A stretch of 64,000 nt of DNA from NCBI GenBank assembly GCA_937975855.1, contig CALJTT010000003.1:26901-90900 (forward strand), written 5' to 3'. The notes under the pieces were generated by a model. The model was not told the DNA's origin, did not search any database, and saw nothing but the letters and a program-made list of their open reading frames with translations. Source of the DNA: Minisyncoccota bacterium. GTDB taxonomy: Bacteria > Patescibacteriota > Minisyncoccia > Phycocordibacterales > UBA918. Every line of letters begins with the position of its first letter. Positions within the stretch are counted from its first letter, which is position 1. The position numbers and the translations under genes were made by a program. This document shows, piece after piece, positions 1 to 64,000 of this stretch.

Positions 1-1
1 C

Positions 2-157
2 GGCTGCGCTGGCGTTTGGTTCCAAGCCAGAAAACGCGAAGCGCATCCGTCGATGGACAATGCAAGCTACTCTGAGCGCTGGCCATTAATCGAACGGCAA
101 GTGACAGCGATGATTGTCATAATTATCATTGCTTCGTTCGCAATTATCACAACGTGA
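2..157 (+). CDS. 3' end of an unidentified CDS entering from upstream (partial)
   Basis: Frame 2 is open from the window edge to TGA at 155-157. The tail ...ERWPLIERQVTAMIVIIIIASFAIITT* is a hydrophobic helix. The stop is followed within 10 nt by a hairpin plus T-run. It is absent from the ORF track because it is open-ended. Confidence 0.4.
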   Translation, partial: GCAGVWFQARKREAHPSMDNASYSERWPLIERQVTAMIVIIIIASFAIITT

Positions 158-163
158 ATTTGG

Positions 164-189
164 ACGCGCCCCACCGGGGCGCGTTTTTC
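164..189 (+). terminator. Rho-independent terminator of the upstream gene
   Basis: Perfect stem GCGCCCC (166-172) / GGGGCGC (176-182), loop ACC, followed by TTTTT (184-188). Confidence 0.65.
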
Positions 190-194
190 ATTTC

Positions 195-203
195 TGCTAT
201 ACT
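195..203 (+). promoter_or_regulatory. Extended -10 box TGCTATACT, 7 nt upstream of the dnaE ATG (candidate leaderless promoter)
   Basis: TGC (195-197) + TATACT (198-203), then 7 nt (acaccca), then ATG at 211. No SD-like purine run in between. Confidence 0.5.
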
Positions 204-210
204 ACACCCA

Positions 211-3200
211 ATGCCTGAAACGACCGAGACTCCAGTTGCAGCGGATTTTGTACACCTTCATGTGCATTCGATGTATTCCCTTCTGAACGCCGTCCCAACA
301 CCAAAGGAACTAGTCGCGGCCGCGAAGGCGGACGGACAAACGTCGCTGGCAATCACTGACGCGGGAGCGATGTATGGTGTCATTGATTTTTACCAAGCCT
401 GTCACAACGAGGACATTAAACCCATCCTCGGTCTCGACGCCTATCTCGCCCCTCGTACTCGTCACGACAAAGAACATCCTGTAGACCGACCTCGCAGCCG
501 CGTCGTACTGTTGGCAAAGACATTCAAGGGATACCAAAATTTGATCCAGCTCGTAACACTATCGAACACAGAGGGGGCCTACTACAAGCCACGGTTGGAT
601 GACGAGCTGCTAACTAAATACAAAGAAGACCTGGTTTGTATCATTCCGTCATTCGCTGGCGAGGTGGCGCAGTCACTCAAAGACTCATTACCAGAACGCG
701 CGTCCGAGCGACTCGATTTTTATAAGAAGCTGTACGGCGAAGATTGTTATCTGGAAATCTCTCACCATCCTGAAATGTTTGGCCACGTGGAAGTGCAGGA
801 GAAGATCAAAGAACTGGCCAAAGAAACTAATACTCCCCTAGTCGCTGCGCACGACGTGTACTACATCAAGCCGACCGACCGATTGGCGCGTGAGACGATG
901 ATCAAGATCGGCACCGGTGGAGTCGTCGACACCACCGCAGACGACTCCGGCGAGGACTTCTCATTCAAGACCCAGGCGCAGATGAAGGAATGGTTTGCAG
1001 ACGTGCCCGAAGCTATTTCAAACACAGTAAAAATTGCGGACCAATGTAATGTAGAGATCACCCTCGGGCAAGAAGCCTGGGTATTTCCTGACTACATTAT
1101 AGAAAGCGGCAAAGAGCCAGATGACGAATTGCACGACACCGCCTGGGCTGGTGTGAAGTGGCGCGGACTCGACCCTGAGGACCCTGAACTTAAAAAGCGT
1201 CTGACGTTCGAACTCGATGTCATTAAAATGAAAGGCTACGCCAAGTACTTCCTGGTAGTAGGCGATCTTTTGCGCGAGTCGCGCGACCGTGGGATCTTGA
1301 CCACTATTCGAGGTTCGGTGGCTGGCTCGCTGACGACCTATGTTCTAGGGATTACCAACGTGGACCCGCTGGAGTATCGACTTCCCTTTGAGCGATTCCT
1401 CAACCCCGAACGACCGTCGGCACCTGATATCGATATGGACTTTGCTGATAACCGGCGTGACGAAATCATCGAGTATTCAAAAGCTAAATACGGTGAAGAC
1501 AAGGTGGCGCAGATCGGTACGTTTGGAACCATGGCAGCCAAAGCGGCCGTGCGTGACGTGGCGCGTGCACTGGGGCACAGCTACAGCACTGGTGATCGGA
1601 TTTCAAAACTTATCCCGTTGGGCGCACAAGGCTTCCCTATGACTATCGACCGCGCACTGGTCGAGGAAAAAGAACTGGCCGAACTATATAAGAAAGACGC
1701 CGAGAGTCGCGAGGTCATCGACCTGGCCAAACAGATCGAGGGCCGCGTTCGACACATCGGCGTGCATGCTGCTGGTGTGGTGATCTCGCCCGTACCACTG
1801 AACGAATACGTCCCCGTCCAACCCGACTCGAAAACTGGCAAATGGGTAACGCAGTACGAAATGCACAGCGTAGGTGAAGACGGCGTCGGACTCTTGAAAT
1901 TCGACTTCCTTGGAATCAAGAACCTGGCCATTTTGGCTGACGCGGTAAAGCGAGTGAAGAAAATTCGTGACGTTGACGTCGACATCGAGAACATTCCGCT
2001 GGACGATACCAAGACATTTGAAATGCTTGCCCGCGGCGAGACGATGGGATTGTTCCAGCTGAACGGAACAGGGATGACTTCATTCCTCAAGCAACTTAAG
2101 CCAACCAGCATTCATGACATTAATGCGATGGTGGCGCTGTATCGCCCTGGTCCGATGGAAATGATTCCGACTTATATTGAACGAAAGCACAACCCGTCAT
2201 TGGTGACATACCTCGACCCGCGTCTAGAGAACATTGTAGAGCGTTCTTACGGAGTCATCACCTACCAGGACGACGTGATGATGACGTCGATCGAACTGGC
2301 CGGCTACAGCTGGCTCGAAGCGGACAAGCTGCGTAAGGCCATGGGTAAGAAAATTCCCGAGGTAATGGCAGCCGAGAAAGATAAACTTTTTCAGGGACTC
2401 ATCGACAACGGCATGAGCTCACAAAAAGCCGAGCAACTATGGAAGTTGATCGAGCCGTTTGCAGCGTACGGGTTCAACAAGGCTCACGCTGCCTCTTACG
2501 GACGTGTCGCCTATCAGACTGCGTACATGAAGGCTAACTTCCCCGTCGAATACATGTCAGCGGTTCTTACCGCTGACTCTGGCGACACCGAGCAAATCTA
2601 TGCCATCATTTCTGAATGTAAGCGCATGGATATCGACGTCCTTCCACCAGACATTAACGAATCGTTTGCGGACTTTTCGGTGGTGCCCGGTACACAGACG
2701 ATTCGTTTTGGACTGACAACTATCAAGAACTTTGGCGCGGGTATTGCTGACATCATAATCGAAGATCGCAAAAATAACGGACCGTTTGCCGACATGCAAG
2801 ATTTTCTGTCGCGCATCCACGACCGCGCCTTGAACAAGAAATCAATGGAAGCACTTATCTGCACCGGCGCCTTCGACAGCTTCGACCGGCGCAGCGTTTT
2901 GTATCACAACCTAGAGATCCTACTCGCTTACAACAAAGAGCAAGTGTCCGAAAAAGAAACTGGGCAAGATTCTTTATTCGGCGGCATGGACGAAGTTGCT
3001 GGGCTAACTTTATTACCTGCCGAACAACTACCGACCCTACAAAAACTAACCTGGGAAAAAGACTTGCTGGGTGTGTATTTGTCCGGACACCCACTCGATG
3101 CATTCGAAGACGAACTAAAAAAACGTTCGCCACTATCGACAGTAAAATCAGACGGCCGTCAGGGCATCCCTGTCGTCACCGCTGGAATGATCGAAACCGT

Positions 3201-3468
3201 CAAAGAGCTCATCACCAAAAAGGGAGACAAGATGGCCTTCGTGCAACTTGTTTCCAAAGAAGAATCAATGGAAATGGTCACCTTCCCCGAATGTTTCGAA
3301 ACCCACCGCGATATGCTGGTGCCCGGCACTTGTGTGGCAGTAAAAGGTAAGCTGAACATCAGGAATGACGAACCGAGTATTTTGGTGGATAAGTTGAAAA
3401 GACTAGGTGGAGTACCAGAAGTAGAGGGAGGAGAAGTTGACAAGGAAACTCCTCAGCCTGTAGGATAG
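211..3468 (+). CDS. dnaE: DNA polymerase III alpha subunit
   Basis: PHP-domain start FVHLHVHSMYSLL, GFNKAHAASY motif, about 1085 aa. The ORF track starts at GTG 154, inside the upstream terminator. ATG 211 (MPETTETP...) is the more plausible start. Confidence 0.95.
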   Translation: MPETTETPVAADFVHLHVHSMYSLLNAVPTPKELVAAAKADGQTSLAITDAGAMYGVIDFYQACHNEDIKPILGLDAYLAPRTRHDKEHPVDRPRSRVVLLAKTFKGYQNLIQLVTLSNTEGAYYKPRLDDELLTKYKEDLVCIIPSFAGEVAQSLKDSLPERASERLDFYKKLYGEDCYLEISHHPEMFGHVEVQEKIKELAKETNTPLVAAHDVYYIKPTDRLARETMIKIGTGGVVDTTADDSGEDFSFKTQAQMKEWFADVPEAISNTVKIADQCNVEITLGQEAWVFPDYIIESGKEPDDELHDTAWAGVKWRGLDPEDPELKKRLTFELDVIKMKGYAKYFLVVGDLLRESRDRGILTTIRGSVAGSLTTYVLGITNVDPLEYRLPFERFLNPERPSAPDIDMDFADNRRDEIIEYSKAKYGEDKVAQIGTFGTMAAKAAVRDVARALGHSYSTGDRISKLIPLGAQGFPMTIDRALVEEKELAELYKKDAESREVIDLAKQIEGRVRHIGVHAAGVVISPVPLNEYVPVQPDSKTGKWVTQYEMHSVGEDGVGLLKFDFLGIKNLAILADAVKRVKKIRDVDVDIENIPLDDTKTFEMLARGETMGLFQLNGTGMTSFLKQLKPTSIHDINAMVALYRPGPMEMIPTYIERKHNPSLVTYLDPRLENIVERSYGVITYQDDVMMTSIELAGYSWLEADKLRKAMGKKIPEVMAAEKDKLFQGLIDNGMSSQKAEQLWKLIEPFAAYGFNKAHAASYGRVAYQTAYMKANFPVEYMSAVLTADSGDTEQIYAIISECKRMDIDVLPPDINESFADFSVVPGTQTIRFGLTTIKNFGAGIADIIIEDRKNNGPFADMQDFLSRIHDRALNKKSMEALICTGAFDSFDRRSVLYHNLEILLAYNKEQVSEKETGQDSLFGGMDEVAGLTLLPAEQLPTLQKLTWEKDLLGVYLSGHPLDAFEDELKKRSPLSTVKSDGRQGIPVVTAGMIETVKELITKKGDKMAFVQLVSKEESMEMVTFPECFETHRDMLVPGTCVAVKGKLNIRNDEPSILVDKLKRLGGVPEVEGGEVDKETPQPVG
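3437..3466 (+). promoter_or_regulatory. Candidate sigma70-type promoter for the thrS leader (TTGACA-18 nt-TAGGAT)
   Basis: TTGACA at 3437-3442 and TAGGAT at 3461-3466, inside the 3' end of dnaE. Would place the transcription start site (TSS) near 3473. Confidence 0.35.
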
Positions 3469-3472
3469 TAAC

Positions 3473-3640
3473 AACAGAGATTGTGGCGCTTACCAACCGC
3501 CAGGCTATTGCTCGGGAAACCCTAATCTGTATATAAAGTGTCAGGTACAAACCTGGAAGCCCGGTGGAACCGCGGCCGTCACAGACGGAACGTCCGAGCG
3601 AAGACATGAATTATTTTCGTGTAGTCGCTCGGACTTTTCT
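3473..3640 (+). promoter_or_regulatory. T-box riboswitch leader (threonine-type by context) controlling thrS
   Basis: T-box core GGUGGAACCGCG at 3563-3574. A 7-nt bulge UGGAACC (3565-3571) is flanked by a helix pairing 3559-3564 with 3594-3599. That 3' strand overlaps the 5' arm of the terminator hairpin (3592-3601 / 3625-3634). Sits directly upstream of an aaRS gene. Small 5' hairpin 3484-3502 has the loop CUUACCAAC, with ACC followed by A. Confidence 0.75.
3592..3640 (+). terminator. T-box expression-platform terminator
   Basis: GTCCGAGCGA (3592-3601) pairs with TCGCTCGGAC (3625-3634), followed by TTTTCTTATTTTT. Confidence 0.75.
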
Positions 3641-3657
3641 TATTTTTAATTATTCTT

Positions 3658-5415
3658 ATGGAACAACAACTCGAACACAAACGACATACACTTGCTCACC
3701 TACTTGCCGCGGCAATAGTTGAACAATATCCGCACGCCAAGCTGACCCTCGGCCCGGCAATCGATAATGGATTTTATTACGACATTGATTTTTCTGCTGG
3801 CGAGGCGCCGGGAGAAGACGACCTGAAAGGTCTACAAAAGTCGATGAAGAAAACTGTGAACAAGTGGACAGAGTGGTCGCACGAAGAAGTCTCTGCCGAC
3901 AAGGCACGGGAGGTGTTCGCCGGGAATGAGTTTAAACTTGAGCTGATCGACGAGATCGAGAGCAAGGGCGAGACAATCACTCTGTACACTTGCGGCGGTT
4001 TCACCGACCTATGTCGTGGTGGTCATGTAGAAAATCCAAAAGAAGAAATCGCTGCTGACGCGTTCAAACTCGACAAAATCGCTGGCGCCTACTGGCGAGG
4101 AAGTGAAAAGAACCCGATGCTGACACGCATCTACGGCGTTGCGTTTGACACAAAAAAAGACCTTGAAGCCTACGAAGAGCAAGTGAGGCTGGCCAAAGAA
4201 CGTGACCATCGCAAGATTGGGAAAGAACTTGGTCTGTTTACTTTTTCAGATTTAGTTGGCCCTGGACTTCCTCTCTACACTCCAAAAGGCCAGCTGATGC
4301 GCGAGGCTATCAAAGACCTGTTGTGGAACCTGTCTAAAGAATACGGTTACCAAAAGGTAGAAATCCCCCACCTCGCTAAGATTGATCTATACGAAAAAAG
4401 TGGCCACGCAGCCAAATTCAAAGATGAGTTTTTCTACGTACACGGAGCACAAAGTGGAGACGACTTTGTGGTCAAACCAATGAACTGCCCGCATCACACC
4501 CAGATTTATGACTGCCAACCTCGTAGCTATCGCGATCTGCCGATCCGCATGGCTGAAGTTACACATATGTACCGCGACGAAAAGGTTGGGCAGCTATCAG
4601 GTCTCGGGCGCGTCCGTTCGATCGCGATCGACGACGCACATGTATTCTGCCGACCAGATCAGATCAAAGAAGAGGCTTGTAACATCGCCGAGATCGTCCG
4701 TCGGTTCTACACAAAATTTGGTCTGTGGGAAAAGGGTAAAACTTTTTGGGTGTCACTGTCAGTTCGCGATCCAGAAACACCAGAAAAGTATCTCGGACAA
4801 GACGAGAACTGGGAGAAGGCTGAAGCTTACTTACAAGAAGTGTCGGACGACCTCGAGCTTGATGCCAAGCGCATGGAGGGCGAAGCGGCGTTCTATGGTC
4901 CAAAGTTAGACTTCATGTTTACTGATGCTCTCGGTCGCGAACGGCAACTGGCGACCATCCAAATCGACTTTGTACAACCCGAGCGATTCAACCTAACTTA
5001 CACAGACAGCGACGGTAGCGACCAGCCAGCTGTGATGATCCACCGCGCTGTAGCTGGTTCGCTCGAGCGATTTATGGCTATTATGATTGAACACTACGCT
5101 GGCGCCTTCCCTCTATGGCTGTCACCAGATCAAGTACGGATTATTACAGTGTCAGACGTCCATCTTCCATATGCGAAAGAAGTCTTGGCCGAACTGCGAA
5201 AGGCCGATTTCCGAGTTGAACTAGACGACAGCAACGACAGCATGGGGAAGAAAATCCGCAATGCAAAAAAAAGCAAGCTCCCCTATCTAATCGTCATTGG
5301 TGACAAGGAAGTCGAGAGTGGGACGATCACCCTGGAAAGTCGAGATACCGAAGAATCAACAACGCACAGTGTTGCAGACTTGATCAAGAAATTAACTGCC
5401 GAGTTAGAAGTGTAG
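3658..5415 (+). CDS. thrS: Threonyl-tRNA synthetase (no N-terminal TGS domain)
   Basis: DHRKIGKELGLF and VVKPMNCPHHTQIY class II motifs, plus an anticodon-binding C-terminus. The protein starts at the editing-domain segment (HTLAHLLAAAI...GPAIDNGFYYD). Confidence 0.95.
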   Translation: MEQQLEHKRHTLAHLLAAAIVEQYPHAKLTLGPAIDNGFYYDIDFSAGEAPGEDDLKGLQKSMKKTVNKWTEWSHEEVSADKAREVFAGNEFKLELIDEIESKGETITLYTCGGFTDLCRGGHVENPKEEIAADAFKLDKIAGAYWRGSEKNPMLTRIYGVAFDTKKDLEAYEEQVRLAKERDHRKIGKELGLFTFSDLVGPGLPLYTPKGQLMREAIKDLLWNLSKEYGYQKVEIPHLAKIDLYEKSGHAAKFKDEFFYVHGAQSGDDFVVKPMNCPHHTQIYDCQPRSYRDLPIRMAEVTHMYRDEKVGQLSGLGRVRSIAIDDAHVFCRPDQIKEEACNIAEIVRRFYTKFGLWEKGKTFWVSLSVRDPETPEKYLGQDENWEKAEAYLQEVSDDLELDAKRMEGEAAFYGPKLDFMFTDALGRERQLATIQIDFVQPERFNLTYTDSDGSDQPAVMIHRAVAGSLERFMAIMIEHYAGAFPLWLSPDQVRIITVSDVHLPYAKEVLAELRKADFRVELDDSNDSMGKKIRNAKKSKLPYLIVIGDKEVESGTITLESRDTEESTTHSVADLIKKLTAELEV

Positions 5416-5430
5416 AAGATTAGACAACAC

Positions 5431-5467
5431 AAACAAAAACAGCGCCCAATAGGCGCTGTTTTTGTTT
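5431..5467. terminator. Bidirectional terminator between convergent thrS and the surface-protein gene
   Basis: Perfect 16-bp palindrome AAACAAAAACAGCGCC / GGCGCTGTTTTTGTTT with loop CAATA. A/T runs on both sides. Confidence 0.8.
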
Positions 5468-5478
5468 GTGTTTGCTGC

Positions 5479-7713
5479 TTACGCTGTAAGCAATGCAAGC
5501 ATTCGATCGTTGTTGATCACTACCCATCCGTCTTCTAGTGGGAACTGTGCTTTTGCACTGTTCAATACTTCGAAGATTTTGGTAAGTTGGTCAGCAACTG
5601 GAATAGTGTTGACAAAAGTCTTGATCGCGTCGCTTGAGAGCAATGCTTGATTACTCTGAGCAATCGCTTCAAGAGCCGCAACTTCAACTGGAGTGTTGTC
5701 AGTAACCATAGCCGCTCGCGTTGGTACTTCAGCAACTGGTGCTACAGGAGCAACTGCGATAGGTAGATTAGCTGGTGCAACTGCTACTGAAGCAGCGACG
5801 TTTGTTGCTGGGGCTGCAGGTGCAACCGATGCAAACAAATCTGGTCGAGCAGCTTCAGCTCGCTGCATCTGTTCTACTGGTGTTGGAGTGAAAGAAGATT
5901 CTTTCGCAAGACTCATCGCTGCCTTAGGTACAACTAGTACGTAAGTCAGATATAGAGCCCAAGCAGTAAGCAACATGTAGAAGAAAGTTGTCATCATCGG
6001 ACCAGCTTCGAATCCAGTGTATGGCACTTGAGCCAACGAGATACCAGACACAAGTGGAGATTGATCACGCACTTGTAGGATTTGAAGTTCCTCTTCTACT
6101 TCTACTTCTACTGTACAACTTCGGTCACGTGAACCACGTTCTGCAGTCAATGTGTAAACTGTGTCAGTAGTTGGATTCACTCTGAATGATGAGTTCAATA
6201 GTTCGTCTTTGTCGTCAGACAAAAGTGTGTCAGTTGTAACGATCACGTTACCTTCGTCATCAGTCAATGTGATTTCACGTGCTCGGCTAGTTTCCCATGT
6301 AAGAGTTACTGTTTCTCCAGCGCTGATAGACGAGTCAGAAACTTCTAGTTCACAACGTGGTGAAGAGCTTCCTCCGCCACCTCCGCCTGAAGTAGTAGTT
6401 ACTACAGTTGTTGTAGTACATGATCCGTCGTCTTCAGTCGCGTTAGCGTTGTAGTTAGTTGCAGTTGAATCTGTACAACCGCGAACTGGGTCTGGATCTA
6501 CTGAATAAACACATGAGTTGTCGTTCTGCGTTGCGTTAGCATCGTAGTTTGTCGCGTCTATATCTGTACATCCTAGAACCGGGTCTGGCTCGTTTGTCGC
6601 TACAATATCGATTGCTGCACAGATCGGATAAAGACTGTTAGCGAACAATACATCTGGGTAGTATGGGTGTACTCCACTGATTCCTGTAATGTCGGTTGAA
6701 AGCTCTAGTGAAGAGTTAACCATCTCTACCTTTCCGTCTTCTCGTACGTTATCAGCAAGGTCAGAACTGTATCCTGAAGCTGCCATGATAGTAGTTCCGT
6801 TTAGGAAATGTAGTTTCCACTGTTCGTTTGGCTGACTAGTGTTAACTCGGTTTAGGTAACCGTCCCAAGACTGCAATGTAACTTTGTAGTTACCAGCAGC
6901 AAGGTTAACTGATTGCGCTGCAGTTTTTGCAGATGCTGCACCTTGGTCAGTTCGTAGTTTTTCGCCACCGAAGTCAACGATAGTACGACCGTCCTGTGCG
7001 TCAAACGAACATACTGGTGCAATTGGGTAATTGTACTCACAATCAGCTTCAGCCTGGTAGTTGTTTGCAAGTGGGTCTTCACACGTAACTGTTACAGGTG
7101 TGTATTCACATGCTTCACCAGCTACTGTAGCTTCAGGGTTGTAATTGTTTGCGTCAGCGTCCATACAACCTGAGATAGGTGTTACGACTACAGGGTACTC
7201 ACAGTCGCCTGCTTGTCCGTAGTTTGTTGCATCTTGATCTTCACAAGTTGCTACTGGCTGTGCAAGACAAACAACATTGAAAGTCTGTGAACAGTTGTCG
7301 CCGTTAGCATTAGTAACTTCTACGGTGTAGGTGGTATCAATCGTTAGATCAGTGAATGTGATGTCGCCTTTATCTTGAAAAGCAACTTCTTGACCGTTAA
7401 CCTTAACAGTATCAAATCCAACAGTGTCCCATGAAAGAGTCACACTGCCGCCGTATTCAACTGTGTCGGCACTACTAGTCAGCTCACAAGAAGTTTCAGA
7501 CTGTACTGAAACAACAGTCACTGTGTCTCCACCTGTGGTATCTAGGTTATCTAGATCAATATTAGTAGTTGTAAGATCTACCGTTGGCAGATCAATTGTA
7601 AAGTTTAGAGAGTCAAGAAGTGAAGCTGACGAAACCGTCGGCGCCATAATTGCTCCTGACACTACGACTACCGCTAGAACGCGCGCAAGTCGTGAAATTG
7701 TGTTTGAAAACAT
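5479..7713 (-). CDS. Large secreted surface protein with a sortase-like VPYTG+TM signal and a ~155-aa cytoplasmic tail
   Basis: Signal-like start MFSNTISRLARVLAVVVVSGAIMAP (ATG 7713; the ORF track extends to TTG 7824). Two Ig-like modules bracketed by Cys (CELTSS...NVVC; CELEVSD...SCTVEVEV). Five short C-x-D-x2-A-x-NY...C repeats and a G6S3 linker. VPYTG is encoded at 6015-6029, followed by the helix MMTTFFYMLLTAWALYLTYVLVV and an Ala/Pro/Val-rich tail. Confidence 0.8.
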   Translation of the reverse strand: MFSNTISRLARVLAVVVVSGAIMAPTVSSASLLDSLNFTIDLPTVDLTTTNIDLDNLDTTGGDTVTVVSVQSETSCELTSSADTVEYGGSVTLSWDTVGFDTVKVNGQEVAFQDKGDITFTDLTIDTTYTVEVTNANGDNCSQTFNVVCLAQPVATCEDQDATNYGQAGDCEYPVVVTPISGCMDADANNYNPEATVAGEACEYTPVTVTCEDPLANNYQAEADCEYNYPIAPVCSFDAQDGRTIVDFGGEKLRTDQGAASAKTAAQSVNLAAGNYKVTLQSWDGYLNRVNTSQPNEQWKLHFLNGTTIMAASGYSSDLADNVREDGKVEMVNSSLELSTDITGISGVHPYYPDVLFANSLYPICAAIDIVATNEPDPVLGCTDIDATNYDANATQNDNSCVYSVDPDPVRGCTDSTATNYNANATEDDGSCTTTTVVTTTSGGGGGGSSSPRCELEVSDSSISAGETVTLTWETSRAREITLTDDEGNVIVTTDTLLSDDKDELLNSSFRVNPTTDTVYTLTAERGSRDRSCTVEVEVEEELQILQVRDQSPLVSGISLAQVPYTGFEAGPMMTTFFYMLLTAWALYLTYVLVVPKAAMSLAKESSFTPTPVEQMQRAEAARPDLFASVAPAAPATNVAASVAVAPANLPIAVAPVAPVAEVPTRAAMVTDNTPVEVAALEAIAQSNQALLSSDAIKTFVNTIPVADQLTKIFEVLNSAKAQFPLEDGWVVINNDRMLALLTA

Positions 7714-7858
7714 AATGATAATTAAGTTAAACCTCCTAAGATTAATACTCTCACCTACACCAAGATACGCAAGAGTAATCAAACCTACGAAATTATTATA
7801 GAAATCAACGAGCGCGTTAGCCAAGCTAACAGAAGGAGCAATATGAATCGCGCCTATA

Positions 7859-7887
7859 TTAATACACTATTTTTACTAATTTGTCAA
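7859..7887 (-). promoter_or_regulatory. Candidate promoter TTGACA-17 nt-TATTAA for the surface-protein gene
   Basis: Minus-strand TTGACA (7887-7882) and TATTAA (7864-7859). Confidence 0.45.
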
Positions 7888-7891
7888 GTGT

Positions 7892-8614
7892 TTAGCTCGA
7901 ACGTACTACTTGGCGCGAAGCTTCCACGATGTATCTGTCATCTGCACTACCGAAACTGTTGCAAGTAGCCAGAGTTAGCATGTTTCCTGTATCAGCGATT
8001 GGCACCACTAGTTCCGAAGCTTTAGCTTTGTACACCTTTTCAACGCGGTAAACGTAAGTTTTGTCACCTCCAGACACCTCAATAGTGTCTCCCCACTGGA
8101 GATTCTGAATACCATTTAGAGCCTGGTAGTTCTTATTAAGTACGTTAGGCAGGTAACTTGAGTGCCCAAGAATGAACACGTTGCCCTCCCTATCCAGTGT
8201 CGCTGAGTCAGGATGCCGAACAACTCCACCCAAAAGGGCTGTATCTAGGTCGGCAACAGATCGCGAAATAGGATTCAAAACGTCGACAGTTTTGTCGAGC
8301 TTGGCAATGTAAATTGACTGAGGCAGTACTTTTTCAATCGGAGCGATAGTTACTGGCTCTTCAGTAATATCAATATTAAGAGGCTCTGTTGTTGCAGGCT
8401 CGAGTGTTTCAGCTTGGAAAATACCATTTGACATAGTGTCAGACGTTACAGAGGTAGCGGGGGCTACCGTTTTTACTTCTTCTGTTGGAGCTTCCGGCAA
8501 GAAATCAACCACATACAAAATAGTGTAGGTTGTAGTGAAGATTAGGAAAAACATTACGACAAAGCGAATTTTTCTTTCCCAAACTAGCTGAAACAAGTTA
8601 GATGTATTAATCAT
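7892..8614 (-). CDS. Sortase-family transpeptidase
   Basis: N-terminal TM (IRFVVMFFLIFTTTYTILYVV), His motif FILGHSS, catalytic LTLATCN (TLxTC), downstream Arg (DRYIVEA). Start ambiguity: the ORF track uses ATG 8632, but a -10 box overlaps it, so ATG 8614 (MINTSN...) is preferred. Confidence 0.8.
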   Translation of the reverse strand: MINTSNLFQLVWERKIRFVVMFFLIFTTTYTILYVVDFLPEAPTEEVKTVAPATSVTSDTMSNGIFQAETLEPATTEPLNIDITEEPVTIAPIEKVLPQSIYIAKLDKTVDVLNPISRSVADLDTALLGGVVRHPDSATLDREGNVFILGHSSYLPNVLNKNYQALNGIQNLQWGDTIEVSGGDKTYVYRVEKVYKAKASELVVPIADTGNMLTLATCNSFGSADDRYIVEASRQVVRSS

Positions 8615-8622
8615 TGCGAAAT

Positions 8623-8650
8623 ATGATAGCATTTATTTAAAATTTGTCAA
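8623..8650 (-). promoter_or_regulatory. Promoter TTGACA-16 nt-TGCTATCAT, 8 nt upstream of sortase ATG 8614 (leaderless candidate)
   Basis: Minus-strand TTGACA = 8650-8645 and TGCTATCAT = 8631-8623. The -35 region is an inverted copy of the one at 8720. Confidence 0.5.
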
Positions 8651-8719
8651 TACTATATTAGTGATACTATTCTGCTTAGTAGAACGTCAATATAAAGTGA
8701 ACACGAGACCTAAATATTA

Positions 8720-8747
8720 TTGACAAATTTGTAATGAATGTTAATAT
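8720..8747 (+). promoter_or_regulatory. Promoter TTGACA-16 nt-TAATAT (with TGT extension), 9 nt upstream of ATG 8757
   Basis: TTGACA at 8720-8725 and TGTTAATAT at 8739-8747. Divergent partner of the sortase promoter. Confidence 0.5.
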
Positions 8748-8756
8748 CGCAAAATT

Positions 8757-9797
8757 ATGAACAACAACACTTCACCCGAAAAGAAAGGTTCGATTATGAA
8801 AACACTGGCTGTGGCCGGATTTATCGGCATATTGATGCTGGTAGCATGGCTTTCTGTGCAACTAGTACATCTATTCCCTTCAGCTGTAACATCGCTCGCC
8901 TCCCTGGCAGACGGAGTAAACCAATATCCTGGAAACATCACCGAGGGTGACACAGAACCGCTTCCTTTGAACATCACCAGCGACACGTCACTGCTCGCCT
9001 CAGGTGAAGCGCTAACACTTAAGTGGAACAAAGTGCAGAGCGCCGGCGAATACATCTTTGCGTACGAATGTGTTGAGGGTGTTTCGGTATCACACCAGTC
9101 TGCACTAGGTAACCGGGCAATCGATTGTGCAACAAACTACAATATAGGACCAGTCGATACTCTAACCATGAACGTAGAGTCAGAAAAAAATCGCTACTCT
9201 GACCTGGCTTACACAGTCTCTTTCTTACACGCTGGCGAAGCAGCTCCTAGAGCAGCTGGAAAAAATACAGTGACTATTGTAAATACCGACGTAGTAAGTG
9301 ACCAGTTTGCTTTCTCACCCGAAGTTGTCGAGGTAGAACCAGAAGTGGCACCTGTTGCTGAACCAGCGGTAACACCCGAACCAGCTACACCACAAGAAAC
9401 AGTAGCCGAGGTAGTAACTACACCTGTTACTCCAACAGTAGTTGTCGACCCATACACCGACCTTACAACTTCATTTATGAGTGTGGGTGAAATCATCAAC
9501 AATCAGTTCGTGCCTGGACCAGTCAGTACTAAAAATGCTGGAGCGGTTCAGTTTGCGGTCAAGAACATCGGTACAGAAACTTCTGGTGGTTGGACCTACA
9601 GCATTTCTCTACCTAATGACAATACGTACGTATCCCCCATCCAAACACAGCTAGTGCCCGGAGAGCGAGCAATTATTTCAATTGGCTTCCCTGCCAGTGG
9701 TCGTAATTCTCACGTATTTTCAGTAGCTGCTGCAGAAGCTGGCGACACAGAACTAACAAATAACACATTCCGACAAACGGTGGCATTTGTAAACTAG
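8757..9797 (+). CDS. N-terminally anchored surface protein with a CARDB-like C-terminal domain
   Basis: TM segment KTLAVAGFIGILMLVAWLSV. C-terminal segment AVQFAVKNIGTETSGGWTYSISLP...ERAIISIGF...TELTNNTFRQTV resembles CARDB/Ig-like folds. An alternative start at ATG 8796 is preceded by GAAAGG. Confidence 0.65.
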   Translation: MNNNTSPEKKGSIMKTLAVAGFIGILMLVAWLSVQLVHLFPSAVTSLASLADGVNQYPGNITEGDTEPLPLNITSDTSLLASGEALTLKWNKVQSAGEYIFAYECVEGVSVSHQSALGNRAIDCATNYNIGPVDTLTMNVESEKNRYSDLAYTVSFLHAGEAAPRAAGKNTVTIVNTDVVSDQFAFSPEVVEVEPEVAPVAEPAVTPEPATPQETVAEVVTTPVTPTVVVDPYTDLTTSFMSVGEIINNQFVPGPVSTKNAGAVQFAVKNIGTETSGGWTYSISLPNDNTYVSPIQTQLVPGERAIISIGFPASGRNSHVFSVAAAEAGDTELTNNTFRQTVAFVN

Positions 9798-9814
9798 TGA
9801 TCAAGAAAGGAAAC

Positions 9815-9847
9815 AAAAAAATCGCGCCCTAAGGCGCGATTTTTTAA
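9815..9847. terminator. Bidirectional terminator between the CARDB-like gene and gyrB
   Basis: AAAAAAA-TCGCGCC-CTAA-GGCGCGA-TTTTTT. Confidence 0.8.
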
Positions 9848-9848
9848 T

Positions 9849-11948
9849 TTAAATATCCAAGGTTGCAGTCTTTGCGTTGTTTTGAATAAACGATTTTCTA
9901 CTTGGCACATCTGTACCCATCAGAATGTCGAAAACTTTATCAGCCGCGAGAGCATCGTCAATCGTTACCTGTTTTAAGATACGATTATTGATATCCATTG
10001 TTGTTTCACCGAGCTCTTCAGCGTTCATTTCTCCCAGACCTTTATATCGCTGGATACGAACCTTGCTAGTTTTCTTAGTGGCGGTTTCTTCGACCTCTTC
10101 GGCCGCTTCATCTTCTGCGCCGCCATCTTCATCTACAACTTCGGCGTCCATATCTTCGCTTACTTCTTCCCCCATATCTTTAAGGACTTCAAATTTTTCT
10201 TCCTCGGTATAAGCGTAGCGAGTTTCTTTTCCTTTCTGAATCTTGTACAAAGGAGGCATAGCAATGTATACGTATCCCTCATCAATCAATGATCGGAAGT
10301 AACGGAAGAAAAGTGTCAGGAGCAAAGTTCGAATGTGCGCACCGTCGACGTCCGCGTCAGTCGCGATGATGATCTTGTGATAGCGCAGCTTCGACACGTC
10401 GAACACGTCGCCGATAGCGGTCCCAAGCGCGATCACCAGATTCTTGATCTGTTCACTAGCGAGCATCTTGTCGATGCGCGCTCGTTCGACGTTGAGAATT
10501 TTTCCTCGCAATGGAAGAATCGCTTGTGTCTTACGGTCTCGCCCCATCTTGGCTGAACCTCCCGCCGAGTCCCCCTCTACAATAAACAGCTCCGAGTCTT
10601 CTGCTCTCTTGCTCTGACAGTCAGCCAGCTTGCCGGGCAGCGACATACCCTCCAGTGCACCCTTACGCAACACGCTGTCTTTTGCAGCTTTGGCTGCCTT
10701 ACGTGCCTTTACCGCCAGGATAACCTTATTGATCATTGCCTTAGCGTCATCAGGATGTTCCTCGAGGAACGTGGCGAAAGCTTCTGAAAAAACACTCTCA
10801 GTTGCGCCGCGAGCCTCGACTGAACCAAGCTTAGCTTTGGTCTGACCTTCGAACTGAATCTCTGGCATCTTTACCGACACTACGGCGGTGATTCCCTCTA
10901 GAACATCATCACCAGTAAAACTAGCGTCTTTTTCTTTAACCGAGAAGAAATTTCCTTTCTTCGCATAAGCATTGAGCGTTCGTGTAAGTGCCGTCTTGAA
11001 TCCAGTAATGTGCGTCCCGTGTTCAGGGTTATAAATATTGTTCGCAAAGGCTGTAATGCGCGGCGAGATATCGTCGACATACTGCAAGGCAATTTCAACC
11101 GTCAGAACCTCCGGGCTCACGTCGTGCTTTTCTACGTAAAAAATATTCTTGTGGATCGGCTTTTGGTAGCTGTTGTTAAACGCAACCAATGAACGCAGTC
11201 CACCCTCAAAGTAAAACGTCTCGTGCGGCACCGGCAAGTGTCGATCAGAAATGTAAACCGTGTCCTCGAGTGACTTTGGATCAAGCTTCTCTTCGCTGTC
11301 GCGAGCATCGATCACAGTCAGGTTCATTCCCTTTACTAGGTACGCCTGTTGCCTGAGATGATTCACAATCTTCTTCCATTCGAACTTGATCTCAGGGAAA
11401 ATCGTCGGGTCAGCCTGAAAAATAACAGTCGTACCGTTGTGCTTGGTTTTGCCAAGCTTCTTTACTTTAGCTTTAGCAATACCGATGTTGTATTCCTGCA
11501 TGTAGTGATCACCTCCCTTGTGAACGTCGACGCGAGTATGTGTCGACAAAGCGTTCACTACTGAGATTCCTACTCCATGAAGTCCACCGGACACTTTGTA
11601 TCCAGATTCGTCCCCACCGAATTTTCCACCGGCGTGCAGTGTACACATGATAGTTTCAAGCGCTGAAACTTTAGTCTGCTTGTGAATGTCGACCGGAATA
11701 CCTCGTCCGTTATCGACTACGCGAATGTGATTGTCAGGCAAAAGCGCCACCTCAACTCGGTTCGCAAAACCACCCATCGCCTCGTCACGAGAGTTATCAA
11801 AAATCTCCCAGATCATATGATGCAGACCCTCGGGACCGGTCGTCCCGATGTACATACCTGGCCGCTTTCGAACCGGCTCGAGCCCTTCTAGGACCGAGAT
11901 AGCCGAAGCGTCGTAGCTTTTATTTTTACTGTCTTTTTTTGCTGCCAT
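9849..11948 (-). CDS. gyrB: DNA gyrase subunit B
   Basis: LEGLEPVRKRPGMYIG, HGVGISVVNALS, EGDSAGGSAK, PLRGKILNVE and a TOPRIM DxD (TDADVDGAHI). Acidic insertion near the C-terminus. Start at ATG 11948 (MAAKKDSK...). Confidence 0.95.
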   Translation of the reverse strand: MAAKKDSKNKSYDASAISVLEGLEPVRKRPGMYIGTTGPEGLHHMIWEIFDNSRDEAMGGFANRVEVALLPDNHIRVVDNGRGIPVDIHKQTKVSALETIMCTLHAGGKFGGDESGYKVSGGLHGVGISVVNALSTHTRVDVHKGGDHYMQEYNIGIAKAKVKKLGKTKHNGTTVIFQADPTIFPEIKFEWKKIVNHLRQQAYLVKGMNLTVIDARDSEEKLDPKSLEDTVYISDRHLPVPHETFYFEGGLRSLVAFNNSYQKPIHKNIFYVEKHDVSPEVLTVEIALQYVDDISPRITAFANNIYNPEHGTHITGFKTALTRTLNAYAKKGNFFSVKEKDASFTGDDVLEGITAVVSVKMPEIQFEGQTKAKLGSVEARGATESVFSEAFATFLEEHPDDAKAMINKVILAVKARKAAKAAKDSVLRKGALEGMSLPGKLADCQSKRAEDSELFIVEGDSAGGSAKMGRDRKTQAILPLRGKILNVERARIDKMLASEQIKNLVIALGTAIGDVFDVSKLRYHKIIIATDADVDGAHIRTLLLTLFFRYFRSLIDEGYVYIAMPPLYKIQKGKETRYAYTEEEKFEVLKDMGEEVSEDMDAEVVDEDGGAEDEAAEEVEETATKKTSKVRIQRYKGLGEMNAEELGETTMDINNRILKQVTIDDALAADKVFDILMGTDVPSRKSFIQNNAKTATLDI

Positions 11949-11979
11949 GCGGAAGTGAGTATAATGAAATAACACTTAC

Positions 11980-12009
11980 ATTATAGCATTATTTTAACAA
12001 CAGAAGTAA
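11980..12009 (-). promoter_or_regulatory. Candidate gyrB promoter TTACTT-18 nt-TGCTATAAT
   Basis: Minus-strand TATAAT = 11985-11980 with TGC extension; TTACTT = 12009-12004. A second TATACT (11963-11958) lies 9 nt from the ATG. Confidence 0.4.
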
Positions 12010-12029
12010 TCCGAGCTTTATTTAAAAAC

Positions 12030-12656
12030 CTATTTGACAATTCTCTGTATCGAAAATTGAAAACCATCCTCTTTGCAAATCTCCCAGTCAGGCAAAAAGG
12101 TACGAAGATGTCTTTTGAACAAACGAGCGCGTGCCAGTCGATTACGGTCTTGAGGTGATTTGTCAGATAGTTCGTAACTATCTCCAAAAAGATCATAATA
12201 TCGATCAAAAATCTCACCCCCAGGGAATTCTTCTATTAAGGATTCTCTACTCATCTCATTGTTTTTATGCGACAATATTTTATCAACACAATCTTCAACC
12301 TCGGAAGCACGATGACCATCGTCCGAGGGGGTTATTTCGACAACTTTTAGCAAGTCACCATGTTGACTAACACCTTCCTGAAGCAGGATAGTAATAGAAT
12401 CACCAATTTGTTTAATACTGTTCTGATCCAAGCCAACAACGCCCACATCGTACTCTTCGGTTTCGTAATGGAGCACAAAAGTTCCTTCACCCAATCCTCC
12501 GAGAGTTTCAAGTTTAAATACAAAGTGCAATCCTGCGATAGTCCTATAGAGATGAATATCTTCACCATTTTCACATACTATCTCATAACTACCAGCTTCT
12601 GATATAGAGAGAGATTCGTCGCCTGAATTTACTCTATGAAATTTATCAAGATTCAT
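12030..12656 (-). CDS. Hypothetical cytoplasmic acidic protein (orphan)
   Basis: 208-aa ORF with no signal peptide and no motif I recognise. Somewhat AT-richer than its neighbours. Inserted between gyrB and pheT. Confidence 0.55.
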   Translation of the reverse strand: MNLDKFHRVNSGDESLSISEAGSYEIVCENGEDIHLYRTIAGLHFVFKLETLGGLGEGTFVLHYETEEYDVGVVGLDQNSIKQIGDSITILLQEGVSQHGDLLKVVEITPSDDGHRASEVEDCVDKILSHKNNEMSRESLIEEFPGGEIFDRYYDLFGDSYELSDKSPQDRNRLARARLFKRHLRTFLPDWEICKEDGFQFSIQRIVK

Positions 12657-12680
12657 ATTTGTATTATTAATTACAACAAC

Positions 12681-14627
12681 TTATCGCACCTCCCACCCGA
12701 GCTCACTTGCAGCCTGGTTTACGCGATCCATGATTGTGTTCACCTCGCTGTCGGTGAGCGTTTTTGCGTGTGATTGGAATACTAGACGGAACGCGTACGA
12801 AGTTCGACCTTCTTTCTCGAACTCGTCGAACAGGTCGAGGCGAACGCACAATTCGCTGGCTTCGGTTTTAATTGTTTCTGCGACTTGTTCGGTCGTGATT
12901 TCACTTTGCACCCACAAGGCGATGTCGCGGGCGACGGCTGGATATGGTGATACGGGTCGGTAGGTCTTGTCTTCGCTTTTTACAAATGGCTCGTAGGCGC
13001 TTGGCGTCTCCAGGCTTTCAATCGTCTCGTCAAAGTTTACTTCAGCCACGCCCTTTTCAATATTCCAGTCAATGTCTTTACCAAGCGTCTCTGCGACCGC
13101 AGCTAGCGCCGCCTGCAGCGTCGCGTCGTCCTTTGGTGTGTAGCCACTCCCCTTACTGCGCACACCAACACACAGCGACATGTGCTCACCAACATTTTCT
13201 TCACCAGCCTCAAACACCGTACCGATTTCAAAAATCTTAATAATAGGCATGCCCAACAAATCACCATGGGCGTAGTTTGCGTCGAGAGCGGCGTTCATGT
13301 TTTTACTCAGTCCACTACGGACGTATGATTTGTCGCTGGCCAGGGCGTTCTGCAACTGGATCTTGTCTTTCTTTTGAAAGCTCGAGGTTACCACTTCAGA
13401 CAAACCGACTTTCAACAAAGTCTGACGAACCGCCTCGCTGTAGTATTGTCGTTTGTTGACCACCGCCGCAGACGACGTGTCTGGAGCGACTGACGTAATG
13501 TTGTCGAGTCCATGCAAGCGTCCAATCTCTTCGATGAAATCTACTTCGATATTTAAATCTGTCCGTTCAAAAGGACCAACAGCTGTGAACGTTCCGTTTT
13601 TGTCCAGTGAGTCAGCCTCGAGAGACGCGCCAAGCAACAGGCAGTACGCGACCATTTCTTCTTTCGTCAGGGCGAGTCCGAGCAGCGCATTAGCGCGTTC
13701 CGGATTCACCTTCACCGCTGGGTTCGGTTTGGTTTCGTGGTACTGGTCGATTGTGCCGACACACTCGCCGCCGGCGATGTCTTTGATTAGTTTGATGATT
13801 TCGTACTGACCAAATGGCGGCAGTTCGCGCGAACATTCGTTCTCGAATCGTTTCGACGCGTCGATGACGATACCCAGTCGACGAGCCGTCTTGCGCGTGA
13901 CCGTCGGGTCAAAGTGCGCCGCCTCGATAATGATGTTCGTGCTGCCTGCATGCACGCCTGCGAACTGTCCACCCTTTACACCAGCCAGGCCAATCGGTGT
14001 GTTTGATGATTCGTCTACAATCAAAAGTTCCGTTCCTTTACATTCGACAATACGCTCTTCGTCTTTCCCGCCTTCGGCCAACAAGCTGACAGTCTCGCCT
14101 TCTTCACCGAACCTGACACCGAACTGCCATTTACCATCTACCTGCGGGAACAGATCCGCGTCGTAAGCGTGCAGCGGCTGTCCGATTGCGTACATCACAT
14201 AGTTTGTCGCGTCGACGATATTGTTGATACTGCGCTGCCCCAGTGACTCAAGTCTCTCCTTCAACCATCCAGGAGACTCTTTGACTTTTATTCCTGTAAT
14301 GAGCGACGCCGTGAATCGCGGACAAGCTGCAGTGTCTGCGATGTTGACCTGGATCTTGTCTGTAGTGTCCAGGCTCGGTGGCGCTGCCAGCGGGTCATAG
14401 TGCAGGCCGACACCAAGGATCGTCGCGATCTCGCGCGCGATTCCTCGGTGACACAAACAGTCCGAAGAGCGGTTCGGTAATACGTCTACATCAATCACAG
14501 TATGTTCCCCCACTTGCTCAACTCCTTCTATTTCAAAAGCGTGCGCAGTTAATAGCGCGTCGACTTCAGCCGTCTCCGGCATTGCCTCACCCACATAGTC
14601 TTTCAGCCAGTTGTAGTTTACTTTCAT
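12681..14627 (-). CDS. pheT: Phenylalanyl-tRNA synthetase beta subunit (short form, OB-fold B2 domain missing)
   Basis: N-terminus MKVNYNWLKDYV, B3/4 and B5 segments, C-terminal FDEFEKEGRTSYAFRLVFQS. 648 aa versus about 795 in E. coli. Confidence 0.9.
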   Translation of the reverse strand: MKVNYNWLKDYVGEAMPETAEVDALLTAHAFEIEGVEQVGEHTVIDVDVLPNRSSDCLCHRGIAREIATILGVGLHYDPLAAPPSLDTTDKIQVNIADTAACPRFTASLITGIKVKESPGWLKERLESLGQRSINNIVDATNYVMYAIGQPLHAYDADLFPQVDGKWQFGVRFGEEGETVSLLAEGGKDEERIVECKGTELLIVDESSNTPIGLAGVKGGQFAGVHAGSTNIIIEAAHFDPTVTRKTARRLGIVIDASKRFENECSRELPPFGQYEIIKLIKDIAGGECVGTIDQYHETKPNPAVKVNPERANALLGLALTKEEMVAYCLLLGASLEADSLDKNGTFTAVGPFERTDLNIEVDFIEEIGRLHGLDNITSVAPDTSSAAVVNKRQYYSEAVRQTLLKVGLSEVVTSSFQKKDKIQLQNALASDKSYVRSGLSKNMNAALDANYAHGDLLGMPIIKIFEIGTVFEAGEENVGEHMSLCVGVRSKGSGYTPKDDATLQAALAAVAETLGKDIDWNIEKGVAEVNFDETIESLETPSAYEPFVKSEDKTYRPVSPYPAVARDIALWVQSEITTEQVAETIKTEASELCVRLDLFDEFEKEGRTSYAFRLVFQSHAKTLTDSEVNTIMDRVNQAASELGWEVR

Positions 14628-14639
14628 ATCAAATATTAT

Positions 14640-15362
14640 CTAAAACTGATTAACAAACCGCAGGTCGCCGGTGTAGTAGTCGCGGATATCTTCGATTCCG
14701 TATTTCATCACTCCCAAGCGATCAATTCCCATTCCAAATGCGTAGCCAGTGAACTCGTTGGCATCGACACCACTGTTTGTGAGCACGTTTGGATGTACCA
14801 TGCCCGCTCCCATAACTTCGATCCATTTGCCGACATGGCGACTCTCGCCCTCGAGCAGGCGCATGTCCACCTCGACTCCTGGCTCAACAAACGGAAAGAA
14901 GCTGGGGCGAAACCGCACCTCCGTCTTGCCGTCAAAAAACTTTGAAAAGAAGTGTTCAAGCGTACCCTTCAGGTGACCAAGATGTACTCCTTTACCAACA
15001 TGCAGTCCTTCCAGTTGATAGAACTGCGCCTCGTGCGTCGCGTCGGTAGCTTCGTTGCGAAAGACCTTGCCTGGAACGATGATTTTGCATGGCGCGCCGT
15101 TCTCTTCCATATAGCGTGCCTGCACTGGGCTGGTTTGAGTACGCAAAACTGTGGGCTCACTCACGTCCTTTCCTTTGAACCAAAATGTGTCCTGCATGTC
15201 TCTGCTGGGATGGTCTTTAGGGACATTCAGTTGGTCGAAGTTGTAGTGTTCGGTTTCAGCCTCTGGCCCTTCTGCAAAGACAAAGCCGATCTCGGCAAAG
15301 ATACTGTTGATTTCTGAGATCATCTGCGTCAGCGGATGCTGGTGTCCGGGTGTTTCTTTCAT
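14640..15362 (-). CDS. pheS: Phenylalanyl-tRNA synthetase alpha subunit (catalytic core only)
   Basis: HPLTQMISEI..., FRPSFFPFVEPGVEVD (motif 2), GMGIDRLGVMKYG (motif 3). 240 aa, so it lacks the N-terminal coiled-coil arm. Confidence 0.9.
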   Translation of the reverse strand: MKETPGHQHPLTQMISEINSIFAEIGFVFAEGPEAETEHYNFDQLNVPKDHPSRDMQDTFWFKGKDVSEPTVLRTQTSPVQARYMEENGAPCKIIVPGKVFRNEATDATHEAQFYQLEGLHVGKGVHLGHLKGTLEHFFSKFFDGKTEVRFRPSFFPFVEPGVEVDMRLLEGESRHVGKWIEVMGAGMVHPNVLTNSGVDANEFTGYAFGMGIDRLGVMKYGIEDIRDYYTGDLRFVNQF

Positions 15363-15385
15363 GAAGTTTCTAGTGTAGCACGGGG

Positions 15386-16555
15386 TTAATTTTCTTCAAT
15401 TTCTGTTATTAATTCAAAATAATATCCATCACGCTTGATGTAAATGATGTCGTTTTGCATTACGACTGTAAAGTCTTGCCCAGGCAAAAGTTCTTGAGTG
15501 TTCTGCCAAGCGCGGTCGTCGATTTCTGTCACGTATAAACCATTCTCGAGATGAAGCAAAACCAGGTCGGCCGACCCTGGAAAAAAATCGTAATAGTAGA
15601 CGTCTTGCTGCAAGTGATCGAGTTTGATGCTGGTGCGGCAAGTTCTGTCGTCCAAGGTAAACAAAGCAGACGAGGTAGACGTGGTCGCTAGGTCGAGAGA
15701 GATCTGCTGCGCGATGTGCGAACCGTAGCGCTCGCTGGTGCTGGCGATACTTGAACTACTAACGCAGAAGTAATACGGCACGTCACTCTCGCTCCCCTGC
15801 CACTGTGCGTACAATTCCCAGCCGAGGTCGACCAGTCTCACATCACCTTGTTCAAACCTGGGTGCGGTCGTGGTTGACGTTGTTGCGGCGTCACCTGACA
15901 GTGTCGGTTTAGCAAATTGAAAGCGCGCCTCTGGTTCATTGTCCGCAAAGACCGACACAACGTCCGCGGTCGAACTGGCAAATATAGCCTGAACAAAAGC
16001 GTACTCGGGGTTTAGTTCAAGTTGTGTGATGTCCGTACTGGTCGAAAAGAGTGCCAGTTCAGTACTAGTAGCATTTTTAAATATAGAGGCTTCGGCGCCT
16101 GTTGTTGCCACAAAATAAACAGCCACGCCAGCATCGTTTTGATACCGGGTAATGGGGCGAAGTCTGGGTGTAACAGGCACGTTAAACGCCGAGACTTCTG
16201 TAACAATGTAAGGGTCGACCGGCAATTCTTTGACCCAAGTATGCAGGCCGGCCGACTGTACGACAATCCGATGCTGCCCAATAGCAGTGTTCTGCAAGTA
16301 GTACGCGCTTTGGAACAGACGCGGTCGGTCGTACTGCTCTTCGTCTATATAAACTTCGACGTCGGTATTTTCAGTATCAATATAGATACCGCCGGTCGTG
16401 ACAATGCTGGTTTCATCATTCTCAAAACTAAGTCGATAGCCAGTTGTATAGAAAATAACTGCTGGCAGCGCACACACAAAAATCAACACCAGCACCCAAA
16501 AAAACCGCGAGCGCCGTTGTTGAGTCAAACCTTTAATCTGTGGTTCTTCGGGCAT
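15386..16555 (-). CDS. Membrane-anchored PEGA-like domain protein
   Basis: N-terminal TM (FFWVLVLIFVCALPAVIFYTTG), followed by GGIYIDTENTDVEVYIDEE...GQHRIVVQSAGLHTWVKELPV, a PEGA-like beta-sandwich pattern. Confidence 0.5.
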   Translation of the reverse strand: MPEEPQIKGLTQQRRSRFFWVLVLIFVCALPAVIFYTTGYRLSFENDETSIVTTGGIYIDTENTDVEVYIDEEQYDRPRLFQSAYYLQNTAIGQHRIVVQSAGLHTWVKELPVDPYIVTEVSAFNVPVTPRLRPITRYQNDAGVAVYFVATTGAEASIFKNATSTELALFSTSTDITQLELNPEYAFVQAIFASSTADVVSVFADNEPEARFQFAKPTLSGDAATTSTTTAPRFEQGDVRLVDLGWELYAQWQGSESDVPYYFCVSSSSIASTSERYGSHIAQQISLDLATTSTSSALFTLDDRTCRTSIKLDHLQQDVYYYDFFPGSADLVLLHLENGLYVTEIDDRAWQNTQELLPGQDFTVVMQNDIIYIKRDGYYFELITEIEEN

Positions 16556-16560
16556 AGTTA

Positions 16561-18123
16561 CTACGATTGTACACGCTTAGGTGTCACCCAAAAACCCATG
16601 TAGCGGCCAAACATCAGTCTAGTCTGAGCGTCGAGTCCAGGGATGGCACTAAACACGATCATCGTCATTGGCACCATGATCCACTGCAATGCCATCACAA
16701 CGTAACGAAAGCGACTGTGTCCTTCTGGTCGTGGCGGTGTAAGTGAGAGTGAGATCACCGCTGAGATAACCAATCCGACCATAGCTACAGTCAGCATATT
16801 CCGCACCAAAATCGGTAGTTCGTAGGACAACACTGTCTCGTGAAATTCACGCGTCCCCAAGAAAATCGGAGCCCAACCGAGAATGAAGAGCATGATCGGG
16901 TTCGTCACCAGCGACCAATATCCTTCACCCTGAAGCAAGGCGATACCCCAACGCTTGCGCAGTGGGATCGATTTGTTCTTAGTGAAATGATAAACGATGT
17001 AACACCAGTTCTCTACACCATAAGTCCAGCGGCGGTGCTGCTTGTAGATATTAACGATAGTCCCCCACAACGTTGGTGCTGTGGTGGCGTCCATCGCTAT
17101 CGGGTAAGAAATCGGCACGATGTCGAAGTTACCGTCGTTCGCCAACAGCAAGTTCCAATAGATACGCGAGTCTTCACTAACTACATTCGCTTGCCCATAA
17201 CCGATTTCATACAACGCCTGATAACTCACCGAGTGTGAAGAAAAAGTGGCCGCCTTGTCTGGCCGCTCCTGCATAATCATTTGCCAAAAGGTACTAGACA
17301 TTGCCATCACCCGAGACAAGGCTGGTGCTTCCCACAAGTTATTGGTGAACAGAGGCACCGGCTGGTACGCACTTTTGTACGGCTGCTCGGCAGTCATAAA
17401 GTGCCAAATGAGACAATTGAAATAGTCCGGGTATATCACTGTGTCGACATCAAAAATAGAAGTGAGGATTTTCTTGTGGCTAATCTGTTCTTTTTCGATT
17501 ACAGCTTTGTGCACCTGATGAAGCGCGTAGTGAACGTTTGAACCCTTCCCAGCGATCTCCCCCGAAGTATCCGCAGGATGGACCGAGGCGACCACGTATC
17601 CAAACTTGTCAGCGTACAACGCTTCCATTTCACGCGCGAGTTCTGCCTGCTCTTTCCCAGCTCGCTCTTCAGCAGCAATCACTACGATCAATTTTTTTGG
17701 ATCGTACCTTGCATCCAGCAAACCCTGAAGTGCCGCCACCAACACTTCGCGTGGCTCTTTATAAAAAGGAAATACAACCAGGTGGTAATAGTCATCGTAG
17801 TCAAACCGTTTGATCAGGTGCTCCCAATCCAAGCTCATGTGATGCTTTAAACGTTTCCAGTTGTATCGCACGTGATACGAAAGAAAGATGGTCTTCAGAA
17901 CCCAGTAGATGGAGAAAGCAATAATGAAATAGGCCGCAAAGAAAGACCAGTAGATTGAGGCAAGCACAATCCCAATCAAAGCCGACCACGAAGCGACTCC
18001 GGGTACAATCTCCAAAAAGCGATAGAACCGGGCATCTTTGCCTTTCAGCTCATTTGCTCTACCCACTTTAAAATCTGCCCGACGGGCATACGGCAACAAA
18101 TCCTCCTGGGGTATCTCACTCAT
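16561..18123 (-). CDS. Processive family-2 glycosyltransferase (membrane-embedded, QxxRW type)
   Basis: DVD (IFDVDTV), SEDSRIY and QHRRW motifs, with multiple TM helices at both ends. Start at ATG 18123 (MSEIPQ...). The longer track ORF runs into the tRNA gene. Confidence 0.8.
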   Translation of the reverse strand: MSEIPQEDLLPYARRADFKVGRANELKGKDARFYRFLEIVPGVASWSALIGIVLASIYWSFFAAYFIIAFSIYWVLKTIFLSYHVRYNWKRLKHHMSLDWEHLIKRFDYDDYYHLVVFPFYKEPREVLVAALQGLLDARYDPKKLIVVIAAEERAGKEQAELAREMEALYADKFGYVVASVHPADTSGEIAGKGSNVHYALHQVHKAVIEKEQISHKKILTSIFDVDTVIYPDYFNCLIWHFMTAEQPYKSAYQPVPLFTNNLWEAPALSRVMAMSSTFWQMIMQERPDKAATFSSHSVSYQALYEIGYGQANVVSEDSRIYWNLLLANDGNFDIVPISYPIAMDATTAPTLWGTIVNIYKQHRRWTYGVENWCYIVYHFTKNKSIPLRKRWGIALLQGEGYWSLVTNPIMLFILGWAPIFLGTREFHETVLSYELPILVRNMLTVAMVGLVISAVISLSLTPPRPEGHSRFRYVVMALQWIMVPMTMIVFSAIPGLDAQTRLMFGRYMGFWVTPKRVQS

Positions 18124-18210
18124 AACTAATACGAGCGAGTATAGCTTTATTTTGCTTGGAAATAAAGCTTTTAATTCAACGTGAGCCCATACTATTGGGA
18201 CTCTTACTTG

Positions 18211-18283
18211 AGCCACCTGTCAGGCTCGAACTGACGACCTACGCGTTACAAATGCGTTGCTCTACCAACTGAGCTAAGGTGGC
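18211..18283 (-). tRNA. tRNA-Thr (anticodon UGU), discriminator U73, no encoded CCA
   Basis: Hand fold: acceptor GCCACCT/AGGTGGC, D-arm GCTC-AGTTGGTA-GAGC, anticodon arm ACGCA-TTTGTAA-CGCGT (one A-C mismatch), variable loop AGGTC, T-arm GTCAG-TTCGAGC-CTGAC. Confidence 0.9.
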
Positions 18284-18322
18284 TTATTTAGTTTTCTTCA
18301 CGCATCAAATATAAGTACCTAG

Positions 18323-18393
18323 CATTTGTAATATTACAAATGGTTCAACAGTCTCCCAGACTGTCTCACCTCTACCAACTGAGCTAAGGTGGC
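18323..18393 (-). other. tRNA 5'-half remnant (24-26 nt exact copy of the tRNA-Thr 5' half) plus two perfect hairpins
   Basis: 18370-18393 is identical to 18260-18283 (GCCACCTTAGCTCAGTTGGTAGAG on the minus strand). It is followed by hairpin ACAGTCT-GGG-AGACTGT (18348-18364) and the 20-nt palindrome CATTTGTAATATTACAAATG (18323-18342). No T-arm and no 3' acceptor strand. Confidence 0.6.
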
Positions 18394-18442
18394 TTTTATT
18401 TGGTGCATGAATAGTACCAAATATTTATTTTTTAGCTAGTGC

Positions 18443-20209
18443 TTAATCCTGCAAAAACCCTCCAGCCTGATGTTCCCATAGCTTGGCGTAGAGACCGCCG
18501 CCTGCAGCCAGTTCGTCGTGCGAACCATCCTCGATGATTTGTCCGTTTTCAAATACAAGAATCCTGTCCATCTTGCGTAGTGTTGATAAGCGGTGAGCGA
18601 CAGCGATCACAGTCTTGCCTTCCATCAGTTCTTCTAGAGCTGCTTGGATAGCCACTTCACTTTCACTATCGAGGGCGCTGGTCGCTTCGTCCAAAACAAG
18701 CAATGGTGCTTCTTTCAACATCGCGCGTGCGATGGCGACACGTTGTTTTTGTCCACCGGATAACTTCACTCCACGTTCACCAACCAGCGTGTTGTATTTT
18801 TCTGGTAACTGGTCGATGAACTCGTGTGCTTGGGCTCGTGTCGCAGCCAGGATCATTTCTTCTTCTGTAGCATCCGGCTTGCCGTACAGGATGTTCTCGC
18901 GGATGGTGCGGTGGAACAACATCGGCTCCTGCGGCACCAGGGCAATGTTTTGTCGCAGACTGTCCTGTGTCACCTGCGCGATGTTCTGACCATCGATCAT
19001 AATCTGTCCATACTGAATGTCGTGCTGACGCAGCAACAGAGAAACAAAGGTGGACTTCCCTGCACCAGATGGTCCAACCAGACCCACGCGCTCGCCTGGT
19101 TTGATATTGAGTGATAGTCGTTTGAAGATATCTTCCTCCTGGTACGCGAAAGTAACAGCTTGCCAGGTGATGGAGCCGGTTGGGACGGAGAGGTTGGCGG
19201 CGGAGGGATGGTCGGTGATTTCGTGGTTGATGAGGATATCTTGGAGGCCTTCTTCCATTTCTCCAAAAGCTTGGGAAAACGCGTCGAACGTTTTTCCAAT
19301 TGTGGTCAAGTTGTAAGCAACTTGAGTAACTAGTGTCAAAATTAATACCAATTCACCAGTTGTAGCCGTACCATTCTGCCAACTTTCTACTAAGATGTAG
19401 AACATCGCACTCGTTGCGGCAAACAAAATTGCTGAGTTTACCAACCTTGTTTTCTCAGAATATTTCCAAGTTCGTTCATGCTCTATCTTTCGTTTTGTAG
19501 TCAGCTCTTCTAAATCTAGTATCTCTTGACGCAAGCGAACATATTGTCTAGCAGCTTGAACGTTACTCAGCACGTCAGCAGTCCTGCCAGTTAACTTAGT
19601 TCGAGCTGCCGCATGCTTGCGAGACAATCGTCTTTTTTCCGGCGAAAGTTTTGCATTCAACACAACCATTACCGCTACCAACACCAAAAAAATGCCCGCT
19701 ACTTGCACGTTGACCGTTAGCATAAAAATAAAAGCGACCAAAAATGAAGTGAAGTTGCCTAGAATACTCCAAAAGAAATCAGGGATTATTTGACCAAAAC
19801 CACCAATCACATTTCCGAACTTGGTGAGAATGGAACCAGAAAATCTGTTAGAGAAATAAAAGTGACTATGGTTCAGTGTGTGTGCAGCCAACACATCAGA
19901 GCAACGTTTCATTGTCGGTGTCAGATATCTCATTCCTGTCACTGAAGATAATCGAAACAGTATTTGCACAATGAAAATAGCTAGCGGATACAGCAGGGCA
20001 TAAAATACGACGGTATCTGATTGGCCTGCCTCAGCCGCATCCACAATTAACTTAAACAAGTAACTAAGGCTCTGGTTAATTACTGACGCTCCAACAACAA
20101 TGAGTACCGTCAGGATAAAGTACAATTTGTAAGGCTGACTGACATACTGCAAAAAAGCCCAGGGCGTATTAGGAATATCTCCAGTATATGTGTTTTCTTG
20201 CTTTTCCAT
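18443..20209 (-). CDS. ABC exporter, fused permease/ATPase (MsbA-like)
   Basis: Six-TM N-terminal half. Walker A GPSGAGKST, signature LSGGQKQR, Walker B LLVLDEATSALD, H-loop AHRLST. Confidence 0.9.
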   Translation of the reverse strand: MEKQENTYTGDIPNTPWAFLQYVSQPYKLYFILTVLIVVGASVINQSLSYLFKLIVDAAEAGQSDTVVFYALLYPLAIFIVQILFRLSSVTGMRYLTPTMKRCSDVLAAHTLNHSHFYFSNRFSGSILTKFGNVIGGFGQIIPDFFWSILGNFTSFLVAFIFMLTVNVQVAGIFLVLVAVMVVLNAKLSPEKRRLSRKHAAARTKLTGRTADVLSNVQAARQYVRLRQEILDLEELTTKRKIEHERTWKYSEKTRLVNSAILFAATSAMFYILVESWQNGTATTGELVLILTLVTQVAYNLTTIGKTFDAFSQAFGEMEEGLQDILINHEITDHPSAANLSVPTGSITWQAVTFAYQEEDIFKRLSLNIKPGERVGLVGPSGAGKSTFVSLLLRQHDIQYGQIMIDGQNIAQVTQDSLRQNIALVPQEPMLFHRTIRENILYGKPDATEEEMILAATRAQAHEFIDQLPEKYNTLVGERGVKLSGGQKQRVAIARAMLKEAPLLVLDEATSALDSESEVAIQAALEELMEGKTVIAVAHRLSTLRKMDRILVFENGQIIEDGSHDELAAGGGLYAKLWEHQAGGFLQD

Positions 20210-20244
20210 AGAGTGTGTCTACTAGTTTGTAGACGGGTGGGAGA

Positions 20245-20640
20245 CTAAAACCTTTCTTCTAATTTTTGTTTGTTGAGTTTGCGTTTTTGGGCTGCGGTTA
20301 GGGCTGTCTCGGTTTTGTGTTCGTACATCTTGGATAAGTGACTGTCGTTATGCACAACTGTCAGCGGTGTCTGGGTAGCATGACGCAGGAGTGCGGTCAT
20401 AACTGCGTTGTCTGCAGTGCCAGTTTTTGAGCTTGCGTGTGTGAGCCTGCTGCGCGAGAAACTCTGCAACTTGCCAAGTATCGACCCACCGTAATCTAAG
20501 GCCCTGTCAGCGTGATTTCGCACGCCATTGAGGTACAGTCTTTCACCATGCTGTTTTTCCAGCATGACTAATCGAAAAGCAAAAACAAAAAGCGCCGTGG
20601 TGGCGCCAAATGTGACTGCTGATAGCAGTAGCGTCTCCAT
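20245..20640 (-). CDS. Hypothetical single-TM protein
   Basis: 131-aa ORF with N-terminal helix LLLSAVTFGATTALFVFAF and a basic C-terminus. Packed 10 nt downstream of tsf. Confidence 0.5.
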   Translation of the reverse strand: METLLLSAVTFGATTALFVFAFRLVMLEKQHGERLYLNGVRNHADRALDYGGSILGKLQSFSRSRLTHASSKTGTADNAVMTALLRHATQTPLTVVHNDSHLSKMYEHKTETALTAAQKRKLNKQKLEERF

Positions 20641-20649
20641 TCCTCTATT

Positions 20650-21234
20650 CTACTTCACTGACACGCGGTTAATTTGAGCGATGTTGATATTCTCGCCAAA
20701 CTTTTGAATGCCTCCTGAGACCATTTCTGCGATAGTCGTTTCCGGGTTCTTGATAAAGTCTTGTTCCATCAAAATCTGATCTTTGAAGTATGCGTTGACC
20801 TTGCCTTCCATGATCTTTTCGTGCATATCTTCCGGCTTGCCTTCTAGCTCTGGAGCAAAAACTTCTTTAGCTTTCTCCAGCGCATCTTCTGGCATTTCAT
20901 CTCGATTGATGAACTTAGGGTCTGTTCCAGCTACTTGCAAAGCAATGTCTTTTGCCAGGGCAACAAATTCTTCGTTCTTTGACACAAAGTCAGTCTCACA
21001 AACAAGCAACACCGTCGCTGCGACTTCGTTGGTGTTGTGTACGTATACACCAACAGCGCCAGCGCCGAATTCTCGGTCAGATTTTTTCTCAGCTGCTTCG
21101 CTTCGCTTCTTCTTTAGGATGATGACAGCTTTGTCCATGTCTCCTTCTGCTTCAACCAATGCCTTCTTGCATTGCATGACTGAGATTCCAGTCTTCTCTC
21201 GTAGTTCTTTTAATTGTGCTGATGAGGTTTCCAT
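20650..21234 (-). CDS. tsf: Elongation factor Ts (short form)
   Basis: LKELREKTGISVMQCKKALVEAEGDMDKAV UBA-like N-terminus. Adjacent to rpsB, as in most bacteria. Confidence 0.9.
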   Translation of the reverse strand: METSSAQLKELREKTGISVMQCKKALVEAEGDMDKAVIILKKKRSEAAEKKSDREFGAGAVGVYVHNTNEVAATVLLVCETDFVSKNEEFVALAKDIALQVAGTDPKFINRDEMPEDALEKAKEVFAPELEGKPEDMHEKIMEGKVNAYFKDQILMEQDFIKNPETTIAEMVSGGIQKFGENINIAQINRVSVK

Positions 21235-21313
21235 AATGATTCAATCTTCAAACTAAATAACAATATTATCGCGGTCAGTATACCGCGGGCCGGACTAATT
21301 CCGAAGTCGCAAA

Positions 21314-22057
21314 CTATGCGCGCGGGCGTCGTGCTGGTGCTGCTTTTTCAGCTGCTGGCTTTGGGACGAATGCTGCCTTTCCTTCGTTGTATGCAGCTAC
21401 TAGTTCGTCCATTACAAGAGAGACACTTGAAGTAAGTGAGTCGTTGGCAACGATTGGGTGAGCGATCAATGACGCGTCACTGTCAGTTCCAAGCAAGGCC
21501 ATCACTGGGATGTTCTTATCTTGTGCCTCAGAGACTGCGATGTGGTCGTGCCGTGGGTCAACTACTATCATAAGTTCTGGCAATTTTGGAAGTGACACAA
21601 TTCCACCAAAGTTGAACTCTAGCTTGTCTGCCTCACGTCCGATAACCACTCGCTCTTTTTTGGTGTACTTTCGGTCTAGTTCTCCGCTAGCTTTTTCAGC
21701 TGTTAGAACCTCAAGACGATTGATTCGCTTTTTGATTTCTGTGTAGTTAGTCATCATTCCACCGATCCAACGGTTTGTGACGTACGCAACTTCAGCTTTT
21801 TGTGCAGCAGCGTGTACGATTTTGCTAGCTTCGTCTTTTGTTCCAACGAACATGACAACGCGGCCGTTCATACCGGCTTCTTTAATAGTTTCTTTGGCAG
21901 CTTTGATTGACGTCTCAGTTTTAGACAAGTCAATAACATCACTACCGTCTTTGGTAGCGTAGAGATACGAAGACACCGTTGGGTGACGTCGAGCTTTCTT
22001 AAAGCCGAAGTGTGCGCCCGCTTCAAACAGACGACTTACCAGATTTTTGTCTGACAT
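21314..22057 (-). CDS. rpsB: 30S ribosomal protein S2
   Basis: LFEAGAHFGFKKARRHP..., DVIDLSKT, VTNRWIGGMMTN. Confidence 0.95.
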   Translation of the reverse strand: MSDKNLVSRLFEAGAHFGFKKARRHPTVSSYLYATKDGSDVIDLSKTETSIKAAKETIKEAGMNGRVVMFVGTKDEASKIVHAAAQKAEVAYVTNRWIGGMMTNYTEIKKRINRLEVLTAEKASGELDRKYTKKERVVIGREADKLEFNFGGIVSLPKLPELMIVVDPRHDHIAVSEAQDKNIPVMALLGTDSDASLIAHPIVANDSLTSSVSLVMDELVAAYNEGKAAFVPKPAAEKAAPARRPRA

Positions 22058-22260
22058 ATTTAAATATGTTTATGGTGATAACACCAAGCTGCCGGTTAAA
22101 ATGATAAAGCTAGAATACGTGGATCCATCGAGGGGCGCCGGGGCGAAAATTTAGTGTAAAAATTTTCGCCCCTTAACGCACACGAGCCACAGACAGCTAC
22201 GGTGCCTGGAGACATACGGTACAAGTACCGAAATGTGGCAGTACATTACTATGAAAAGGT

Positions 22261-23238
22261 TTATTCTGCAACGCCATCAGCACCAAAAGATGATAGCGCG
22301 TCGACAATCGGTTTCAAGTCCCCTGCCAAAGTTGCTTCGATCGTGTGCCATGACTGCTTGATGCGGTGGTCGGTGATGCGGTTTTGCGGGAAGTTGTAAG
22401 TACGGATTTTTTCGCTACGATCACCGGTTCCGATCTGACCCTTTCTTACAGCGGCGTGTTTTTTGGCTTCTTCTTCTTCGTGAAGCGCTTCCAGTTTGGC
22501 AGTCAACATTTCCATCGCCTTGAGCCGGTTCTTTAGTTGAGAACGATCGTTCTCACAACGCACGTCGATACCAGTTGGACGATGAACCAGGCGAACGGCT
22601 GTTTCAACCTTGTTGACGTTCTGTCCGCCAGCACCGCCAGCGCGCGAGAACTCCATGTCAATGTCTTGTGGGTTAATTTCCACTTTCGGTTTTTTACGCA
22701 TCGGCAAAACTGCCACCGACGCAGTCGAGGTATGGATCCGGCCCTGTTTCTCTGTGGCCGGCACTCGCTGCACTCGGTGCACACCAGTTTCATATTGAAG
22801 GTGTTCGTACACGTCAGGGTGCAAAAACTCGAAAGAGGCTTCTTTGTATCCACCAGCTTCGTTCATGCTGGTGTTGTTAATTAGTGTCTGCCACCCATTG
22901 GTAGCGGCGTATGCCTGATACATCTGCGCCAGTTCTCCTGCGAACAATGAGGCCTCGTCTCCTCCGGCACCTGCTCGCACTTCAATCATCACACCGTATG
23001 GTTTTTCGTCTTCTACTCTACTAGCCTCGATTATGCGATCCATCTCGTCGAACTGGTCCTGCAGCTGTTTGGTAAGCTGGGCGATTTCTTCTTGCGCTAG
23101 TTCGGCCATCTCAGGGTCGCTGTCAGCCAGCTCTTGTGCCTCGGTTAGTTTGACCATCTCACTATCAAACTGCGACGCGAGAAATTGCGTCTTTTGATTT
23201 TCCTTAAATTCTGTGAGTTTGTCTTGGTCAAATTCCAT
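22261..23238 (-). CDS. prfA: Peptide chain release factor 1
   Basis: GGQ motif ([19 protein letters not shown]) and the RF1-type tripeptide PAT (RVQRVPATE). No internal frameshift. Confidence 0.9.
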
Positions 23239-23245
23239 ATGTTTC

Positions 23246-23251
23246 AGTATA
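23246..23251 (-). promoter_or_regulatory. -10 box TATACT, 7 nt upstream of the prfA ATG (leaderless candidate)
   Basis: Minus-strand TTGTATACT-gaaacat-ATG, immediately after the rpmE terminator. Confidence 0.45.
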
Positions 23252-23254
23252 CAA

Positions 23255-23294
23255 GAAAACGCAGCCGGCGATCTTTGGTGCCGGCTGCGTTTTC
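23255..23294 (-). terminator. Rho-independent terminator after rpmE
   Basis: 15-bp stem GAAAACGCAGCCGGC / GCCGGCTGCGTTTTC, with a T-run on the minus strand. Confidence 0.8.
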
Positions 23295-23301
23295 ATCAAA
23301 G

Positions 23302-23574
23302 CTAAGCTTTTTTCTTTCGCCGCTCAGCAGCCGCTGCAGTACGATTTTTGAATCGTTCAACACGCCCTGCGCTGTCCATGACCTTTTCTTGTCCTGTGTA
23401 GAAAGGGTGAGAAGTTGAAGAAACATCAACAGTCACAAGCGGGTACTCGTTTCCGTCAGTCCATTTGTCAGTCGCTTCAGTTTCAACAACTGAACCAACC
23501 AGCACACGGTCGTTGTTTGATGTATCTTGAAAAATTACCTTTCGGTAGTTATCTGGGTGAATATCTTTTTTCAT
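23302..23574 (-). CDS. rpmE: 50S ribosomal protein L31 (type B, no CxxC zinc motif)
   Basis: [10 protein letters not shown]..., [23 protein letters not shown]. Start at ATG 23574. Confidence 0.9.
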
Positions 23575-23680
23575 ATTGCAAACACTTCGGCGCACTCAAA
23601 AGGAATAGAATAAGCGAGTACACCTACTAGTGGTGCGCGAACTATAGCAAAAAGGGCTGTTTTGGCAAGCGGTCGAAATC

Positions 23681-25036
23681 TTAATTACTCAAGATCTGGA
23701 TCTCTTGGGCTAGGCGGGATTTTCGGTTCATTACTTGGTTTCCGTAGAAGGCGTTGGCGGGGTTGTTTGCTCCTCCCCAGCCGGCATAGTAGCGCAGTGC
23801 TGCCATACGATCGCCGTTGTATGTGCCGTCGGCGCCGTTGTCACGCATCAGGAGGGCTGTAGCAATAAACGCGTCACGGTTATTGAAAGGGTTCGCGATA
23901 TCTCCACCGTTGATAGCACGAATGGCGTCAGAACCACGGCTGTAAACATAGCCTCCGGCACCGTCACTAACAATTCCGCCGTAGTATGCCCAGGTAGAAG
24001 GGATAAACTGTGAAGGTCCCATAGCTCCACCCCAGCCGACGCGTTGTCCCCCCTGATGAATCGGACACGACACGGTACGAGTCGTTGGGTCAAACCCAAG
24101 AATCTCTGCGATTGCCAAAAATACTGGTTCGTCTCGTGTTGGGTGCATCACTGGTCGAGACGAATTACTATCTGTAAACAGGCAACTGCCGAGATTTGAA
24201 CCAATGTTAGTTTCCTGTTCGAGAATAGCAAGAATCAATGCAGCGTCGACACCAGTTACCTGCGAAGCGTACTTTGCCAAGTCGACTGCCTGCGGCAACG
24301 GGATTCCTCCGCCTCCACCAAGAAGTGTGAAGAGCTGGTTACGTAGCTGTGCAGCGGTTTTTTCTTGTGATTTTAAAAGTGCGACATATTCGTTTTCTTC
24401 GCCTTTAGTCACGTTGAGGATCTGCGCTTTGGTCCTTTCGCGCTCTTCGATAGTCTTTTTTTCCAACTCTTGGATTCGCTTCATCTCAGCTTCTGTTTCT
24501 TTTTTGCTGGCGAGTTGTTCTTTTTGCTCAACTGTGTCGCTACGAATTTCGTGGAGAATTTCAAGAGACTCGTTTAGCGAATCTTTTAATGTATTGAAAG
24601 TGGCAACGTCACTAAAGAACTCTGAAAAATTTTGCTTACTCAACACAACCTCGACCAACGTGTGATCTGACTGCAGGGCAGACTTACGCACCAAGTCTGC
24701 TAGCGACGCGTGTTGCTTTTGTGTCTTTTCGCTAAGTACATCAAGTACAACTTCTTTGTCGCCGATCTGGTCAGACAGCTGCTCGATGGCAGCAGCTCTG
24801 GCCTGAATGCCGAGTTGAGCCTGAGTGATCTCACCTTCAATAATAGAAATGTCACGCTCGATAGATCGACGTTCCAATTTTTTATCTTCAACTAGTCTTT
24901 GCTGGGTGAGGATTTGACGCTCGACTTGCATCAACTGATTTTCAATACGACTACGACGCTCCGTCTCGCTTTCTGCAAAAACAGAATACGGAAGAACAAA
25001 CAATGCGATCAAAAAACAGGCCAACAATTTATGCAT
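23681..25036 (-). CDS. Secreted coiled-coil protein with a C-terminal lytic transglycosylase-like (MltB/SLT_2-like) domain
   Basis: Signal peptide MHKLLACFLIALFVLPYSVFA, then about 220 aa of heptad-rich sequence. The C-terminus has GWGGAMGPSQFIPSTW, resembling the MltB GAMGQ-QFMPS motif. Confidence 0.65.
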   Translation of the reverse strand: MHKLLACFLIALFVLPYSVFAESETERRSRIENQLMQVERQILTQQRLVEDKKLERRSIERDISIIEGEITQAQLGIQARAAAIEQLSDQIGDKEVVLDVLSEKTQKQHASLADLVRKSALQSDHTLVEVVLSKQNFSEFFSDVATFNTLKDSLNESLEILHEIRSDTVEQKEQLASKKETEAEMKRIQELEKKTIEERERTKAQILNVTKGEENEYVALLKSQEKTAAQLRNQLFTLLGGGGGIPLPQAVDLAKYASQVTGVDAALILAILEQETNIGSNLGSCLFTDSNSSRPVMHPTRDEPVFLAIAEILGFDPTTRTVSCPIHQGGQRVGWGGAMGPSQFIPSTWAYYGGIVSDGAGGYVYSRGSDAIRAINGGDIANPFNNRDAFIATALLMRDNGADGTYNGDRMAALRYYAGWGGANNPANAFYGNQVMNRKSRLAQEIQILSN

Positions 25037-25042
25037 GCTGTT

Positions 25043-25051
25043 AGTATACCA
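25043..25051 (-). promoter_or_regulatory. Extended -10 TGGTATACT, 6 nt upstream of ATG 25036 (leaderless candidate)
   Basis: Minus-strand TGGTATACT-aacagc-ATG, directly after the terminator hairpin. Confidence 0.45.
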
Positions 25052-25090
25052 AAACCGGGGGAATTTGCTTTCGCAAATTCCCCCGGTTTT
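25051..25090. terminator. Terminator after rplY (symmetrical hairpin)
   Basis: 18-bp perfect stem AAAACCGGGGGAATTTGC / GCAAATTCCCCCGGTTTT with loop TTTC. Confidence 0.8.
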
Positions 25091-25102
25091 GTCTTCGCTT
25101 TA

Positions 25103-25738
25103 TTACTCGGCTGGCTTCTCTTCTGTTTCTGCCCCAGCCTCTGGCGCTTCTCCTTCGGCTCCTTCTTCTGCAACCACTTCTTCTTCGACTTCTTCTTTCT
25201 GGACACTGATTACCGCTACTGGGTCTTCAGCTTCTGCATTGTAAGTTACACCTTCAATTTTCGGCAAATCTCCGACAGTAATCTTGTCGTTTTCTGTCGC
25301 CAGAGTCGAAACATCAACCGTAATGTCTGAAGGGATGTCACTTGGCCGACAAGTAACTTCAACATCCTGAATAATTCGTGTCACTGTTCCAATACCACCC
25401 TTCTCTGCTGGAGCTTCTCCAACGAATTCTAGTGGGATTGATACAGTCATTTCTTTACCTCGCTCGATAGCGTAGAAATCAACATGAACAATCCCTTGTT
25501 TAATTGGGTTGAAATCAACTTGCTTGATCAAAACCTCAAGCTCTTCACCTAAACCAGTTAGAGTGATGATCGTTGACTCACCCGCGTCCTTGCGAACTTT
25601 ATCGAAAGTAAGTTCATCAAGGCTCATTGCAAGTGGTTCTTGCTTTGGACCATAAACTACCGCCGGCACGTGACCAGCTGGTAATGTCCCGCGCCCAGTG
25701 GCCGCGTCTCTTTTTGCTACTTCTAGTTTCATAGTCAT
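25103..25738 (-). CDS. rplY: 50S ribosomal protein L25/Ctc with an acidic C-terminal tail
   Basis: GHVPAVVYGPKQEP..., VLIKQVDFNPIKQGIVHVDF, C-terminal EEVEEEVVAEEGAEGE. Confidence 0.85.
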   Translation of the reverse strand: MTMKLEVAKRDAATGRGTLPAGHVPAVVYGPKQEPLAMSLDELTFDKVRKDAGESTIITLTGLGEELEVLIKQVDFNPIKQGIVHVDFYAIERGKEMTVSIPLEFVGEAPAEKGGIGTVTRIIQDVEVTCRPSDIPSDITVDVSTLATENDKITVGDLPKIEGVTYNAEAEDPVAVISVQKEEVEEEVVAEEGAEGEAPEAGAETEEKPAE

Positions 25739-25785
25739 AGTGCGGTGTAGAGTATCACAATTTCAAGAAAATCAAAGCACTTAGC

Positions 25786-26652
25786 CTACCGACGGGCGAA
25801 CAGTCGCAATCGCTCAGCAACAACTCCTTCTAGTGCATCTCGGCCAGCTTTGATATAACGATACGGCGCAACCTCGTCTGGGTTTTCGTTCAGGTAAGCT
25901 GCGATTCCGTCACGGTAGGCTTTGCGGATTTCTGTGTTGATATGAACCAATCCGATACCTGCTTCGATCGCTGACCTGAAGTCTTCGTCAGTAATACCAG
26001 ACCCGCCGTGCAATACCATCGGTACTCCACCAGCCTCACGCAGCTGGGCGATTCGTTCAATATTAAGTCGTGGGTTGTTGCCGTGCTTCATCATGCCGTG
26101 CAGGTTACCAACGGCTGGCGCGATCAGATCGACACCGGTCGCTGACACGAACTCGGCCAATTCCTCTGGCACGGTCAACATTTCTTCAGTGATTTCCGCT
26201 CCTTCTGGAATACCGTCCAGCATCTTTGACGACATTCCAATGTTGCCCAACTCAGCCTCGACCAAAATATCTCGGTCTTGAGCACGCGCGTATTCAACAC
26301 ATTGCTTTGTAACGATTACGTTTTGATCGTGACCTACCTTGTTACCGTCAAAAATAACAGCGTCGAACCCAGCGTCGATCGCCTCCTTCACTCGTTCGAA
26401 AGAATAGGTGTGGTCGGCGTTGGTGTAGATCGGATAGTCGAACTCTTCGCGAATACTTTTAACTAACGCCACCATTTGTTTTACCCCAACAAAGTCTCGC
26501 TCACCTTCTGACGCGCCGATAACAACTGGCAAGTCCAGCTCCTTGGCTGCGTTGAAAATCCCCCACAGCTGACTTGAGTCAGAAATATTAAAATGCCCAA
26601 TCGCAATCTTCTGTTCTTCCGCTTCCTTGATGACTTCTCGCAGTGATTTCAT
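25786..26652 (-). CDS. fba: Class II fructose/tagatose-bisphosphate aldolase family protein
   Basis: IAIGHFNISD, VIGASEGE, VEAELGNIG, NLHG, LHGGSG. Confidence 0.85.
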   Translation of the reverse strand: MKSLREVIKEAEEQKIAIGHFNISDSSQLWGIFNAAKELDLPVVIGASEGERDFVGVKQMVALVKSIREEFDYPIYTNADHTYSFERVKEAIDAGFDAVIFDGNKVGHDQNVIVTKQCVEYARAQDRDILVEAELGNIGMSSKMLDGIPEGAEITEEMLTVPEELAEFVSATGVDLIAPAVGNLHGMMKHGNNPRLNIERIAQLREAGGVPMVLHGGSGITDEDFRSAIEAGIGLVHINTEIRKAYRDGIAAYLNENPDEVAPYRYIKAGRDALEGVVAERLRLFARR

Positions 26653-26706
26653 GGTTTAGTTAATTTATCTATACCTGGTAATAGTACCAAAAGCTGCGCC
26701 CGCACT

Positions 26707-26715
26707 TGTTATACT
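26707..26715 (+). promoter_or_regulatory. Extended -10 TGTTATACT, 8 nt upstream of ATG 26724 (leaderless candidate)
   Basis: TGT (26707-09) + TATACT (26710-15), then gggtgcat, then ATG. Confidence 0.45.
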
Positions 26716-26723
26716 GGGTGCAT

Positions 26724-27725
26724 ATGTCACAACAATACGATTTCGTTGCCATCGGCGACATCCTAATAGACGCCTTTATTCAACTTAATGAAGATCAAGC
26801 CACAGTTACTAAAGACGAAGAAACTGGACGAAAGACTCTTTCAATGGAGTTTGGTAGCAAGCTTCCCTACGACGATGTTGTAGTTGTACCAGCAGTTGGC
26901 AACTCACCAAACGCGGCTACGTCTGCTACTCGCCTAGGTCTAGAGACTGGTCTTGTTAGCCATATCGGAAACGACAAGTTCGGAAAAGAATGTCTACAGG
27001 CTCTACGCGATCGTGGCGTGCACACAGACTTTATTAAAATTCACGAAGACAAGAAGACAAACTACCACTACGTATTGCGATACGGACCAGAACGAACGAT
27101 CCTTATTAACCACGAACATTACCCATACGCATTGCCAGACTTCCCGGTTGCACCGAAGTTCTTCTACTTCTCTTCTGTAGGTGAGCACGGCATCCCGTAC
27201 CACCACGAAATTGCCGAGTACGTAAAGAACAACGAGACCAAGCTCGCCTTCCAGCCTGGAACCTTCCAGATCAAAGTTGGAGTTGATGCAATCCGAGACA
27301 TATACGAAAACTCAGAAATCTTCTTCTGCAACAAAGAAGAGGCACAAGAAATTCTTAAAACAAAAGAACAAGACATCCCAACCCTCGTACGTATGGTGCG
27401 AGAACTTGGGCCCACTATCCCAGTTGTAACCGACGGTCCTGGTGGAGCATTCACAGTTGATGCAGACGACCAAGCATGGCACATGCCAATGTACCCGGAT
27501 CCAGCTGCCCCGGTAGACCGAACTGGTGCCGGGGATGCATTCTCTTCAACTTTCACTTCAGCAATCATCCTAGGGAAAGATCCTGCTGAAGCACTATCAT
27601 GGGGACCAATCAACTCTATGAGTGTTGTGCAGCACATCGGCGCCCAAGAAGGACTCCTACCAATGGACGCCCTCCAAAAATTCCTAGCCGATCGACCCGA
27701 CGACTACGTACCGAGTAAGGTGTAG
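26724..27725 (+). CDS. PfkB-family carbohydrate kinase
   Basis: N-terminus DFVAIGDILIDAF and the C-terminal signature DRTGAGDAFSSTF. Start at ATG 26724 (MSQQYD...). Confidence 0.85.
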   Translation: MSQQYDFVAIGDILIDAFIQLNEDQATVTKDEETGRKTLSMEFGSKLPYDDVVVVPAVGNSPNAATSATRLGLETGLVSHIGNDKFGKECLQALRDRGVHTDFIKIHEDKKTNYHYVLRYGPERTILINHEHYPYALPDFPVAPKFFYFSSVGEHGIPYHHEIAEYVKNNETKLAFQPGTFQIKVGVDAIRDIYENSEIFFCNKEEAQEILKTKEQDIPTLVRMVRELGPTIPVVTDGPGGAFTVDADDQAWHMPMYPDPAAPVDRTGAGDAFSSTFTSAIILGKDPAEALSWGPINSMSVVQHIGAQEGLLPMDALQKFLADRPDDYVPSKV

Positions 27726-27744
27726 GAATTCTCTCACTAACAGA

Positions 27745-27785
27745 AAAACGCCCCACGTTTTCACGAAGGGCGTTTTTTTTATTTT
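27745..27785. terminator. Bidirectional terminator (PfkB kinase / LpxC-like gene)
   Basis: AAAAACGCCC ... GGGCGTTTTTTTT, with T-runs readable on both strands. Confidence 0.6.
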
Positions 27786-27805
27786 TTAGAACGATCATAG
27801 GCGCG

Positions 27806-28615
27806 CTAGCCTGAACTGTTCGCGTGAACAAGGAGTTGCTCATTCGCAACCCTTCCCACAAGTTGCATATCCGTCGGATGTCCAGCAAACGCCGTCTCGA
27901 TCGATCCGCCCAACTGCGCGCCAGCCGGTCTGAGGTATTCGATAGCACCAAGTAAATCCAGAGCGCGATGTAGCGCCAGTTCCTTCAGTACAGCTCGCAG
28001 CCCTTCTTCGGTTCGAGCACGACGTAGCCAGACATGCTGATCGACAACACCATGCCATCTTGCATATGGCCACAACCACAACCTACCCATAGAACGGGCC
28101 GTTGCAATTCGCCTCAGATCATCGTTGCTTTCTAAAGAAACGCGAACTGTAATGCGTTCAGTTTTTGGATATTGAACCGAAACTGAGATGTTCAGTGGCT
28201 CAGATCCCGGTGTCCAAGTCAGAGTTTTTCTGCCCTCCAAAAAAGAGACTTTTTCAGAGACGGTGTAAACAGGCATATCTCGATTCTGCTCCAAAACGCT
28301 CTCTAAAGAGTCCCAGTGCAGCACTCCACCGTTTTCATAGGGCAATCCGTTTTTGCCGACCTCGATTTCAACACCTGACGCTCGGAGCAAATGCAATACG
28401 CCAAAGAGATGTTCAGGAATCAGCACACGGCGATTGCGGTCTCTGACATAGAGAGATCGAAACAGAAGACTAAAACACCCCATCTTCAGCGTATCCAGAC
28501 TCACACTGGCGTCACCACAACGCCACCAGACGCCGGGCGTTTCTACCCGACGTAAAGTAACTTTTGCTTGCATCCCCCAGTGGTTTCTACCAACAATTTC
28601 AGCAATTAACGTCAT
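27806..28615 (-). CDS. LpxC-family (UDP-3-O-acyl-GlcNAc deacetylase-like) metalloenzyme homolog
   Basis: Aligns by eye with E. coli LpxC landmarks: IPEHLFGVL (E78-H79), ARSMGRL (ARTFGFM), LHRALDLLGA (H238...D242), AGHPTD (H265). 269 aa. Preceded by GGAG 8 nt upstream of the ATG. Confidence 0.65.
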   Translation of the reverse strand: MTLIAEIVGRNHWGMQAKVTLRRVETPGVWWRCGDASVSLDTLKMGCFSLLFRSLYVRDRNRRVLIPEHLFGVLHLLRASGVEIEVGKNGLPYENGGVLHWDSLESVLEQNRDMPVYTVSEKVSFLEGRKTLTWTPGSEPLNISVSVQYPKTERITVRVSLESNDDLRRIATARSMGRLWLWPYARWHGVVDQHVWLRRARTEEGLRAVLKELALHRALDLLGAIEYLRPAGAQLGGSIETAFAGHPTDMQLVGRVANEQLLVHANSSG

Positions 28616-28719
28616 ATGACGATCTCCCTCTTCCAGATTTTACGCTCTAAAGGAAACACTAACAACTTAATTTAAAATTGCAACAGAAACGCCTAGCTTC
28701 TTTATATATTAAAAAAATA

Positions 28720-28756
28720 AAGATAAAAGAAAAACCCCCGCACGTATGCACGGGAG
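28720..28756 (-). terminator. Probable terminator after the 28783-29907 gene
   Basis: Minus-strand imperfect GC hairpin CCCGUGCAUACGUGCGGG followed by UUUUUCUUUUAUCUUUAUUUUUUU. Confidence 0.45.
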
Positions 28757-28782
28757 CTTTTTGAAGCAGATACTTTACTCCG

Positions 28783-29907
28783 TTATTTGGCGAAAAACGC
28801 TTGTACTTGTCGCTTTTCACCTTGAGGGCAGTAGTACAAAGCCGAATTGCGATCGTAGATCATGTGAGTGACCGCTTCCGTTGGCGTGAGCAACGGGAAA
28901 CCCAGACTTGGATTTATGTCCGCCGGCGAGGGATCGGATCTGTACGAAACCCGCAATGTACCTGATGGTGTTGTTGCGAGATTGACATTGTGCCCGTTGC
29001 ACGGAACAGTCACTGAAGGATAGGCCACAGTTCGTGCAGCCTGACCGTAGGTTGCCGCTGGCGCCGGTGTGTAAACCGAAGCTTGGGCAGATGGTCGGAC
29101 TCCCCAGACGGCTGCCTGCTGCTGGGCACCCTGCCAACTTGCAGTCGGCTGAGCGGGAGCATGAGCCGCCGCGGACGTGCCATAGTCGTACGTCGTTCCA
29201 AATCCTGCAGATGATACTGTCGGGATTGCAGCGGCGTAAGAGTTGGTAGCAGCGTAAGTCGGCGACGCCGACTGGTAGGTTGGCGTTGCGTAGGTGTAAG
29301 TCTGACTCGCCGGAGGCTTGCTGACATAAGAAACGGCTTGCCCAGCGCTGTAAGCCGAAGCTGACGTTCCGGAAGTCACCGAGTACGTAGGCTGAGCATA
29401 CGCGATACGGGCTGGTGGTGGCGCGGGCACGTACGCTGACTGCGACGGTGCCGAGGTCCACACTGGCGCTGCCGCGACGGTGTTACTGCGTTGAACAACC
29501 TGCGCGTTACTGGACCGCGTCAGGTGACCAGTCTCAACAACTCCGTTTACTCGTGTTACGCGTACTGGGTACGCATAATCTGCAGTCCCGACGTAAACCG
29601 GAACGATGGAGTATCCCCAGTAAGAATCGACTCGGTGTGAATCCCAGACGCCATTGGCGCGTTGGGTTTCAAGCGAATTAACACGCGCGCCGCCGGAAAT
29701 CGATACGTTGACAATTTGCGTAGACTGCTCGACGAGCCTTGAACCGTTACCAGACCAGCTGGCCGTCGGTGCAGCACGCTCTGCTTTTTCGCAGGCTTGC
29801 CAATCAGAATCGCTTGCAGAAGCCAAGCCCGAAAACCCGACAGCCGAAAATAATCCGATTGCGATAGAAAGAACTCCCGAACGAATCCGGGTAAGAACAT
29901 AATTCAT
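28783..29907 (-). CDS. Secreted Ala/Pro/Ser/Thr/Tyr-rich protein of unknown function
   Basis: Start at ATG 29907, preceded by AAGGAG at 8 nt and by TTGACT-17-TTTAAT. Signal peptide MNYVLTRIRSGVLSIAIGLFSAVGFSGLASA. Long low-complexity middle and a Cys-containing C-terminal domain. About 60% GC in sampled lines. Confidence 0.7.
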   Translation of the reverse strand: MNYVLTRIRSGVLSIAIGLFSAVGFSGLASASDSDWQACEKAERAAPTASWSGNGSRLVEQSTQIVNVSISGGARVNSLETQRANGVWDSHRVDSYWGYSIVPVYVGTADYAYPVRVTRVNGVVETGHLTRSSNAQVVQRSNTVAAAPVWTSAPSQSAYVPAPPPARIAYAQPTYSVTSGTSASAYSAGQAVSYVSKPPASQTYTYATPTYQSASPTYAATNSYAAAIPTVSSAGFGTTYDYGTSAAAHAPAQPTASWQGAQQQAAVWGVRPSAQASVYTPAPAATYGQAARTVAYPSVTVPCNGHNVNLATTPSGTLRVSYRSDPSPADINPSLGFPLLTPTEAVTHMIYDRNSALYYCPQGEKRQVQAFFAK

Positions 29908-29992
29908 GGTAGTCACTCCTTCAAATTTTGGCGAAACGCCGTGACCCTACTATTAAAGACCGTGAACTGTAATAAGTCAACCTGTTTTGGTT

Positions 29993-30589
29993 CTATTTGT
30001 AGACACAGACTTCCCCTGTTCCATTCAATCTCACAACATCCTTCGCGGCCTCGTGGGCGGAATTTCCTTCACCGAAATAAATGTCGATCAATAGTGACTC
30101 GTCGTGGCCGTTGGTAACGCCAATTGTGTCGGTGATTTTATATAAATTGCCAGTTGGGCCGCCGACCCGCAGCAGCGTACCTGGCGCTAGTGTATTGGAA
30201 GCGGCGGTGCCGGGTCGATCTGGAAAGTTGGGGTCGTACGCAACCAGACATTCGCCATGCGCGTCTAGTGGGCATGGCAGGTTGATGTGTACGTTTACCT
30301 TCCCGTCGCCATCGCTATCCCACAAACCGATAACGCCAAAGCGCTCGGTGATACCCATCCATTGCACTACAAACAACCGCAGGAAGTCGAAAGGCAAAAT
30401 ATCCCCCGCTGCTTTTACATAGTCTGTGTCGATCGGTGTGAAGTAGCCGGTCAAAGTCGCTGGCCTGATCTCGCAGCTGTTGGCCTGTACACTTGTAGTT
30501 GTGACATACACAGCTACCGCGACTGAAAAAGCCACGCCCACGTATAACATCCATCGTGTTTGTATCTGCTGCATAAAGTTAGAGTGCAT
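29993..30589 (-). CDS. Secreted 3D-domain (MltA/RlpA-like double-psi beta-barrel) protein
   Basis: N-terminal TM/signal, then VAYDPNFPDRPGT...LYKITDTIGVTNGHDESLLIDIYFGEGNSAHEAAKD, which matches the three-Asp 3D-domain pattern. Start uncertain (30589 or 30574). Confidence 0.6.
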   Translation of the reverse strand: MHSNFMQQIQTRWMLYVGVAFSVAVAVYVTTTSVQANSCEIRPATLTGYFTPIDTDYVKAAGDILPFDFLRLFVVQWMGITERFGVIGLWDSDGDGKVNVHINLPCPLDAHGECLVAYDPNFPDRPGTAASNTLAPGTLLRVGGPTGNLYKITDTIGVTNGHDESLLIDIYFGEGNSAHEAAKDVVRLNGTGEVCVYK

Positions 30590-32432
30590 CAGTCGAGGTC
30601 GCCAGCGTTAGTTCGGGTTCAACTGCTTCTTCTGTCGCAGGCACCTCTATCGGGTCTAGTTCTATTAAAACTTCATCATTAACTTTTTCCTCCAACTCTC
30701 GCTCCTCAATAGCCTCACCCAAGCTGGTCGTTTGGTCGACACCCATAAGTTCAATCATCTCTAGAGAGAAGCGTGGCTGCGGCTGGCTAGCCACAACCGT
30801 TTGAGATGTAGTAGTTGCAACGGGCTCTGAAGTACTGGCGAGCGATTGTGTGTCGACAGGCAGAGTCGTTAAAGCTGTGGTGGTTGCAAACATAGCTTCG
30901 ACCAGCGTCGTGGTTGCCACTACAAATGCATCTATGGGCGAAGTAGTCGTACCGTTGGCAGCATCAACCGATTTAACTTCTTCTGTTGTGGAAGCGGTTG
31001 TGGTGACGATCTTTTGTGATGTTGTGCTGACGAACGCCAAAACTCGCTCGTCGGGATTTTCAATAAAATTGATCAGCCCAGCATCAAGCTCCGGTCTTTC
31101 TCCGATGGTGTAAATAGAGGTTCCAAGTATTCCTGCAGCTTCCGCGTAGTTTCGAGATCGCTCAAATGATTCTGGGTAGTGACCCCAATCGTCCACCTCG
31201 CGTTCGCTGTCGAGCCAACCAATTCCCACCATGACGCGATCGGCAATGTCTGGCGCCATCTGCTGCCAAGCATCGACTTCCCGTTCCCAAATACCTTGGG
31301 TCGAGCTGTATTGCATGACGTGAATAACGTCGAGCAAATCACGTCTCAGCCAGGTCGTTGGATCTTGCTGGTAATGAAACGAGGTAGCGTCGAAAACTAG
31401 ACGAGGACTGTATGTTGCCTGGGTTCGCATTTCGTATATTTCAGTTTTACTATCCTCAATCGGAGTTGTAATGAACGGGTTGTCGGGAGTCGCCTCGTAC
31501 CACTCACGGAACCACTGTGGCGTCTCACCTTCCCAAGTTACCTCTGTTGTAGTGGCATTCAGATCACCCCAGCGCCCGCCAGCATAGCTGTACAGCAATG
31601 GAAAGACGGCCGCTGACAATTGATAGTCTTTGCTGGTAGACGCACTGACAGAATCAATCGCTGTCGAGATAATCTCAACTGTGTCTGTGATGCAGGCGGT
31701 CTTTTCTTCATCTGCCATTTCCCAACCAGGGAAACGAATATAGTCGAGTTCGATCCCAGCAAGCTGAGGATAGAGCTCCAGTACGGCTGTTACCCATGTC
31801 TGCTGCGCCTCACGTTCTTCTTCCTCGCACAGGTCAACCCAGATGGCTTCTTCAACCCACTGGTCTTCTGTCAATCTTTTTCCGTTGACGATCCAGGCAT
31901 GGACGTCGACATCCTCGGACGAGAACAAGTCGAGGGCAGCTGCAAAGTCATTATGGTTTCCTACTCCTCCACCGATCAACTCGCCAGACTCGTCGAACAT
32001 CGCTGGGAAGCGCAGATAGACTTCGGTTAGACCAAGTGCCTTGGCGGTTTCAAAAGTTTCGGCCAAAGGTGAGTTTGGATCAAGACTGTCCGTAGTCGAC
32101 GCCGTTGTAGACGCGGCGGTAGTGGAACTGGTGCTAGTAGATGCTGTCAGCGAGCCTGTCTCTGTCGTGGTCGCAATATTTAAATCTTGCTCAACACTAG
32201 ATGTCGCAGTCGAAGTAGCTACAGCTAAACTGGTGGTCGACACCTCTGACACTGTCGAGGTAGCGAAGGATGCGGTTGTGGTCGCAGTAGTACTTGAATA
32301 TTCTGTGATCACAACTACCTCGGGCACAGTCGACGCAATAGCCGTCGCCTCCAGCCACGCACCGCGTTCAGCTGCAAATAATTGCACTGGTAACAAAACA
32401 AAGAATAATAGAGTGGGTAATGTGTATTTCAT
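30579..32432 (-). CDS. Secreted Ser/Thr-rich protein with a putative glycoside-hydrolase-like TIM barrel (DUF4015/GHL-like)
   Basis: Signal peptide MKYTLPTLLFFVLLPVQLFA and T/S-rich linkers at both ends. The core has LAGIELDYIRFPGW, typical of the GHL/DUF4015 family. Confidence 0.5.
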   Translation of the reverse strand: MKYTLPTLLFFVLLPVQLFAAERGAWLEATAIASTVPEVVVITEYSSTTATTTASFATSTVSEVSTTSLAVATSTATSSVEQDLNIATTTETGSLTASTSTSSTTAASTTASTTDSLDPNSPLAETFETAKALGLTEVYLRFPAMFDESGELIGGGVGNHNDFAAALDLFSSEDVDVHAWIVNGKRLTEDQWVEEAIWVDLCEEEEREAQQTWVTAVLELYPQLAGIELDYIRFPGWEMADEEKTACITDTVEIISTAIDSVSASTSKDYQLSAAVFPLLYSYAGGRWGDLNATTTEVTWEGETPQWFREWYEATPDNPFITTPIEDSKTEIYEMRTQATYSPRLVFDATSFHYQQDPTTWLRRDLLDVIHVMQYSSTQGIWEREVDAWQQMAPDIADRVMVGIGWLDSEREVDDWGHYPESFERSRNYAEAAGILGTSIYTIGERPELDAGLINFIENPDERVLAFVSTTSQKIVTTTASTTEEVKSVDAANGTTTSPIDAFVVATTTLVEAMFATTTALTTLPVDTQSLASTSEPVATTTSQTVVASQPQPRFSLEMIELMGVDQTTSLGEAIEERELEEKVNDEVLIELDPIEVPATEEAVEPELTLATSTDAL

Positions 32433-32474
32433 CGTACTGCGCTGATGTCGTTCTGAATAAATCTTCTACGAGAG

Positions 32475-32505
32475 AAAATGCCCTTACCTTTTAATAATAA
32501 GGCAT
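32475..32505 (-). terminator. Probable terminator after the pentose-phosphate/glycolysis operon
   Basis: Minus-strand ATGCCTTA...TAAGGGCAT hairpin (one bulge) followed by TTTTCTCTC. Confidence 0.45.
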
Positions 32506-32537
32506 GGATAACAATATAATTGGTCTGCTGTGGAGAA

Positions 32538-33527
32538 TTACTCTACTACCCGCTTGCCGGCTGCGACGATACTGTCGACACCCATGCCGTAGTGTTTAAC
32601 CAATTCGTCTGGTTCTCCTGATTGACCGAACTGGTCGTCAACACCGATACGTGCGATGCGAGTTGGGTTGATCTCGGCGAGAGCTTCACACACTGCGCTA
32701 CCCATACCACCAGCGATCTGATGTTCTTCAACTGTTACCAAAGCGTCGTGTTCGGCGGCAAACACATCGAGAGCTTGTACGTCTAGCGGTTTGATAGTTG
32801 CCAAGTGCAGCACTGACACGCCGATTCCTTGTGTCTGCAGTTCGTGCGCGGCCATTAGTGAGTTGTATAAAAGTGAGCCGGTAGAAATGATTCCGACCTT
32901 TTTCTCTAAAGATTCATCACGGCTGAACATGCGCTGTGCTTTACCAATTTCAAATGGCGTGTCTTTGGTAGTGACAACTGGCGTTGCACTCCTACCTAGT
33001 CGGAAGTAAACCGGCCCTTCGTACTCTGCTGCAGCCAGAGTCACTTTCCTAGCCTCTTCGGCATCTGCTGGCGCCAGTACTACCATGTTTGGAACAACCC
33101 GCATGATGGCAATATCCTCGATTGCCTGATGAGTTGCTCCATCAGGACCAACTGAAACACCAGCATGAGCACCAACAATTTTTACATTAGCGTCGTTGTA
33201 AGCAACTGTGGTACGGATCTGCTCCCAGTTGCGCCCAGGCGAAAACATCGCATAAGAAGAGATGAAGGGAATCTTCCCCATCGCTGACATACCAGAAGCA
33301 ACGGAGGCAAGATTTTGCTCAGCTACGCCAATCTGCACAAACCGGTTGGGGAATTTCTCAGCAAAGTGATGCGTGCGCGTTGACTCGGTCAAATCGCAAC
33401 AAAGGGCGACCACGTTTTTGTCGCGCTTGCCAGCCTCTAGGAGACCTTCGCCATACCCGTTTCGGGTGGGAGATTTTTCTACTTCTCCCCCAGTTCTTAT
33501 TGCTTCGTGAATGTGGTCTGCAAACAT
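32538..33527 (-). CDS. tkt: Transketolase, C-terminal (pyrimidine-binding) subunit
   Basis: RNGYGEGLLEAG..., FVQIGVAEQNLASVASGMS, GPDGATHQAIEDIA. Confidence 0.9.
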   Translation of the reverse strand: MFADHIHEAIRTGGEVEKSPTRNGYGEGLLEAGKRDKNVVALCCDLTESTRTHHFAEKFPNRFVQIGVAEQNLASVASGMSAMGKIPFISSYAMFSPGRNWEQIRTTVAYNDANVKIVGAHAGVSVGPDGATHQAIEDIAIMRVVPNMVVLAPADAEEARKVTLAAAEYEGPVYFRLGRSATPVVTTKDTPFEIGKAQRMFSRDESLEKKVGIISTGSLLYNSLMAAHELQTQGIGVSVLHLATIKPLDVQALDVFAAEHDALVTVEEHQIAGGMGSAVCEALAEINPTRIARIGVDDQFGQSGEPDELVKHYGMGVDSIVAAGKRVVE

Positions 33528-33528
33528 A

Positions 33529-34425
33529 CTATGCGTGATTATCTTTATCGATCAAACCTGCCAGAGTGCGCAGCTTCTCGAGCGCTACCTTTGACTGCTC
33601 ACTCTTTGGAACCCGGTCTTCAGGACCTTTACCTGGAGGATTGCCGTGCCATCGGAAATCTCTTTCAAATACATCTACCCCCTTACTACCGATAGTATGC
33701 GCAATGATAACTGACGGCTTGCTGTATACCGCCTGCGCTTTGCCAATCGCGTCGTTGAGGCCGCGCATGCTGTGACCATCGACTTCTTGGACGTCGAATC
33801 CAAACGCTTCCCATTTATCAGCCAGTGGCTCTAGTGGCATCACGTCTTGGGTGTAGCCGTCGATTTGGAATCCGTTACGGTCGACAATGACAATAAGATT
33901 GTGAAGTTTTTCTTTACCAGCTAGCATCGCTGCTTCCCAGATCTGTCCTTCGTTCAATTCCCCGTCTCCTGTCAAACAGTAGAAAAACTTCGACGTGTAC
34001 GGGTTGTCCATTCGTTCGGCGATAGCCATTCCAACTGCTTGTGACAGCCCTGACCCTAGTGGCCCAGATGAAGTTTCAACACCCGGCAGAACTTCTTTGT
34101 GTGGGTGTCCTTGAAGGCGACCACCAAATTTCCTCAAGGTCATCAATTCTTCTACAGGGAAATAACCCGCATGCGCCAATGTGGCATATAGGACTGGACA
34201 GATGTGTCCATTTGACAAGATAACCCGATCTCTTTCTGGCCAATCTGGTTTTTTTGGATCGTGTTTAAGGGTTGAAAAATACAAAAGCGTAAACACATCG
34301 GCCATATCGAGCGGACCGGCGGTGTGGCCACTACCAGCCTCGGTGAGCATTTCGATAATACTTTGTCTAATTGTGTTCGCTTGTTTTTCAAGCCGGGTAG
34401 CTTCAGATGAGCTGATGTACTTCAT
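33529..34425 (-). CDS. tkt: Transketolase, N-terminal (TPP-binding) subunit
   Basis: GSGHTAGPLDMADV, CLTGDGELNEGQIWEA, VIVDRNGFQIDG. Start at ATG 34425, with TATACT 9 nt upstream. Confidence 0.9.
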   Translation of the reverse strand: MKYISSSEATRLEKQANTIRQSIIEMLTEAGSGHTAGPLDMADVFTLLYFSTLKHDPKKPDWPERDRVILSNGHICPVLYATLAHAGYFPVEELMTLRKFGGRLQGHPHKEVLPGVETSSGPLGSGLSQAVGMAIAERMDNPYTSKFFYCLTGDGELNEGQIWEAAMLAGKEKLHNLIVIVDRNGFQIDGYTQDVMPLEPLADKWEAFGFDVQEVDGHSMRGLNDAIGKAQAVYSKPSVIIAHTIGSKGVDVFERDFRWHGNPPGKGPEDRVPKSEQSKVALEKLRTLAGLIDKDNHA

Positions 34426-34470
34426 ATAACAATAAGTATAACGGGTCGACGGACACTTGCCCACCGATTG

Positions 34471-35118
34471 CTAGTTAATAAGACTGCACAGTTCAGCGTG
34501 TGCTGCTTGCGGATCTTCTTGTAGTGTAATTGCTGACCCGACAATAAATCTGTCCGCGCCTGCTTCTTTTAATCTAACAATAGTGTCTTTATTTACACTA
34601 CCGTCAATAGATATAGTCTTTTCGGGAAAGGCTGTTTTAACGGCTTTAATCTTCTTGAATACCTCTTCGTCAAATGGCTGCTTCATGGCACCGACTTCGC
34701 GAATACCCATCAGTTGAACATAGTCTGCGTGCTGAGCATACTCCAAAAGCGTGTCGATCGACGTGTCGCCGTGTGCACTGATCCCAGTAGTTACGTGAGT
34801 AAACTCGTGAAAGTTTTTAAAGTTCTCTAGAGTGATTGTTTCAAGATGGAAAATCAACATGTCAGCCCCGGCAGTAATACACTCGACTGCCATAGACAGA
34901 GGATCCTCTACCATCAAGTCCACCTCCAGTGAGAACTTGTCGGTGCAGTCTTTAACATCAGCCAAGTTACCTTCTGGGTCGTACGGCCAGGAAAAATTTG
35001 GAACAAACTTGCCGTCGACCATGTCGAGATGGATCTCGTGTGAGAACGACAGTCGAGAGAGAGTCTCTCGCACATCGGTATCACTGCTGGGAATAAGGGC
35101 TGGGACGACGGGAATCAT
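34471..35118 (-). CDS. rpe: Ribulose-phosphate 3-epimerase
   Basis: HLDMVDGKFVPNFSW, DLMVEDP, ISIDGSVN. Confidence 0.85.
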   Translation of the reverse strand: MIPVVPALIPSSDTDVRETLSRLSFSHEIHLDMVDGKFVPNFSWPYDPEGNLADVKDCTDKFSLEVDLMVEDPLSMAVECITAGADMLIFHLETITLENFKNFHEFTHVTTGISAHGDTSIDTLLEYAQHADYVQLMGIREVGAMKQPFDEEVFKKIKAVKTAFPEKTISIDGSVNKDTIVRLKEAGADRFIVGSAITLQEDPQAAHAELCSLIN

Positions 35119-35579
35119 ATATGCAGGTTTCGAGTAAGCTGGTCAAGTTTTTTGTCACGGCGCAGATACTTTTCGTTGGTTGGTCCAGGTAGATGTAGCC
35201 AGCTCCAAACATGTTTCTTTGTGTCGTCGATTGAAAGCAGTCGGGCGCCGATCGATAGTACATTAGCATCATTGTGGGTACGACTGAGTAGGACGATGTT
35301 TGGCTCGTCGCTATACAAAACCGTCGCGCGTACACCAGGAAATCGATTTGCTAGCATAGCCTCCCCCTGCCCTGACCCGCCGAATATTATGGCGCGATCT
35401 TCAGTTGGATTTTTGGCCACAGCGTGCGCTGCTTTGACTATAAAGTCTGGGAAGTCGTCGTCATTGTCGTAAGTGTAGGCACCATAGTCAACAACATCAA
35501 AACCTTCGGCCGTCAGCCATTCGCTCACAGCATTTTTGTGGGCGAACCCAGCGTGATCAGTGGCAAGATGAATCTTCAT
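35115..35579 (-). CDS. rpiB: Ribose-5-phosphate isomerase B
   Basis: MKIHLATDHAGFAHK..., GGSGQGEAMLANRFPGVRA. The ATG overlaps the gap stop codon (TAATG). 4-nt overlap with rpe. Confidence 0.9.
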   Translation of the reverse strand: MKIHLATDHAGFAHKNAVSEWLTAEGFDVVDYGAYTYDNDDDFPDFIVKAAHAVAKNPTEDRAIIFGGSGQGEAMLANRFPGVRATVLYSDEPNIVLLSRTHNDANVLSIGARLLSIDDTKKHVWSWLHLPGPTNEKYLRRDKKLDQLTRNLHI

Positions 35580-36607
35580 TAAGATTTCATGTGACGCGCT
35601 GAAGCAGCAACGTGCTCTACCAGTGTCGATGTGTAACTGGTCTCGTTGTCGTACCAACCTAGAACCTTGACCAAGTTTCCTCCCACCACACGAGTGAATG
35701 AAAGGTCAGCGATAGACCCAACCCGTGAACCGATAATGTCACTTGACACAATTGGTTCGTCGGTGGCAGCAAAGATATTCTTCCAACGTGGGTCACCAGC
35801 AGCAGCAAGTAGGGCGTTGTTGATTTCTTCAACCGTTGTATCTCGAGAAGCAATGAACGTCACGTCGACGATTGATCCAACTGGTACCGGCACGCGCATA
35901 GCCATACCGTCGAACTTACCTTCTAGCTCTGGATGGGCCTTGGTTGTAGCAATTGCAGCACCAGTCGTTGTGGGAATAATATTAAGGGCAGCAGAACGTG
36001 ATTTACGGAAGTCTCCTTTTGATGGGCCATCGATCAATGACTGAGTCGAGGTGTAAGCATGAACAGTATTGAGGATTGCTTTTTCAATCCCAACAGCTTC
36101 CTTCAAAATCGCAATCAATGGACTGGTCGCGTTTGTTGTACAAGAAGCGTTAGAAGAAATATCACAAGTCTTCAGAGATTCTTCGTTTACACCCATGAGC
36201 ACAGTTGCTCCGTTCACGCCTGAAGCAGCCGGGTCGTCTTTAGCTGGGGCAGAAATCACAACTCGCCGAGCACCAGCATCCAGGTGTTGTTTCGAGTCTG
36301 CAAATTTAGAAAAGAAGCCAGTTGACTCTACAACAATGTCGATATTTAGCTCTCGCCATGGCAGCTTACTTGGCTCTCGTTCTGAGACAAATGTGATTTC
36401 GTTGTCGCCCACCTTTAACTTGTCGCCGACTACTTCTACTGGAAATGGCGCTCGTCCGTAAACAGAGTCGTATTTCAACAAGTAAGCCAGGTTGTCGAGA
36501 CTGCCGAGGTCGTTAATTGCAACGACTTCAAAGTCGTCATGCCCAAATGCTGTACGTAAAAACGTACGTCCAATTCTTCCAAATCCGTTGATTGCTACAC
36601 GAGTCAT
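35579..36607 (-). CDS. gap: Glyceraldehyde-3-phosphate dehydrogenase, type I
   Basis: RVAINGFGRIGR, SNASCTTN, WYDNE. Confidence 0.95.
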   Translation of the reverse strand: MTRVAINGFGRIGRTFLRTAFGHDDFEVVAINDLGSLDNLAYLLKYDSVYGRAPFPVEVVGDKLKVGDNEITFVSEREPSKLPWRELNIDIVVESTGFFSKFADSKQHLDAGARRVVISAPAKDDPAASGVNGATVLMGVNEESLKTCDISSNASCTTNATSPLIAILKEAVGIEKAILNTVHAYTSTQSLIDGPSKGDFRKSRSAALNIIPTTTGAAIATTKAHPELEGKFDGMAMRVPVPVGSIVDVTFIASRDTTVEEINNALLAAAGDPRWKNIFAATDEPIVSSDIIGSRVGSIADLSFTRVVGGNLVKVLGWYDNETSYTSTLVEHVAASARHMKS

Positions 36608-36659
36608 AAAAATAAATGATAGTTACTTATACCTGCCCTACAGTATACAAGCCAAGATT

Positions 36660-38294
36660 TTATGTGGCAGGGTTGTTATCCTCATCTTCGTCTCGATCTC
36701 TCTTGTAAAACAAGTACCAAAGAGACGCCAACGTTATAAATGGAACTAGAAGTAAGAGAGCCCACATCCAATACGCTGCTTGCCAATACCATTTCGCCAA
36801 GGTTGAACTGGTAGCGTTTGCCTCTCCATAGAAATTCACTGGTGTCTCGTAGCGACTGGCAACACGGGCGTCGTAGTCAAACACCTCAACTACGATAGCT
36901 GAAGGGCCAGCAAACATGATCGGGGCGATGGTTGCTTCGTACGCTTGTCGATCACTACTTTCACGTAGCAAAAACGAAAACGTATAACCTGAACCGCGCG
37001 GGTCGTAAATTGTGGCTACAATAGATTTGAATTGGCCGTCGATGGCTTCAATTGGCAACGAGATCGTAAACGGCTGGGTGCTGTCGAGCTCTAGTTCCTT
37101 GTTTGAAAATGCCCAAGTATCGTCTGTCTGAGTTACCGTAAAATCTCTGAGCCGAGGAAAACCTTCGTTTTCAAGAGTGCCTAACTGGGGCTGGTTTTCT
37201 TCTGTGGTTATAGTGACTCCTCCTCGACCGTCTTGAGTTGACGATTCACCTTGTCCCGCCGACGCTCCTGTAGAGCCGGCAAAACCACCTCTCGCGGCTG
37301 ACCTATCAACAACCGCTACTGCCCCAGAAGAAATCTGACCGTTCGGGTTGATCACAAATACTGAATAATAAACACGCGACCATTCGAGCAAAACGTTTTC
37401 GTCTCGAACTGTCTCTTGTCGCCCTTCATAGATAACAACGCCGTCATTTATGGATTGTGGGTAGCCAAAGTAATTACGCACTACGCGAACTGTCGCTCCA
37501 GGAAAAATGTCAGCCGGCAGTTCATAAGTTATGATGACATCATCTCCTTCCGGCGTGGCATTCAAGCGACTGACATTAGCTGGTGCAAAAGGAACCGAGT
37601 CATCCAGAGTTACAAAGGACCCTCGCTCCAGAACCGTCTGACCACCAGAGGGTGTGTAGCCTATAACTTCGTAATAATATTGCGTGGCAGGACTCAGATC
37701 ATCGAGCCAAACTGAGTGATCGGTTTTGTATTCGTTGCCAACAATATATGCAATCTCATAAGAACTGGTAAGGCCGATTCGCACTTCCACCTGAACGTTA
37801 CTATTTGTCTCCAGATTCAAAGCGGCGGTAGTAGTTCCAGGTATAACAACACTTGATTCCAAAATTACTCTAGCCTGAGTTGCTTCTCCGATACTCGGCT
37901 CAGGATCTGGTGGTATAAAAATATCAAGTGTAGACGTTGCTTCAGGCAAGGACAATATCGAATAGTTAGGAAACCCATCAAAAGCCGCCACTTCATAAAA
38001 ATAAGTCGTGGACGCCGACAGGCCGGTGTCGTTGTATGCTGTGGCCGTAGTGGTGGCAATAGCGAACCCGTCGCGGAAAACCACATAACCAAACACACCA
38101 AAGTTATCAGTCGAGGTCGACCAAGCAAGATTGATCTGGCTACTAGATACTGGCGTGATATTTTCGATAACTGGTGATGACGGGTCGATAGAATCAGTCG
38201 CGCCAAAGACTTTTATAGTAAAGTCGCTGGTTCCTTGCGCCCCAACCAACTGCGGCAGTAATAATATTAAAAATAGTGAAGCGAGTCTGATCAT
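36660..38294 (-). CDS. Secreted FN3-repeat protein with a C-terminal TM anchor
   Basis: Signal peptide MIRLASLFLILLLPQLVGA and three FN3-like modules (e.g. SSQINLAWSTSTDNFGVFGYVVFRDG...YFYEVAAFD). C-terminal helix WALLLLVPFITLASLWYLF + KRDRDEDED. ATGA overlap with the upstream gene. Confidence 0.75.
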   Translation of the reverse strand: MIRLASLFLILLLPQLVGAQGTSDFTIKVFGATDSIDPSSPVIENITPVSSSQINLAWSTSTDNFGVFGYVVFRDGFAIATTTATAYNDTGLSASTTYFYEVAAFDGFPNYSILSLPEATSTLDIFIPPDPEPSIGEATQARVILESSVVIPGTTTAALNLETNSNVQVEVRIGLTSSYEIAYIVGNEYKTDHSVWLDDLSPATQYYYEVIGYTPSGGQTVLERGSFVTLDDSVPFAPANVSRLNATPEGDDVIITYELPADIFPGATVRVVRNYFGYPQSINDGVVIYEGRQETVRDENVLLEWSRVYYSVFVINPNGQISSGAVAVVDRSAARGGFAGSTGASAGQGESSTQDGRGGVTITTEENQPQLGTLENEGFPRLRDFTVTQTDDTWAFSNKELELDSTQPFTISLPIEAIDGQFKSIVATIYDPRGSGYTFSFLLRESSDRQAYEATIAPIMFAGPSAIVVEVFDYDARVASRYETPVNFYGEANATSSTLAKWYWQAAYWMWALLLLVPFITLASLWYLFYKRDRDEDEDNNPAT

Positions 38295-39058
38295 AGCGGC
38301 AGTGCAGTTACAGTTGTCGTAGCATAATAAACGCCAGTCTCAACATTTGCTCCGCTGGAAATACCCACCCTAAAATGCACTGAAGTTGTCGCTCCTAGGG
38401 GATGATTAGATCCAACACCGCGAGCGATCTCAGTTGCACTAGTAGTCAGTCCAGTCCAGCAAGCAAACGCAGTGTCTCCAGTTCCGACACCACAGCTGGC
38501 GCCGTTGTCCTTATAAGCGCTGGCGATGTCGTCGCCCTCGGGAGTAAAGCCAAACTCGGCTGTCGCTGCCGGGACTGAGAACGTGAAGTCTGCACTACCG
38601 ACCTCTGTGTAGTCGGCAATAGAAGCACCGTCCGTTCGCTGCATCGCTGGATCATTTTCCGCTTCGATAGTCAGTTGATACCCGGCTGGGCTGTCGGTCA
38701 CAACTGTAAAGGTCGTAGAACCATTTGATGTACCGCCAGTTATTCCTGGCAAGTCTACATCCATCACAATCGGACCGCCCCCAGCTAGACTTAAAAAAAC
38801 TTCTTGCATTTGTTGGTAGCCTGCTTTTAGAGAAAAGTTCGTACTATCCGACGGACCGGTTGCGATCTCACCCACAGTGCTTTCTTGCACATACGAGGCA
38901 GAGTTGGAGAGTCCGCCGCCGACATTAATACTGTCGCTTTGCAATTGGTAATTATTACTACTGCGCACTTGTGCGTGCGACACAGAAAAACTACTTACCA
39001 ATAAAATTGTCACAACAAGACTGATACATGTTGTTGTAATAGCAAACGATAATCTCAT
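38291..39058 (-). CDS. Secreted beta-rich protein, paralog A of the locus (WxL-protein-like layout but no WxL motif)
   Basis: Signal peptide ...SFSVSHA|Q. Segments shared with the 244-aa paralog: GITGGTSNGSTTFTVVTDSPAGYQLTI, a C-x10-CW loop (CGVGTGDTAFACW), GATTSVHFRV...YYATTTVTALPL. Confidence 0.65.
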   Translation of the reverse strand: MRLSFAITTTCISLVVTILLVSSFSVSHAQVRSSNNYQLQSDSINVGGGLSNSASYVQESTVGEIATGPSDSTNFSLKAGYQQMQEVFLSLAGGGPIVMDVDLPGITGGTSNGSTTFTVVTDSPAGYQLTIEAENDPAMQRTDGASIADYTEVGSADFTFSVPAATAEFGFTPEGDDIASAYKDNGASCGVGTGDTAFACWTGLTTSATEIARGVGSNHPLGATTSVHFRVGISSGANVETGVYYATTTVTALPL

Positions 39059-39061
39059 GCG

Positions 39062-40051
39062 TTAGGCTTTTCGTTTAAATTCAAATGTTTTGAGGAACAA
39101 CCTGATCAAAAATACAACCATGAACACTACTCCAAAAATAAGTAACAGCAGTTTCCAAGGTAGCACCCAGAAAGTAACCTCTACAGTATCCAGTATATCA
39201 TCGTAGCCGCGGTTGACTGTCGCTTTGGCTGTGTAGCGTCCAAATAAAAATTCTCGATCCCAGGTTACTTCACGAGTACGGATGGACTGCGGCAGAACAA
39301 ACCACGGTTCCATTTCAACTCGACCGACCTCTTCACCAAAGACGTTGGCGATGGTTAGTTCTCCGTATGGGTTCACATGGATAGTACCGGTGTTTTCATA
39401 AGCGATAGCTAGTTTAATCGGCCCCGACTGGTACCACCATTGACTAGGTAAAGTTGAAAGGTCGATTGTTTCACCACTTCTACTTATATCTCCTTCTACA
39501 GTAAGAAAAACGTGTGAACCTACGCGGGCGATGATTGGATTGCGCGGCGCGACTTCATTTCCATCTTCACCCAATTGAACAGTTGATACCAATACACTAC
39601 CGTAGTAACCACCAGGCTCGGCGTCTGGAGGAACAGTAATGGTTACTGGGATGCGAGCACGCTCGCCAAGGTTCAAAGTAAAAGTGTCCTCAGGAAACGA
39701 AACGTAATCACGAATACTGTATGGTCCACGCTCTCCCTCGATGACTTGCAGCGCTGCGCTACCGTCGGCCGTACCAGAAATATCTTCTACCTGAAGTTTG
39801 AAAATTCGCTGCTCACTGATTCGGTTAGTAACCGTAACCTCGCGCACCATACTCTCGCCGGGCTTGAGAGAGACCTCTGCCCTACCAGGTCCGACTACAA
39901 AATCACCCACGTCAATTCGGCCAGAAATAGTTTCTGTGACATACCAAGGGTCTACAACCACGGGAGTAGTCAAAGGTTCATCCGTTTGTGCAAATACAAA
40001 AAATGGAGAAAAGGCTAGGAGTAATGTCGGCCAAACTCTCTTTGCGATCAT
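39062..40051 (-). CDS. Two-domain surface protein with a C-terminal TM anchor (DUF916/DUF3324-like, inferred)
   Basis: Signal peptide MIAKRVWPTLLLAFSPFFVFA and two beta-sandwich-like halves (GRAEVSLKPGESMVREVTVTN...; ARVGSHVFLTVEG...YENTGTIHVNPYGE). C-terminal WKLLLLIFGVVFMVVFLIRLF + KTFEFKRKA. The size and layout are those of WxL-cluster CscA-type proteins. Confidence 0.5.
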   Translation of the reverse strand: MIAKRVWPTLLLAFSPFFVFAQTDEPLTTPVVVDPWYVTETISGRIDVGDFVVGPGRAEVSLKPGESMVREVTVTNRISEQRIFKLQVEDISGTADGSAALQVIEGERGPYSIRDYVSFPEDTFTLNLGERARIPVTITVPPDAEPGGYYGSVLVSTVQLGEDGNEVAPRNPIIARVGSHVFLTVEGDISRSGETIDLSTLPSQWWYQSGPIKLAIAYENTGTIHVNPYGELTIANVFGEEVGRVEMEPWFVLPQSIRTREVTWDREFLFGRYTAKATVNRGYDDILDTVEVTFWVLPWKLLLLIFGVVFMVVFLIRLFLKTFEFKRKA

Positions 40052-40066
40052 ATCAACAAGGATACG

Positions 40067-40801
40067 CTAGAGGTTGTAGAGTGACAAGGTCGCTGTAGCC
40101 GTGTAAGTCTCAGCCACAGGTGTTGGCGTAGCTCCACTTGGCACAGTTACATTGAACTGGACTGAAGAAGTTGCTCCAGTGACAGCAGCGCTACTTCGTT
40201 CAACAATTCGAAAGGCAGCCGTATCTGGCGCTTTCCAACATGGGACCGTCTGTATTCCGCCGGTGTTACAGTCAGATCCGTCGTTTAGGAAAGACTGGTC
40301 TGTATCAAGCGTGCTGGACGAAGTTACTGTGTAAGCAAGCTGTGCAGAGGCACTAGTAGTGTAACCAAATGACGGTTCACCAGTAACGTCTCCCTCATAG
40401 TCGACAATAGCTTCACTTGCTGACACGTCTCCGATCATAGCTTCCGTCGTTCCGTTGTTAAAAAAGGCAATGTCAACATAGTATCCAGCGCCGTTGTTGG
40501 TTAGTACTACAAACTGAGTAGTCCCAGTAGCCTGTCCACCTGTAACACCACCAATGTCTCCAGTCATCGTTACGTCTGCCGGTTCTACCAAGAACGAGCT
40601 TTCAGCTGTGATAGTTTGTCGAATGATGAACTCTGAAGTGTCTTCCTGACTACGAGTAATTTGTGGCTCTAATATACTAAATAAAACTGCAAATCCAACT
40701 AGTGCACCGAAAGCAACGACGGTTGCATTTTGGGCAGCTGGGGTAATGTATGTGGCTTTCATACTACGTATAGTATCAGCTTTGGGGTTGACTTTACTCA
40801 T
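40067..40801 (-). CDS. Secreted/anchored beta-rich protein, paralog B of the locus
   Basis: N-terminal hydrophobic segment VVAFGALVGFAVLFSIL, GVTGGQATGTTQFVVLTNNGAGYYVDI, a C-x11-CW loop (CNTGGIQTVPCW), GATSSVQFNV...YTATATLSLYNL. Confidence 0.65.
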   Translation of the reverse strand: MSKVNPKADTIRSMKATYITPAAQNATVVAFGALVGFAVLFSILEPQITRSQEDTSEFIIRQTITAESSFLVEPADVTMTGDIGGVTGGQATGTTQFVVLTNNGAGYYVDIAFFNNGTTEAMIGDVSASEAIVDYEGDVTGEPSFGYTTSASAQLAYTVTSSSTLDTDQSFLNDGSDCNTGGIQTVPCWKAPDTAAFRIVERSSAAVTGATSSVQFNVTVPSGATPTPVAETYTATATLSLYNL

Positions 40802-40824
40802 ATGGAAGGGCTTGTTGGGGATAA

Positions 40825-43800
40825 TTAAACTGTTTCTTCCTCTACTATTTCGTCAGTTTCAACCGGTATTTCAGACTCTGATTCAACCAAATTTTCTTCC
40901 GGGACATTCTCGTCTATGACAACCTCTTCGTCAGAACTTTCAGCTGGAGACAGGGCTTCTTCTATGAGTGTCTCTGGTAACACTGATGCCGTAGTGGTCG
41001 CCTCTCCTTCAATCTCTTCAGGCATATTGACAACTACAGGATCCTCTTCGGCTTGTGTGTCAGTATTACTGGCGCTAATTGTAGCTGGTTCAGAGTCGAC
41101 TTCCTCAGCGATCACTCCCAACCCTTCCTCTTCACTTTCTATAACCGGCTCTGGGTCTTCTCCTATGACCGTAGGTGCACTTACACTTGTACCTAACTGC
41201 GACTCAATCGCCTCAAGGCGTGATCGCAAATCTTTGTTTTCTTTCTCTAACAAGTCCACCCTTTCTGTATTCCCCGTCACCACCTCCCACATCTCCCGCA
41301 ACGCCTCTAGGATGTAGAACGGTAGCGAACGGAAGTCCACCTGGCGGTACCCATCATTGTTGCGAGACACTAGTTCTGGGAACTGTTCTTCCACGTCTTG
41401 GGCGATTAAACCTGTGACTACACTAGCCTGACTCTTTTTGTACGTGTCGGCTGCTAGTTCGTTCCACTGGTATGTGACAGGGTCTAGGGCGACCAGACGT
41501 TCGATGTAGCTGCGGCCGTCGCTAGAGAGCGGGTCGATGTTCGTCTTTAGACGTTCGTCTGAGGTACAGGTTCCCCCGATATTTCCTCCAGCGAAGTCTT
41601 CGATGCAGCCGTTGGTACCGCTATTTCCGACACGGATATCTCCGTATACTTGAAGTTTTTGGGCGGGGGTGGTGGTGCCGATACCGATGTTGCCGGTAAT
41701 CAGATCTCCAAAGATAGCATCAGCAATATTCAACTGATGAGAAGCGGTAGGTGAAGTAGCCTCGACAGAGTAACCAATCAAAACATTGTCAGAACCAGTC
41801 TTGTGATTTCTACCTGCTTGGTGACCAATGAAAATATTATTGTCAGCACCAGTTTCTAGAGATAGGCCTGACTGATAACCAAAAGCTGTAAGATTTGCAA
41901 CTTCAGCACCAACTACCGCACCTCTACCAGTCTGGTATCCAAACACTGTAGCAGCAGTAGACGTCGAAATATTCCTAAGTGTATTGTAGCCAAAAGCAGA
42001 TACAAAGTTACTTGTGTTTTGGTATGCACTATTACGGCCAAAGGCAGAAACAGAGCTGCCTGTGTTTTCGAAGGCGCTATTTTGACCAAAAGCGGATACA
42101 AAGTCACCTTTGTTTTGGTATGCACTATTACGGCCAAAGGCAGAAACAGAGCTGCCTGTGTTTTGGTATGCACTAACTGTTCCAAATGCTGAAAGGCTGT
42201 CTCCTAAATTTTGGTAACCGGCCTCGGATCCTACAACCGTGATTTGATCACTCACAGTAGTAGAACCAGATTCATATCCAGCAAAGTATCCTAGCGCTAC
42301 ATTGTCCAAGCCTGTACCATTAAAAGAATTCCCTGCACTTACCCCCAAAGCGAGAGAATCAGAAGTCACGTTATAAATACCATCAGTCAGGTCATCTACA
42401 GACAGAGTCTCCGACAGAGCGCTACTGGCGTCAGTCCATTCTACACCAGAGCCATTTGACGAGAACAACTGCCCGACAGTACCAGCACTATAGGCATTGT
42501 CGTAAAGAGAGCCGGTCAGCATAGCATTCCCGTCGACAGTTAGTTTAGTGAAGGGAGTGGTGGTGCCGATGCCGATGTTGCCGGAAGAATCAATCGTCAA
42601 ACGTTCAATTGAATTTGTCCATAGTGAAAAATCATCGTCAGAATGGTTGTAGGCAAGTCTACCACGACTAGAGTTTTCTATATCACCAAAATAAATACTT
42701 CCCACAGCAGAGTTTCCGGACAAAATAGTCATACCAGCGTTTCCAGTTTGATCAATCAAAAAATCATCAGCAGAATTTGACGGATCTCTGCCTGTGGGAG
42801 AATTTTGTGTCTGGATATGAAGACCTGCAGCTGGACTACTTGTTCCAATCCCCACAAACCCCGTACTAAGATCACTAAAGAGAACGTTACCAATATTAAG
42901 CTCCTCCGAGGCTATGGGTGAAGAAGTCTCCGCGCTGTAACCAATCAAGATGTTGTCACTACCTGTAGTAACATTTTTTCCAGCCTCAAAACCAATAAAG
43001 AGATTATTGTCAGCGCCGGTCTGCAGGCTTCGTCCAGCACGGTAACCAAAAGCTGTAAGATTTGCCACTTCCGCCCCACCTAGGTCACCTTGCCCGGCCT
43101 GATAACCAAATACAGTAGCTGCCGTGGAAGTAGATATGTATCGAAGAGTACTGTGTCCGAAAGCAGAAACTCCAGTACCTACGTTTTTATAGGCACTGTT
43201 TACACCAACAGCAGTGAGAGCAGTGCCTGTATTATTAAAGGCGCTGTTTACTCCCATAGCCGTAAGACCATTTCCCCTATTACCTTCTCCAGCATTTACC
43301 CCCATAGCGGTGAGTGAGCCCCCCGTATTTGAAACAGCAGCGTTTACACCGATAGCAGTTGCGTTATCTCCTTTGTTAGAAAAAAGAGAGTTATATCCCA
43401 TAGCTGTATTGTCAGCGCCGGTGTTTTCGTACCCAGCCTGATATCCGATCAGCGTAATCCGATCTGAGTCAGTGGTACTTCCAGATTCAAAGCCAGCCTG
43501 GTATCCAATAGCGATGTTACCGAGGCCAGCTGCATTAAACGCGTTCCCAGCGTCCTCTCCCAGAGCTAGTGAGTCACTCGTACCGTTGTACAGCCCATCG
43601 GAGAGGTCATTGATTGCTAGCACGCCGGATAACGCCGCGTTAGCATCCACCCAATCAATGCCGGCCCCAGTGCTAGAAAGGAGCTGACCGTTAGTACCAG
43701 CGCTGTATGCGTTGTCATAGAGACCCCCAGTGAACATGGCGTCACCGGCGACGGTTAGTTTGGTGAAGGGGGTGGTGGTGCCGATTCCGATGTTGCCAGT

Positions 43801-45417
43801 ACTCAAATTACCGAAAATAGCATCTCCAATATTGAGCTGATTAGAGCCGGTGTTATTTGGAGCCTCAACATCGTAGCCAATAAGTATATTGTTTGAGCCA
43901 GTCGTTAAGGAGTCACCCACCCTGTACCCTAAAAAAAGGTTACTAGAACCAGTAGTCAGGTTTTCGCCTGCGTAAGCCCCCAAACCCGTGTTGCCGGAGC
44001 TTGACGTACTCAGATAAAAAACTGATGAACCGATCGCTGTGTTATTTGAACCCTCCTCATTGCCAGATAGTGCAATGAAACCAACCGCAGTGTTGTCAAA
44101 TCCAGTAGTATTGTTGGCGAGTGATCCTGATCCAAAAGCGGTCAAATCGTAACCTGTGGTGTTAAAACTAAAGACATTGTCAGTTAAGCCAAAATTACCA
44201 GCCCCTGAGTCATTGTGTAAAATTGGAGTCCCGTTTTGGGTAATTAAGACATGACTGGTGGTAGCTAAATTTAATTGACCACCTACCGACAAGATATCAC
44301 CATCAAACGTCAAATCAGCCGAATCAGTCAGTGCTGTCGCTCCACTGTTTGTGAAAGTAATCCGGTTAGCTGTGAACGAACTTTGGCTGTCGGTAAGAGA
44401 TAAGAAAGTTGACGCTCCCCCAATCCCAAGCGTACTAGTCGCCACCCACTCAAGACCAGAGCCGGTAGTCTGCAAGACCTGGCCGTTGGTGCCGCGAGTA
44501 TAGTTGTTGTCGTATATACCGGCAGCGAACAGAGCGTCCCCATCGACAGTGAGAGTATACAAGGGGGAGGTGGTGGATAGACCAATATTGCCATTTTGTC
44601 TTATGTATAGGGAAGAAGACAAACCATCTGGTCGAAAGAAGTTTGTATTCCCATCGTCTTCAAAAAGAACGACACCAGCCCCATCTCGTTGAAGTCTGAG
44701 GCCGGGCGTATTTGCTTCAAATGTCCATTTTTCACCACCTAGGGCTGTATTTTGAAGGGTTAAGTCTGGAGAGGCGCCAGCTACGTGTAGCATACTAGCT
44801 GGCGAACTCGTTCCAATCCCTACATTTCCCCCATCTGTTACCGTAAATACTTTGGTTCCGCTATCCAATAGACTAAGAATGTCTCCCGTACCTGACTGGT
44901 TGATAGTAAGTAGTGTCGATGACTCGGTAGCTGTCATAACATCCGCCTGGTCTGAGCGTAAAAAAGACGAAGACGCGATACCGTCTAATAATACACTGTC
45001 GTTTGCGGTCTGAGCCACAAATGCTGCCGGCACTGTGCCGAGAATCTTTCGCGGCGTCATTTCCCCGTCACTATCGATGTTTACACCCAGGTACAACGTC
45101 TGGTCAAAGTCTACACTCGTAAACGCCGTAGTCGATCCCAGCATGACCGAGAACAGACCGTTTACTACCGGTACCTGATTTGCACCAACGAGAGTTTCCG
45201 TCCAAATAGCAGACCCACCAGAGGCAGCGGTATACAGCCTGAACTCCATGTCGTAACTGCCGTTTGCGACAGCCACACCGGTCGAGTCAGTTAGCTTCCC
45301 TTGATAGTTGATCTGCGGATTCGCCTGCGCAAATACTGTAAGCGCAACAAAAAACAACGACAGTCCAAACGCACACATGGCATATTTTATGAAAACTGAT
45401 GTGTATGATTTACTCAT
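40825..45417 (-). CDS. Giant tail-fibre-like surface protein with a C-terminal S74-type intramolecular chaperone domain
   Basis: Start at ATG 45417 (MSKSYTSVFIKYAMCAFGLSLFFVALTVFAQA), 8-nt overlap with the upstream gene. Four copies of GNIGIGTT(S/T)P..KL.V.GD. Repeated NTA(I/M)G-type short beta-repeats. SDERLKTNIDPL...GLIAQDVEEQFPELV...VDFRSLPFYILEALREM matches the phage tail-spike/endosialidase chaperone (Peptidase_S74) pattern. Then a coiled coil and an about 150-aa acidic tail. Confidence 0.8.
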   Translation of the reverse strand: MSKSYTSVFIKYAMCAFGLSLFFVALTVFAQANPQINYQGKLTDSTGVAVANGSYDMEFRLYTAASGGSAIWTETLVGANQVPVVNGLFSVMLGSTTAFTSVDFDQTLYLGVNIDSDGEMTPRKILGTVPAAFVAQTANDSVLLDGIASSSFLRSDQADVMTATESSTLLTINQSGTGDILSLLDSGTKVFTVTDGGNVGIGTSSPASMLHVAGASPDLTLQNTALGGEKWTFEANTPGLRLQRDGAGVVLFEDDGNTNFFRPDGLSSSLYIRQNGNIGLSTTSPLYTLTVDGDALFAAGIYDNNYTRGTNGQVLQTTGSGLEWVATSTLGIGGASTFLSLTDSQSSFTANRITFTNSGATALTDSADLTFDGDILSVGGQLNLATTSHVLITQNGTPILHNDSGAGNFGLTDNVFSFNTTGYDLTAFGSGSLANNTTGFDNTAVGFIALSGNEEGSNNTAIGSSVFYLSTSSSGNTGLGAYAGENLTTGSSNLFLGYRVGDSLTTGSNNILIGYDVEAPNNTGSNQLNIGDAIFGNLSTGNIGIGTTTPFTKLTVAGDAMFTGGLYDNAYSAGTNGQLLSSTGAGIDWVDANAALSGVLAINDLSDGLYNGTSDSLALGEDAGNAFNAAGLGNIAIGYQAGFESGSTTDSDRITLIGYQAGYENTGADNTAMGYNSLFSNKGDNATAIGVNAAVSNTGGSLTAMGVNAGEGNRGNGLTAMGVNSAFNNTGTALTAVGVNSAYKNVGTGVSAFGHSTLRYISTSTAATVFGYQAGQGDLGGAEVANLTAFGYRAGRSLQTGADNNLFIGFEAGKNVTTGSDNILIGYSAETSSPIASEELNIGNVLFSDLSTGFVGIGTSSPAAGLHIQTQNSPTGRDPSNSADDFLIDQTGNAGMTILSGNSAVGSIYFGDIENSSRGRLAYNHSDDDFSLWTNSIERLTIDSSGNIGIGTTTPFTKLTVDGNAMLTGSLYDNAYSAGTVGQLFSSNGSGVEWTDASSALSETLSVDDLTDGIYNVTSDSLALGVSAGNSFNGTGLDNVALGYFAGYESGSTTVSDQITVVGSEAGYQNLGDSLSAFGTVSAYQNTGSSVSAFGRNSAYQNKGDFVSAFGQNSAFENTGSSVSAFGRNSAYQNTSNFVSAFGYNTLRNISTSTAATVFGYQTGRGAVVGAEVANLTAFGYQSGLSLETGADNNIFIGHQAGRNHKTGSDNVLIGYSVEATSPTASHQLNIADAIFGDLITGNIGIGTTTPAQKLQVYGDIRVGNSGTNGCIEDFAGGNIGGTCTSDERLKTNIDPLSSDGRSYIERLVALDPVTYQWNELAADTYKKSQASVVTGLIAQDVEEQFPELVSRNNDGYRQVDFRSLPFYILEALREMWEVVTGNTERVDLLEKENKDLRSRLEAIESQLGTSVSAPTVIGEDPEPVIESEEEGLGVIAEEVDSEPATISASNTDTQAEEDPVVVNMPEEIEGEATTTASVLPETLIEEALSPAESSDEEVVIDENVPEENLVESESEIPVETDEIVEEETV
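41960..42200 (-). repeat. In-frame 48-nt (16-aa) tandem repeats with a 54-nt block duplicated exactly at 96-nt spacing
   Basis: 42011-42064 is identical to 42107-42160. Encodes VSAFG(R/Q)NSA(Y/F)(Q/E)N(T/K)G.. units. A diverged block of the same 16-aa unit lies at about 43200-43400. Confidence 0.85.
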
Positions 45418-45976
45418 GGTTGATGTAGGTCCATTGTGCCTGAGTAATCGGATGCTCGACAAAACGTTTTTGTTCCGCCCTTACTTCATCGGTCTCTGAA
45501 AAGATCGGCCGTAAACTATCGCTAGGTTGATTGGGAAGATCACTGACGTTTTGTGTGACCACAACCGACGCCGTATTATTTTGCATATCCCCCGGCACAG
45601 CATTGAAAAAATAAAAACCTGCTACTCCTCCTGCCAAAAACATCCCTAGTGTAAGAGCGTGAGCATAGACATGGCTGTGAGATTTTTCTACAGACTGATC
45701 CGTTTGCTTTGTATACGTTTTTTTCTTTTGCACTTCCTCATTTGCCAACTGCTCGTGCTTTGTTCGTAGATCACTATCTTGATCCCTCACTAACATGTAA
45801 GAACGGAAAGAGTCATCGTTTACATACCATTGCTGGTTAATCTCAACAGCTTTAATTTTATGATCTTTAGCCAGCTGTGTAACGTATTCACCAGAACAAG
45901 AAAAAACCTCTGCAACAGTTTGTACAGCGATGAAATTTTGGTCGTTTATGTTGATACTGCCCGGTACAAACTTCAC
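45410..45976 (-). CDS. Membrane-tethered protein with an N-terminal HTH-like (excisionase/MerR-like) domain
   Basis: GTG start at 45976 with TATAAAAT 6-8 nt upstream. N-terminus IAVQTVAEVFSCSGEYVTQLAKDHKIKAVEINQQWYVNDDSF, one TM (ALTLGMFLAGGVAGFYFF) and a short C-terminal tail. Confidence 0.55.
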   Translation of the reverse strand: MKFVPGSININDQNFIAVQTVAEVFSCSGEYVTQLAKDHKIKAVEINQQWYVNDDSFRSYMLVRDQDSDLRTKHEQLANEEVQKKKTYTKQTDQSVEKSHSHVYAHALTLGMFLAGGVAGFYFFNAVPGDMQNNTASVVVTQNVSDLPNQPSDSLRPIFSETDEVRAEQKRFVEHPITQAQWTYINHE

Positions 45977-46028
45977 ATATACATTTTATAGGTAAAGGAG
46001 CCCAAAAAAGATGCCCGGTGTGTATAAA

Positions 46029-47051
46029 CTAGTCGCCGATCAATTGCTCAAAAAACTTCTGTGGATCAAGTCGCACGCTGTTAGTATGCCCTTCACCCGT
46101 AATAGTAACTTCAGTTTCCAGCATCAAGAGAAACAATCCCACAATCATAGAGACCAGCACTAAAGACAACGCTTGCCACAGACTAAGACCCTTTTTGTTA
46201 GCCTTAGCTTCGTCAGGGCTAACTATGTACAAATCACCAGAATCCGATTCTTCATAAAACTCGTCAGCAAGTTTCTCAGGTACAACTAAATCAAGATCCG
46301 GATCATGTTCATACTCAGCGGGCAAGTCCGTCTCCTCAATAGCTTCAGAAATATCAGCACTCTCCTCAATCTCGCTAGACAAAACTTCCTCTTCAACAAC
46401 CACATCTTCAGTTTCAGTGACCGCGGTTTCTCCAACAGGAGTTTCAGGCACCAAGTCTTCTTCTGGTGGCGGAAATTCCCGAGATTCTTTCACAGAAAGC
46501 TTGCCAGACAAGGATATCTCGGGTAGTTTTTCACTCTTAAATTTTGTTTGTTTATTTGCCGAAGATACAGGCACAGTTACCGCAGGAGTCCGTTCGACTA
46601 CGACAGTTTTTTTGCCGAGATCTTTTGTTACGTCAGGATGTTCTACCTTACTCTTCAGAATAGGAACAAGGACTCCTTCGTCAGAAGCGTAAGTTGCACC
46701 CACAGAATCAGACGATCGCACCGTACGACCCTGGCGAGATAGTCTGGCGGTTTTAGAACGTAACATCGGCTCGACACTCTTAGAAGACTTACGCCTCATC
46801 GTACTTTCCTTCTTTCTAGGGGTCGCGGGCTTGGCTTTGACAGCAACAGCCCCCTCTTTTAGAGCTTGATGTTTGGTCTGCCTATAGGCAGAGACTGAGA
46901 ACGGATCTACATACCAGACGCGGCCAACGCGCCTAGCGTCGACTTTTTTAGAGCGACAAAGCTGGCCCACGTAATCTTGAGTATAACGAAACTTCTTCGC
47001 GATCTCTGACGCTCTTAAATATTCTTTCCCGCTGAAGACGATCCTTTGCAC
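46029..47051 (-). CDS. Membrane-tethered protein with an N-terminal HTH-like domain (paralogous N-terminus)
   Basis: EYLRASEIAKKFRYTQDYVGQLCRSKKVDARRVGRVWYVDPFSV, a long charged linker and a TM (ALSLVLVSMIVGLFLLML). The ORF track starts at TTG 47075. I prefer GTG 47051 because TGGTACAAT lies 7 nt upstream of it. Confidence 0.55.
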   Translation of the reverse strand: MQRIVFSGKEYLRASEIAKKFRYTQDYVGQLCRSKKVDARRVGRVWYVDPFSVSAYRQTKHQALKEGAVAVKAKPATPRKKESTMRRKSSKSVEPMLRSKTARLSRQGRTVRSSDSVGATYASDEGVLVPILKSKVEHPDVTKDLGKKTVVVERTPAVTVPVSSANKQTKFKSEKLPEISLSGKLSVKESREFPPPEEDLVPETPVGETAVTETEDVVVEEEVLSSEIEESADISEAIEETDLPAEYEHDPDLDLVVPEKLADEFYEESDSGDLYIVSPDEAKANKKGLSLWQALSLVLVSMIVGLFLLMLETEVTITGEGHTNSVRLDPQKFFEQLIGD

Positions 47052-47058
47052 TGGGGTA

Positions 47059-47067
47059 ATTGTACCA
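47059..47067 (-). promoter_or_regulatory. Extended -10 TGGTACAAT, 7 nt upstream of GTG 47051 (leaderless candidate, head of the surface locus)
   Basis: Minus-strand TGGTACAAT-tacccca-GTG. Confidence 0.4.
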
Positions 47068-47111
47068 GATGGCAAAATTTAATCTGATCAAATATGGGGA
47101 GAAAAGGTGGA

Positions 47112-48524
47112 TTACTTATTTATCTCGGCTAAGAAAAGCTTCTCGAGAGCCTGAGGGTTAGCCGTCCCCTTAGTCAACTTCATACCCTGACCAACAAGGT
47201 ACTTCAGAACACTTTCTTTCCCAGAGCGAAGCTCTTCTACTTGGGTTGGGTTCTGAGAAATGATGTCAGCAACTACAGGCAGCAGTGCACTATCGTCAGA
47301 AAGCTGGACCAAACCTGCTTCTTTTACATACTCGGCTACAGATCCAGTCAATGTAGGCAGCTTTGGCAATACATCCTTTGTTGTACGCGAGCCAATATCA
47401 CCCTTCAAGGTAATCTGCATCAGTTCCAAAAGTAGTTCCGCTGGAACAGACGCAACATCAACAACTCCCTCGGCTCGCAAACGAACCATATCAACTGACA
47501 AGTAGTTGCTAGTAAGACTAAGTAGATCAGAGTCCTCAGACAAATCAGCAACCTTGGCGAACAAAGTATCTAGTTCTCTATCCGAGATAATGATGTCGGC
47601 GATGTCATCCGAGATACGATATTTCTTATATTTAAGCCTTTTCTCGGCCGGCAAAACTGGAATTCGATTCGTCAGTGACTCTGGTGAAAAGTCTGCGACC
47701 TCAGTTGTCTTTATTTTTGGAATGTCTGGATCCGGGAAGTATCGGTATTCCATAGCCGACTCTTTCTTGCGCTGCGAAAATGTGCAGTTCTTGTTCTCAT
47801 CCCAGCCACGAGTTTCTTGGACCAAGGTGTCACCCGCTTCGAGAACCTTCCTCTGTCTTGCAACCTCGTACTCGATAGCTGCCTCGACAGCCTTAAAAGA
47901 GTTGATGTTCTTAACCTCAACTTTAGTCCCAAGTTTGTCAGTATCACTAATTGATATGTTGGCTTCGATACGCATCTCTCCCCTTTCCATATTTGCACCT
48001 GATATATCTAAGGTCTGTAACAAAAGCTGCAGCTCACGGCCAAAGTTTCCGGCAGTAGCTGCGTCATGGATGACCGGCTCGGTCACCAACTCCATTAAAG
48101 GAACTCCAGCTCGGTTAAAATCGACCAAGCTTGAGTCCGTTAACTCGTGAGAGCTACGGGCGGTATCTTCTTCCAAATGAACACGCGTCAACTCAACTCC
48201 ATTTATTTCTCCACCGGTAAGAAATGGAAACTGGTACTGACTGACCTGGTATGCCTTTGGAATGTCTGGATAAAAATAGTTCTTGCGATCGAACTCTGAG
48301 TAGTCTGCCCGGGTTGCGCCAACCGCTTGTCCAAAAGTCATGACCATAGCGATCGCCTCTTTGTTTGGAACTGGAAGAGTTCCAGGGTGAGCCATACAAA
48401 CCGGGCAAGTATGCGCGTTAGGCTCACTTTCATGCGGCTGATTTTTGCAACCACAAAACATTTTTGAATTTGTAGATAGCTCGGCGTGAACTTCTAGTCC
48501 AATTGTTGTTGTGTAGGTTTTCAT
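47112..48524 (-). CDS. gatB: Asp/Glu-tRNA(Asn/Gln) amidotransferase subunit B
   Basis: TIGLEVHAELSTNSKMFCGC, YFYPDIPKAYQVSQ, C-terminal YqeY-like domain. Confidence 0.9.
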   Translation of the reverse strand: MKTYTTTIGLEVHAELSTNSKMFCGCKNQPHESEPNAHTCPVCMAHPGTLPVPNKEAIAMVMTFGQAVGATRADYSEFDRKNYFYPDIPKAYQVSQYQFPFLTGGEINGVELTRVHLEEDTARSSHELTDSSLVDFNRAGVPLMELVTEPVIHDAATAGNFGRELQLLLQTLDISGANMERGEMRIEANISISDTDKLGTKVEVKNINSFKAVEAAIEYEVARQRKVLEAGDTLVQETRGWDENKNCTFSQRKKESAMEYRYFPDPDIPKIKTTEVADFSPESLTNRIPVLPAEKRLKYKKYRISDDIADIIISDRELDTLFAKVADLSEDSDLLSLTSNYLSVDMVRLRAEGVVDVASVPAELLLELMQITLKGDIGSRTTKDVLPKLPTLTGSVAEYVKEAGLVQLSDDSALLPVVADIISQNPTQVEELRSGKESVLKYLVGQGMKLTKGTANPQALEKLFLAEINK

Positions 48525-48536
48525 ATTGTGATCAAA

Positions 48537-49514
48537 CTATTCTTCATTTTCTTCCGACAGTCGTTGTACAAGACTGTCTCTTAATTCTTTTATTGAATCT
48601 GGGTCAGTTTCAGAAATAACAAAGACACGATTTTTAAATAAAGCAAGACTTTTAACCCTGTCTTCAATATAAGCTTTGTCTACAAGGTCACTTTTGGTTA
48701 AAACAATCCACTCTTCCTTTTCAGCAAGTCCGTTTCCAAAAGTTGATAGCTCATTTCTAATGGTAGAATATGCATTCTCGACGTTTTCATCCTCTAGAGA
48801 TATAAGATGCAACAGCATCTTTGTGCGTGACACGTGCCGCAAAAACTTGTGCCCGAGCCCCTTGCCTGTAGCCGCACCCTCGATCAGACCAGGAATGTCA
48901 GCAATCGTGCGTCCGTAGAAACTTCCGAGGTGTGGCTCAAGGGTTGTGAACGGGTACGCTCCAATAGCAGACGTGGCGTTGGTCAGATTGTTAAGCAAGG
49001 TCGATTTGCCAGCGTTAGGAAATCCAATCAGACCAACATCAACTCCCAAAGAAACCTCCACCAGAAAATTTCCACCCTCTCCGGGGCTACCTTTAGTGGA
49101 CTCTACCGGACTCTGGTTAGTTGAAGATTTAAAATGCTCATTGCCGAGACCTCCTCTTCCTCCTCTAAGGATTTTTATTTCCTCACCAACACGTTCCACC
49201 TCATACACTCGCTCACGTTCAAGATCAGTTACTTTTGATCCTATCGGAACATCAATAAAAAAATCTACCCCGCCACTTCCGTGTTGCGATTGATTTGTTC
49301 CGTTCTCTCCTAACTCAGCTGCAAAGTGGTTATTCCCGGTGTACTTGGCCAAGCGGTTCATATCTTGAACACCCCTGACGTACACGTCGCCTCCGTTACC
49401 ACCGTTGCCTCCGGCTGGACCAGCTTTCGGTCTATATTTTTCTTGCCTCCATCTAACGACTCCTTGACCTCCGTCGCCAGCTTTAGCTGTTATTTCTAAT
49501 TCGTCTACAAACAT
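48537..49514 (-). CDS. obg: GTPase Obg/CgtA
   Basis: FVDELEITAKAGDGGQG and Gly-rich Obg fold. G1 GFPNAGKST, G3 DIPGLIEGA, G4 TKSD. Confidence 0.9.
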   Translation of the reverse strand: MFVDELEITAKAGDGGQGVVRWRQEKYRPKAGPAGGNGGNGGDVYVRGVQDMNRLAKYTGNNHFAAELGENGTNQSQHGSGGVDFFIDVPIGSKVTDLERERVYEVERVGEEIKILRGGRGGLGNEHFKSSTNQSPVESTKGSPGEGGNFLVEVSLGVDVGLIGFPNAGKSTLLNNLTNATSAIGAYPFTTLEPHLGSFYGRTIADIPGLIEGAATGKGLGHKFLRHVSRTKMLLHLISLEDENVENAYSTIRNELSTFGNGLAEKEEWIVLTKSDLVDKAYIEDRVKSLALFKNRVFVISETDPDSIKELRDSLVQRLSEENEE

Positions 49515-49554
49515 GGTCAATACCATACCTCACTGCCCCCAATGCAGCAATGTT

Positions 49555-49890
49555 TTACTTTAGCCACTGAGCTCCCAAGGTGCTGGAAACTGTCAAAATA
49601 AGTGACCCAATCAGTGCAGGGACAAAGCCTTCTACTGTAAATCCTTCCAAAAACGAGGCCGCGAAGAGAAAAAGGCCAGCATTTACGATAAAGGTAAAAA
49701 GGCCCAGTGTGATAATAGTAATCGGTAATGTGAGCACCAGCAACACCGGACGCACTACTGCATTAAGTAGCCCGAGGACCAACACCGCAATTCCAGCATT
49801 ATATGCGGATTCAACCGAAACTCCTGCGACGTACTCTGACATCAACAGCAAGACTAGAACGCTAAGTAGAAAACGGGCAACAAAACTCAT
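49555..49890 (-). CDS. YvlD/DUF360 (Phage_holin_4_2-type) four-TM membrane protein
   Basis: LGLLNAVVRPVLLVLTLPITIITLGLFTFIVNA closely follows the YvlD-family core. Confidence 0.7.
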   Translation of the reverse strand: MSFVARFLLSVLVLLLMSEYVAGVSVESAYNAGIAVLVLGLLNAVVRPVLLVLTLPITIITLGLFTFIVNAGLFLFAASFLEGFTVEGFVPALIGSLILTVSSTLGAQWLK

Positions 49891-49896
49891 GACTCA

Positions 49897-49905
49897 ATTA
49901 TAGCA
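49897..49905 (-). promoter_or_regulatory. Extended -10 TGCTATAAT, 6 nt upstream of ATG 49890 (leaderless candidate)
   Basis: Minus-strand TGCTATAAT-tgagtc-ATG. Confidence 0.5.
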
Positions 49906-49914
49906 AAGTAGAAG

Positions 49915-52428
49915 CTATCGTACTATTTCCCAGCCGTCACTAATCAAAGATTCAGCTTTTTTGTATTTCATCTCTCGCACTTCGCCATCCTTAGAAACAC
50001 GAACAATGTCATTACGTGAAAATTCAACGCTTTTTGTTGCTGGAGAACGTTTATTGTCAGACCTTTTATGGCCTGATCCAGCCATTTGCTGAGCTGTTTC
50101 TGATTCTGTTTTACGCTCCAGTTCTTCAGCGGCGACTTTGTTAGGCTGAAGCTGAGGAAGAACGCTTCCTAACCTTGAATAAAAAGCTTCCCACATTTGT
50201 TTAAACAGAATTACCCCCTCCTTACGATACTCGGTCAAAGGATCGCGTTGGCCATAGGCGCGCAAGTTCACACTTGATCTCGTGTACGACATAACCTCAA
50301 GATGCTCCACCCACAAAAGATCCATCATCTGCAGTGAAGCTCGACGAAACAAATCGTGAAATACCTCTTTACCGAGATCTTGTTGTTTATTAAGGATTAA
50401 ATCACGAGATTCTGGGATAAACTCTTCTAAATCTCGGATGAGATCTAGGGTGGTTTGGTCGTCAGACTGAAGTAGAGCCTGACGTTTTTGGTACAACTCC
50501 TGTCGCTGCTGATTCAAAATATCGTCATAGGCAAGAATCTGCTTTCTTGAGTCAAAGTGGAATCCTTCGATCTTGGTCTGAGCGCTTTCCAATGTTCGTG
50601 AGATCATTCCCATCTCGAGCGGCTGGTCTTCCGGGATTTTGAATGTGCCCATCAGGTTCTTTACTCGATCGCCACCAAAGACACGCATCAACGAATCATC
50701 CATGGAAACGTAAAACTGTGTCTCCCCTGGGTCACCCTGTCTACCAGAACGACCTCTCAGCTGGTTGTCGATCCGCCTAGCTTCATGCCGCTCTGTTCCG
50801 AGCACGAACAAACCGCCTAGGTTTTTGATTTCTTCTGCCTTGGCTTCGTCAGCATCAGGTCCACCGAGTTTGATATCAACACCACGACCTGCCATGTTTG
50901 TTGCCAATGTTACTGCTCCCGGCTTGCCAGCAGCTGCAATCACCTCACCTTCAGATTCGTGATTCTTTGCGTTCAACATCTGGTGTCCAACGTTGGCTTT
51001 GGTAAGAGCCTCAGACAACCGCTCGTTTGACTCAATCGAAGCTGTGCCGATGAGAATCGGCTGCCCCGTTGCGTTCACCTCTTTCACTTTACTTATGATG
51101 GCGGAGAATTTACCCGCCTCAGTCTGGTAAATCAGGTCGTTGCGGTCTAGTCGAACAACGGGCTTGTTTGTCGGCACAGGAATAACGTCTAGACCGTACA
51201 CTATAAAAAATTCTTCTTGTGAAGTCAGTCCTGTTCCTGTCATACCAGACAGCTTGTCGTACATCCGAAAGTAGTTTTGGTATGTAATTGAAGCAAAGGT
51301 CTTTGACTCACGCTGGATCGCTACGCCATGCTTGGCTTCGAGCGCTTGGTGCAGTCCGTCTGACCAACGGCGTCCTGGCTGCAGACGTCCTGTCGACTGG
51401 TCTACAATCACCACTTCCCCGTCACGAACAACGTAGTCGATGTCTGGAGTAAACACCGCCTTAGCCCTCACAGCCGTCTCAAGGTGATGGACGTGCTTAA
51501 TTCCCTTGTCAGTGTATATGTTATCGACACCGAGCATCTTCTCTGCTGCCTCGACACCTGCGTCTGTGAGTGACGCTGACTTAGACTTCTCATCGATTGT
51601 AAAGTGTTCTTCTTGCTTTAGGTTCTCTGCGATTTTGGCAAACGTAGTATAGAAGTCCCCCGCCTCTGGCGCGGGCGCTGAGATGATCAAAGGTGTCCTC
51701 GCCTCGTCGATTAAAATAGAGTCGATTTCATCAACTACCGCGTAGGCATGAGACTTTTGTCGAAGCTTGGCAGCATCGTATTCAATATTATCTCTGAGGT
51801 AGTCAAACCCGAATTCGCTGTTTGTACCATAGGTTATATCAGCTTGATACGCCTCCTGACGCGTACAAGGGCGCAAGAAGTCGTACACGATCTTGTAAGA
51901 CCCCTCAGCGTCGCGCTCAGCATCCTTTTCGGTGTGACCTGGGTCATACATGAACGACTGATCCTGGCTGTTGATAACCGCCAATGTGAATCCAAGCGCT
52001 GCGTATATCTGACCCATCCAGACCGCGTCTCGTCGGGCAAGATAGTCGTTCACTGTAACGATGTGCACCCCTTCCCCTGTAAGGGCGTTAAGAGATGCTG
52101 GTAAAGTTGCAACGAGCGTCTTTCCTTCTCCAGTTCTCATCTCAGTGATCTTGCCTCGGTGCAAAATCATTCCTCCAATCAGCTGCACGTCGTAGTGTCG
52201 CATTCCCATCGTGCGCTTGGCCGCCTCTCGTACCAAGGCAAAGGCTTCCGGCAACACATCGTCTACACTCGTACCATCTTTCACACGCTGTTTAAGAGAG
52301 GAAATTTCAGACACGAGATCAACCTCAAGAAGACTTTCTTCACGATCGTTAATAGCACTAACAAGAGGCTTAAGCTGCTTCAGCTCTTTTTCATAAGTTG
52401 GTCCAAAAAAACGATCTAGAAATGACAT
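49915..52428 (-). CDS. secA: Preprotein translocase ATPase SecA
   Basis: MRHYDVQLIGGMILHRGKITEMRTGEGKTLVATLP, DEIDSILIDEARTPLIIS, TNMAGRGVDIKLG, RIDNQLRGRSGRQGDPG. TATACT lies 7 nt upstream of the ATG. Confidence 0.95.
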   Translation of the reverse strand: MSFLDRFFGPTYEKELKQLKPLVSAINDREESLLEVDLVSEISSLKQRVKDGTSVDDVLPEAFALVREAAKRTMGMRHYDVQLIGGMILHRGKITEMRTGEGKTLVATLPASLNALTGEGVHIVTVNDYLARRDAVWMGQIYAALGFTLAVINSQDQSFMYDPGHTEKDAERDAEGSYKIVYDFLRPCTRQEAYQADITYGTNSEFGFDYLRDNIEYDAAKLRQKSHAYAVVDEIDSILIDEARTPLIISAPAPEAGDFYTTFAKIAENLKQEEHFTIDEKSKSASLTDAGVEAAEKMLGVDNIYTDKGIKHVHHLETAVRAKAVFTPDIDYVVRDGEVVIVDQSTGRLQPGRRWSDGLHQALEAKHGVAIQRESKTFASITYQNYFRMYDKLSGMTGTGLTSQEEFFIVYGLDVIPVPTNKPVVRLDRNDLIYQTEAGKFSAIISKVKEVNATGQPILIGTASIESNERLSEALTKANVGHQMLNAKNHESEGEVIAAAGKPGAVTLATNMAGRGVDIKLGGPDADEAKAEEIKNLGGLFVLGTERHEARRIDNQLRGRSGRQGDPGETQFYVSMDDSLMRVFGGDRVKNLMGTFKIPEDQPLEMGMISRTLESAQTKIEGFHFDSRKQILAYDDILNQQRQELYQKRQALLQSDDQTTLDLIRDLEEFIPESRDLILNKQQDLGKEVFHDLFRRASLQMMDLLWVEHLEVMSYTRSSVNLRAYGQRDPLTEYRKEGVILFKQMWEAFYSRLGSVLPQLQPNKVAAEELERKTESETAQQMAGSGHKRSDNKRSPATKSVEFSRNDIVRVSKDGEVREMKYKKAESLISDGWEIVR

Positions 52429-52464
52429 GTTCGTTAGTATATCGTCAAGTTTCGTCTAGACAAG

Positions 52465-53475
52465 CTAGACAGTGCGTACTTCTTGCTCGATGGTGAGACC
52501 TGTTTTTTCTTTTACTTCGTCTGTAACAAATTTAACAAGAGCTTCGATCTCAGCCGACTTACTACTTGTGCTCACCAGAACGAGTGCCTGGTTCTCAAAC
52601 AGACCCACCTCGCCCGTTTTATAACCCTTGAGGTCACAAATTTTATCGAGGATATAACCTAGGGATAATTTTGTTTCCATTGGAGATACTGGGTATGTTG
52701 GCAGTTCAGGGTAACGAGCCAATAGCGCATCTGCTATGTCTGTAGCAACGATCGGATTCTTAAAAAATGAGCCAGCGGTCCCAACAACATTCCAGTCAGG
52801 AAATTTTTGACTGCGAACCTCTATGACCTTTGCTCTTATATCAGACTGCGATACTGCCCCACTTTCAGAAAGTGCGGCCAAGTCTTTGTAAGCCAGAGAC
52901 GGCTTTTCTAGTGTACTGAGCTCAAGTGTCACGACTGTGATCACCCACTGGCGACCCTCTGGCGACTTGAAGAAAGATTCACGGTAAGCAAACTGGCATT
53001 CCTCCCGCGAGAAAACTTTCTCTTCGCCGGTTTCTATATTGAAAGCCGACACGCTTTTGAGCAAGTCTGAGATTTCTACTCCGTAGGCTCCGACGTTTTG
53101 CACCGGAGTGGCGCCGATTGTGCCAGGAATGTGGCTAAGGTTTTCAAGTCCCCAATAACCAAAATCGACTGTCTGTGCGACAACCTCGTCAAGAATTTCT
53201 CCAGAACCAAGTTCCGAGATAACCTTATTTTCATTGCCAATTTTATAATCTCGGCCAAAGAATTCGACTTTCACAACCAGCCCTAGGAACCCAGCGTCCC
53301 TAACAAGAATGTTAGACCCAGACCCCAGCACCAAAATCGGCACGTCCTTTTGCAAAGCGAATTGACGCGCTGATTCTAAATCAGCTATTGAACTTACGAC
53401 TGTAAAATAACGAGCTGGCCCACCGACTTTTAAAGTCGTATGCTCGGCTAAAGATACGTTTTCTTGAATATCCAT
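52465..53475 (-). CDS. murB: UDP-N-acetylenolpyruvoylglucosamine reductase
   Basis: HTTLKVGGPARYF, LGSGSNILV, GAYGVE. Start at ATG 53475. Confidence 0.9.
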   Translation of the reverse strand: MDIQENVSLAEHTTLKVGGPARYFTVVSSIADLESARQFALQKDVPILVLGSGSNILVRDAGFLGLVVKVEFFGRDYKIGNENKVISELGSGEILDEVVAQTVDFGYWGLENLSHIPGTIGATPVQNVGAYGVEISDLLKSVSAFNIETGEEKVFSREECQFAYRESFFKSPEGRQWVITVVTLELSTLEKPSLAYKDLAALSESGAVSQSDIRAKVIEVRSQKFPDWNVVGTAGSFFKNPIVATDIADALLARYPELPTYPVSPMETKLSLGYILDKICDLKGYKTGEVGLFENQALVLVSTSSKSAEIEALVKFVTDEVKEKTGLTIEQEVRTV

Positions 53476-53477
53476 GA

Positions 53478-55736
53478 CTAGCAACCTGTTTGTGGTTCAG
53501 ACGATCCAGTAACAATGTTTTGTGCGATACAAGACGCCGTGCTGGCAAAGCCAGGATTAACTCTTCCTCCTTCCTCGAGCGTAGCGATCGCTTGTTCGTT
53601 GTCTCCTTGTTCAAAATACAAGAAAGCAAGTGAGGCCCAATTTTGTGCGGTGTTTGGATCATGCTTGACACGTTCTTTGTGCAGCTCTAGCAAGAACACA
53701 GACGCTCCTGCTGTCCGCGCAGCTCCAAGAACAAAATCACTGCCGGCAAATCTTTTCTTTGTGTCTTCTGAATCCATCAGAGCAACGGCAGTTGTAGCAT
53801 TCCCAGCGTACAGCAATGCAGCCGCGTAATATTCTCGTGCCTCAATATTCTCTTCTTCTAGTTCAAAAGATTCCTGGAAAAAGTCCCTAGCTGCAATATT
53901 CTGATTTCGTGAAAGCTCGATGAAACCTTGCTGATTGATAATGGTTTGTTTGTTCGGTGAAAGCTCTCGTGCTTTTGCCATTTCAGCTGCTGCTTTTTCG
54001 ATTTGACCAACAGCTCGGTAATAGCTGGCAATGAAAACGTGGATACGTGCGTCTCCTGGCTTCTCTGCCGCCAACTTAGTTAGCTGCTCTTCCGACGTAG
54101 ACGCGAACGCTGCCCTTAACTCTGGTGTGGCCTGAGGTTGCCTGGCGATTCCCATTGTCTGCTGGGCGATTTGTTCTGTGATTTCTTGGTGTCCAAACGA
54201 TTCTCGATCGAGGGCCGTTTTGAAGTTTTCGAGCATGACCTCTGGACCTTCTGGCGGCTGCTGAACTCCCTGGACTACACTAGGCTGAACAGAACGAAAC
54301 GCGTTGATAATGTCTCCGGCTGCCGACATTGCGGGCGCGTGAACAAACACCATCACAGCGATGAACGCAGCAGCTCCAATTGGCAATACAGCCTGTGTAA
54401 TAAGGGGTTCTTCAACTTTCTTTTCTGCAATAACCTTGATCGGTGTCGATACACGAGAGTGAATTAGACCGAGAATGATGGCAAAGAAAATGTAACTGAC
54501 GATGTTATCAAACACCACCAAGTTGTGTACAAAGTACCCAGCGAGTAGACCGAGTAATATTCCCCGTTCAACCAGTGTGAACGACTCATCCTTGCGATCG
54601 CGTAGCGGTCGTACAACAAGGTAATAAGCACATGCAAAAAAGATACTGAGGTACGCTGCCAGACCTAGGAATCCACCTGCTATCAACCAGTCGATAAAGA
54701 TATTGTGGGCTCGGTCGAACCAGTGCTCTTGTGCATGAAGGCGTGGGTCATATTTTTCGTTAAATACGTAATTGAAGTTACTTTGCCCCCAGCCAAGTAG
54801 CGGACGTTCCTGAATACCCTCCCAGGCCATACCCCAGATGATGCCACGAATACGAAGGTCTTCTCCTAGGTCAATATTTGCAACACGAGCCAAGCTTGGC
54901 TGAGATTGCATTAACTCAGTATCTTTAAAAGTTACGAAACCTGCAATTAAAATCAGAATTCCGACCAAGGATCCGACGGCGTAGCGTCGGTAATCTTGAG
55001 CCTTCTCTCCCCGACCGAAGAAAAGAATATAAAGTACGGTCACTAGCGCTCCACCGACCAGAGCCAGGAACGTACCACGAGTACCCGTGGCTGTCAGAAC
55101 AAATACAAAGAACGGGATGAGAGAAGCGTAGACGATTTTTGTTTCCATGACTTTACTCTTGGCCAGCAGCCACAAAGCGATGAAGATATGGAAGAGCATG
55201 TAGACGGCCATGTATGCCGAGTTACCCAATGTACTATCGACACGAGCAGATCCCGAGCCGATATTGTAAATCTCGATGATAGAGGTGACGCTGAAATACT
55301 GCGCCAAACCACCTATCGCCACCAGCGTTGCTGCCACGAGCGAAGTATTAAGCAACCAGCTCCACTCCCTGGAAGTCTTGAGTACGGAGCCCAGAATAAT
55401 CATATATAGATACGTATGTACGAGTGACACATAGCCGTCCATACGTTCAAAGTTGCTCCAGAAACTAGACCGTGGATGCTCGCCAAAGAGGTTCGCGAAG
55501 AACATTATGACCAGTAAAGTCCCTGCCCCACCAACAATCCACGACCACTGCGGACGATATCTCGGCTCGTACATCGCCAATGCGATCCAGGCGACCAACG
55601 TAAAGTCAACTATGATTCTGAACCAAAAGTTCTTGCCAGTAATGAACGGGAAAAAATAATCATTTTCAACGTAGAGGGTCAAAAAAGGAATGGCAAACAA
55701 ACCTCCGAAGACCACCCATTTCAAGATGTCTTTCAT
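53478..55736 (-). CDS. O-antigen-ligase/polymerase-like (Wzy_C-type) polytopic membrane protein fused to C-terminal TPR repeats
   Basis: About 12 TM helices, with LTATGTRGTFLALVGG in the central loop region. The C-terminal third has TPR-like repeats (ASYYRAVGQIEKAAAEMAKARELSPN...). Start at ATG 55736. Confidence 0.75.
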   Translation of the reverse strand: MKDILKWVVFGGLFAIPFLTLYVENDYFFPFITGKNFWFRIIVDFTLVAWIALAMYEPRYRPQWSWIVGGAGTLLVIMFFANLFGEHPRSSFWSNFERMDGYVSLVHTYLYMIILGSVLKTSREWSWLLNTSLVAATLVAIGGLAQYFSVTSIIEIYNIGSGSARVDSTLGNSAYMAVYMLFHIFIALWLLAKSKVMETKIVYASLIPFFVFVLTATGTRGTFLALVGGALVTVLYILFFGRGEKAQDYRRYAVGSLVGILILIAGFVTFKDTELMQSQPSLARVANIDLGEDLRIRGIIWGMAWEGIQERPLLGWGQSNFNYVFNEKYDPRLHAQEHWFDRAHNIFIDWLIAGGFLGLAAYLSIFFACAYYLVVRPLRDRKDESFTLVERGILLGLLAGYFVHNLVVFDNIVSYIFFAIILGLIHSRVSTPIKVIAEKKVEEPLITQAVLPIGAAAFIAVMVFVHAPAMSAAGDIINAFRSVQPSVVQGVQQPPEGPEVMLENFKTALDRESFGHQEITEQIAQQTMGIARQPQATPELRAAFASTSEEQLTKLAAEKPGDARIHVFIASYYRAVGQIEKAAAEMAKARELSPNKQTIINQQGFIELSRNQNIAARDFFQESFELEEENIEAREYYAAALLYAGNATTAVALMDSEDTKKRFAGSDFVLGAARTAGASVFLLELHKERVKHDPNTAQNWASLAFLYFEQGDNEQAIATLEEGGRVNPGFASTASCIAQNIVTGSSEPQTGC

Positions 55737-55745
55737 ATGGCAGAA

Positions 55746-55754
55746 ACTATAGCA
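55746..55754 (-). promoter_or_regulatory. Extended -10 TGCTATAGT, 9 nt upstream of ATG 55736 (leaderless candidate)
   Basis: Minus-strand TGCTATAGT-ttctgccat-ATG. Confidence 0.45.
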
Positions 55755-55802
55755 CGCAGCCTTACTAGTCGGCAGTCTAGACGAACGCGCGAACAGTTGG
55801 TG

Positions 55803-55840
55803 CAAAAGGGTGGCGGGGCTTTTGCCCCGCCACCCTTTTG
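55803..55840. terminator. Terminator after the 55859-56587 methyltransferase gene
   Basis: 17-bp perfect stem CAAAAGGGTGGCGGGGC / GCCCCGCCACCCTTTTG with loop TTTT. Confidence 0.8.
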
Positions 55841-55858
55841 CTTCTTTCAGACCTAAAA

Positions 55859-56587
55859 TTATTTTTCTCCCCAAACAGCAATCGACGGGAAAAGCTTCTC
55901 CCTCACTTCGATTGGAATTGCAACAAACTCTTCTTGGTGCGCCAACTCCCAGGCAAACAATTCCTCTATCGCTGTTGAGTCAACATTGGTTAGATGTTTT
56001 TCTAAAGCTTTAGCGTTCGGCATTTGATGATAAGTGGTTTTGGTTGGAGTTATGTTGAACGCTTCGTAGTTATCACGGACTTCCGGCTCGGGCACATATC
56101 GCACAAACTGTGTCTCAGGCAAAATGCTCGGCACGTTATTACCCAAGCGCACGTGCACCCACTCTTTCCATGAATGTGAATACAGGGCGTGCCCCAGATC
56201 ATAGCGATGGACCATCAAGCCGCCCGACGCCAAGTAACGATCACAGAACTGTACAAACCCCTTTAGATTTTTGACATGCTCAAGAACGCTAAGCGATATG
56301 ATTAAATCAAACGACTCGTCCTCGCAGCCCTCAAGCGCGTCGTACGCCAAACCAAAGTGCACAGTTGCCTTCTCTATACCATCAGTGTAATTTTGTGCTT
56401 TCTCAAACGAGGCTGGGATTGGTTCAATTCCAACGTACGTGATGTCAGGATACTGCTCAAACAGGCCTGGCACGTAGTTTGCTGTGCCGCAACCGACATC
56501 TAACACACGAAGCGCACGACCACTGGTCGTGCGCTTCTGCACTTCTCCTACTACATACGCAACAAAAAGCTGTTTCAACGATTTCAT
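55859..56587 (-). CDS. Class I SAM-dependent methyltransferase
   Basis: VLDVGCGTANYV (motif I), DLIISLSVLEHV. TGATATACT lies 7 nt upstream of the ATG (56595-56603). Confidence 0.8.
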   Translation of the reverse strand: MKSLKQLFVAYVVGEVQKRTTSGRALRVLDVGCGTANYVPGLFEQYPDITYVGIEPIPASFEKAQNYTDGIEKATVHFGLAYDALEGCEDESFDLIISLSVLEHVKNLKGFVQFCDRYLASGGLMVHRYDLGHALYSHSWKEWVHVRLGNNVPSILPETQFVRYVPEPEVRDNYEAFNITPTKTTYHQMPNAKALEKHLTNVDSTAIEELFAWELAHQEEFVAIPIEVREKLFPSIAVWGEK

Positions 56588-56605
56588 TGCGAGTAGTATA
56601 TCAAA

Positions 56606-58540
56606 CTACTCCGTCACCTGAGACTCAAGCAGATCGATCACCGAAACAGCTAGCGGATGTTTGACCTTCTTAGCTTTAAACAGTTTATTCAGAACATCTA
56701 TTTGCTGCAGGCTTTGTGAGACTGTTCGTTTTTCAGATTTCTCGAAGTACTTCTCAATCCAACGAGTGAAAAACTTACGCTGTTGCGTCGTTGCATCTGC
56801 CAGCACAATGTTCAACAGCTCCGCTAATTCAATTTCTGAAATTGGCCCTTCCGTGATTTCTCCAGTCTCAAGATCGAAGGTGAAAGTGGTCGTCACACCC
56901 GGAAGAGTTTCTCCAGAAGCGGTGAAAGTTGTAGTCTCTCCAAACTCGTCGACGGTGAAGAATTCAAATGTAAACTCACCGACACCTGTGCCGACAACCT
57001 CTATAGTAAACTGCTCGCCAGCTTCGTACACCAGCAAGTGCTTGCCTTCATCAGCGCCAGCCAGAGCTCCGTCAAGGGCAATAATTTCGATATCACCGTA
57101 ACTAGCTTGCTCGAGGTCCACAACTACTTGCCCAGCGTCGTAACCAACCTGATCACCAGCAATGTTTTCAAACAACAGTTCGGCTGTCGCACTAGTTAAG
57201 TGAGCTTCAATACTTGTGCCACTTAGGCTTTCTGCACTTTCGCTAATGTTCAACACACGTGCGTCTGTAAAAGCATTGTTGTAGTCACGCACATAAGTAG
57301 AAGTGGCTGTTTTAACATCGTCAGCCGTCAGAGTGTTGTACCACCACGGGTCCAGCACAGTGTATTTGCTATCTGTTTTGTCAGCGAGCCACACATAATG
57401 TCCATCCTGGTAAGCTAGCACGACACTTCCCTCCTCACTCAACGAGTCGTCAATAAACGACATCGCAGGCTGGCTACCTGGCCGCACCGGCACTGCATTC
57501 AAACGCGACGCTAGTGTGCCGTCACTTTGGAATTCGCTAAAGTACGCTCCCGCTGCCAACCAACGCAATGCCCCATTACTAGTGTAGCCATCGACAGATT
57601 GTAGGTATTCATTAAAGTTTCCTGGATTTACATCAGCGCCCAGCACGTCTGTTGTAATATCCGCATCGCGTCCAGCCATCACCAATGAAGTCAGCACACA
57701 ACCGCACTCTCCGACAGTACTGCCACACCATCCACCATTTCCACCGTTATACAAATCACTCGCCCAAGATGCAGTTTCAGATTCAGACGGATAAGGAGAT
57801 TCGATTTGAGTGTACAGTCCTGGCCGGTCAGAAGGATCATCGTCACCAATAGTGTAGGTGATTTCGAGATAAGGGTCAGTGGAGGTCCCGAGGGCTTCGG
57901 AGGAAGCAATCGTAGCAGATCGGCGCTGTCTTCCTGGATCAATGTTGTCAAAATCGTATTCTGTTAACAAACCCACAACCGTGTAGCCATCTTTGTTAAG
58001 ATGTTTTTTTCCACCCTCTGAAAAAATAAATTCCGTTTTTAAGCCACCAGTGTTAACGACTCCGCGACTGAATGGATCCGTCCCAAAATTATCTATACGC
58101 CAATCTTGCTTATTGTAAACAGTATCAATTTGTCTTGAGTGAGATGTGATCACTATCTCTATTCCGTCATTTGCACTGTACCCTTGGCTCGCAACAAGTC
58201 GAACCTCATTCAGAGTAGCGTCCGTCGGAACTACGCTTGTGTCAAAAGGAATAGACCCTCTATAAATTCTATAATTCCCTACTCCTCGGTCTGAACGCAT
58301 GGGAATCTCTTCAAGCAGCACAGCTGGACTTAGACTAATCTCCCCAGAAAAAGCACGAGCTTGCTCCCAGTCATAAACTGCGTCAAGATCGCCTAAAGAT
58401 GCGACTCCGTCACTATGATGTGAGTAAATTTTAATTGTCTCAGTTTCCTTTGCGTACAAAGGACCAGAAAATAACAAACCTAGAATTAAGGTAAAAATTA
58501 GTCCTAAATGTTTGCAAGATATACAATTGTGAACGAACAT
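56606..58540 (-). CDS. Secreted multidomain protein with a central papain-like (Peptidase_C39-like) domain
   Basis: Signal peptide ...LLFSGPLYA. WCGSTVGECGCVLTSLVMAG (candidate Cys), VVLAYQDGHYVWLADK...VLDPWW (candidate His). Flanking beta-rich domains and a helical C-terminus. Confidence 0.5.
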   Translation of the reverse strand: MFVHNCISCKHLGLIFTLILGLLFSGPLYAKETETIKIYSHHSDGVASLGDLDAVYDWEQARAFSGEISLSPAVLLEEIPMRSDRGVGNYRIYRGSIPFDTSVVPTDATLNEVRLVASQGYSANDGIEIVITSHSRQIDTVYNKQDWRIDNFGTDPFSRGVVNTGGLKTEFIFSEGGKKHLNKDGYTVVGLLTEYDFDNIDPGRQRRSATIASSEALGTSTDPYLEITYTIGDDDPSDRPGLYTQIESPYPSESETASWASDLYNGGNGGWCGSTVGECGCVLTSLVMAGRDADITTDVLGADVNPGNFNEYLQSVDGYTSNGALRWLAAGAYFSEFQSDGTLASRLNAVPVRPGSQPAMSFIDDSLSEEGSVVLAYQDGHYVWLADKTDSKYTVLDPWWYNTLTADDVKTATSTYVRDYNNAFTDARVLNISESAESLSGTSIEAHLTSATAELLFENIAGDQVGYDAGQVVVDLEQASYGDIEIIALDGALAGADEGKHLLVYEAGEQFTIEVVGTGVGEFTFEFFTVDEFGETTTFTASGETLPGVTTTFTFDLETGEITEGPISEIELAELLNIVLADATTQQRKFFTRWIEKYFEKSEKRTVSQSLQQIDVLNKLFKAKKVKHPLAVSVIDLLESQVTE

Positions 58541-58561
58541 AAAAAATAAAATAACTTATAC

Positions 58562-58580
58562 GAATGTTATTATAACATTC
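58562..58580. promoter_or_regulatory. 19-nt palindrome holding two overlapping face-to-face extended -10 boxes
   Basis: GAATGTTAT-T-ATAACATTC. Plus-strand TGTTATTAT (58565-58573) and minus-strand TGTTATAAT (58577-58569). Each is exactly 28 nt from its ATG (58602 and 58540). Confidence 0.45.
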
Positions 58581-58601
58581 AGTAATTCACACTCACAAAT
58601 C

Positions 58602-59351
58602 ATGCAAACAAAAGAAGAGCGGCAGGAAATCCAGTACACATTTCCCTACCACCATTTAGCTTACAAGAAACATGGCGGTGTATTTATTTTTAAACATCTT
58701 TTCTGGGGAATTGAACACCTGTCGTACATAGATGTCGTTATAGATAAAGTTAAAAATCTTAACCCAGAAACATTAACCGACGTTGGTTGTGGTGAAGGTA
58801 GAATAATTTCTGATTTAGGACAAGCTGACTTAAAAACCTCATTTACTGGTGTCGATATTTCAAAACGTGCAATTCAGTTCGCTGAAGCCTTCTGCAACAA
58901 AGGCACGTTCTTCGTGCACGACATTATAGAAAAACCCCTTCCAGAAAAGGCCGACGTGATTATATCTTGCGAGGTAATCGAACACATAAAACCCGATCAG
59001 GTCCAAAAATACATTGACAATATTTATTCCAGCATGAATCCTGGCGGCAGAATTATAATCACCACCCCTACCACAAACGTGCCGACTATTCCTAAGCACT
59101 ACCAACATTTCGACGCTAAAAAATTTGACGCTTTATTGGGTGGAAAATTTGAATCTGTTGAATATACATACCTAAACGTTGTTAATCGTCTAACTTGGGT
59201 ACTAAATCGTCTAGTAGCGAACCGGCTATTCTTTTCTAACTCCGTGGTTTTGAATCGTTTCGTATACCAAACATATAAAAAACACCTTTTATTTGGAACT
59301 GCAAAAACCGGAAGTCGGATTTTGGTTACAGCGACTAAGAAGGCTTCGTAG
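58602..59351 (+). CDS. Class I SAM-dependent methyltransferase
   Basis: LTDVGCGEGRI (motif I), DVIISCEVIEHI, NPGGRIIITTP. Confidence 0.8.
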   Translation: MQTKEERQEIQYTFPYHHLAYKKHGGVFIFKHLFWGIEHLSYIDVVIDKVKNLNPETLTDVGCGEGRIISDLGQADLKTSFTGVDISKRAIQFAEAFCNKGTFFVHDIIEKPLPEKADVIISCEVIEHIKPDQVQKYIDNIYSSMNPGGRIIITTPTTNVPTIPKHYQHFDAKKFDALLGGKFESVEYTYLNVVNRLTWVLNRLVANRLFFSNSVVLNRFVYQTYKKHLLFGTAKTGSRILVTATKKAS

Positions 59352-59982
59352 CAACTAGATAGTATCCTGTTGTAATGAAGGGCGAGACATCCGTCTCTTT
59401 CCCTATGTCTCCATATTCATTTTTAATTAGCCACCCACTCTTTTGCAAAATCAAAACAAACAAATAAATGAGCGCTTTTGTTATTTTTCCTCCTCGTAGA
59501 TCAGTCTGAAAAATAACTCTCTGTAAGATAGCTGCCAAGGCTTCAAAAGACTGTGTCTCTGGCGTTATTTCTAATCGCTCCCAGTTTCGGAACAAATGCT
59601 CAAGGCCATATTTTGTGTACCGATAATAGTCATGGGGGATATCATGCAATGGATACATAAATCTTGTCGTCAATATCAACTTTCCTCCTGGACGCAGAAC
59701 TCGGTACATCTCTGACACCGCTTGCTCCGGAGTATGTAAATGCTCCAAAACCTCAGTACATAAAATCGTACCAAAAGCCTCACTTTCAATCGGCAAATGA
59801 TGAGCATCCCCAACAATATCTGGTTCCCTAGTTGGATCAACATCAACAATGTACCTATCAGGAAACAGAGACTCATATGAGTGATTGGTGTTCACGCGCC
59901 CACCGCCAATATCTAGCACTCGCTCTTGAGTCAAGTGGGTTTCGAGAAAATTTCTTAAATGGGGCCTAGTAATCTTTTTCAT
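59335..59982 (-). CDS. Class I SAM-dependent methyltransferase
   Basis: VLDIGGGRV, GTILCTEVLEHL, LRPGGKLILTT. Converges on the previous gene with a 17-nt overlap. 4-nt overlap with the GT4 gene. Confidence 0.8.
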   Translation of the reverse strand: MKKITRPHLRNFLETHLTQERVLDIGGGRVNTNHSYESLFPDRYIVDVDPTREPDIVGDAHHLPIESEAFGTILCTEVLEHLHTPEQAVSEMYRVLRPGGKLILTTRFMYPLHDIPHDYYRYTKYGLEHLFRNWERLEITPETQSFEALAAILQRVIFQTDLRGGKITKALIYLFVLILQKSGWLIKNEYGDIGKETDVSPFITTGYYLVATKPS

Positions 59983-61091
59983 TGAAAATCATCTACAAAC
60001 CCCAAAACCCTTCCCGCTCTCTCAGTCCACGTATACCGCTTAGCCTTCACACTAAGTAGTCGGGCGGCGGCTTGTTTGTTTTCGTAATCTTGTCGCACTG
60101 CAGAAATGCCGGCGGCAAGTGCGCCAGAGTTGTCGGGCTGCACCAGTGTAACATCATCACCCAAAACCACAGAAGTGAGACTTGGAATGTCTGACGCAAC
60201 AATTGGAACTCCAGAGGCCATGTGGGCGAATAGCTTGAGTGGCGAAGTGTATTCGTTCGACAGAGGTGTGGTGGCTGTATTTGGTATAACAAGCACGTTT
60301 GCCGCCTGCTGGTTGTCGCGTAATTCTCGATAAGGCAACTTGCCTAAAAATCTGACATGCGGATACTTTTTCTTGATCACTGCAACTTGTTCTGTTGAGC
60401 CTCCGATTGCGACCACTGTGACGTCGAGCAGTTTGGCACCAGCCTCGAACAAAGTGTCGACTCCTTTATATGTATCGAACCCACCGATATACATGACAAT
60501 AAATTCTTCTGGCGGAAGATTAAGTTTGTTCCGCACTGTTGCACGACTAGGTAGTGATTCGAAAAAAGATTCGTCTATACCGTCATCAGCAACAAGCAGT
60601 TGATCTGCGGGGATGTTTTGTTGCCGATAAAAATCGTATATCCCTTTTGATATGACAACCACTGGTAACCCAAGTCGAAACAAACGACGAACCGCAAAGT
60701 TGTATTTGGCCTCATGCGATTCGTACACGAGTTTAGTCCTCGGCATCAAGACAGACAACGTGCACAAAACCAATTCGTGTCTCGAGTAAATAACATCGTG
60801 ACTATCTTTGCCATGACGCCGCCAAAAATAAAAAGCGAATAAAACTTCGCGAAGATAGAAACTAAGTTTTGATTTAAAAAATAGTTTTGTCGGAGGAAGT
60901 TGCTCGAGTGAAAATTTTGGCTCGATGCCAAACTTCGTGACAATGTCTTCTTGCGAAGATTCAAAATAAGCGTTGGTGAAAAGTGTAACGTCTGCTTTTT
61001 GGTTAGAAAAAGCCTGACACATATGAGTGATCTGGGCGGCATGGGCGCGGTCAGTTGGATATGGAACGTTAGCCAAATAGGCGACTTTCAT
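59979..61091 (-). CDS. GT4-family (GT-B) glycosyltransferase
   Basis: GGFDTYKGVDTL..., SPLKLFAHMASGVPIVASD (E/x7/E-region equivalent). Confidence 0.8.
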   Translation of the reverse strand: MKVAYLANVPYPTDRAHAAQITHMCQAFSNQKADVTLFTNAYFESSQEDIVTKFGIEPKFSLEQLPPTKLFFKSKLSFYLREVLFAFYFWRRHGKDSHDVIYSRHELVLCTLSVLMPRTKLVYESHEAKYNFAVRRLFRLGLPVVVISKGIYDFYRQQNIPADQLLVADDGIDESFFESLPSRATVRNKLNLPPEEFIVMYIGGFDTYKGVDTLFEAGAKLLDVTVVAIGGSTEQVAVIKKKYPHVRFLGKLPYRELRDNQQAANVLVIPNTATTPLSNEYTSPLKLFAHMASGVPIVASDIPSLTSVVLGDDVTLVQPDNSGALAAGISAVRQDYENKQAAARLLSVKAKRYTWTERAGRVLGFVDDFQ

Positions 61092-61100
61092 AATGATGGC

Positions 61101-61109
61101 ATTATAACA
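61101..61109 (-). promoter_or_regulatory. Extended -10 TGTTATAAT, 9 nt upstream of ATG 61091 (leaderless candidate)
   Basis: Minus-strand TGTTATAAT-gccatcatt-ATG. Confidence 0.5.
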
Positions 61110-61163
61110 AACATACTTTAGTAACTACATAGACCTGGATTTTGTTACACTGTCATACACGTT

Positions 61164-62405
61164 ATGATTGCCACCTTATTAAACAAAGCGGAACAACTAT
61201 TCCAAACTGACATGCGCTATTTTATAAAAAATGGTGGATGGTTACTGATGGGACAAATTCTACTGGCGGTACTTGGTTTTGTTCTCACGATCGCGTTTGC
61301 GAACCTGTTGTCACAACAAGAATACGGCGTTTATAAATTCATCATAGCGACTGGCGGGTTACTGGCAGCACTACGATTGAACGGACTGAGACTGGCAGTC
61401 ACACAAGCTGTGGCACGTGGAGCGTACGGCACGGCGCGAGATGCCCTGTTCCTGGCTGCACGCTGGAACACCTTGGTGATTGTCGCCTCTTGTGCTGTTG
61501 CGGGATACTATTTATTTCAAGACAACTACATTCTGGCGATCGGTATTTTAGCTGTTGGAAGTTACAACGCTATCATCGGCGCTCTCCGGGTCTACCGTGG
61601 CTATCTGTCTGGGACTGAACAATTTCACATTGGCACAATTCACGATCTAGTAACTACCGCGCTTGCAACTGGGAGCATCTTCCTTGCCCTTCTGTATACC
61701 GACAACGTCCTGGTCCTAGTTGCCGCGGGGATCGTCCTCCCCTTTCTGGCGATCGCTTGGTTTGCTTGGAACACACTGAGGAAAATTGACCGTACGGCGT
61801 CGTCGTCAGAGTCAGCCCTGACCTTTGGAAAACATATGAGCGCCCAGAACTTTCTATTGAATGTTGGTGTGCACATCGACAAGGTAATTTTATTTCAATG
61901 GCTAGGTAGTATCGAATTGGCAGTCTACGCTTTTGCCCTACTATTACCCGACCACGTAGGCGGACTATTTAAAAGCGTCCTTGGTATCGTCGTTCCCAAG
62001 TTTGCTCAGAAGGAACAAGCTGACCTGCGCCGCAGTATTAAACGCAAACTCGTACAACTAACCTTATTTATGATTCTGTCCGTGGTCGGCTACATTTTGG
62101 TTGCACCGTATTTATTCGCTTGGCTATTCCCTGTTTACGTAGATTCAGTTTGGTATTCTCAACTACTAATCATCGGACTATTGGGATTCCCGGCGTCTTA
62201 TCTCTTTACAGCGTACTTCGACGCACTGCAGCGTACTCGTACACTTTACAAAACAAAGATTTCTACAAGCATGCTGAAGATTTTATTTATCTTGGTATGC
62301 ACTTGGACTCTAGGACTCTTTGGTGCAGTTTTGGCACACCTTATGGCTCGAGTAGCGACAGTCACTATTCTTGGGTATTACTATTATTCCGAAAAATCCG
62401 CTTAA
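61164..62405 (+). CDS. Oligosaccharide/polysaccharide flippase (Wzx/MOP-superfamily-like)
   Basis: 413 aa, about 12 predicted TM helices, sited in a glycan-assembly context. TGTTACACT lies 12 nt upstream of the ATG. Confidence 0.65.
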   Translation: MIATLLNKAEQLFQTDMRYFIKNGGWLLMGQILLAVLGFVLTIAFANLLSQQEYGVYKFIIATGGLLAALRLNGLRLAVTQAVARGAYGTARDALFLAARWNTLVIVASCAVAGYYLFQDNYILAIGILAVGSYNAIIGALRVYRGYLSGTEQFHIGTIHDLVTTALATGSIFLALLYTDNVLVLVAAGIVLPFLAIAWFAWNTLRKIDRTASSSESALTFGKHMSAQNFLLNVGVHIDKVILFQWLGSIELAVYAFALLLPDHVGGLFKSVLGIVVPKFAQKEQADLRRSIKRKLVQLTLFMILSVVGYILVAPYLFAWLFPVYVDSVWYSQLLIIGLLGFPASYLFTAYFDALQRTRTLYKTKISTSMLKILFILVCTWTLGLFGAVLAHLMARVATVTILGYYYYSEKSA

Positions 62406-62436
62406 AGAGCTGACGGAAAATCCTTCTTACCAAATT

Positions 62437-62445
62437 TGTTACAAT
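62437..62445 (+). promoter_or_regulatory. Extended -10 TGTTACAAT, 7 nt upstream of ATG 62453 (leaderless candidate)
   Basis: TGT (62437-39) + TACAAT (62440-45), then accgatc, then ATG. Confidence 0.5.
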
Positions 62446-62452
62446 ACCGATC

Positions 62453-64000
62453 ATGTTTTTCAGACTCCAGCAAAAAAATAATATTGTCACGACTGACCAC
62501 ACTGGATACGAAACCAAAGACTTCGACGAGTTCACTCTGATTACTTACAACATTCCACCAGAAGACAGGGCAAAACTGCTGGAAGCTTATAAAAACAAGA
62601 GTCTCCCGGAAACCTTGCAAACTTATAAAAGAAACGACTTTCTTTTTACTCTACACGACCACAAAAAACATTGTCTTATAGTTGCGAACGACCACTTTGG
62701 ATCGAATGAGATTTTATTCAAAGTAACTAAAAACGCAACCATAGTCACCGACTCTTTATCTGAACTCAAAAAACTATATCCAGACATTTCGATAGACTTG
62801 GATCGCGTCAACGAATATTTTGCATTCGGCTCAATCCAGCCACCCCAAAGTATTTTTAAAGAAGTCTTTGCAGTACCTTCAGCTCACCTGCTAACAATAG
62901 ACTGCAAAACCAAGAAGTACGATCTGCAAGAATACTGGAATCCGGCCAGCACTCTTGCTGATAAATATGAATCGTACGATGAGGGTTTGAGGGAAATACG
63001 GACAAAGATTGCTGCGAGTGCAGAGCAAGAAATTCCTTTCAGGGAAACATACGGTTCTTCTTTGTCTGGTGGAGTGGACTCGGGAGGACTTTTGTCGGCG
63101 CTACACGATGCAACCGGTGTCGCAGGCACAGCAATCACCATCGGACCATACGGTGAAGATTCGGGAGACCTTCCCAGCGCTCGCAAAACTGCGGCTCACG
63201 TTGGCGCAGATCATATCGAACTATATCCAACGGCTGACAGTCTTAAACATCTGCCACGCTACATGAAGCACCTAAACCAGCCAATGGACGGTCAAGCAAT
63301 TTTAACTAACGGACTGACGTTTGACGCAGCTCGTGAGAAAGGAATAACCAGAATGTTGTTCGGGTTTGGTACCGACAACATGTTGGGTTGTCAAAAATAC
63401 AGTCGTCTAGCTGTCATGTTACAAAAAATCTCCTGGCTTCCAATGTCAATTCAAAAACTTGGCTTGTCTGTGGTTTTGAAGATGCGGGGTAACATTTCTA
63501 AAGACCAGAAAGAAGTTATTCTAGCTTCCACAAACACCGAGCGCTTCCTGCGAATAAAATCTATTCACTTTTGGGCGAACCAGCCGTTTCTTAAGCATCC
63601 AAGCGACCCTTACAAAACAATCGAAACCAAAAAACTTAATGAGATCTTTTCTCGCTCAGATCTTGGGCCAGTTGATAAATACATATTCGCCGACTGGAGT
63701 CACATTCATATCTACAACCGTCATGGAATGGTCAGTAGGCTAGCGCGCCCCCAAGGTATTAGTGTCTACAATCCAGCGTATACGCCGCTAGTCAGCGGAG
63801 CTTTGTTGCGAGCAACTGACCATATGCGAATGCGCAATGACTGGGACAAGGAAATATTTCGAGAAGCTGTCCGACCTGTTTCGCCCGAGCACCTGTACAC
63901 AAATAAACGAAAGTCTTGTATCTTGGAAATGAAAAAATGGTTTGCCGATGAAAAGACTCGATTTGACGCTAAAAAGATTCTAGAAGACTCCGAATTCATT
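62453..64000 (+). CDS. Asparagine-synthetase-like PP-loop ATP pyrophosphatase, partial (runs off the window); no N-terminal Cys nucleophile
   Basis: My own translation of frame 2 gives 516 codons with no stop up to the window end (MFFRLQQKNN...). It contains SLSGGVDSGGLL (the SGGxDS PP-loop) and AsnB-like segments (LIVANDHFGSNEILF; FKEVFAVPSAHLL). Absent from the ORF track because it has no stop in the window. Confidence 0.75.
   Translation, partial: MFFRLQQKNNIVTTDHTGYETKDFDEFTLITYNIPPEDRAKLLEAYKNKSLPETLQTYKRNDFLFTLHDHKKHCLIVANDHFGSNEILFKVTKNATIVTDSLSELKKLYPDISIDLDRVNEYFAFGSIQPPQSIFKEVFAVPSAHLLTIDCKTKKYDLQEYWNPASTLADKYESYDEGLREIRTKIAASAEQEIPFRETYGSSLSGGVDSGGLLSALHDATGVAGTAITIGPYGEDSGDLPSARKTAAHVGADHIELYPTADSLKHLPRYMKHLNQPMDGQAILTNGLTFDAAREKGITRMLFGFGTDNMLGCQKYSRLAVMLQKISWLPMSIQKLGLSVVLKMRGNISKDQKEVILASTNTERFLRIKSIHFWANQPFLKHPSDPYKTIETKKLNEIFSRSDLGPVDKYIFADWSHIHIYNRHGMVSRLARPQGISVYNPAYTPLVSGALLRATDHMRMRNDWDKEIFREAVRPVSPEHLYTNKRKSCILEMKKWFADEKTRFDAKKILEDSEFI

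Follow-up and report, generated by a model that had tools for sequence, protein, structure and literature searches.

The gene at 40825-45417 most plausibly encodes a Sec-exported surface fibre of a Patescibacterial (Paceibacteria/Kaiserbacteria-like) cell, built like the S74-subgroup mosaic adhesive trimer (MAT) fibres of Bdellovibrio and freed from its chaperone by self-cleavage, a reading to which we assign a probability of about 0.7. The MAT-type fibre design serves predatory Bdellovibrio in grabbing prey. Patescibacteria (CPR) are tiny symbiotic bacteria that represent much of bacterial diversity and spend their lives fixed to other cells; to our knowledge, how most of them recognise their hosts is not known, and a literature search retrieved nothing specific on S74 fibres in this group. 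Coordinates refer to the window, the whole 64-kb stretch of DNA analysed, and all features described here lie on the (-) strand. In the ORF list the reading frame (40825-45462) starts at TTG; the ATG at 45417 gives a product of 1530 residues plus the stop codon, and a public protein collection holds an identical 1530-aa protein (P0001). Five parts make up the protein: behind a signal peptide and a conserved N-terminal domain come three large modules, a Peptidase_S74 chaperone and an acidic tail.

Export signal and N-terminal domain

The N-terminus reads MSKSYTSVFIKYAMCAFGLSLFFVALTVFAQA and continues as NPQINYQG, with an AxA site at the predicted cut (AQA followed by N). On this reading a Sec signal peptide occupies residues 1-32 (45322-45417) and would be removed after residue 32. 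The same AxA boundary marks the start of the conserved domain in 95 homologues as well, which bears out the N-terminal signal proposed in a preliminary description of this DNA, and conservation of the mature chain is strong immediately after this site.

Residues 33-175 (44893-45321) constitute a β-rich domain, presumed to be the cell-proximal end of the fibre. The sole NCBIfam family matched by the protein is Bdello_MAT_N (NF053851), with E-values of 5e-5 for the whole protein and 3.5e-8 for the isolated domain, below the 60-bit cut-off of the model. All 24 homologous N-terminal domains match the same model (best E-value 6.6e-13), every one under the 60-bit cut-off, and in one such alignment only about half of the 162 model positions (7-78) are covered. 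Searched as a profile, the domain retrieved 46,378 cluster representatives from public data; against solved structures the profile found no convincing relative, the sole match being a baseplate protein (E = 0.075). Among the 120 best homologues, 99 carry the N-terminal domain straight after the signal peptide and only 35 have an S74 end, thus mirroring the division of MAT fibres into S74 and non-S74 subgroups (PMC10769870).

Shaft modules, S74 chaperone and acidic tail

The shaft is organised around a capping-loop motif, GNIGIGTTxP..KL, of which four copies had been described. All four are real (nt 44592, 43797, 42582 and 41694; residues 276, 541, 946 and 1242), but a regular-expression search raised the count to six with copies at nt 44829 (residue 197) and nt 42861 (residue 853). 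The copy that comes first in the protein (residues 197-212, 44782-44829) was missing from the earlier list. Copies 2, 3 and 5 open modules A (residues 276-540, 43798-44592), B (residues 541-945, 42583-43797) and C (residues 946-1241, 41695-42582), respectively, the six motif copies bounding the three modules, while copy 6 lies in the predicted mature C-terminal tip (residues 1242-1285, 41563-41694). The internal triplication reported earlier, with spacings of 264, 404 and 295 aa, is thereby recovered at 265, 405 and 296 aa. The 405-aa spacing contains a separate insert of ~93 residues (853-945), which opens with motif copy 4 (42814-42861). Windowed self-comparison of the protein gave ~58-60% identity between modules B (residues 539-868) and C (residues 944-1257; blastp E = 1e-62, tblastn 3e-119) and ~33% between A and B (E = 4e-31), a similarity that, judged from these alignments, is far beyond chance. 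The short NTA(I/M)G repeats noted previously proved to be tandem units of 16 residues (48 nt), five to six per module, located at ~nt 43156-43443 in module B and at ~nt 41989-42228 in module C, in which DNA repeat family D1 lies.

When compared with the PDB, the motif region matched only five Bdellovibrio MAT fibre chains, at those chains' own copy of the motif. PHROG tail spike and virion structural matches span residues 288-661. Designed Kelch "SAKe" proteins, the top single-sequence PDB matches, were rejected as spurious sums of weak repeat matches. The shaft and tip were modelled at low confidence in the AF2 monomer.

The S74 intramolecular chaperone comprises a core (residues 1286-1364) and a long C-terminal helix (residues 1365-1409), together at 41191-41562. 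Pfam PF13884 (Peptidase_S74) aligns with residues 1286-1350 (E = 2e-13) and scores 50.8 bits where the cut-off is 22, and the segment SDERLK...ALREM lies at 41290-41562, in agreement with the region of ~41290-41565 given before. Ser1286 (41560-41562) and Lys1291 (41545-41547) of the SDERLK sequence (41545-41562) align with the catalytic SDxxxK of solved chaperones, and the S, D and K of this motif are invariant in 19 homologues. The family profile matches the solved chaperones of S16 gp37 (6f45), phage tail fibre 8jov, MyRF (7dc3), GA-1 (3gud) and T5 pb1 (8hqz). AF2 predicted residues ~1289-1409, covering chaperone core and helix, with pLDDT values of 85-93, and a Foldseek search of the PDB with this model returned MyRF ICA (7dc3, 2.6e-6), endoNF (3gw6, 8e-4) and then GA-1 (3gud). 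Profile, fold and catalytic residues thus uphold the proposed S74 chaperone. The coiled coil said to follow it exists as a single, confidently predicted long helix (residues ~1365-1409), but this is the chaperone's own part and no addition, since it matches the helix found in intramolecular chaperones already described. Two conserved cysteines, Cys1271 and Cys1284, stand just ahead of Ser1286. In 24 of 80 cellular S74 matches, compared with 0 of 79 viral ones, the residue two positions ahead of the Ser is a Cys; together with the signal peptide this is an extracellular signature. A self-cleaving chaperone at the C-terminus probably folds the fibre and afterwards trims it, presumably with trimerisation and cleavage as in known S74 proteins.

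Beyond the helix, residues 1410-1530 (40828-41190) form an acidic tail, recognised by composition, in which 32 E and 7 D make up 39 of the 121 residues and K and R do not occur (net charge -39). It is predicted to be disordered, and AF2 gave it no secondary structure and pLDDT values mostly <55. The Glu/Asp-rich end had been estimated at about 150 residues; ~155 residues extend past the 96-aa S74 query segment (residues 1280-1375) used for homologue comparison. Its description as untypical holds against phages, as none of 80 viral matches has at least 180 residues after the catalytic Ser, but not within the closest Patescibacterial subfamily, where such tails are usual. Here 245 residues follow the Ser, compared with a viral median of 101.5 (n = 80) and 105-151 in Bdellovibrio matches. 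The acidic tail is missing from the 80 viral and the Bdellovibrio matches; since the nearest homologues from Patescibacteria have it again, it is a clade trait rather than a one-off. Across the clade it is kept in composition only, the sequences not being alignable. The K/R-free tail may act as a disposable disordered extension, which would keep the last-exported end soluble and compatible with export.

Retention of the tail across the clade suggests selection for something, and might alternatively reflect an S74 domain that trimerises without cleaving, so that chaperone and tail stay as a functional distal end where the tail may, for instance, bind cations or a host surface. We regard this as very unlikely: no family member departs from the catalytic S, D and K, cleavage is seen in every characterised S74 domain that has this motif, among them that of Bd3182, a Bdellovibrio bacteriovorus MAT fibre of the S74 subgroup that cuts itself at the S74 Ser (PMC10769870; Caulton et al. 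2024), and conservation of the tail extends to composition and not to alignment. The self-cleaving fibre is the preferred reading.

Genomic setting and the adjoining Pam/WxL-like operon

The 64-kb window consists of housekeeping genes throughout, including both flanks of the fibre gene, and no phage gene was found anywhere within it. The fibre occupies the gatB-gap interval of three related Patescibacteria contigs too (L001, L002 and L008). The syntenic orthologues measure 906, 1655 and roughly 3000 residues, the last length being estimated from tblastn coordinates. In three more syntenic loci (L163-L165) this position is taken by giant proteins that are unrelated to the fibre and have no such N-terminal domain. 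In locus searches seeded with a 5-sequence S74 alignment, a 19-sequence set being too diverse, the closest S74 domains are cellular and show identities of up to 62-63%; the maximum for viral domains is 37% in full-length matches and 42% in one short match of 66 residues. The locus is chromosomal and cellular and is not a prophage, in agreement with the preliminary description. The word domesticated, used there for the fibre, would in addition imply a transfer from phage to cell. Tail spike, tail fibre and virion structural families matched in PHROG, and the S74 domain itself, would fit the tail fibre of a prophage, prophage remnant or tailocin, but this origin is effectively refuted by the content of the window, the Sec signal peptide, the shared position in the gatB-gap interval of three other genomes and the S74 identities, and we consider it exceedingly improbable.

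Four genes, d1-d4, lie immediately downstream of the fibre gene. The first, d1 (40067-40801), encodes a pilin-like secreted protein of 244 residues that is a paralogue of d3 by cross-match, and its orthologue in L002 has a weak CPR_Pam_pilin_C match (E = 0.005). The second, d2 (39062-40051), encodes a membrane-anchored, chaperone-like protein with two β-sandwich domains of WxLIP/PamC-D-like type. Its AF2 model (pLDDT 81.6) includes a transmembrane helix at its C-terminus, while Foldseek retrieved WxLIP structures (9i25/9i1y at 1e-12), then chaperone-usher chaperones; it also has a weak Pfam WxLIP_PGBD match and at least 1466 homologues. The 255-residue product of d3 (38291-39058) is PamT-like, matching NCBIfam CPR_pilus_PamT with an E-value of 2.7e-12 and 46.6 bits, against a cut-off of 240. 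The fourth, d4 (36660-38294), has FnIII-like domains, with weak Pfam fn3 and Pur_ac_phosph_N matches, and a C-terminal transmembrane segment read from the sequence; this architecture was likened to PamR following the description in a recent preprint (10.64898/2026.03.03.709456). When d1, d2, d4 and the corresponding orthologues were compared with the NCBIfam Pam models at permissive settings, the one weak Pam_pilin_C match emerged and none for d2 and d4, and no equivalog-level Pam match occurs among d1-d4 in NCBIfam. The operon is thus termed Pam/WxL-like by fold and architecture and not by membership. In particular, d2 and d4 present the Pam architecture, in which a PapD/FimC-like chaperone anchored in the membrane accompanies an FnIII protein that has a transmembrane helix at its C-terminus. 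The d1-d4 genes constitute a Pam/WxL-like operon, of the type that builds a chaperone-assisted surface filament, to which the link of the fibre is positional only. Upstream of the fibre gene, two conserved genes of 188 and 348 residues (45410-47075), syntenic in L001, L002 and L008, each encode a HTH_17/excisionase-like N-terminus (weak matches) and a transmembrane segment. The conserved chromosomal island thus unites an S74-processed MAT-like fibre, a Pam/WxL-like operon and two membrane-tethered HTH-like proteins.

This arrangement raises the question of whether the fibre is a physical part of a Pam/WxL-like filament, such as a tip or side adhesin, whose N-terminal domain docks on the PamT-like or pilin-like proteins with d2 helping assembly. 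The fibre gene directly adjoins d1-d4 in the same orientation, both here and on contigs L001, L002 and L008, a fibre with this N-terminal domain adjoins two d2-like genes in L043, and the conservation of the mature N-terminus would suit a docking surface. Moreover, a similarity network centres pam neighbourhoods on a tail fibre-like protein that co-localises with pam operons, the protein itself not being described (Troman et al. 2026, 10.64898/2026.03.03.709456). Set against this, many paralogues with the N-terminal domain, from further genomes and phyla, lack any d1-d4 homologue within their fetched flanks, Bdellovibrio MAT fibres share a related N-terminal domain in a paper that describes no Pam system (PMC10769870), and the slot in L163-L165 is filled by giant proteins without this domain. 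Incorporation into the filament is thus considered unlikely.

Proposed assembly and comparison with known systems

The preferred reading, a self-cleaving MAT-like fibre, implies the following order of events. The signal peptide would come off after residue 32, the S74 chaperone (residues 1286-1409) would align three chains in register, and the shaft, with its three duplicated modules, capping-loop motifs and 16-aa repeats, would fold from the C-terminal end. Ser1286, activated by Lys1291, would then cut the chain, yielding a mature fibre of ~1250 residues per chain with its N-terminal domain at the cell surface and a free 245-aa fragment of chaperone, helix and acidic tail. The tail would remain soluble during assembly of the chaperone in the extracellular space and be discarded together with the chaperone. 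By analogy with MAT fibres, and from its place beside the Pam/WxL-like operon, the fibre may have a role in contacting host cells. A more elaborate proposal, that the tail is an adaptation for the work of a phage-type chaperone after Sec export, for instance by keeping the last-exported end tethered and soluble until three chains have met, and that the fibre is displayed on or anchored by the adjoining Pam/WxL-like filament, is quite unlikely; if true, Paceibacteria would capture host cells with a composite "pilus plus phage-like fibre" organelle. Through the clade-specific tail it should be simple to test how a chaperone that evolved for cytoplasmic phage assembly acts on an exported protein, and, with ~46,000 cluster representatives of the N-terminal domain, any function assigned would annotate a very large number of "hypothetical" giant proteins.

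The S74 subgroup of Bdellovibrio MAT fibres appears, from sequence comparison, to be the closest set of characterised relatives. Both comprise a signal peptide followed directly by a conserved β-rich N-terminal domain (~130 residues in MAT fibres) that may be of related type, a long shaft with the GN(V/I)GIGTxxPxxKLxV capping-loop motif and a C-terminal S74 chaperone with SDxxxK, and in both families S74 and non-S74 ends are mixed and the genes are chromosomal, cellular and non-viral. In contrast, no match of the N-terminal domain to the MAT model reaches the cut-off, the organism here is a Patescibacterium with a presumed single membrane while Bdellovibrio is a diderm predator, and only the protein described here carries a 121-aa acidic tail on its chaperone, in addition to two cysteines closely preceding the cleavage site and an adjoining Pam/WxL-like operon.

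The chaperones of K1F endosialidase (3GW6), GA-1 neck appendage (3GUD), T5 pb1 and S16 gp37 (6F45) represent the same domain, sharing the catalytic motif and the predicted fold, including the long C-terminal helix. However, phage S74 proteins lack a signal peptide, reach their fold inside the cytoplasm and stop shortly past the helix, while the protein described here is exported and bears an acidic extension. As in the CPR case of the preprint, in which Pam pilins are reported mainly from Saccharimonadia and Microgenomatia (10.64898/2026.03.03.709456), a tail-fibre-like gene adjoins PapD-like membrane-anchored chaperones, a PamT-like protein and an FnIII transmembrane protein, a likeness drawn by description. 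MyRF ICA (7DC3), the best structural match of the predicted chaperone, is also a cellular, non-viral use of S74, although MyRF is a eukaryotic membrane-tethered transcription factor without such a fibre shaft or acidic tail. The fibre is a lineage-specific variant of the S74 MAT-like design, with the acidic tail as its clade-specific feature.

The fibre and its S74 chaperone

The fibre gene is encoded on the reverse strand by an ORF (40825..45462) with a TTG start; the ATG at 45417 gives a protein of 1530 aa, an identical copy of which was retrieved from public data in the homologue search (P0001). The N-terminus displays a basic start, a hydrophobic stretch of 19-20 residues and an AQA|N site. 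Because an AxA boundary of the same kind marks the start of the conserved domain (N-domain, aa 33-175) in 95 homologues, residues 1-32 are predicted to constitute a cleaved Sec signal peptide. A search for the capping motif G[NF][IV]G[IL][GS]T..P recovered the four copies of the preliminary description but revealed six in total, at aa 197, 276, 541, 853, 946 and 1242. Windowed self-comparison aligned aa 539-868 with aa 944-1257 at ~58-60% identity (E = 1e-62 by blastp, 3e-119 by tblastn), while a third copy, aa 276-540, is more diverged (~33% identity, E = 4e-31). In the modules starting at aa 541 and 946, a 16-aa unit of the type xNSAYxNxGxxVSAFG is repeated five or six times in tandem, visible as 48-nt repeats at the DNA level.

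Peptidase_S74 (PF13884) is the sole Pfam family on the whole fibre (aa 1286-1350; E = 2e-13, 50.8 bits against a cut-off of 22). In a profile built from 19 family members, the S, D and K of SDERLK are invariant, and the profile matches phage S16 gp37 (6f45; 1e-14), the phage tail fibre 8jov, T5 pb1 (8hqz), the MyRF ICA domain (7dc3; 3e-13) and the GA-1 neck appendage chaperone (3gud), whose structure starts at the released SDERHK. The catalytic positions of these solved intramolecular chaperones correspond to Ser1286 and Lys1291 in the profile alignment, in agreement with the proposed S74 domain and its Ser/Lys dyad. An AlphaFold2 monomer model of aa 1180-1530 has pLDDT values of 85-93 across the S74 core and a single long helix (aa ~1289-1409), displays no structure for aa 1410-1530, and is poor at the tip ahead of the core, as expected when an intertwined trimer is modelled as a lone chain. 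Foldseek comparison of the chaperone model with the PDB gave significant matches only to MyRF ICA, the endoNF chaperone (3gw6) and GA-1 3gud. The helix described previously as a separate heptad coiled coil is therefore present but, according to the model, is the normal helical part of an S74 chaperone.

A clade-specific acidic tail

The real addition to the chaperone is thus not the helix but the tail of 121 aa, which comprises 32 Glu and 7 Asp with no Lys or Arg. The length of the stretch between catalytic Ser and stop codon was measured in 80 viral and 80 cellular loci with relatives of the S74 region. The median is 101.5 aa in the viral loci, none of which reaches 180 aa, and 121 aa in the cellular loci, where 15/79 extend to at least 180 aa; the closest matches, like most of these long ones, carry a Patescibacteria label. 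The five Bdellovibrio loci measure 105-151 aa. Most of the 35 S74-bearing proteins among the best 120 fibre homologues continue for 100-170 residues past the S74 match, a count that includes the helix since the 96-aa query spans aa 1280-1375. These ends contain 20-40% Asp+Glu and few basic residues, being alike in composition although not alignable in sequence. The acidic tail, correctly described as unusual, is thus atypical for phages and Bdellovibrio but is a trait of this Patescibacterial clade. A Cys two residues ahead of the catalytic Ser, with Cys1271 as its partner in the fibre, is found in 24/80 cellular loci and 0/79 viral ones, which fits folding in an oxidising, extracellular setting.

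Chromosomal setting and the neighbouring operon

Every family-matched ORF of at least 150 aa in the window is a housekeeping or envelope gene (DnaE, ThrRS, GyrB, PheT, an ABC transporter, GAPDH, RpiB, Rpe, a split transketolase, GatB, Obg, SecA, MurB, a Wzy-like protein and glycosyltransferases), and the same scan revealed no phage genes in the 64 kb; one tRNA is present. The order Wzy - MurB - SecA - Obg - GatB - two HTH-like genes - fibre - d1 - d2 - d3 - d4 - GAPDH - RpiB, where d1 to d4 are the genes downstream of the fibre, is repeated on the contigs of two homologues and in one Kaiserbacteria genome. The syntenic fibres measure 906 aa, 1655 aa and, as estimated from tblastn coordinates, roughly 3000 aa, with shaft length varying with module number, and conserve the N-domain at 55-73% and the S74 domain at 56-63%. 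The fibre gene is cellular, not part of a prophage, as originally proposed.

Homologue source names point to Paceibacteria, Kaiserbacteria and Nomurabacteria. A contig labelled Hyphomicrobiales (JANQLP010000180.1) encodes a fibre with a Patescibacterial-type N-domain, S74 (48% identity) and acidic tail, and may be mis-binned Patescibacteria. The two genes directly upstream of the fibre (45410-45976 and 46029-47075, reverse strand), conserved in synteny, each combine a weak HTH_17/excisionase-like N-terminus with a C-terminal transmembrane segment and may encode membrane-tethered regulators of the island. Elsewhere on the reverse strand, an LpxC-like deacetylase (27806-28615; Pfam E = 1.4e-12) lies in a genome expected to have neither outer membrane nor lipid A, and ORFs 5479-7824, 28783-29916, 29993-30589, 30579-32432 and 56606-58540 (198-781 aa) match no Pfam family.

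Genes d1-d4 (36660-40801, reverse strand) form a Pam/WxL-like operon comprising two pilin-like paralogues, a membrane-anchored WxLIP/PapD-like chaperone and an FnIII plus transmembrane protein. The 255-aa d3 matches NCBIfam CPR_pilus_PamT (E = 2.7e-12, far under the equivalog cut-off); d1 is its paralogue, one orthologue of which weakly matches CPR_Pam_pilin_C. Highly conserved d2 has at least 1466 homologues, the best 120 listed being mostly about 60-70% identical. Its AF2 model (pLDDT 81.6) displays two β-sandwich domains and a C-terminal transmembrane helix, with Enterococcus faecium WxLIP as best structural match (9i25, 9i1y; 1e-12), followed by RbmA and chaperone-usher chaperones; the fold links Firmicutes WxLIP proteins with Pam chaperones. 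In d4, weak FnIII matches accompany a C-terminal transmembrane segment. The architecture of d2/d3/d4 is the same as that of PamC/D, PamT and PamR described for the CPR "Pam" pilus in a 2026 preprint, which reports the Pam pilins mainly from Saccharimonadia and Microgenomatia (10.64898/2026.03.03.709456), whereas the window genome resembles Paceibacteria/Kaiserbacteria. The same preprint remarks, without analysis, on a "tail fibre-like protein" consistently co-localised with pam operons (10.64898/2026.03.03.709456).

This position beside d1-d4 is what favours the main rival explanation, that the fibre physically belongs to the neighbouring filament. The pairing is not obligatory, however, because in three further syntenic genomes, found via d2, giant proteins of another kind fill the slot upstream of d1 and have no MAT N-domain, capping motif or S74; such variable slot contents, together with many unlinked fibre paralogues, argue against a filament component. 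The alternative giants (L163:6403-9135, L164:126-9155 and L165:1-9200; 910 to >3600 aa) have in common a ~110-aa C-terminal domain (...VTLGG.SD.WGR.W...NANFAVR...QVRVY...) with a poly-Gly run at the end.

Relationship to the MAT fibres of Bdellovibrio

The only NCBIfam match of the fibre is Bdello_MAT_N (E = 5e-5), the model for the N-domain found in the "mosaic adhesive trimer" (MAT) fibres of Bdellovibrio. All 24 aligned family N-domains match it (best 6.6e-13), all under the 60-bit cut-off; the one alignment shown spans about half of the model. Searched against the PDB, the capping-motif region retrieved only five chains, all from Bdellovibrio MAT fibres and aligned at the GNVGIGTxxPxxKLxV motifs of these. 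When an N-domain profile was run against the full library, 46,378 cluster representatives matched at E ≤ 1e-3 and 22,895 at E ≤ 1e-10; among the matches listed, whose lengths reach about 4,800 aa, the domain is nearly always N-terminal. The architecture is therefore extremely common, and outside Bdellovibrio it is almost entirely uncharacterised.

A Sec-exported, MAT-like trimeric fibre is the best-supported reading, and the original observation and its interpretation were essentially right. The S74 chaperone would bring three chains into register, cut at Ser1286 and depart with the acidic tail attached, while the N-domain would remain on the cell surface; trimerisation and cleavage are both predicted. 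We favour the tail as a disposable, export-compatible extension for solubility or tethering. Host contact is the likely role, given the MAT analogy and the fact that cultivated Patescibacteria live as episymbionts. The clade-specific chaperone tail and the fibre's location in a conserved surface-structure island merit follow-up.

In MAT fibres, a signal peptide precedes an invariant ~130-aa β-rich N-domain thought to be located at the cell surface, the trimeric, β-helical shafts carry capping loops, and the proteins end in S74 with SDxxxK (13 proteins) or in other tips (8), self-cleavage having been demonstrated at S782 of Bd3182 (PMC10769870). The same split is seen in the family of the window fibre, where 99 of the best 120 homologues carry the N-domain and 35 an S74 end. 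The window fibre is a lineage-specific variant of cellular S74 fibres of the MAT type, already a known kind, and differs in that its chaperone carries an acidic tail atypical for Bdellovibrio.
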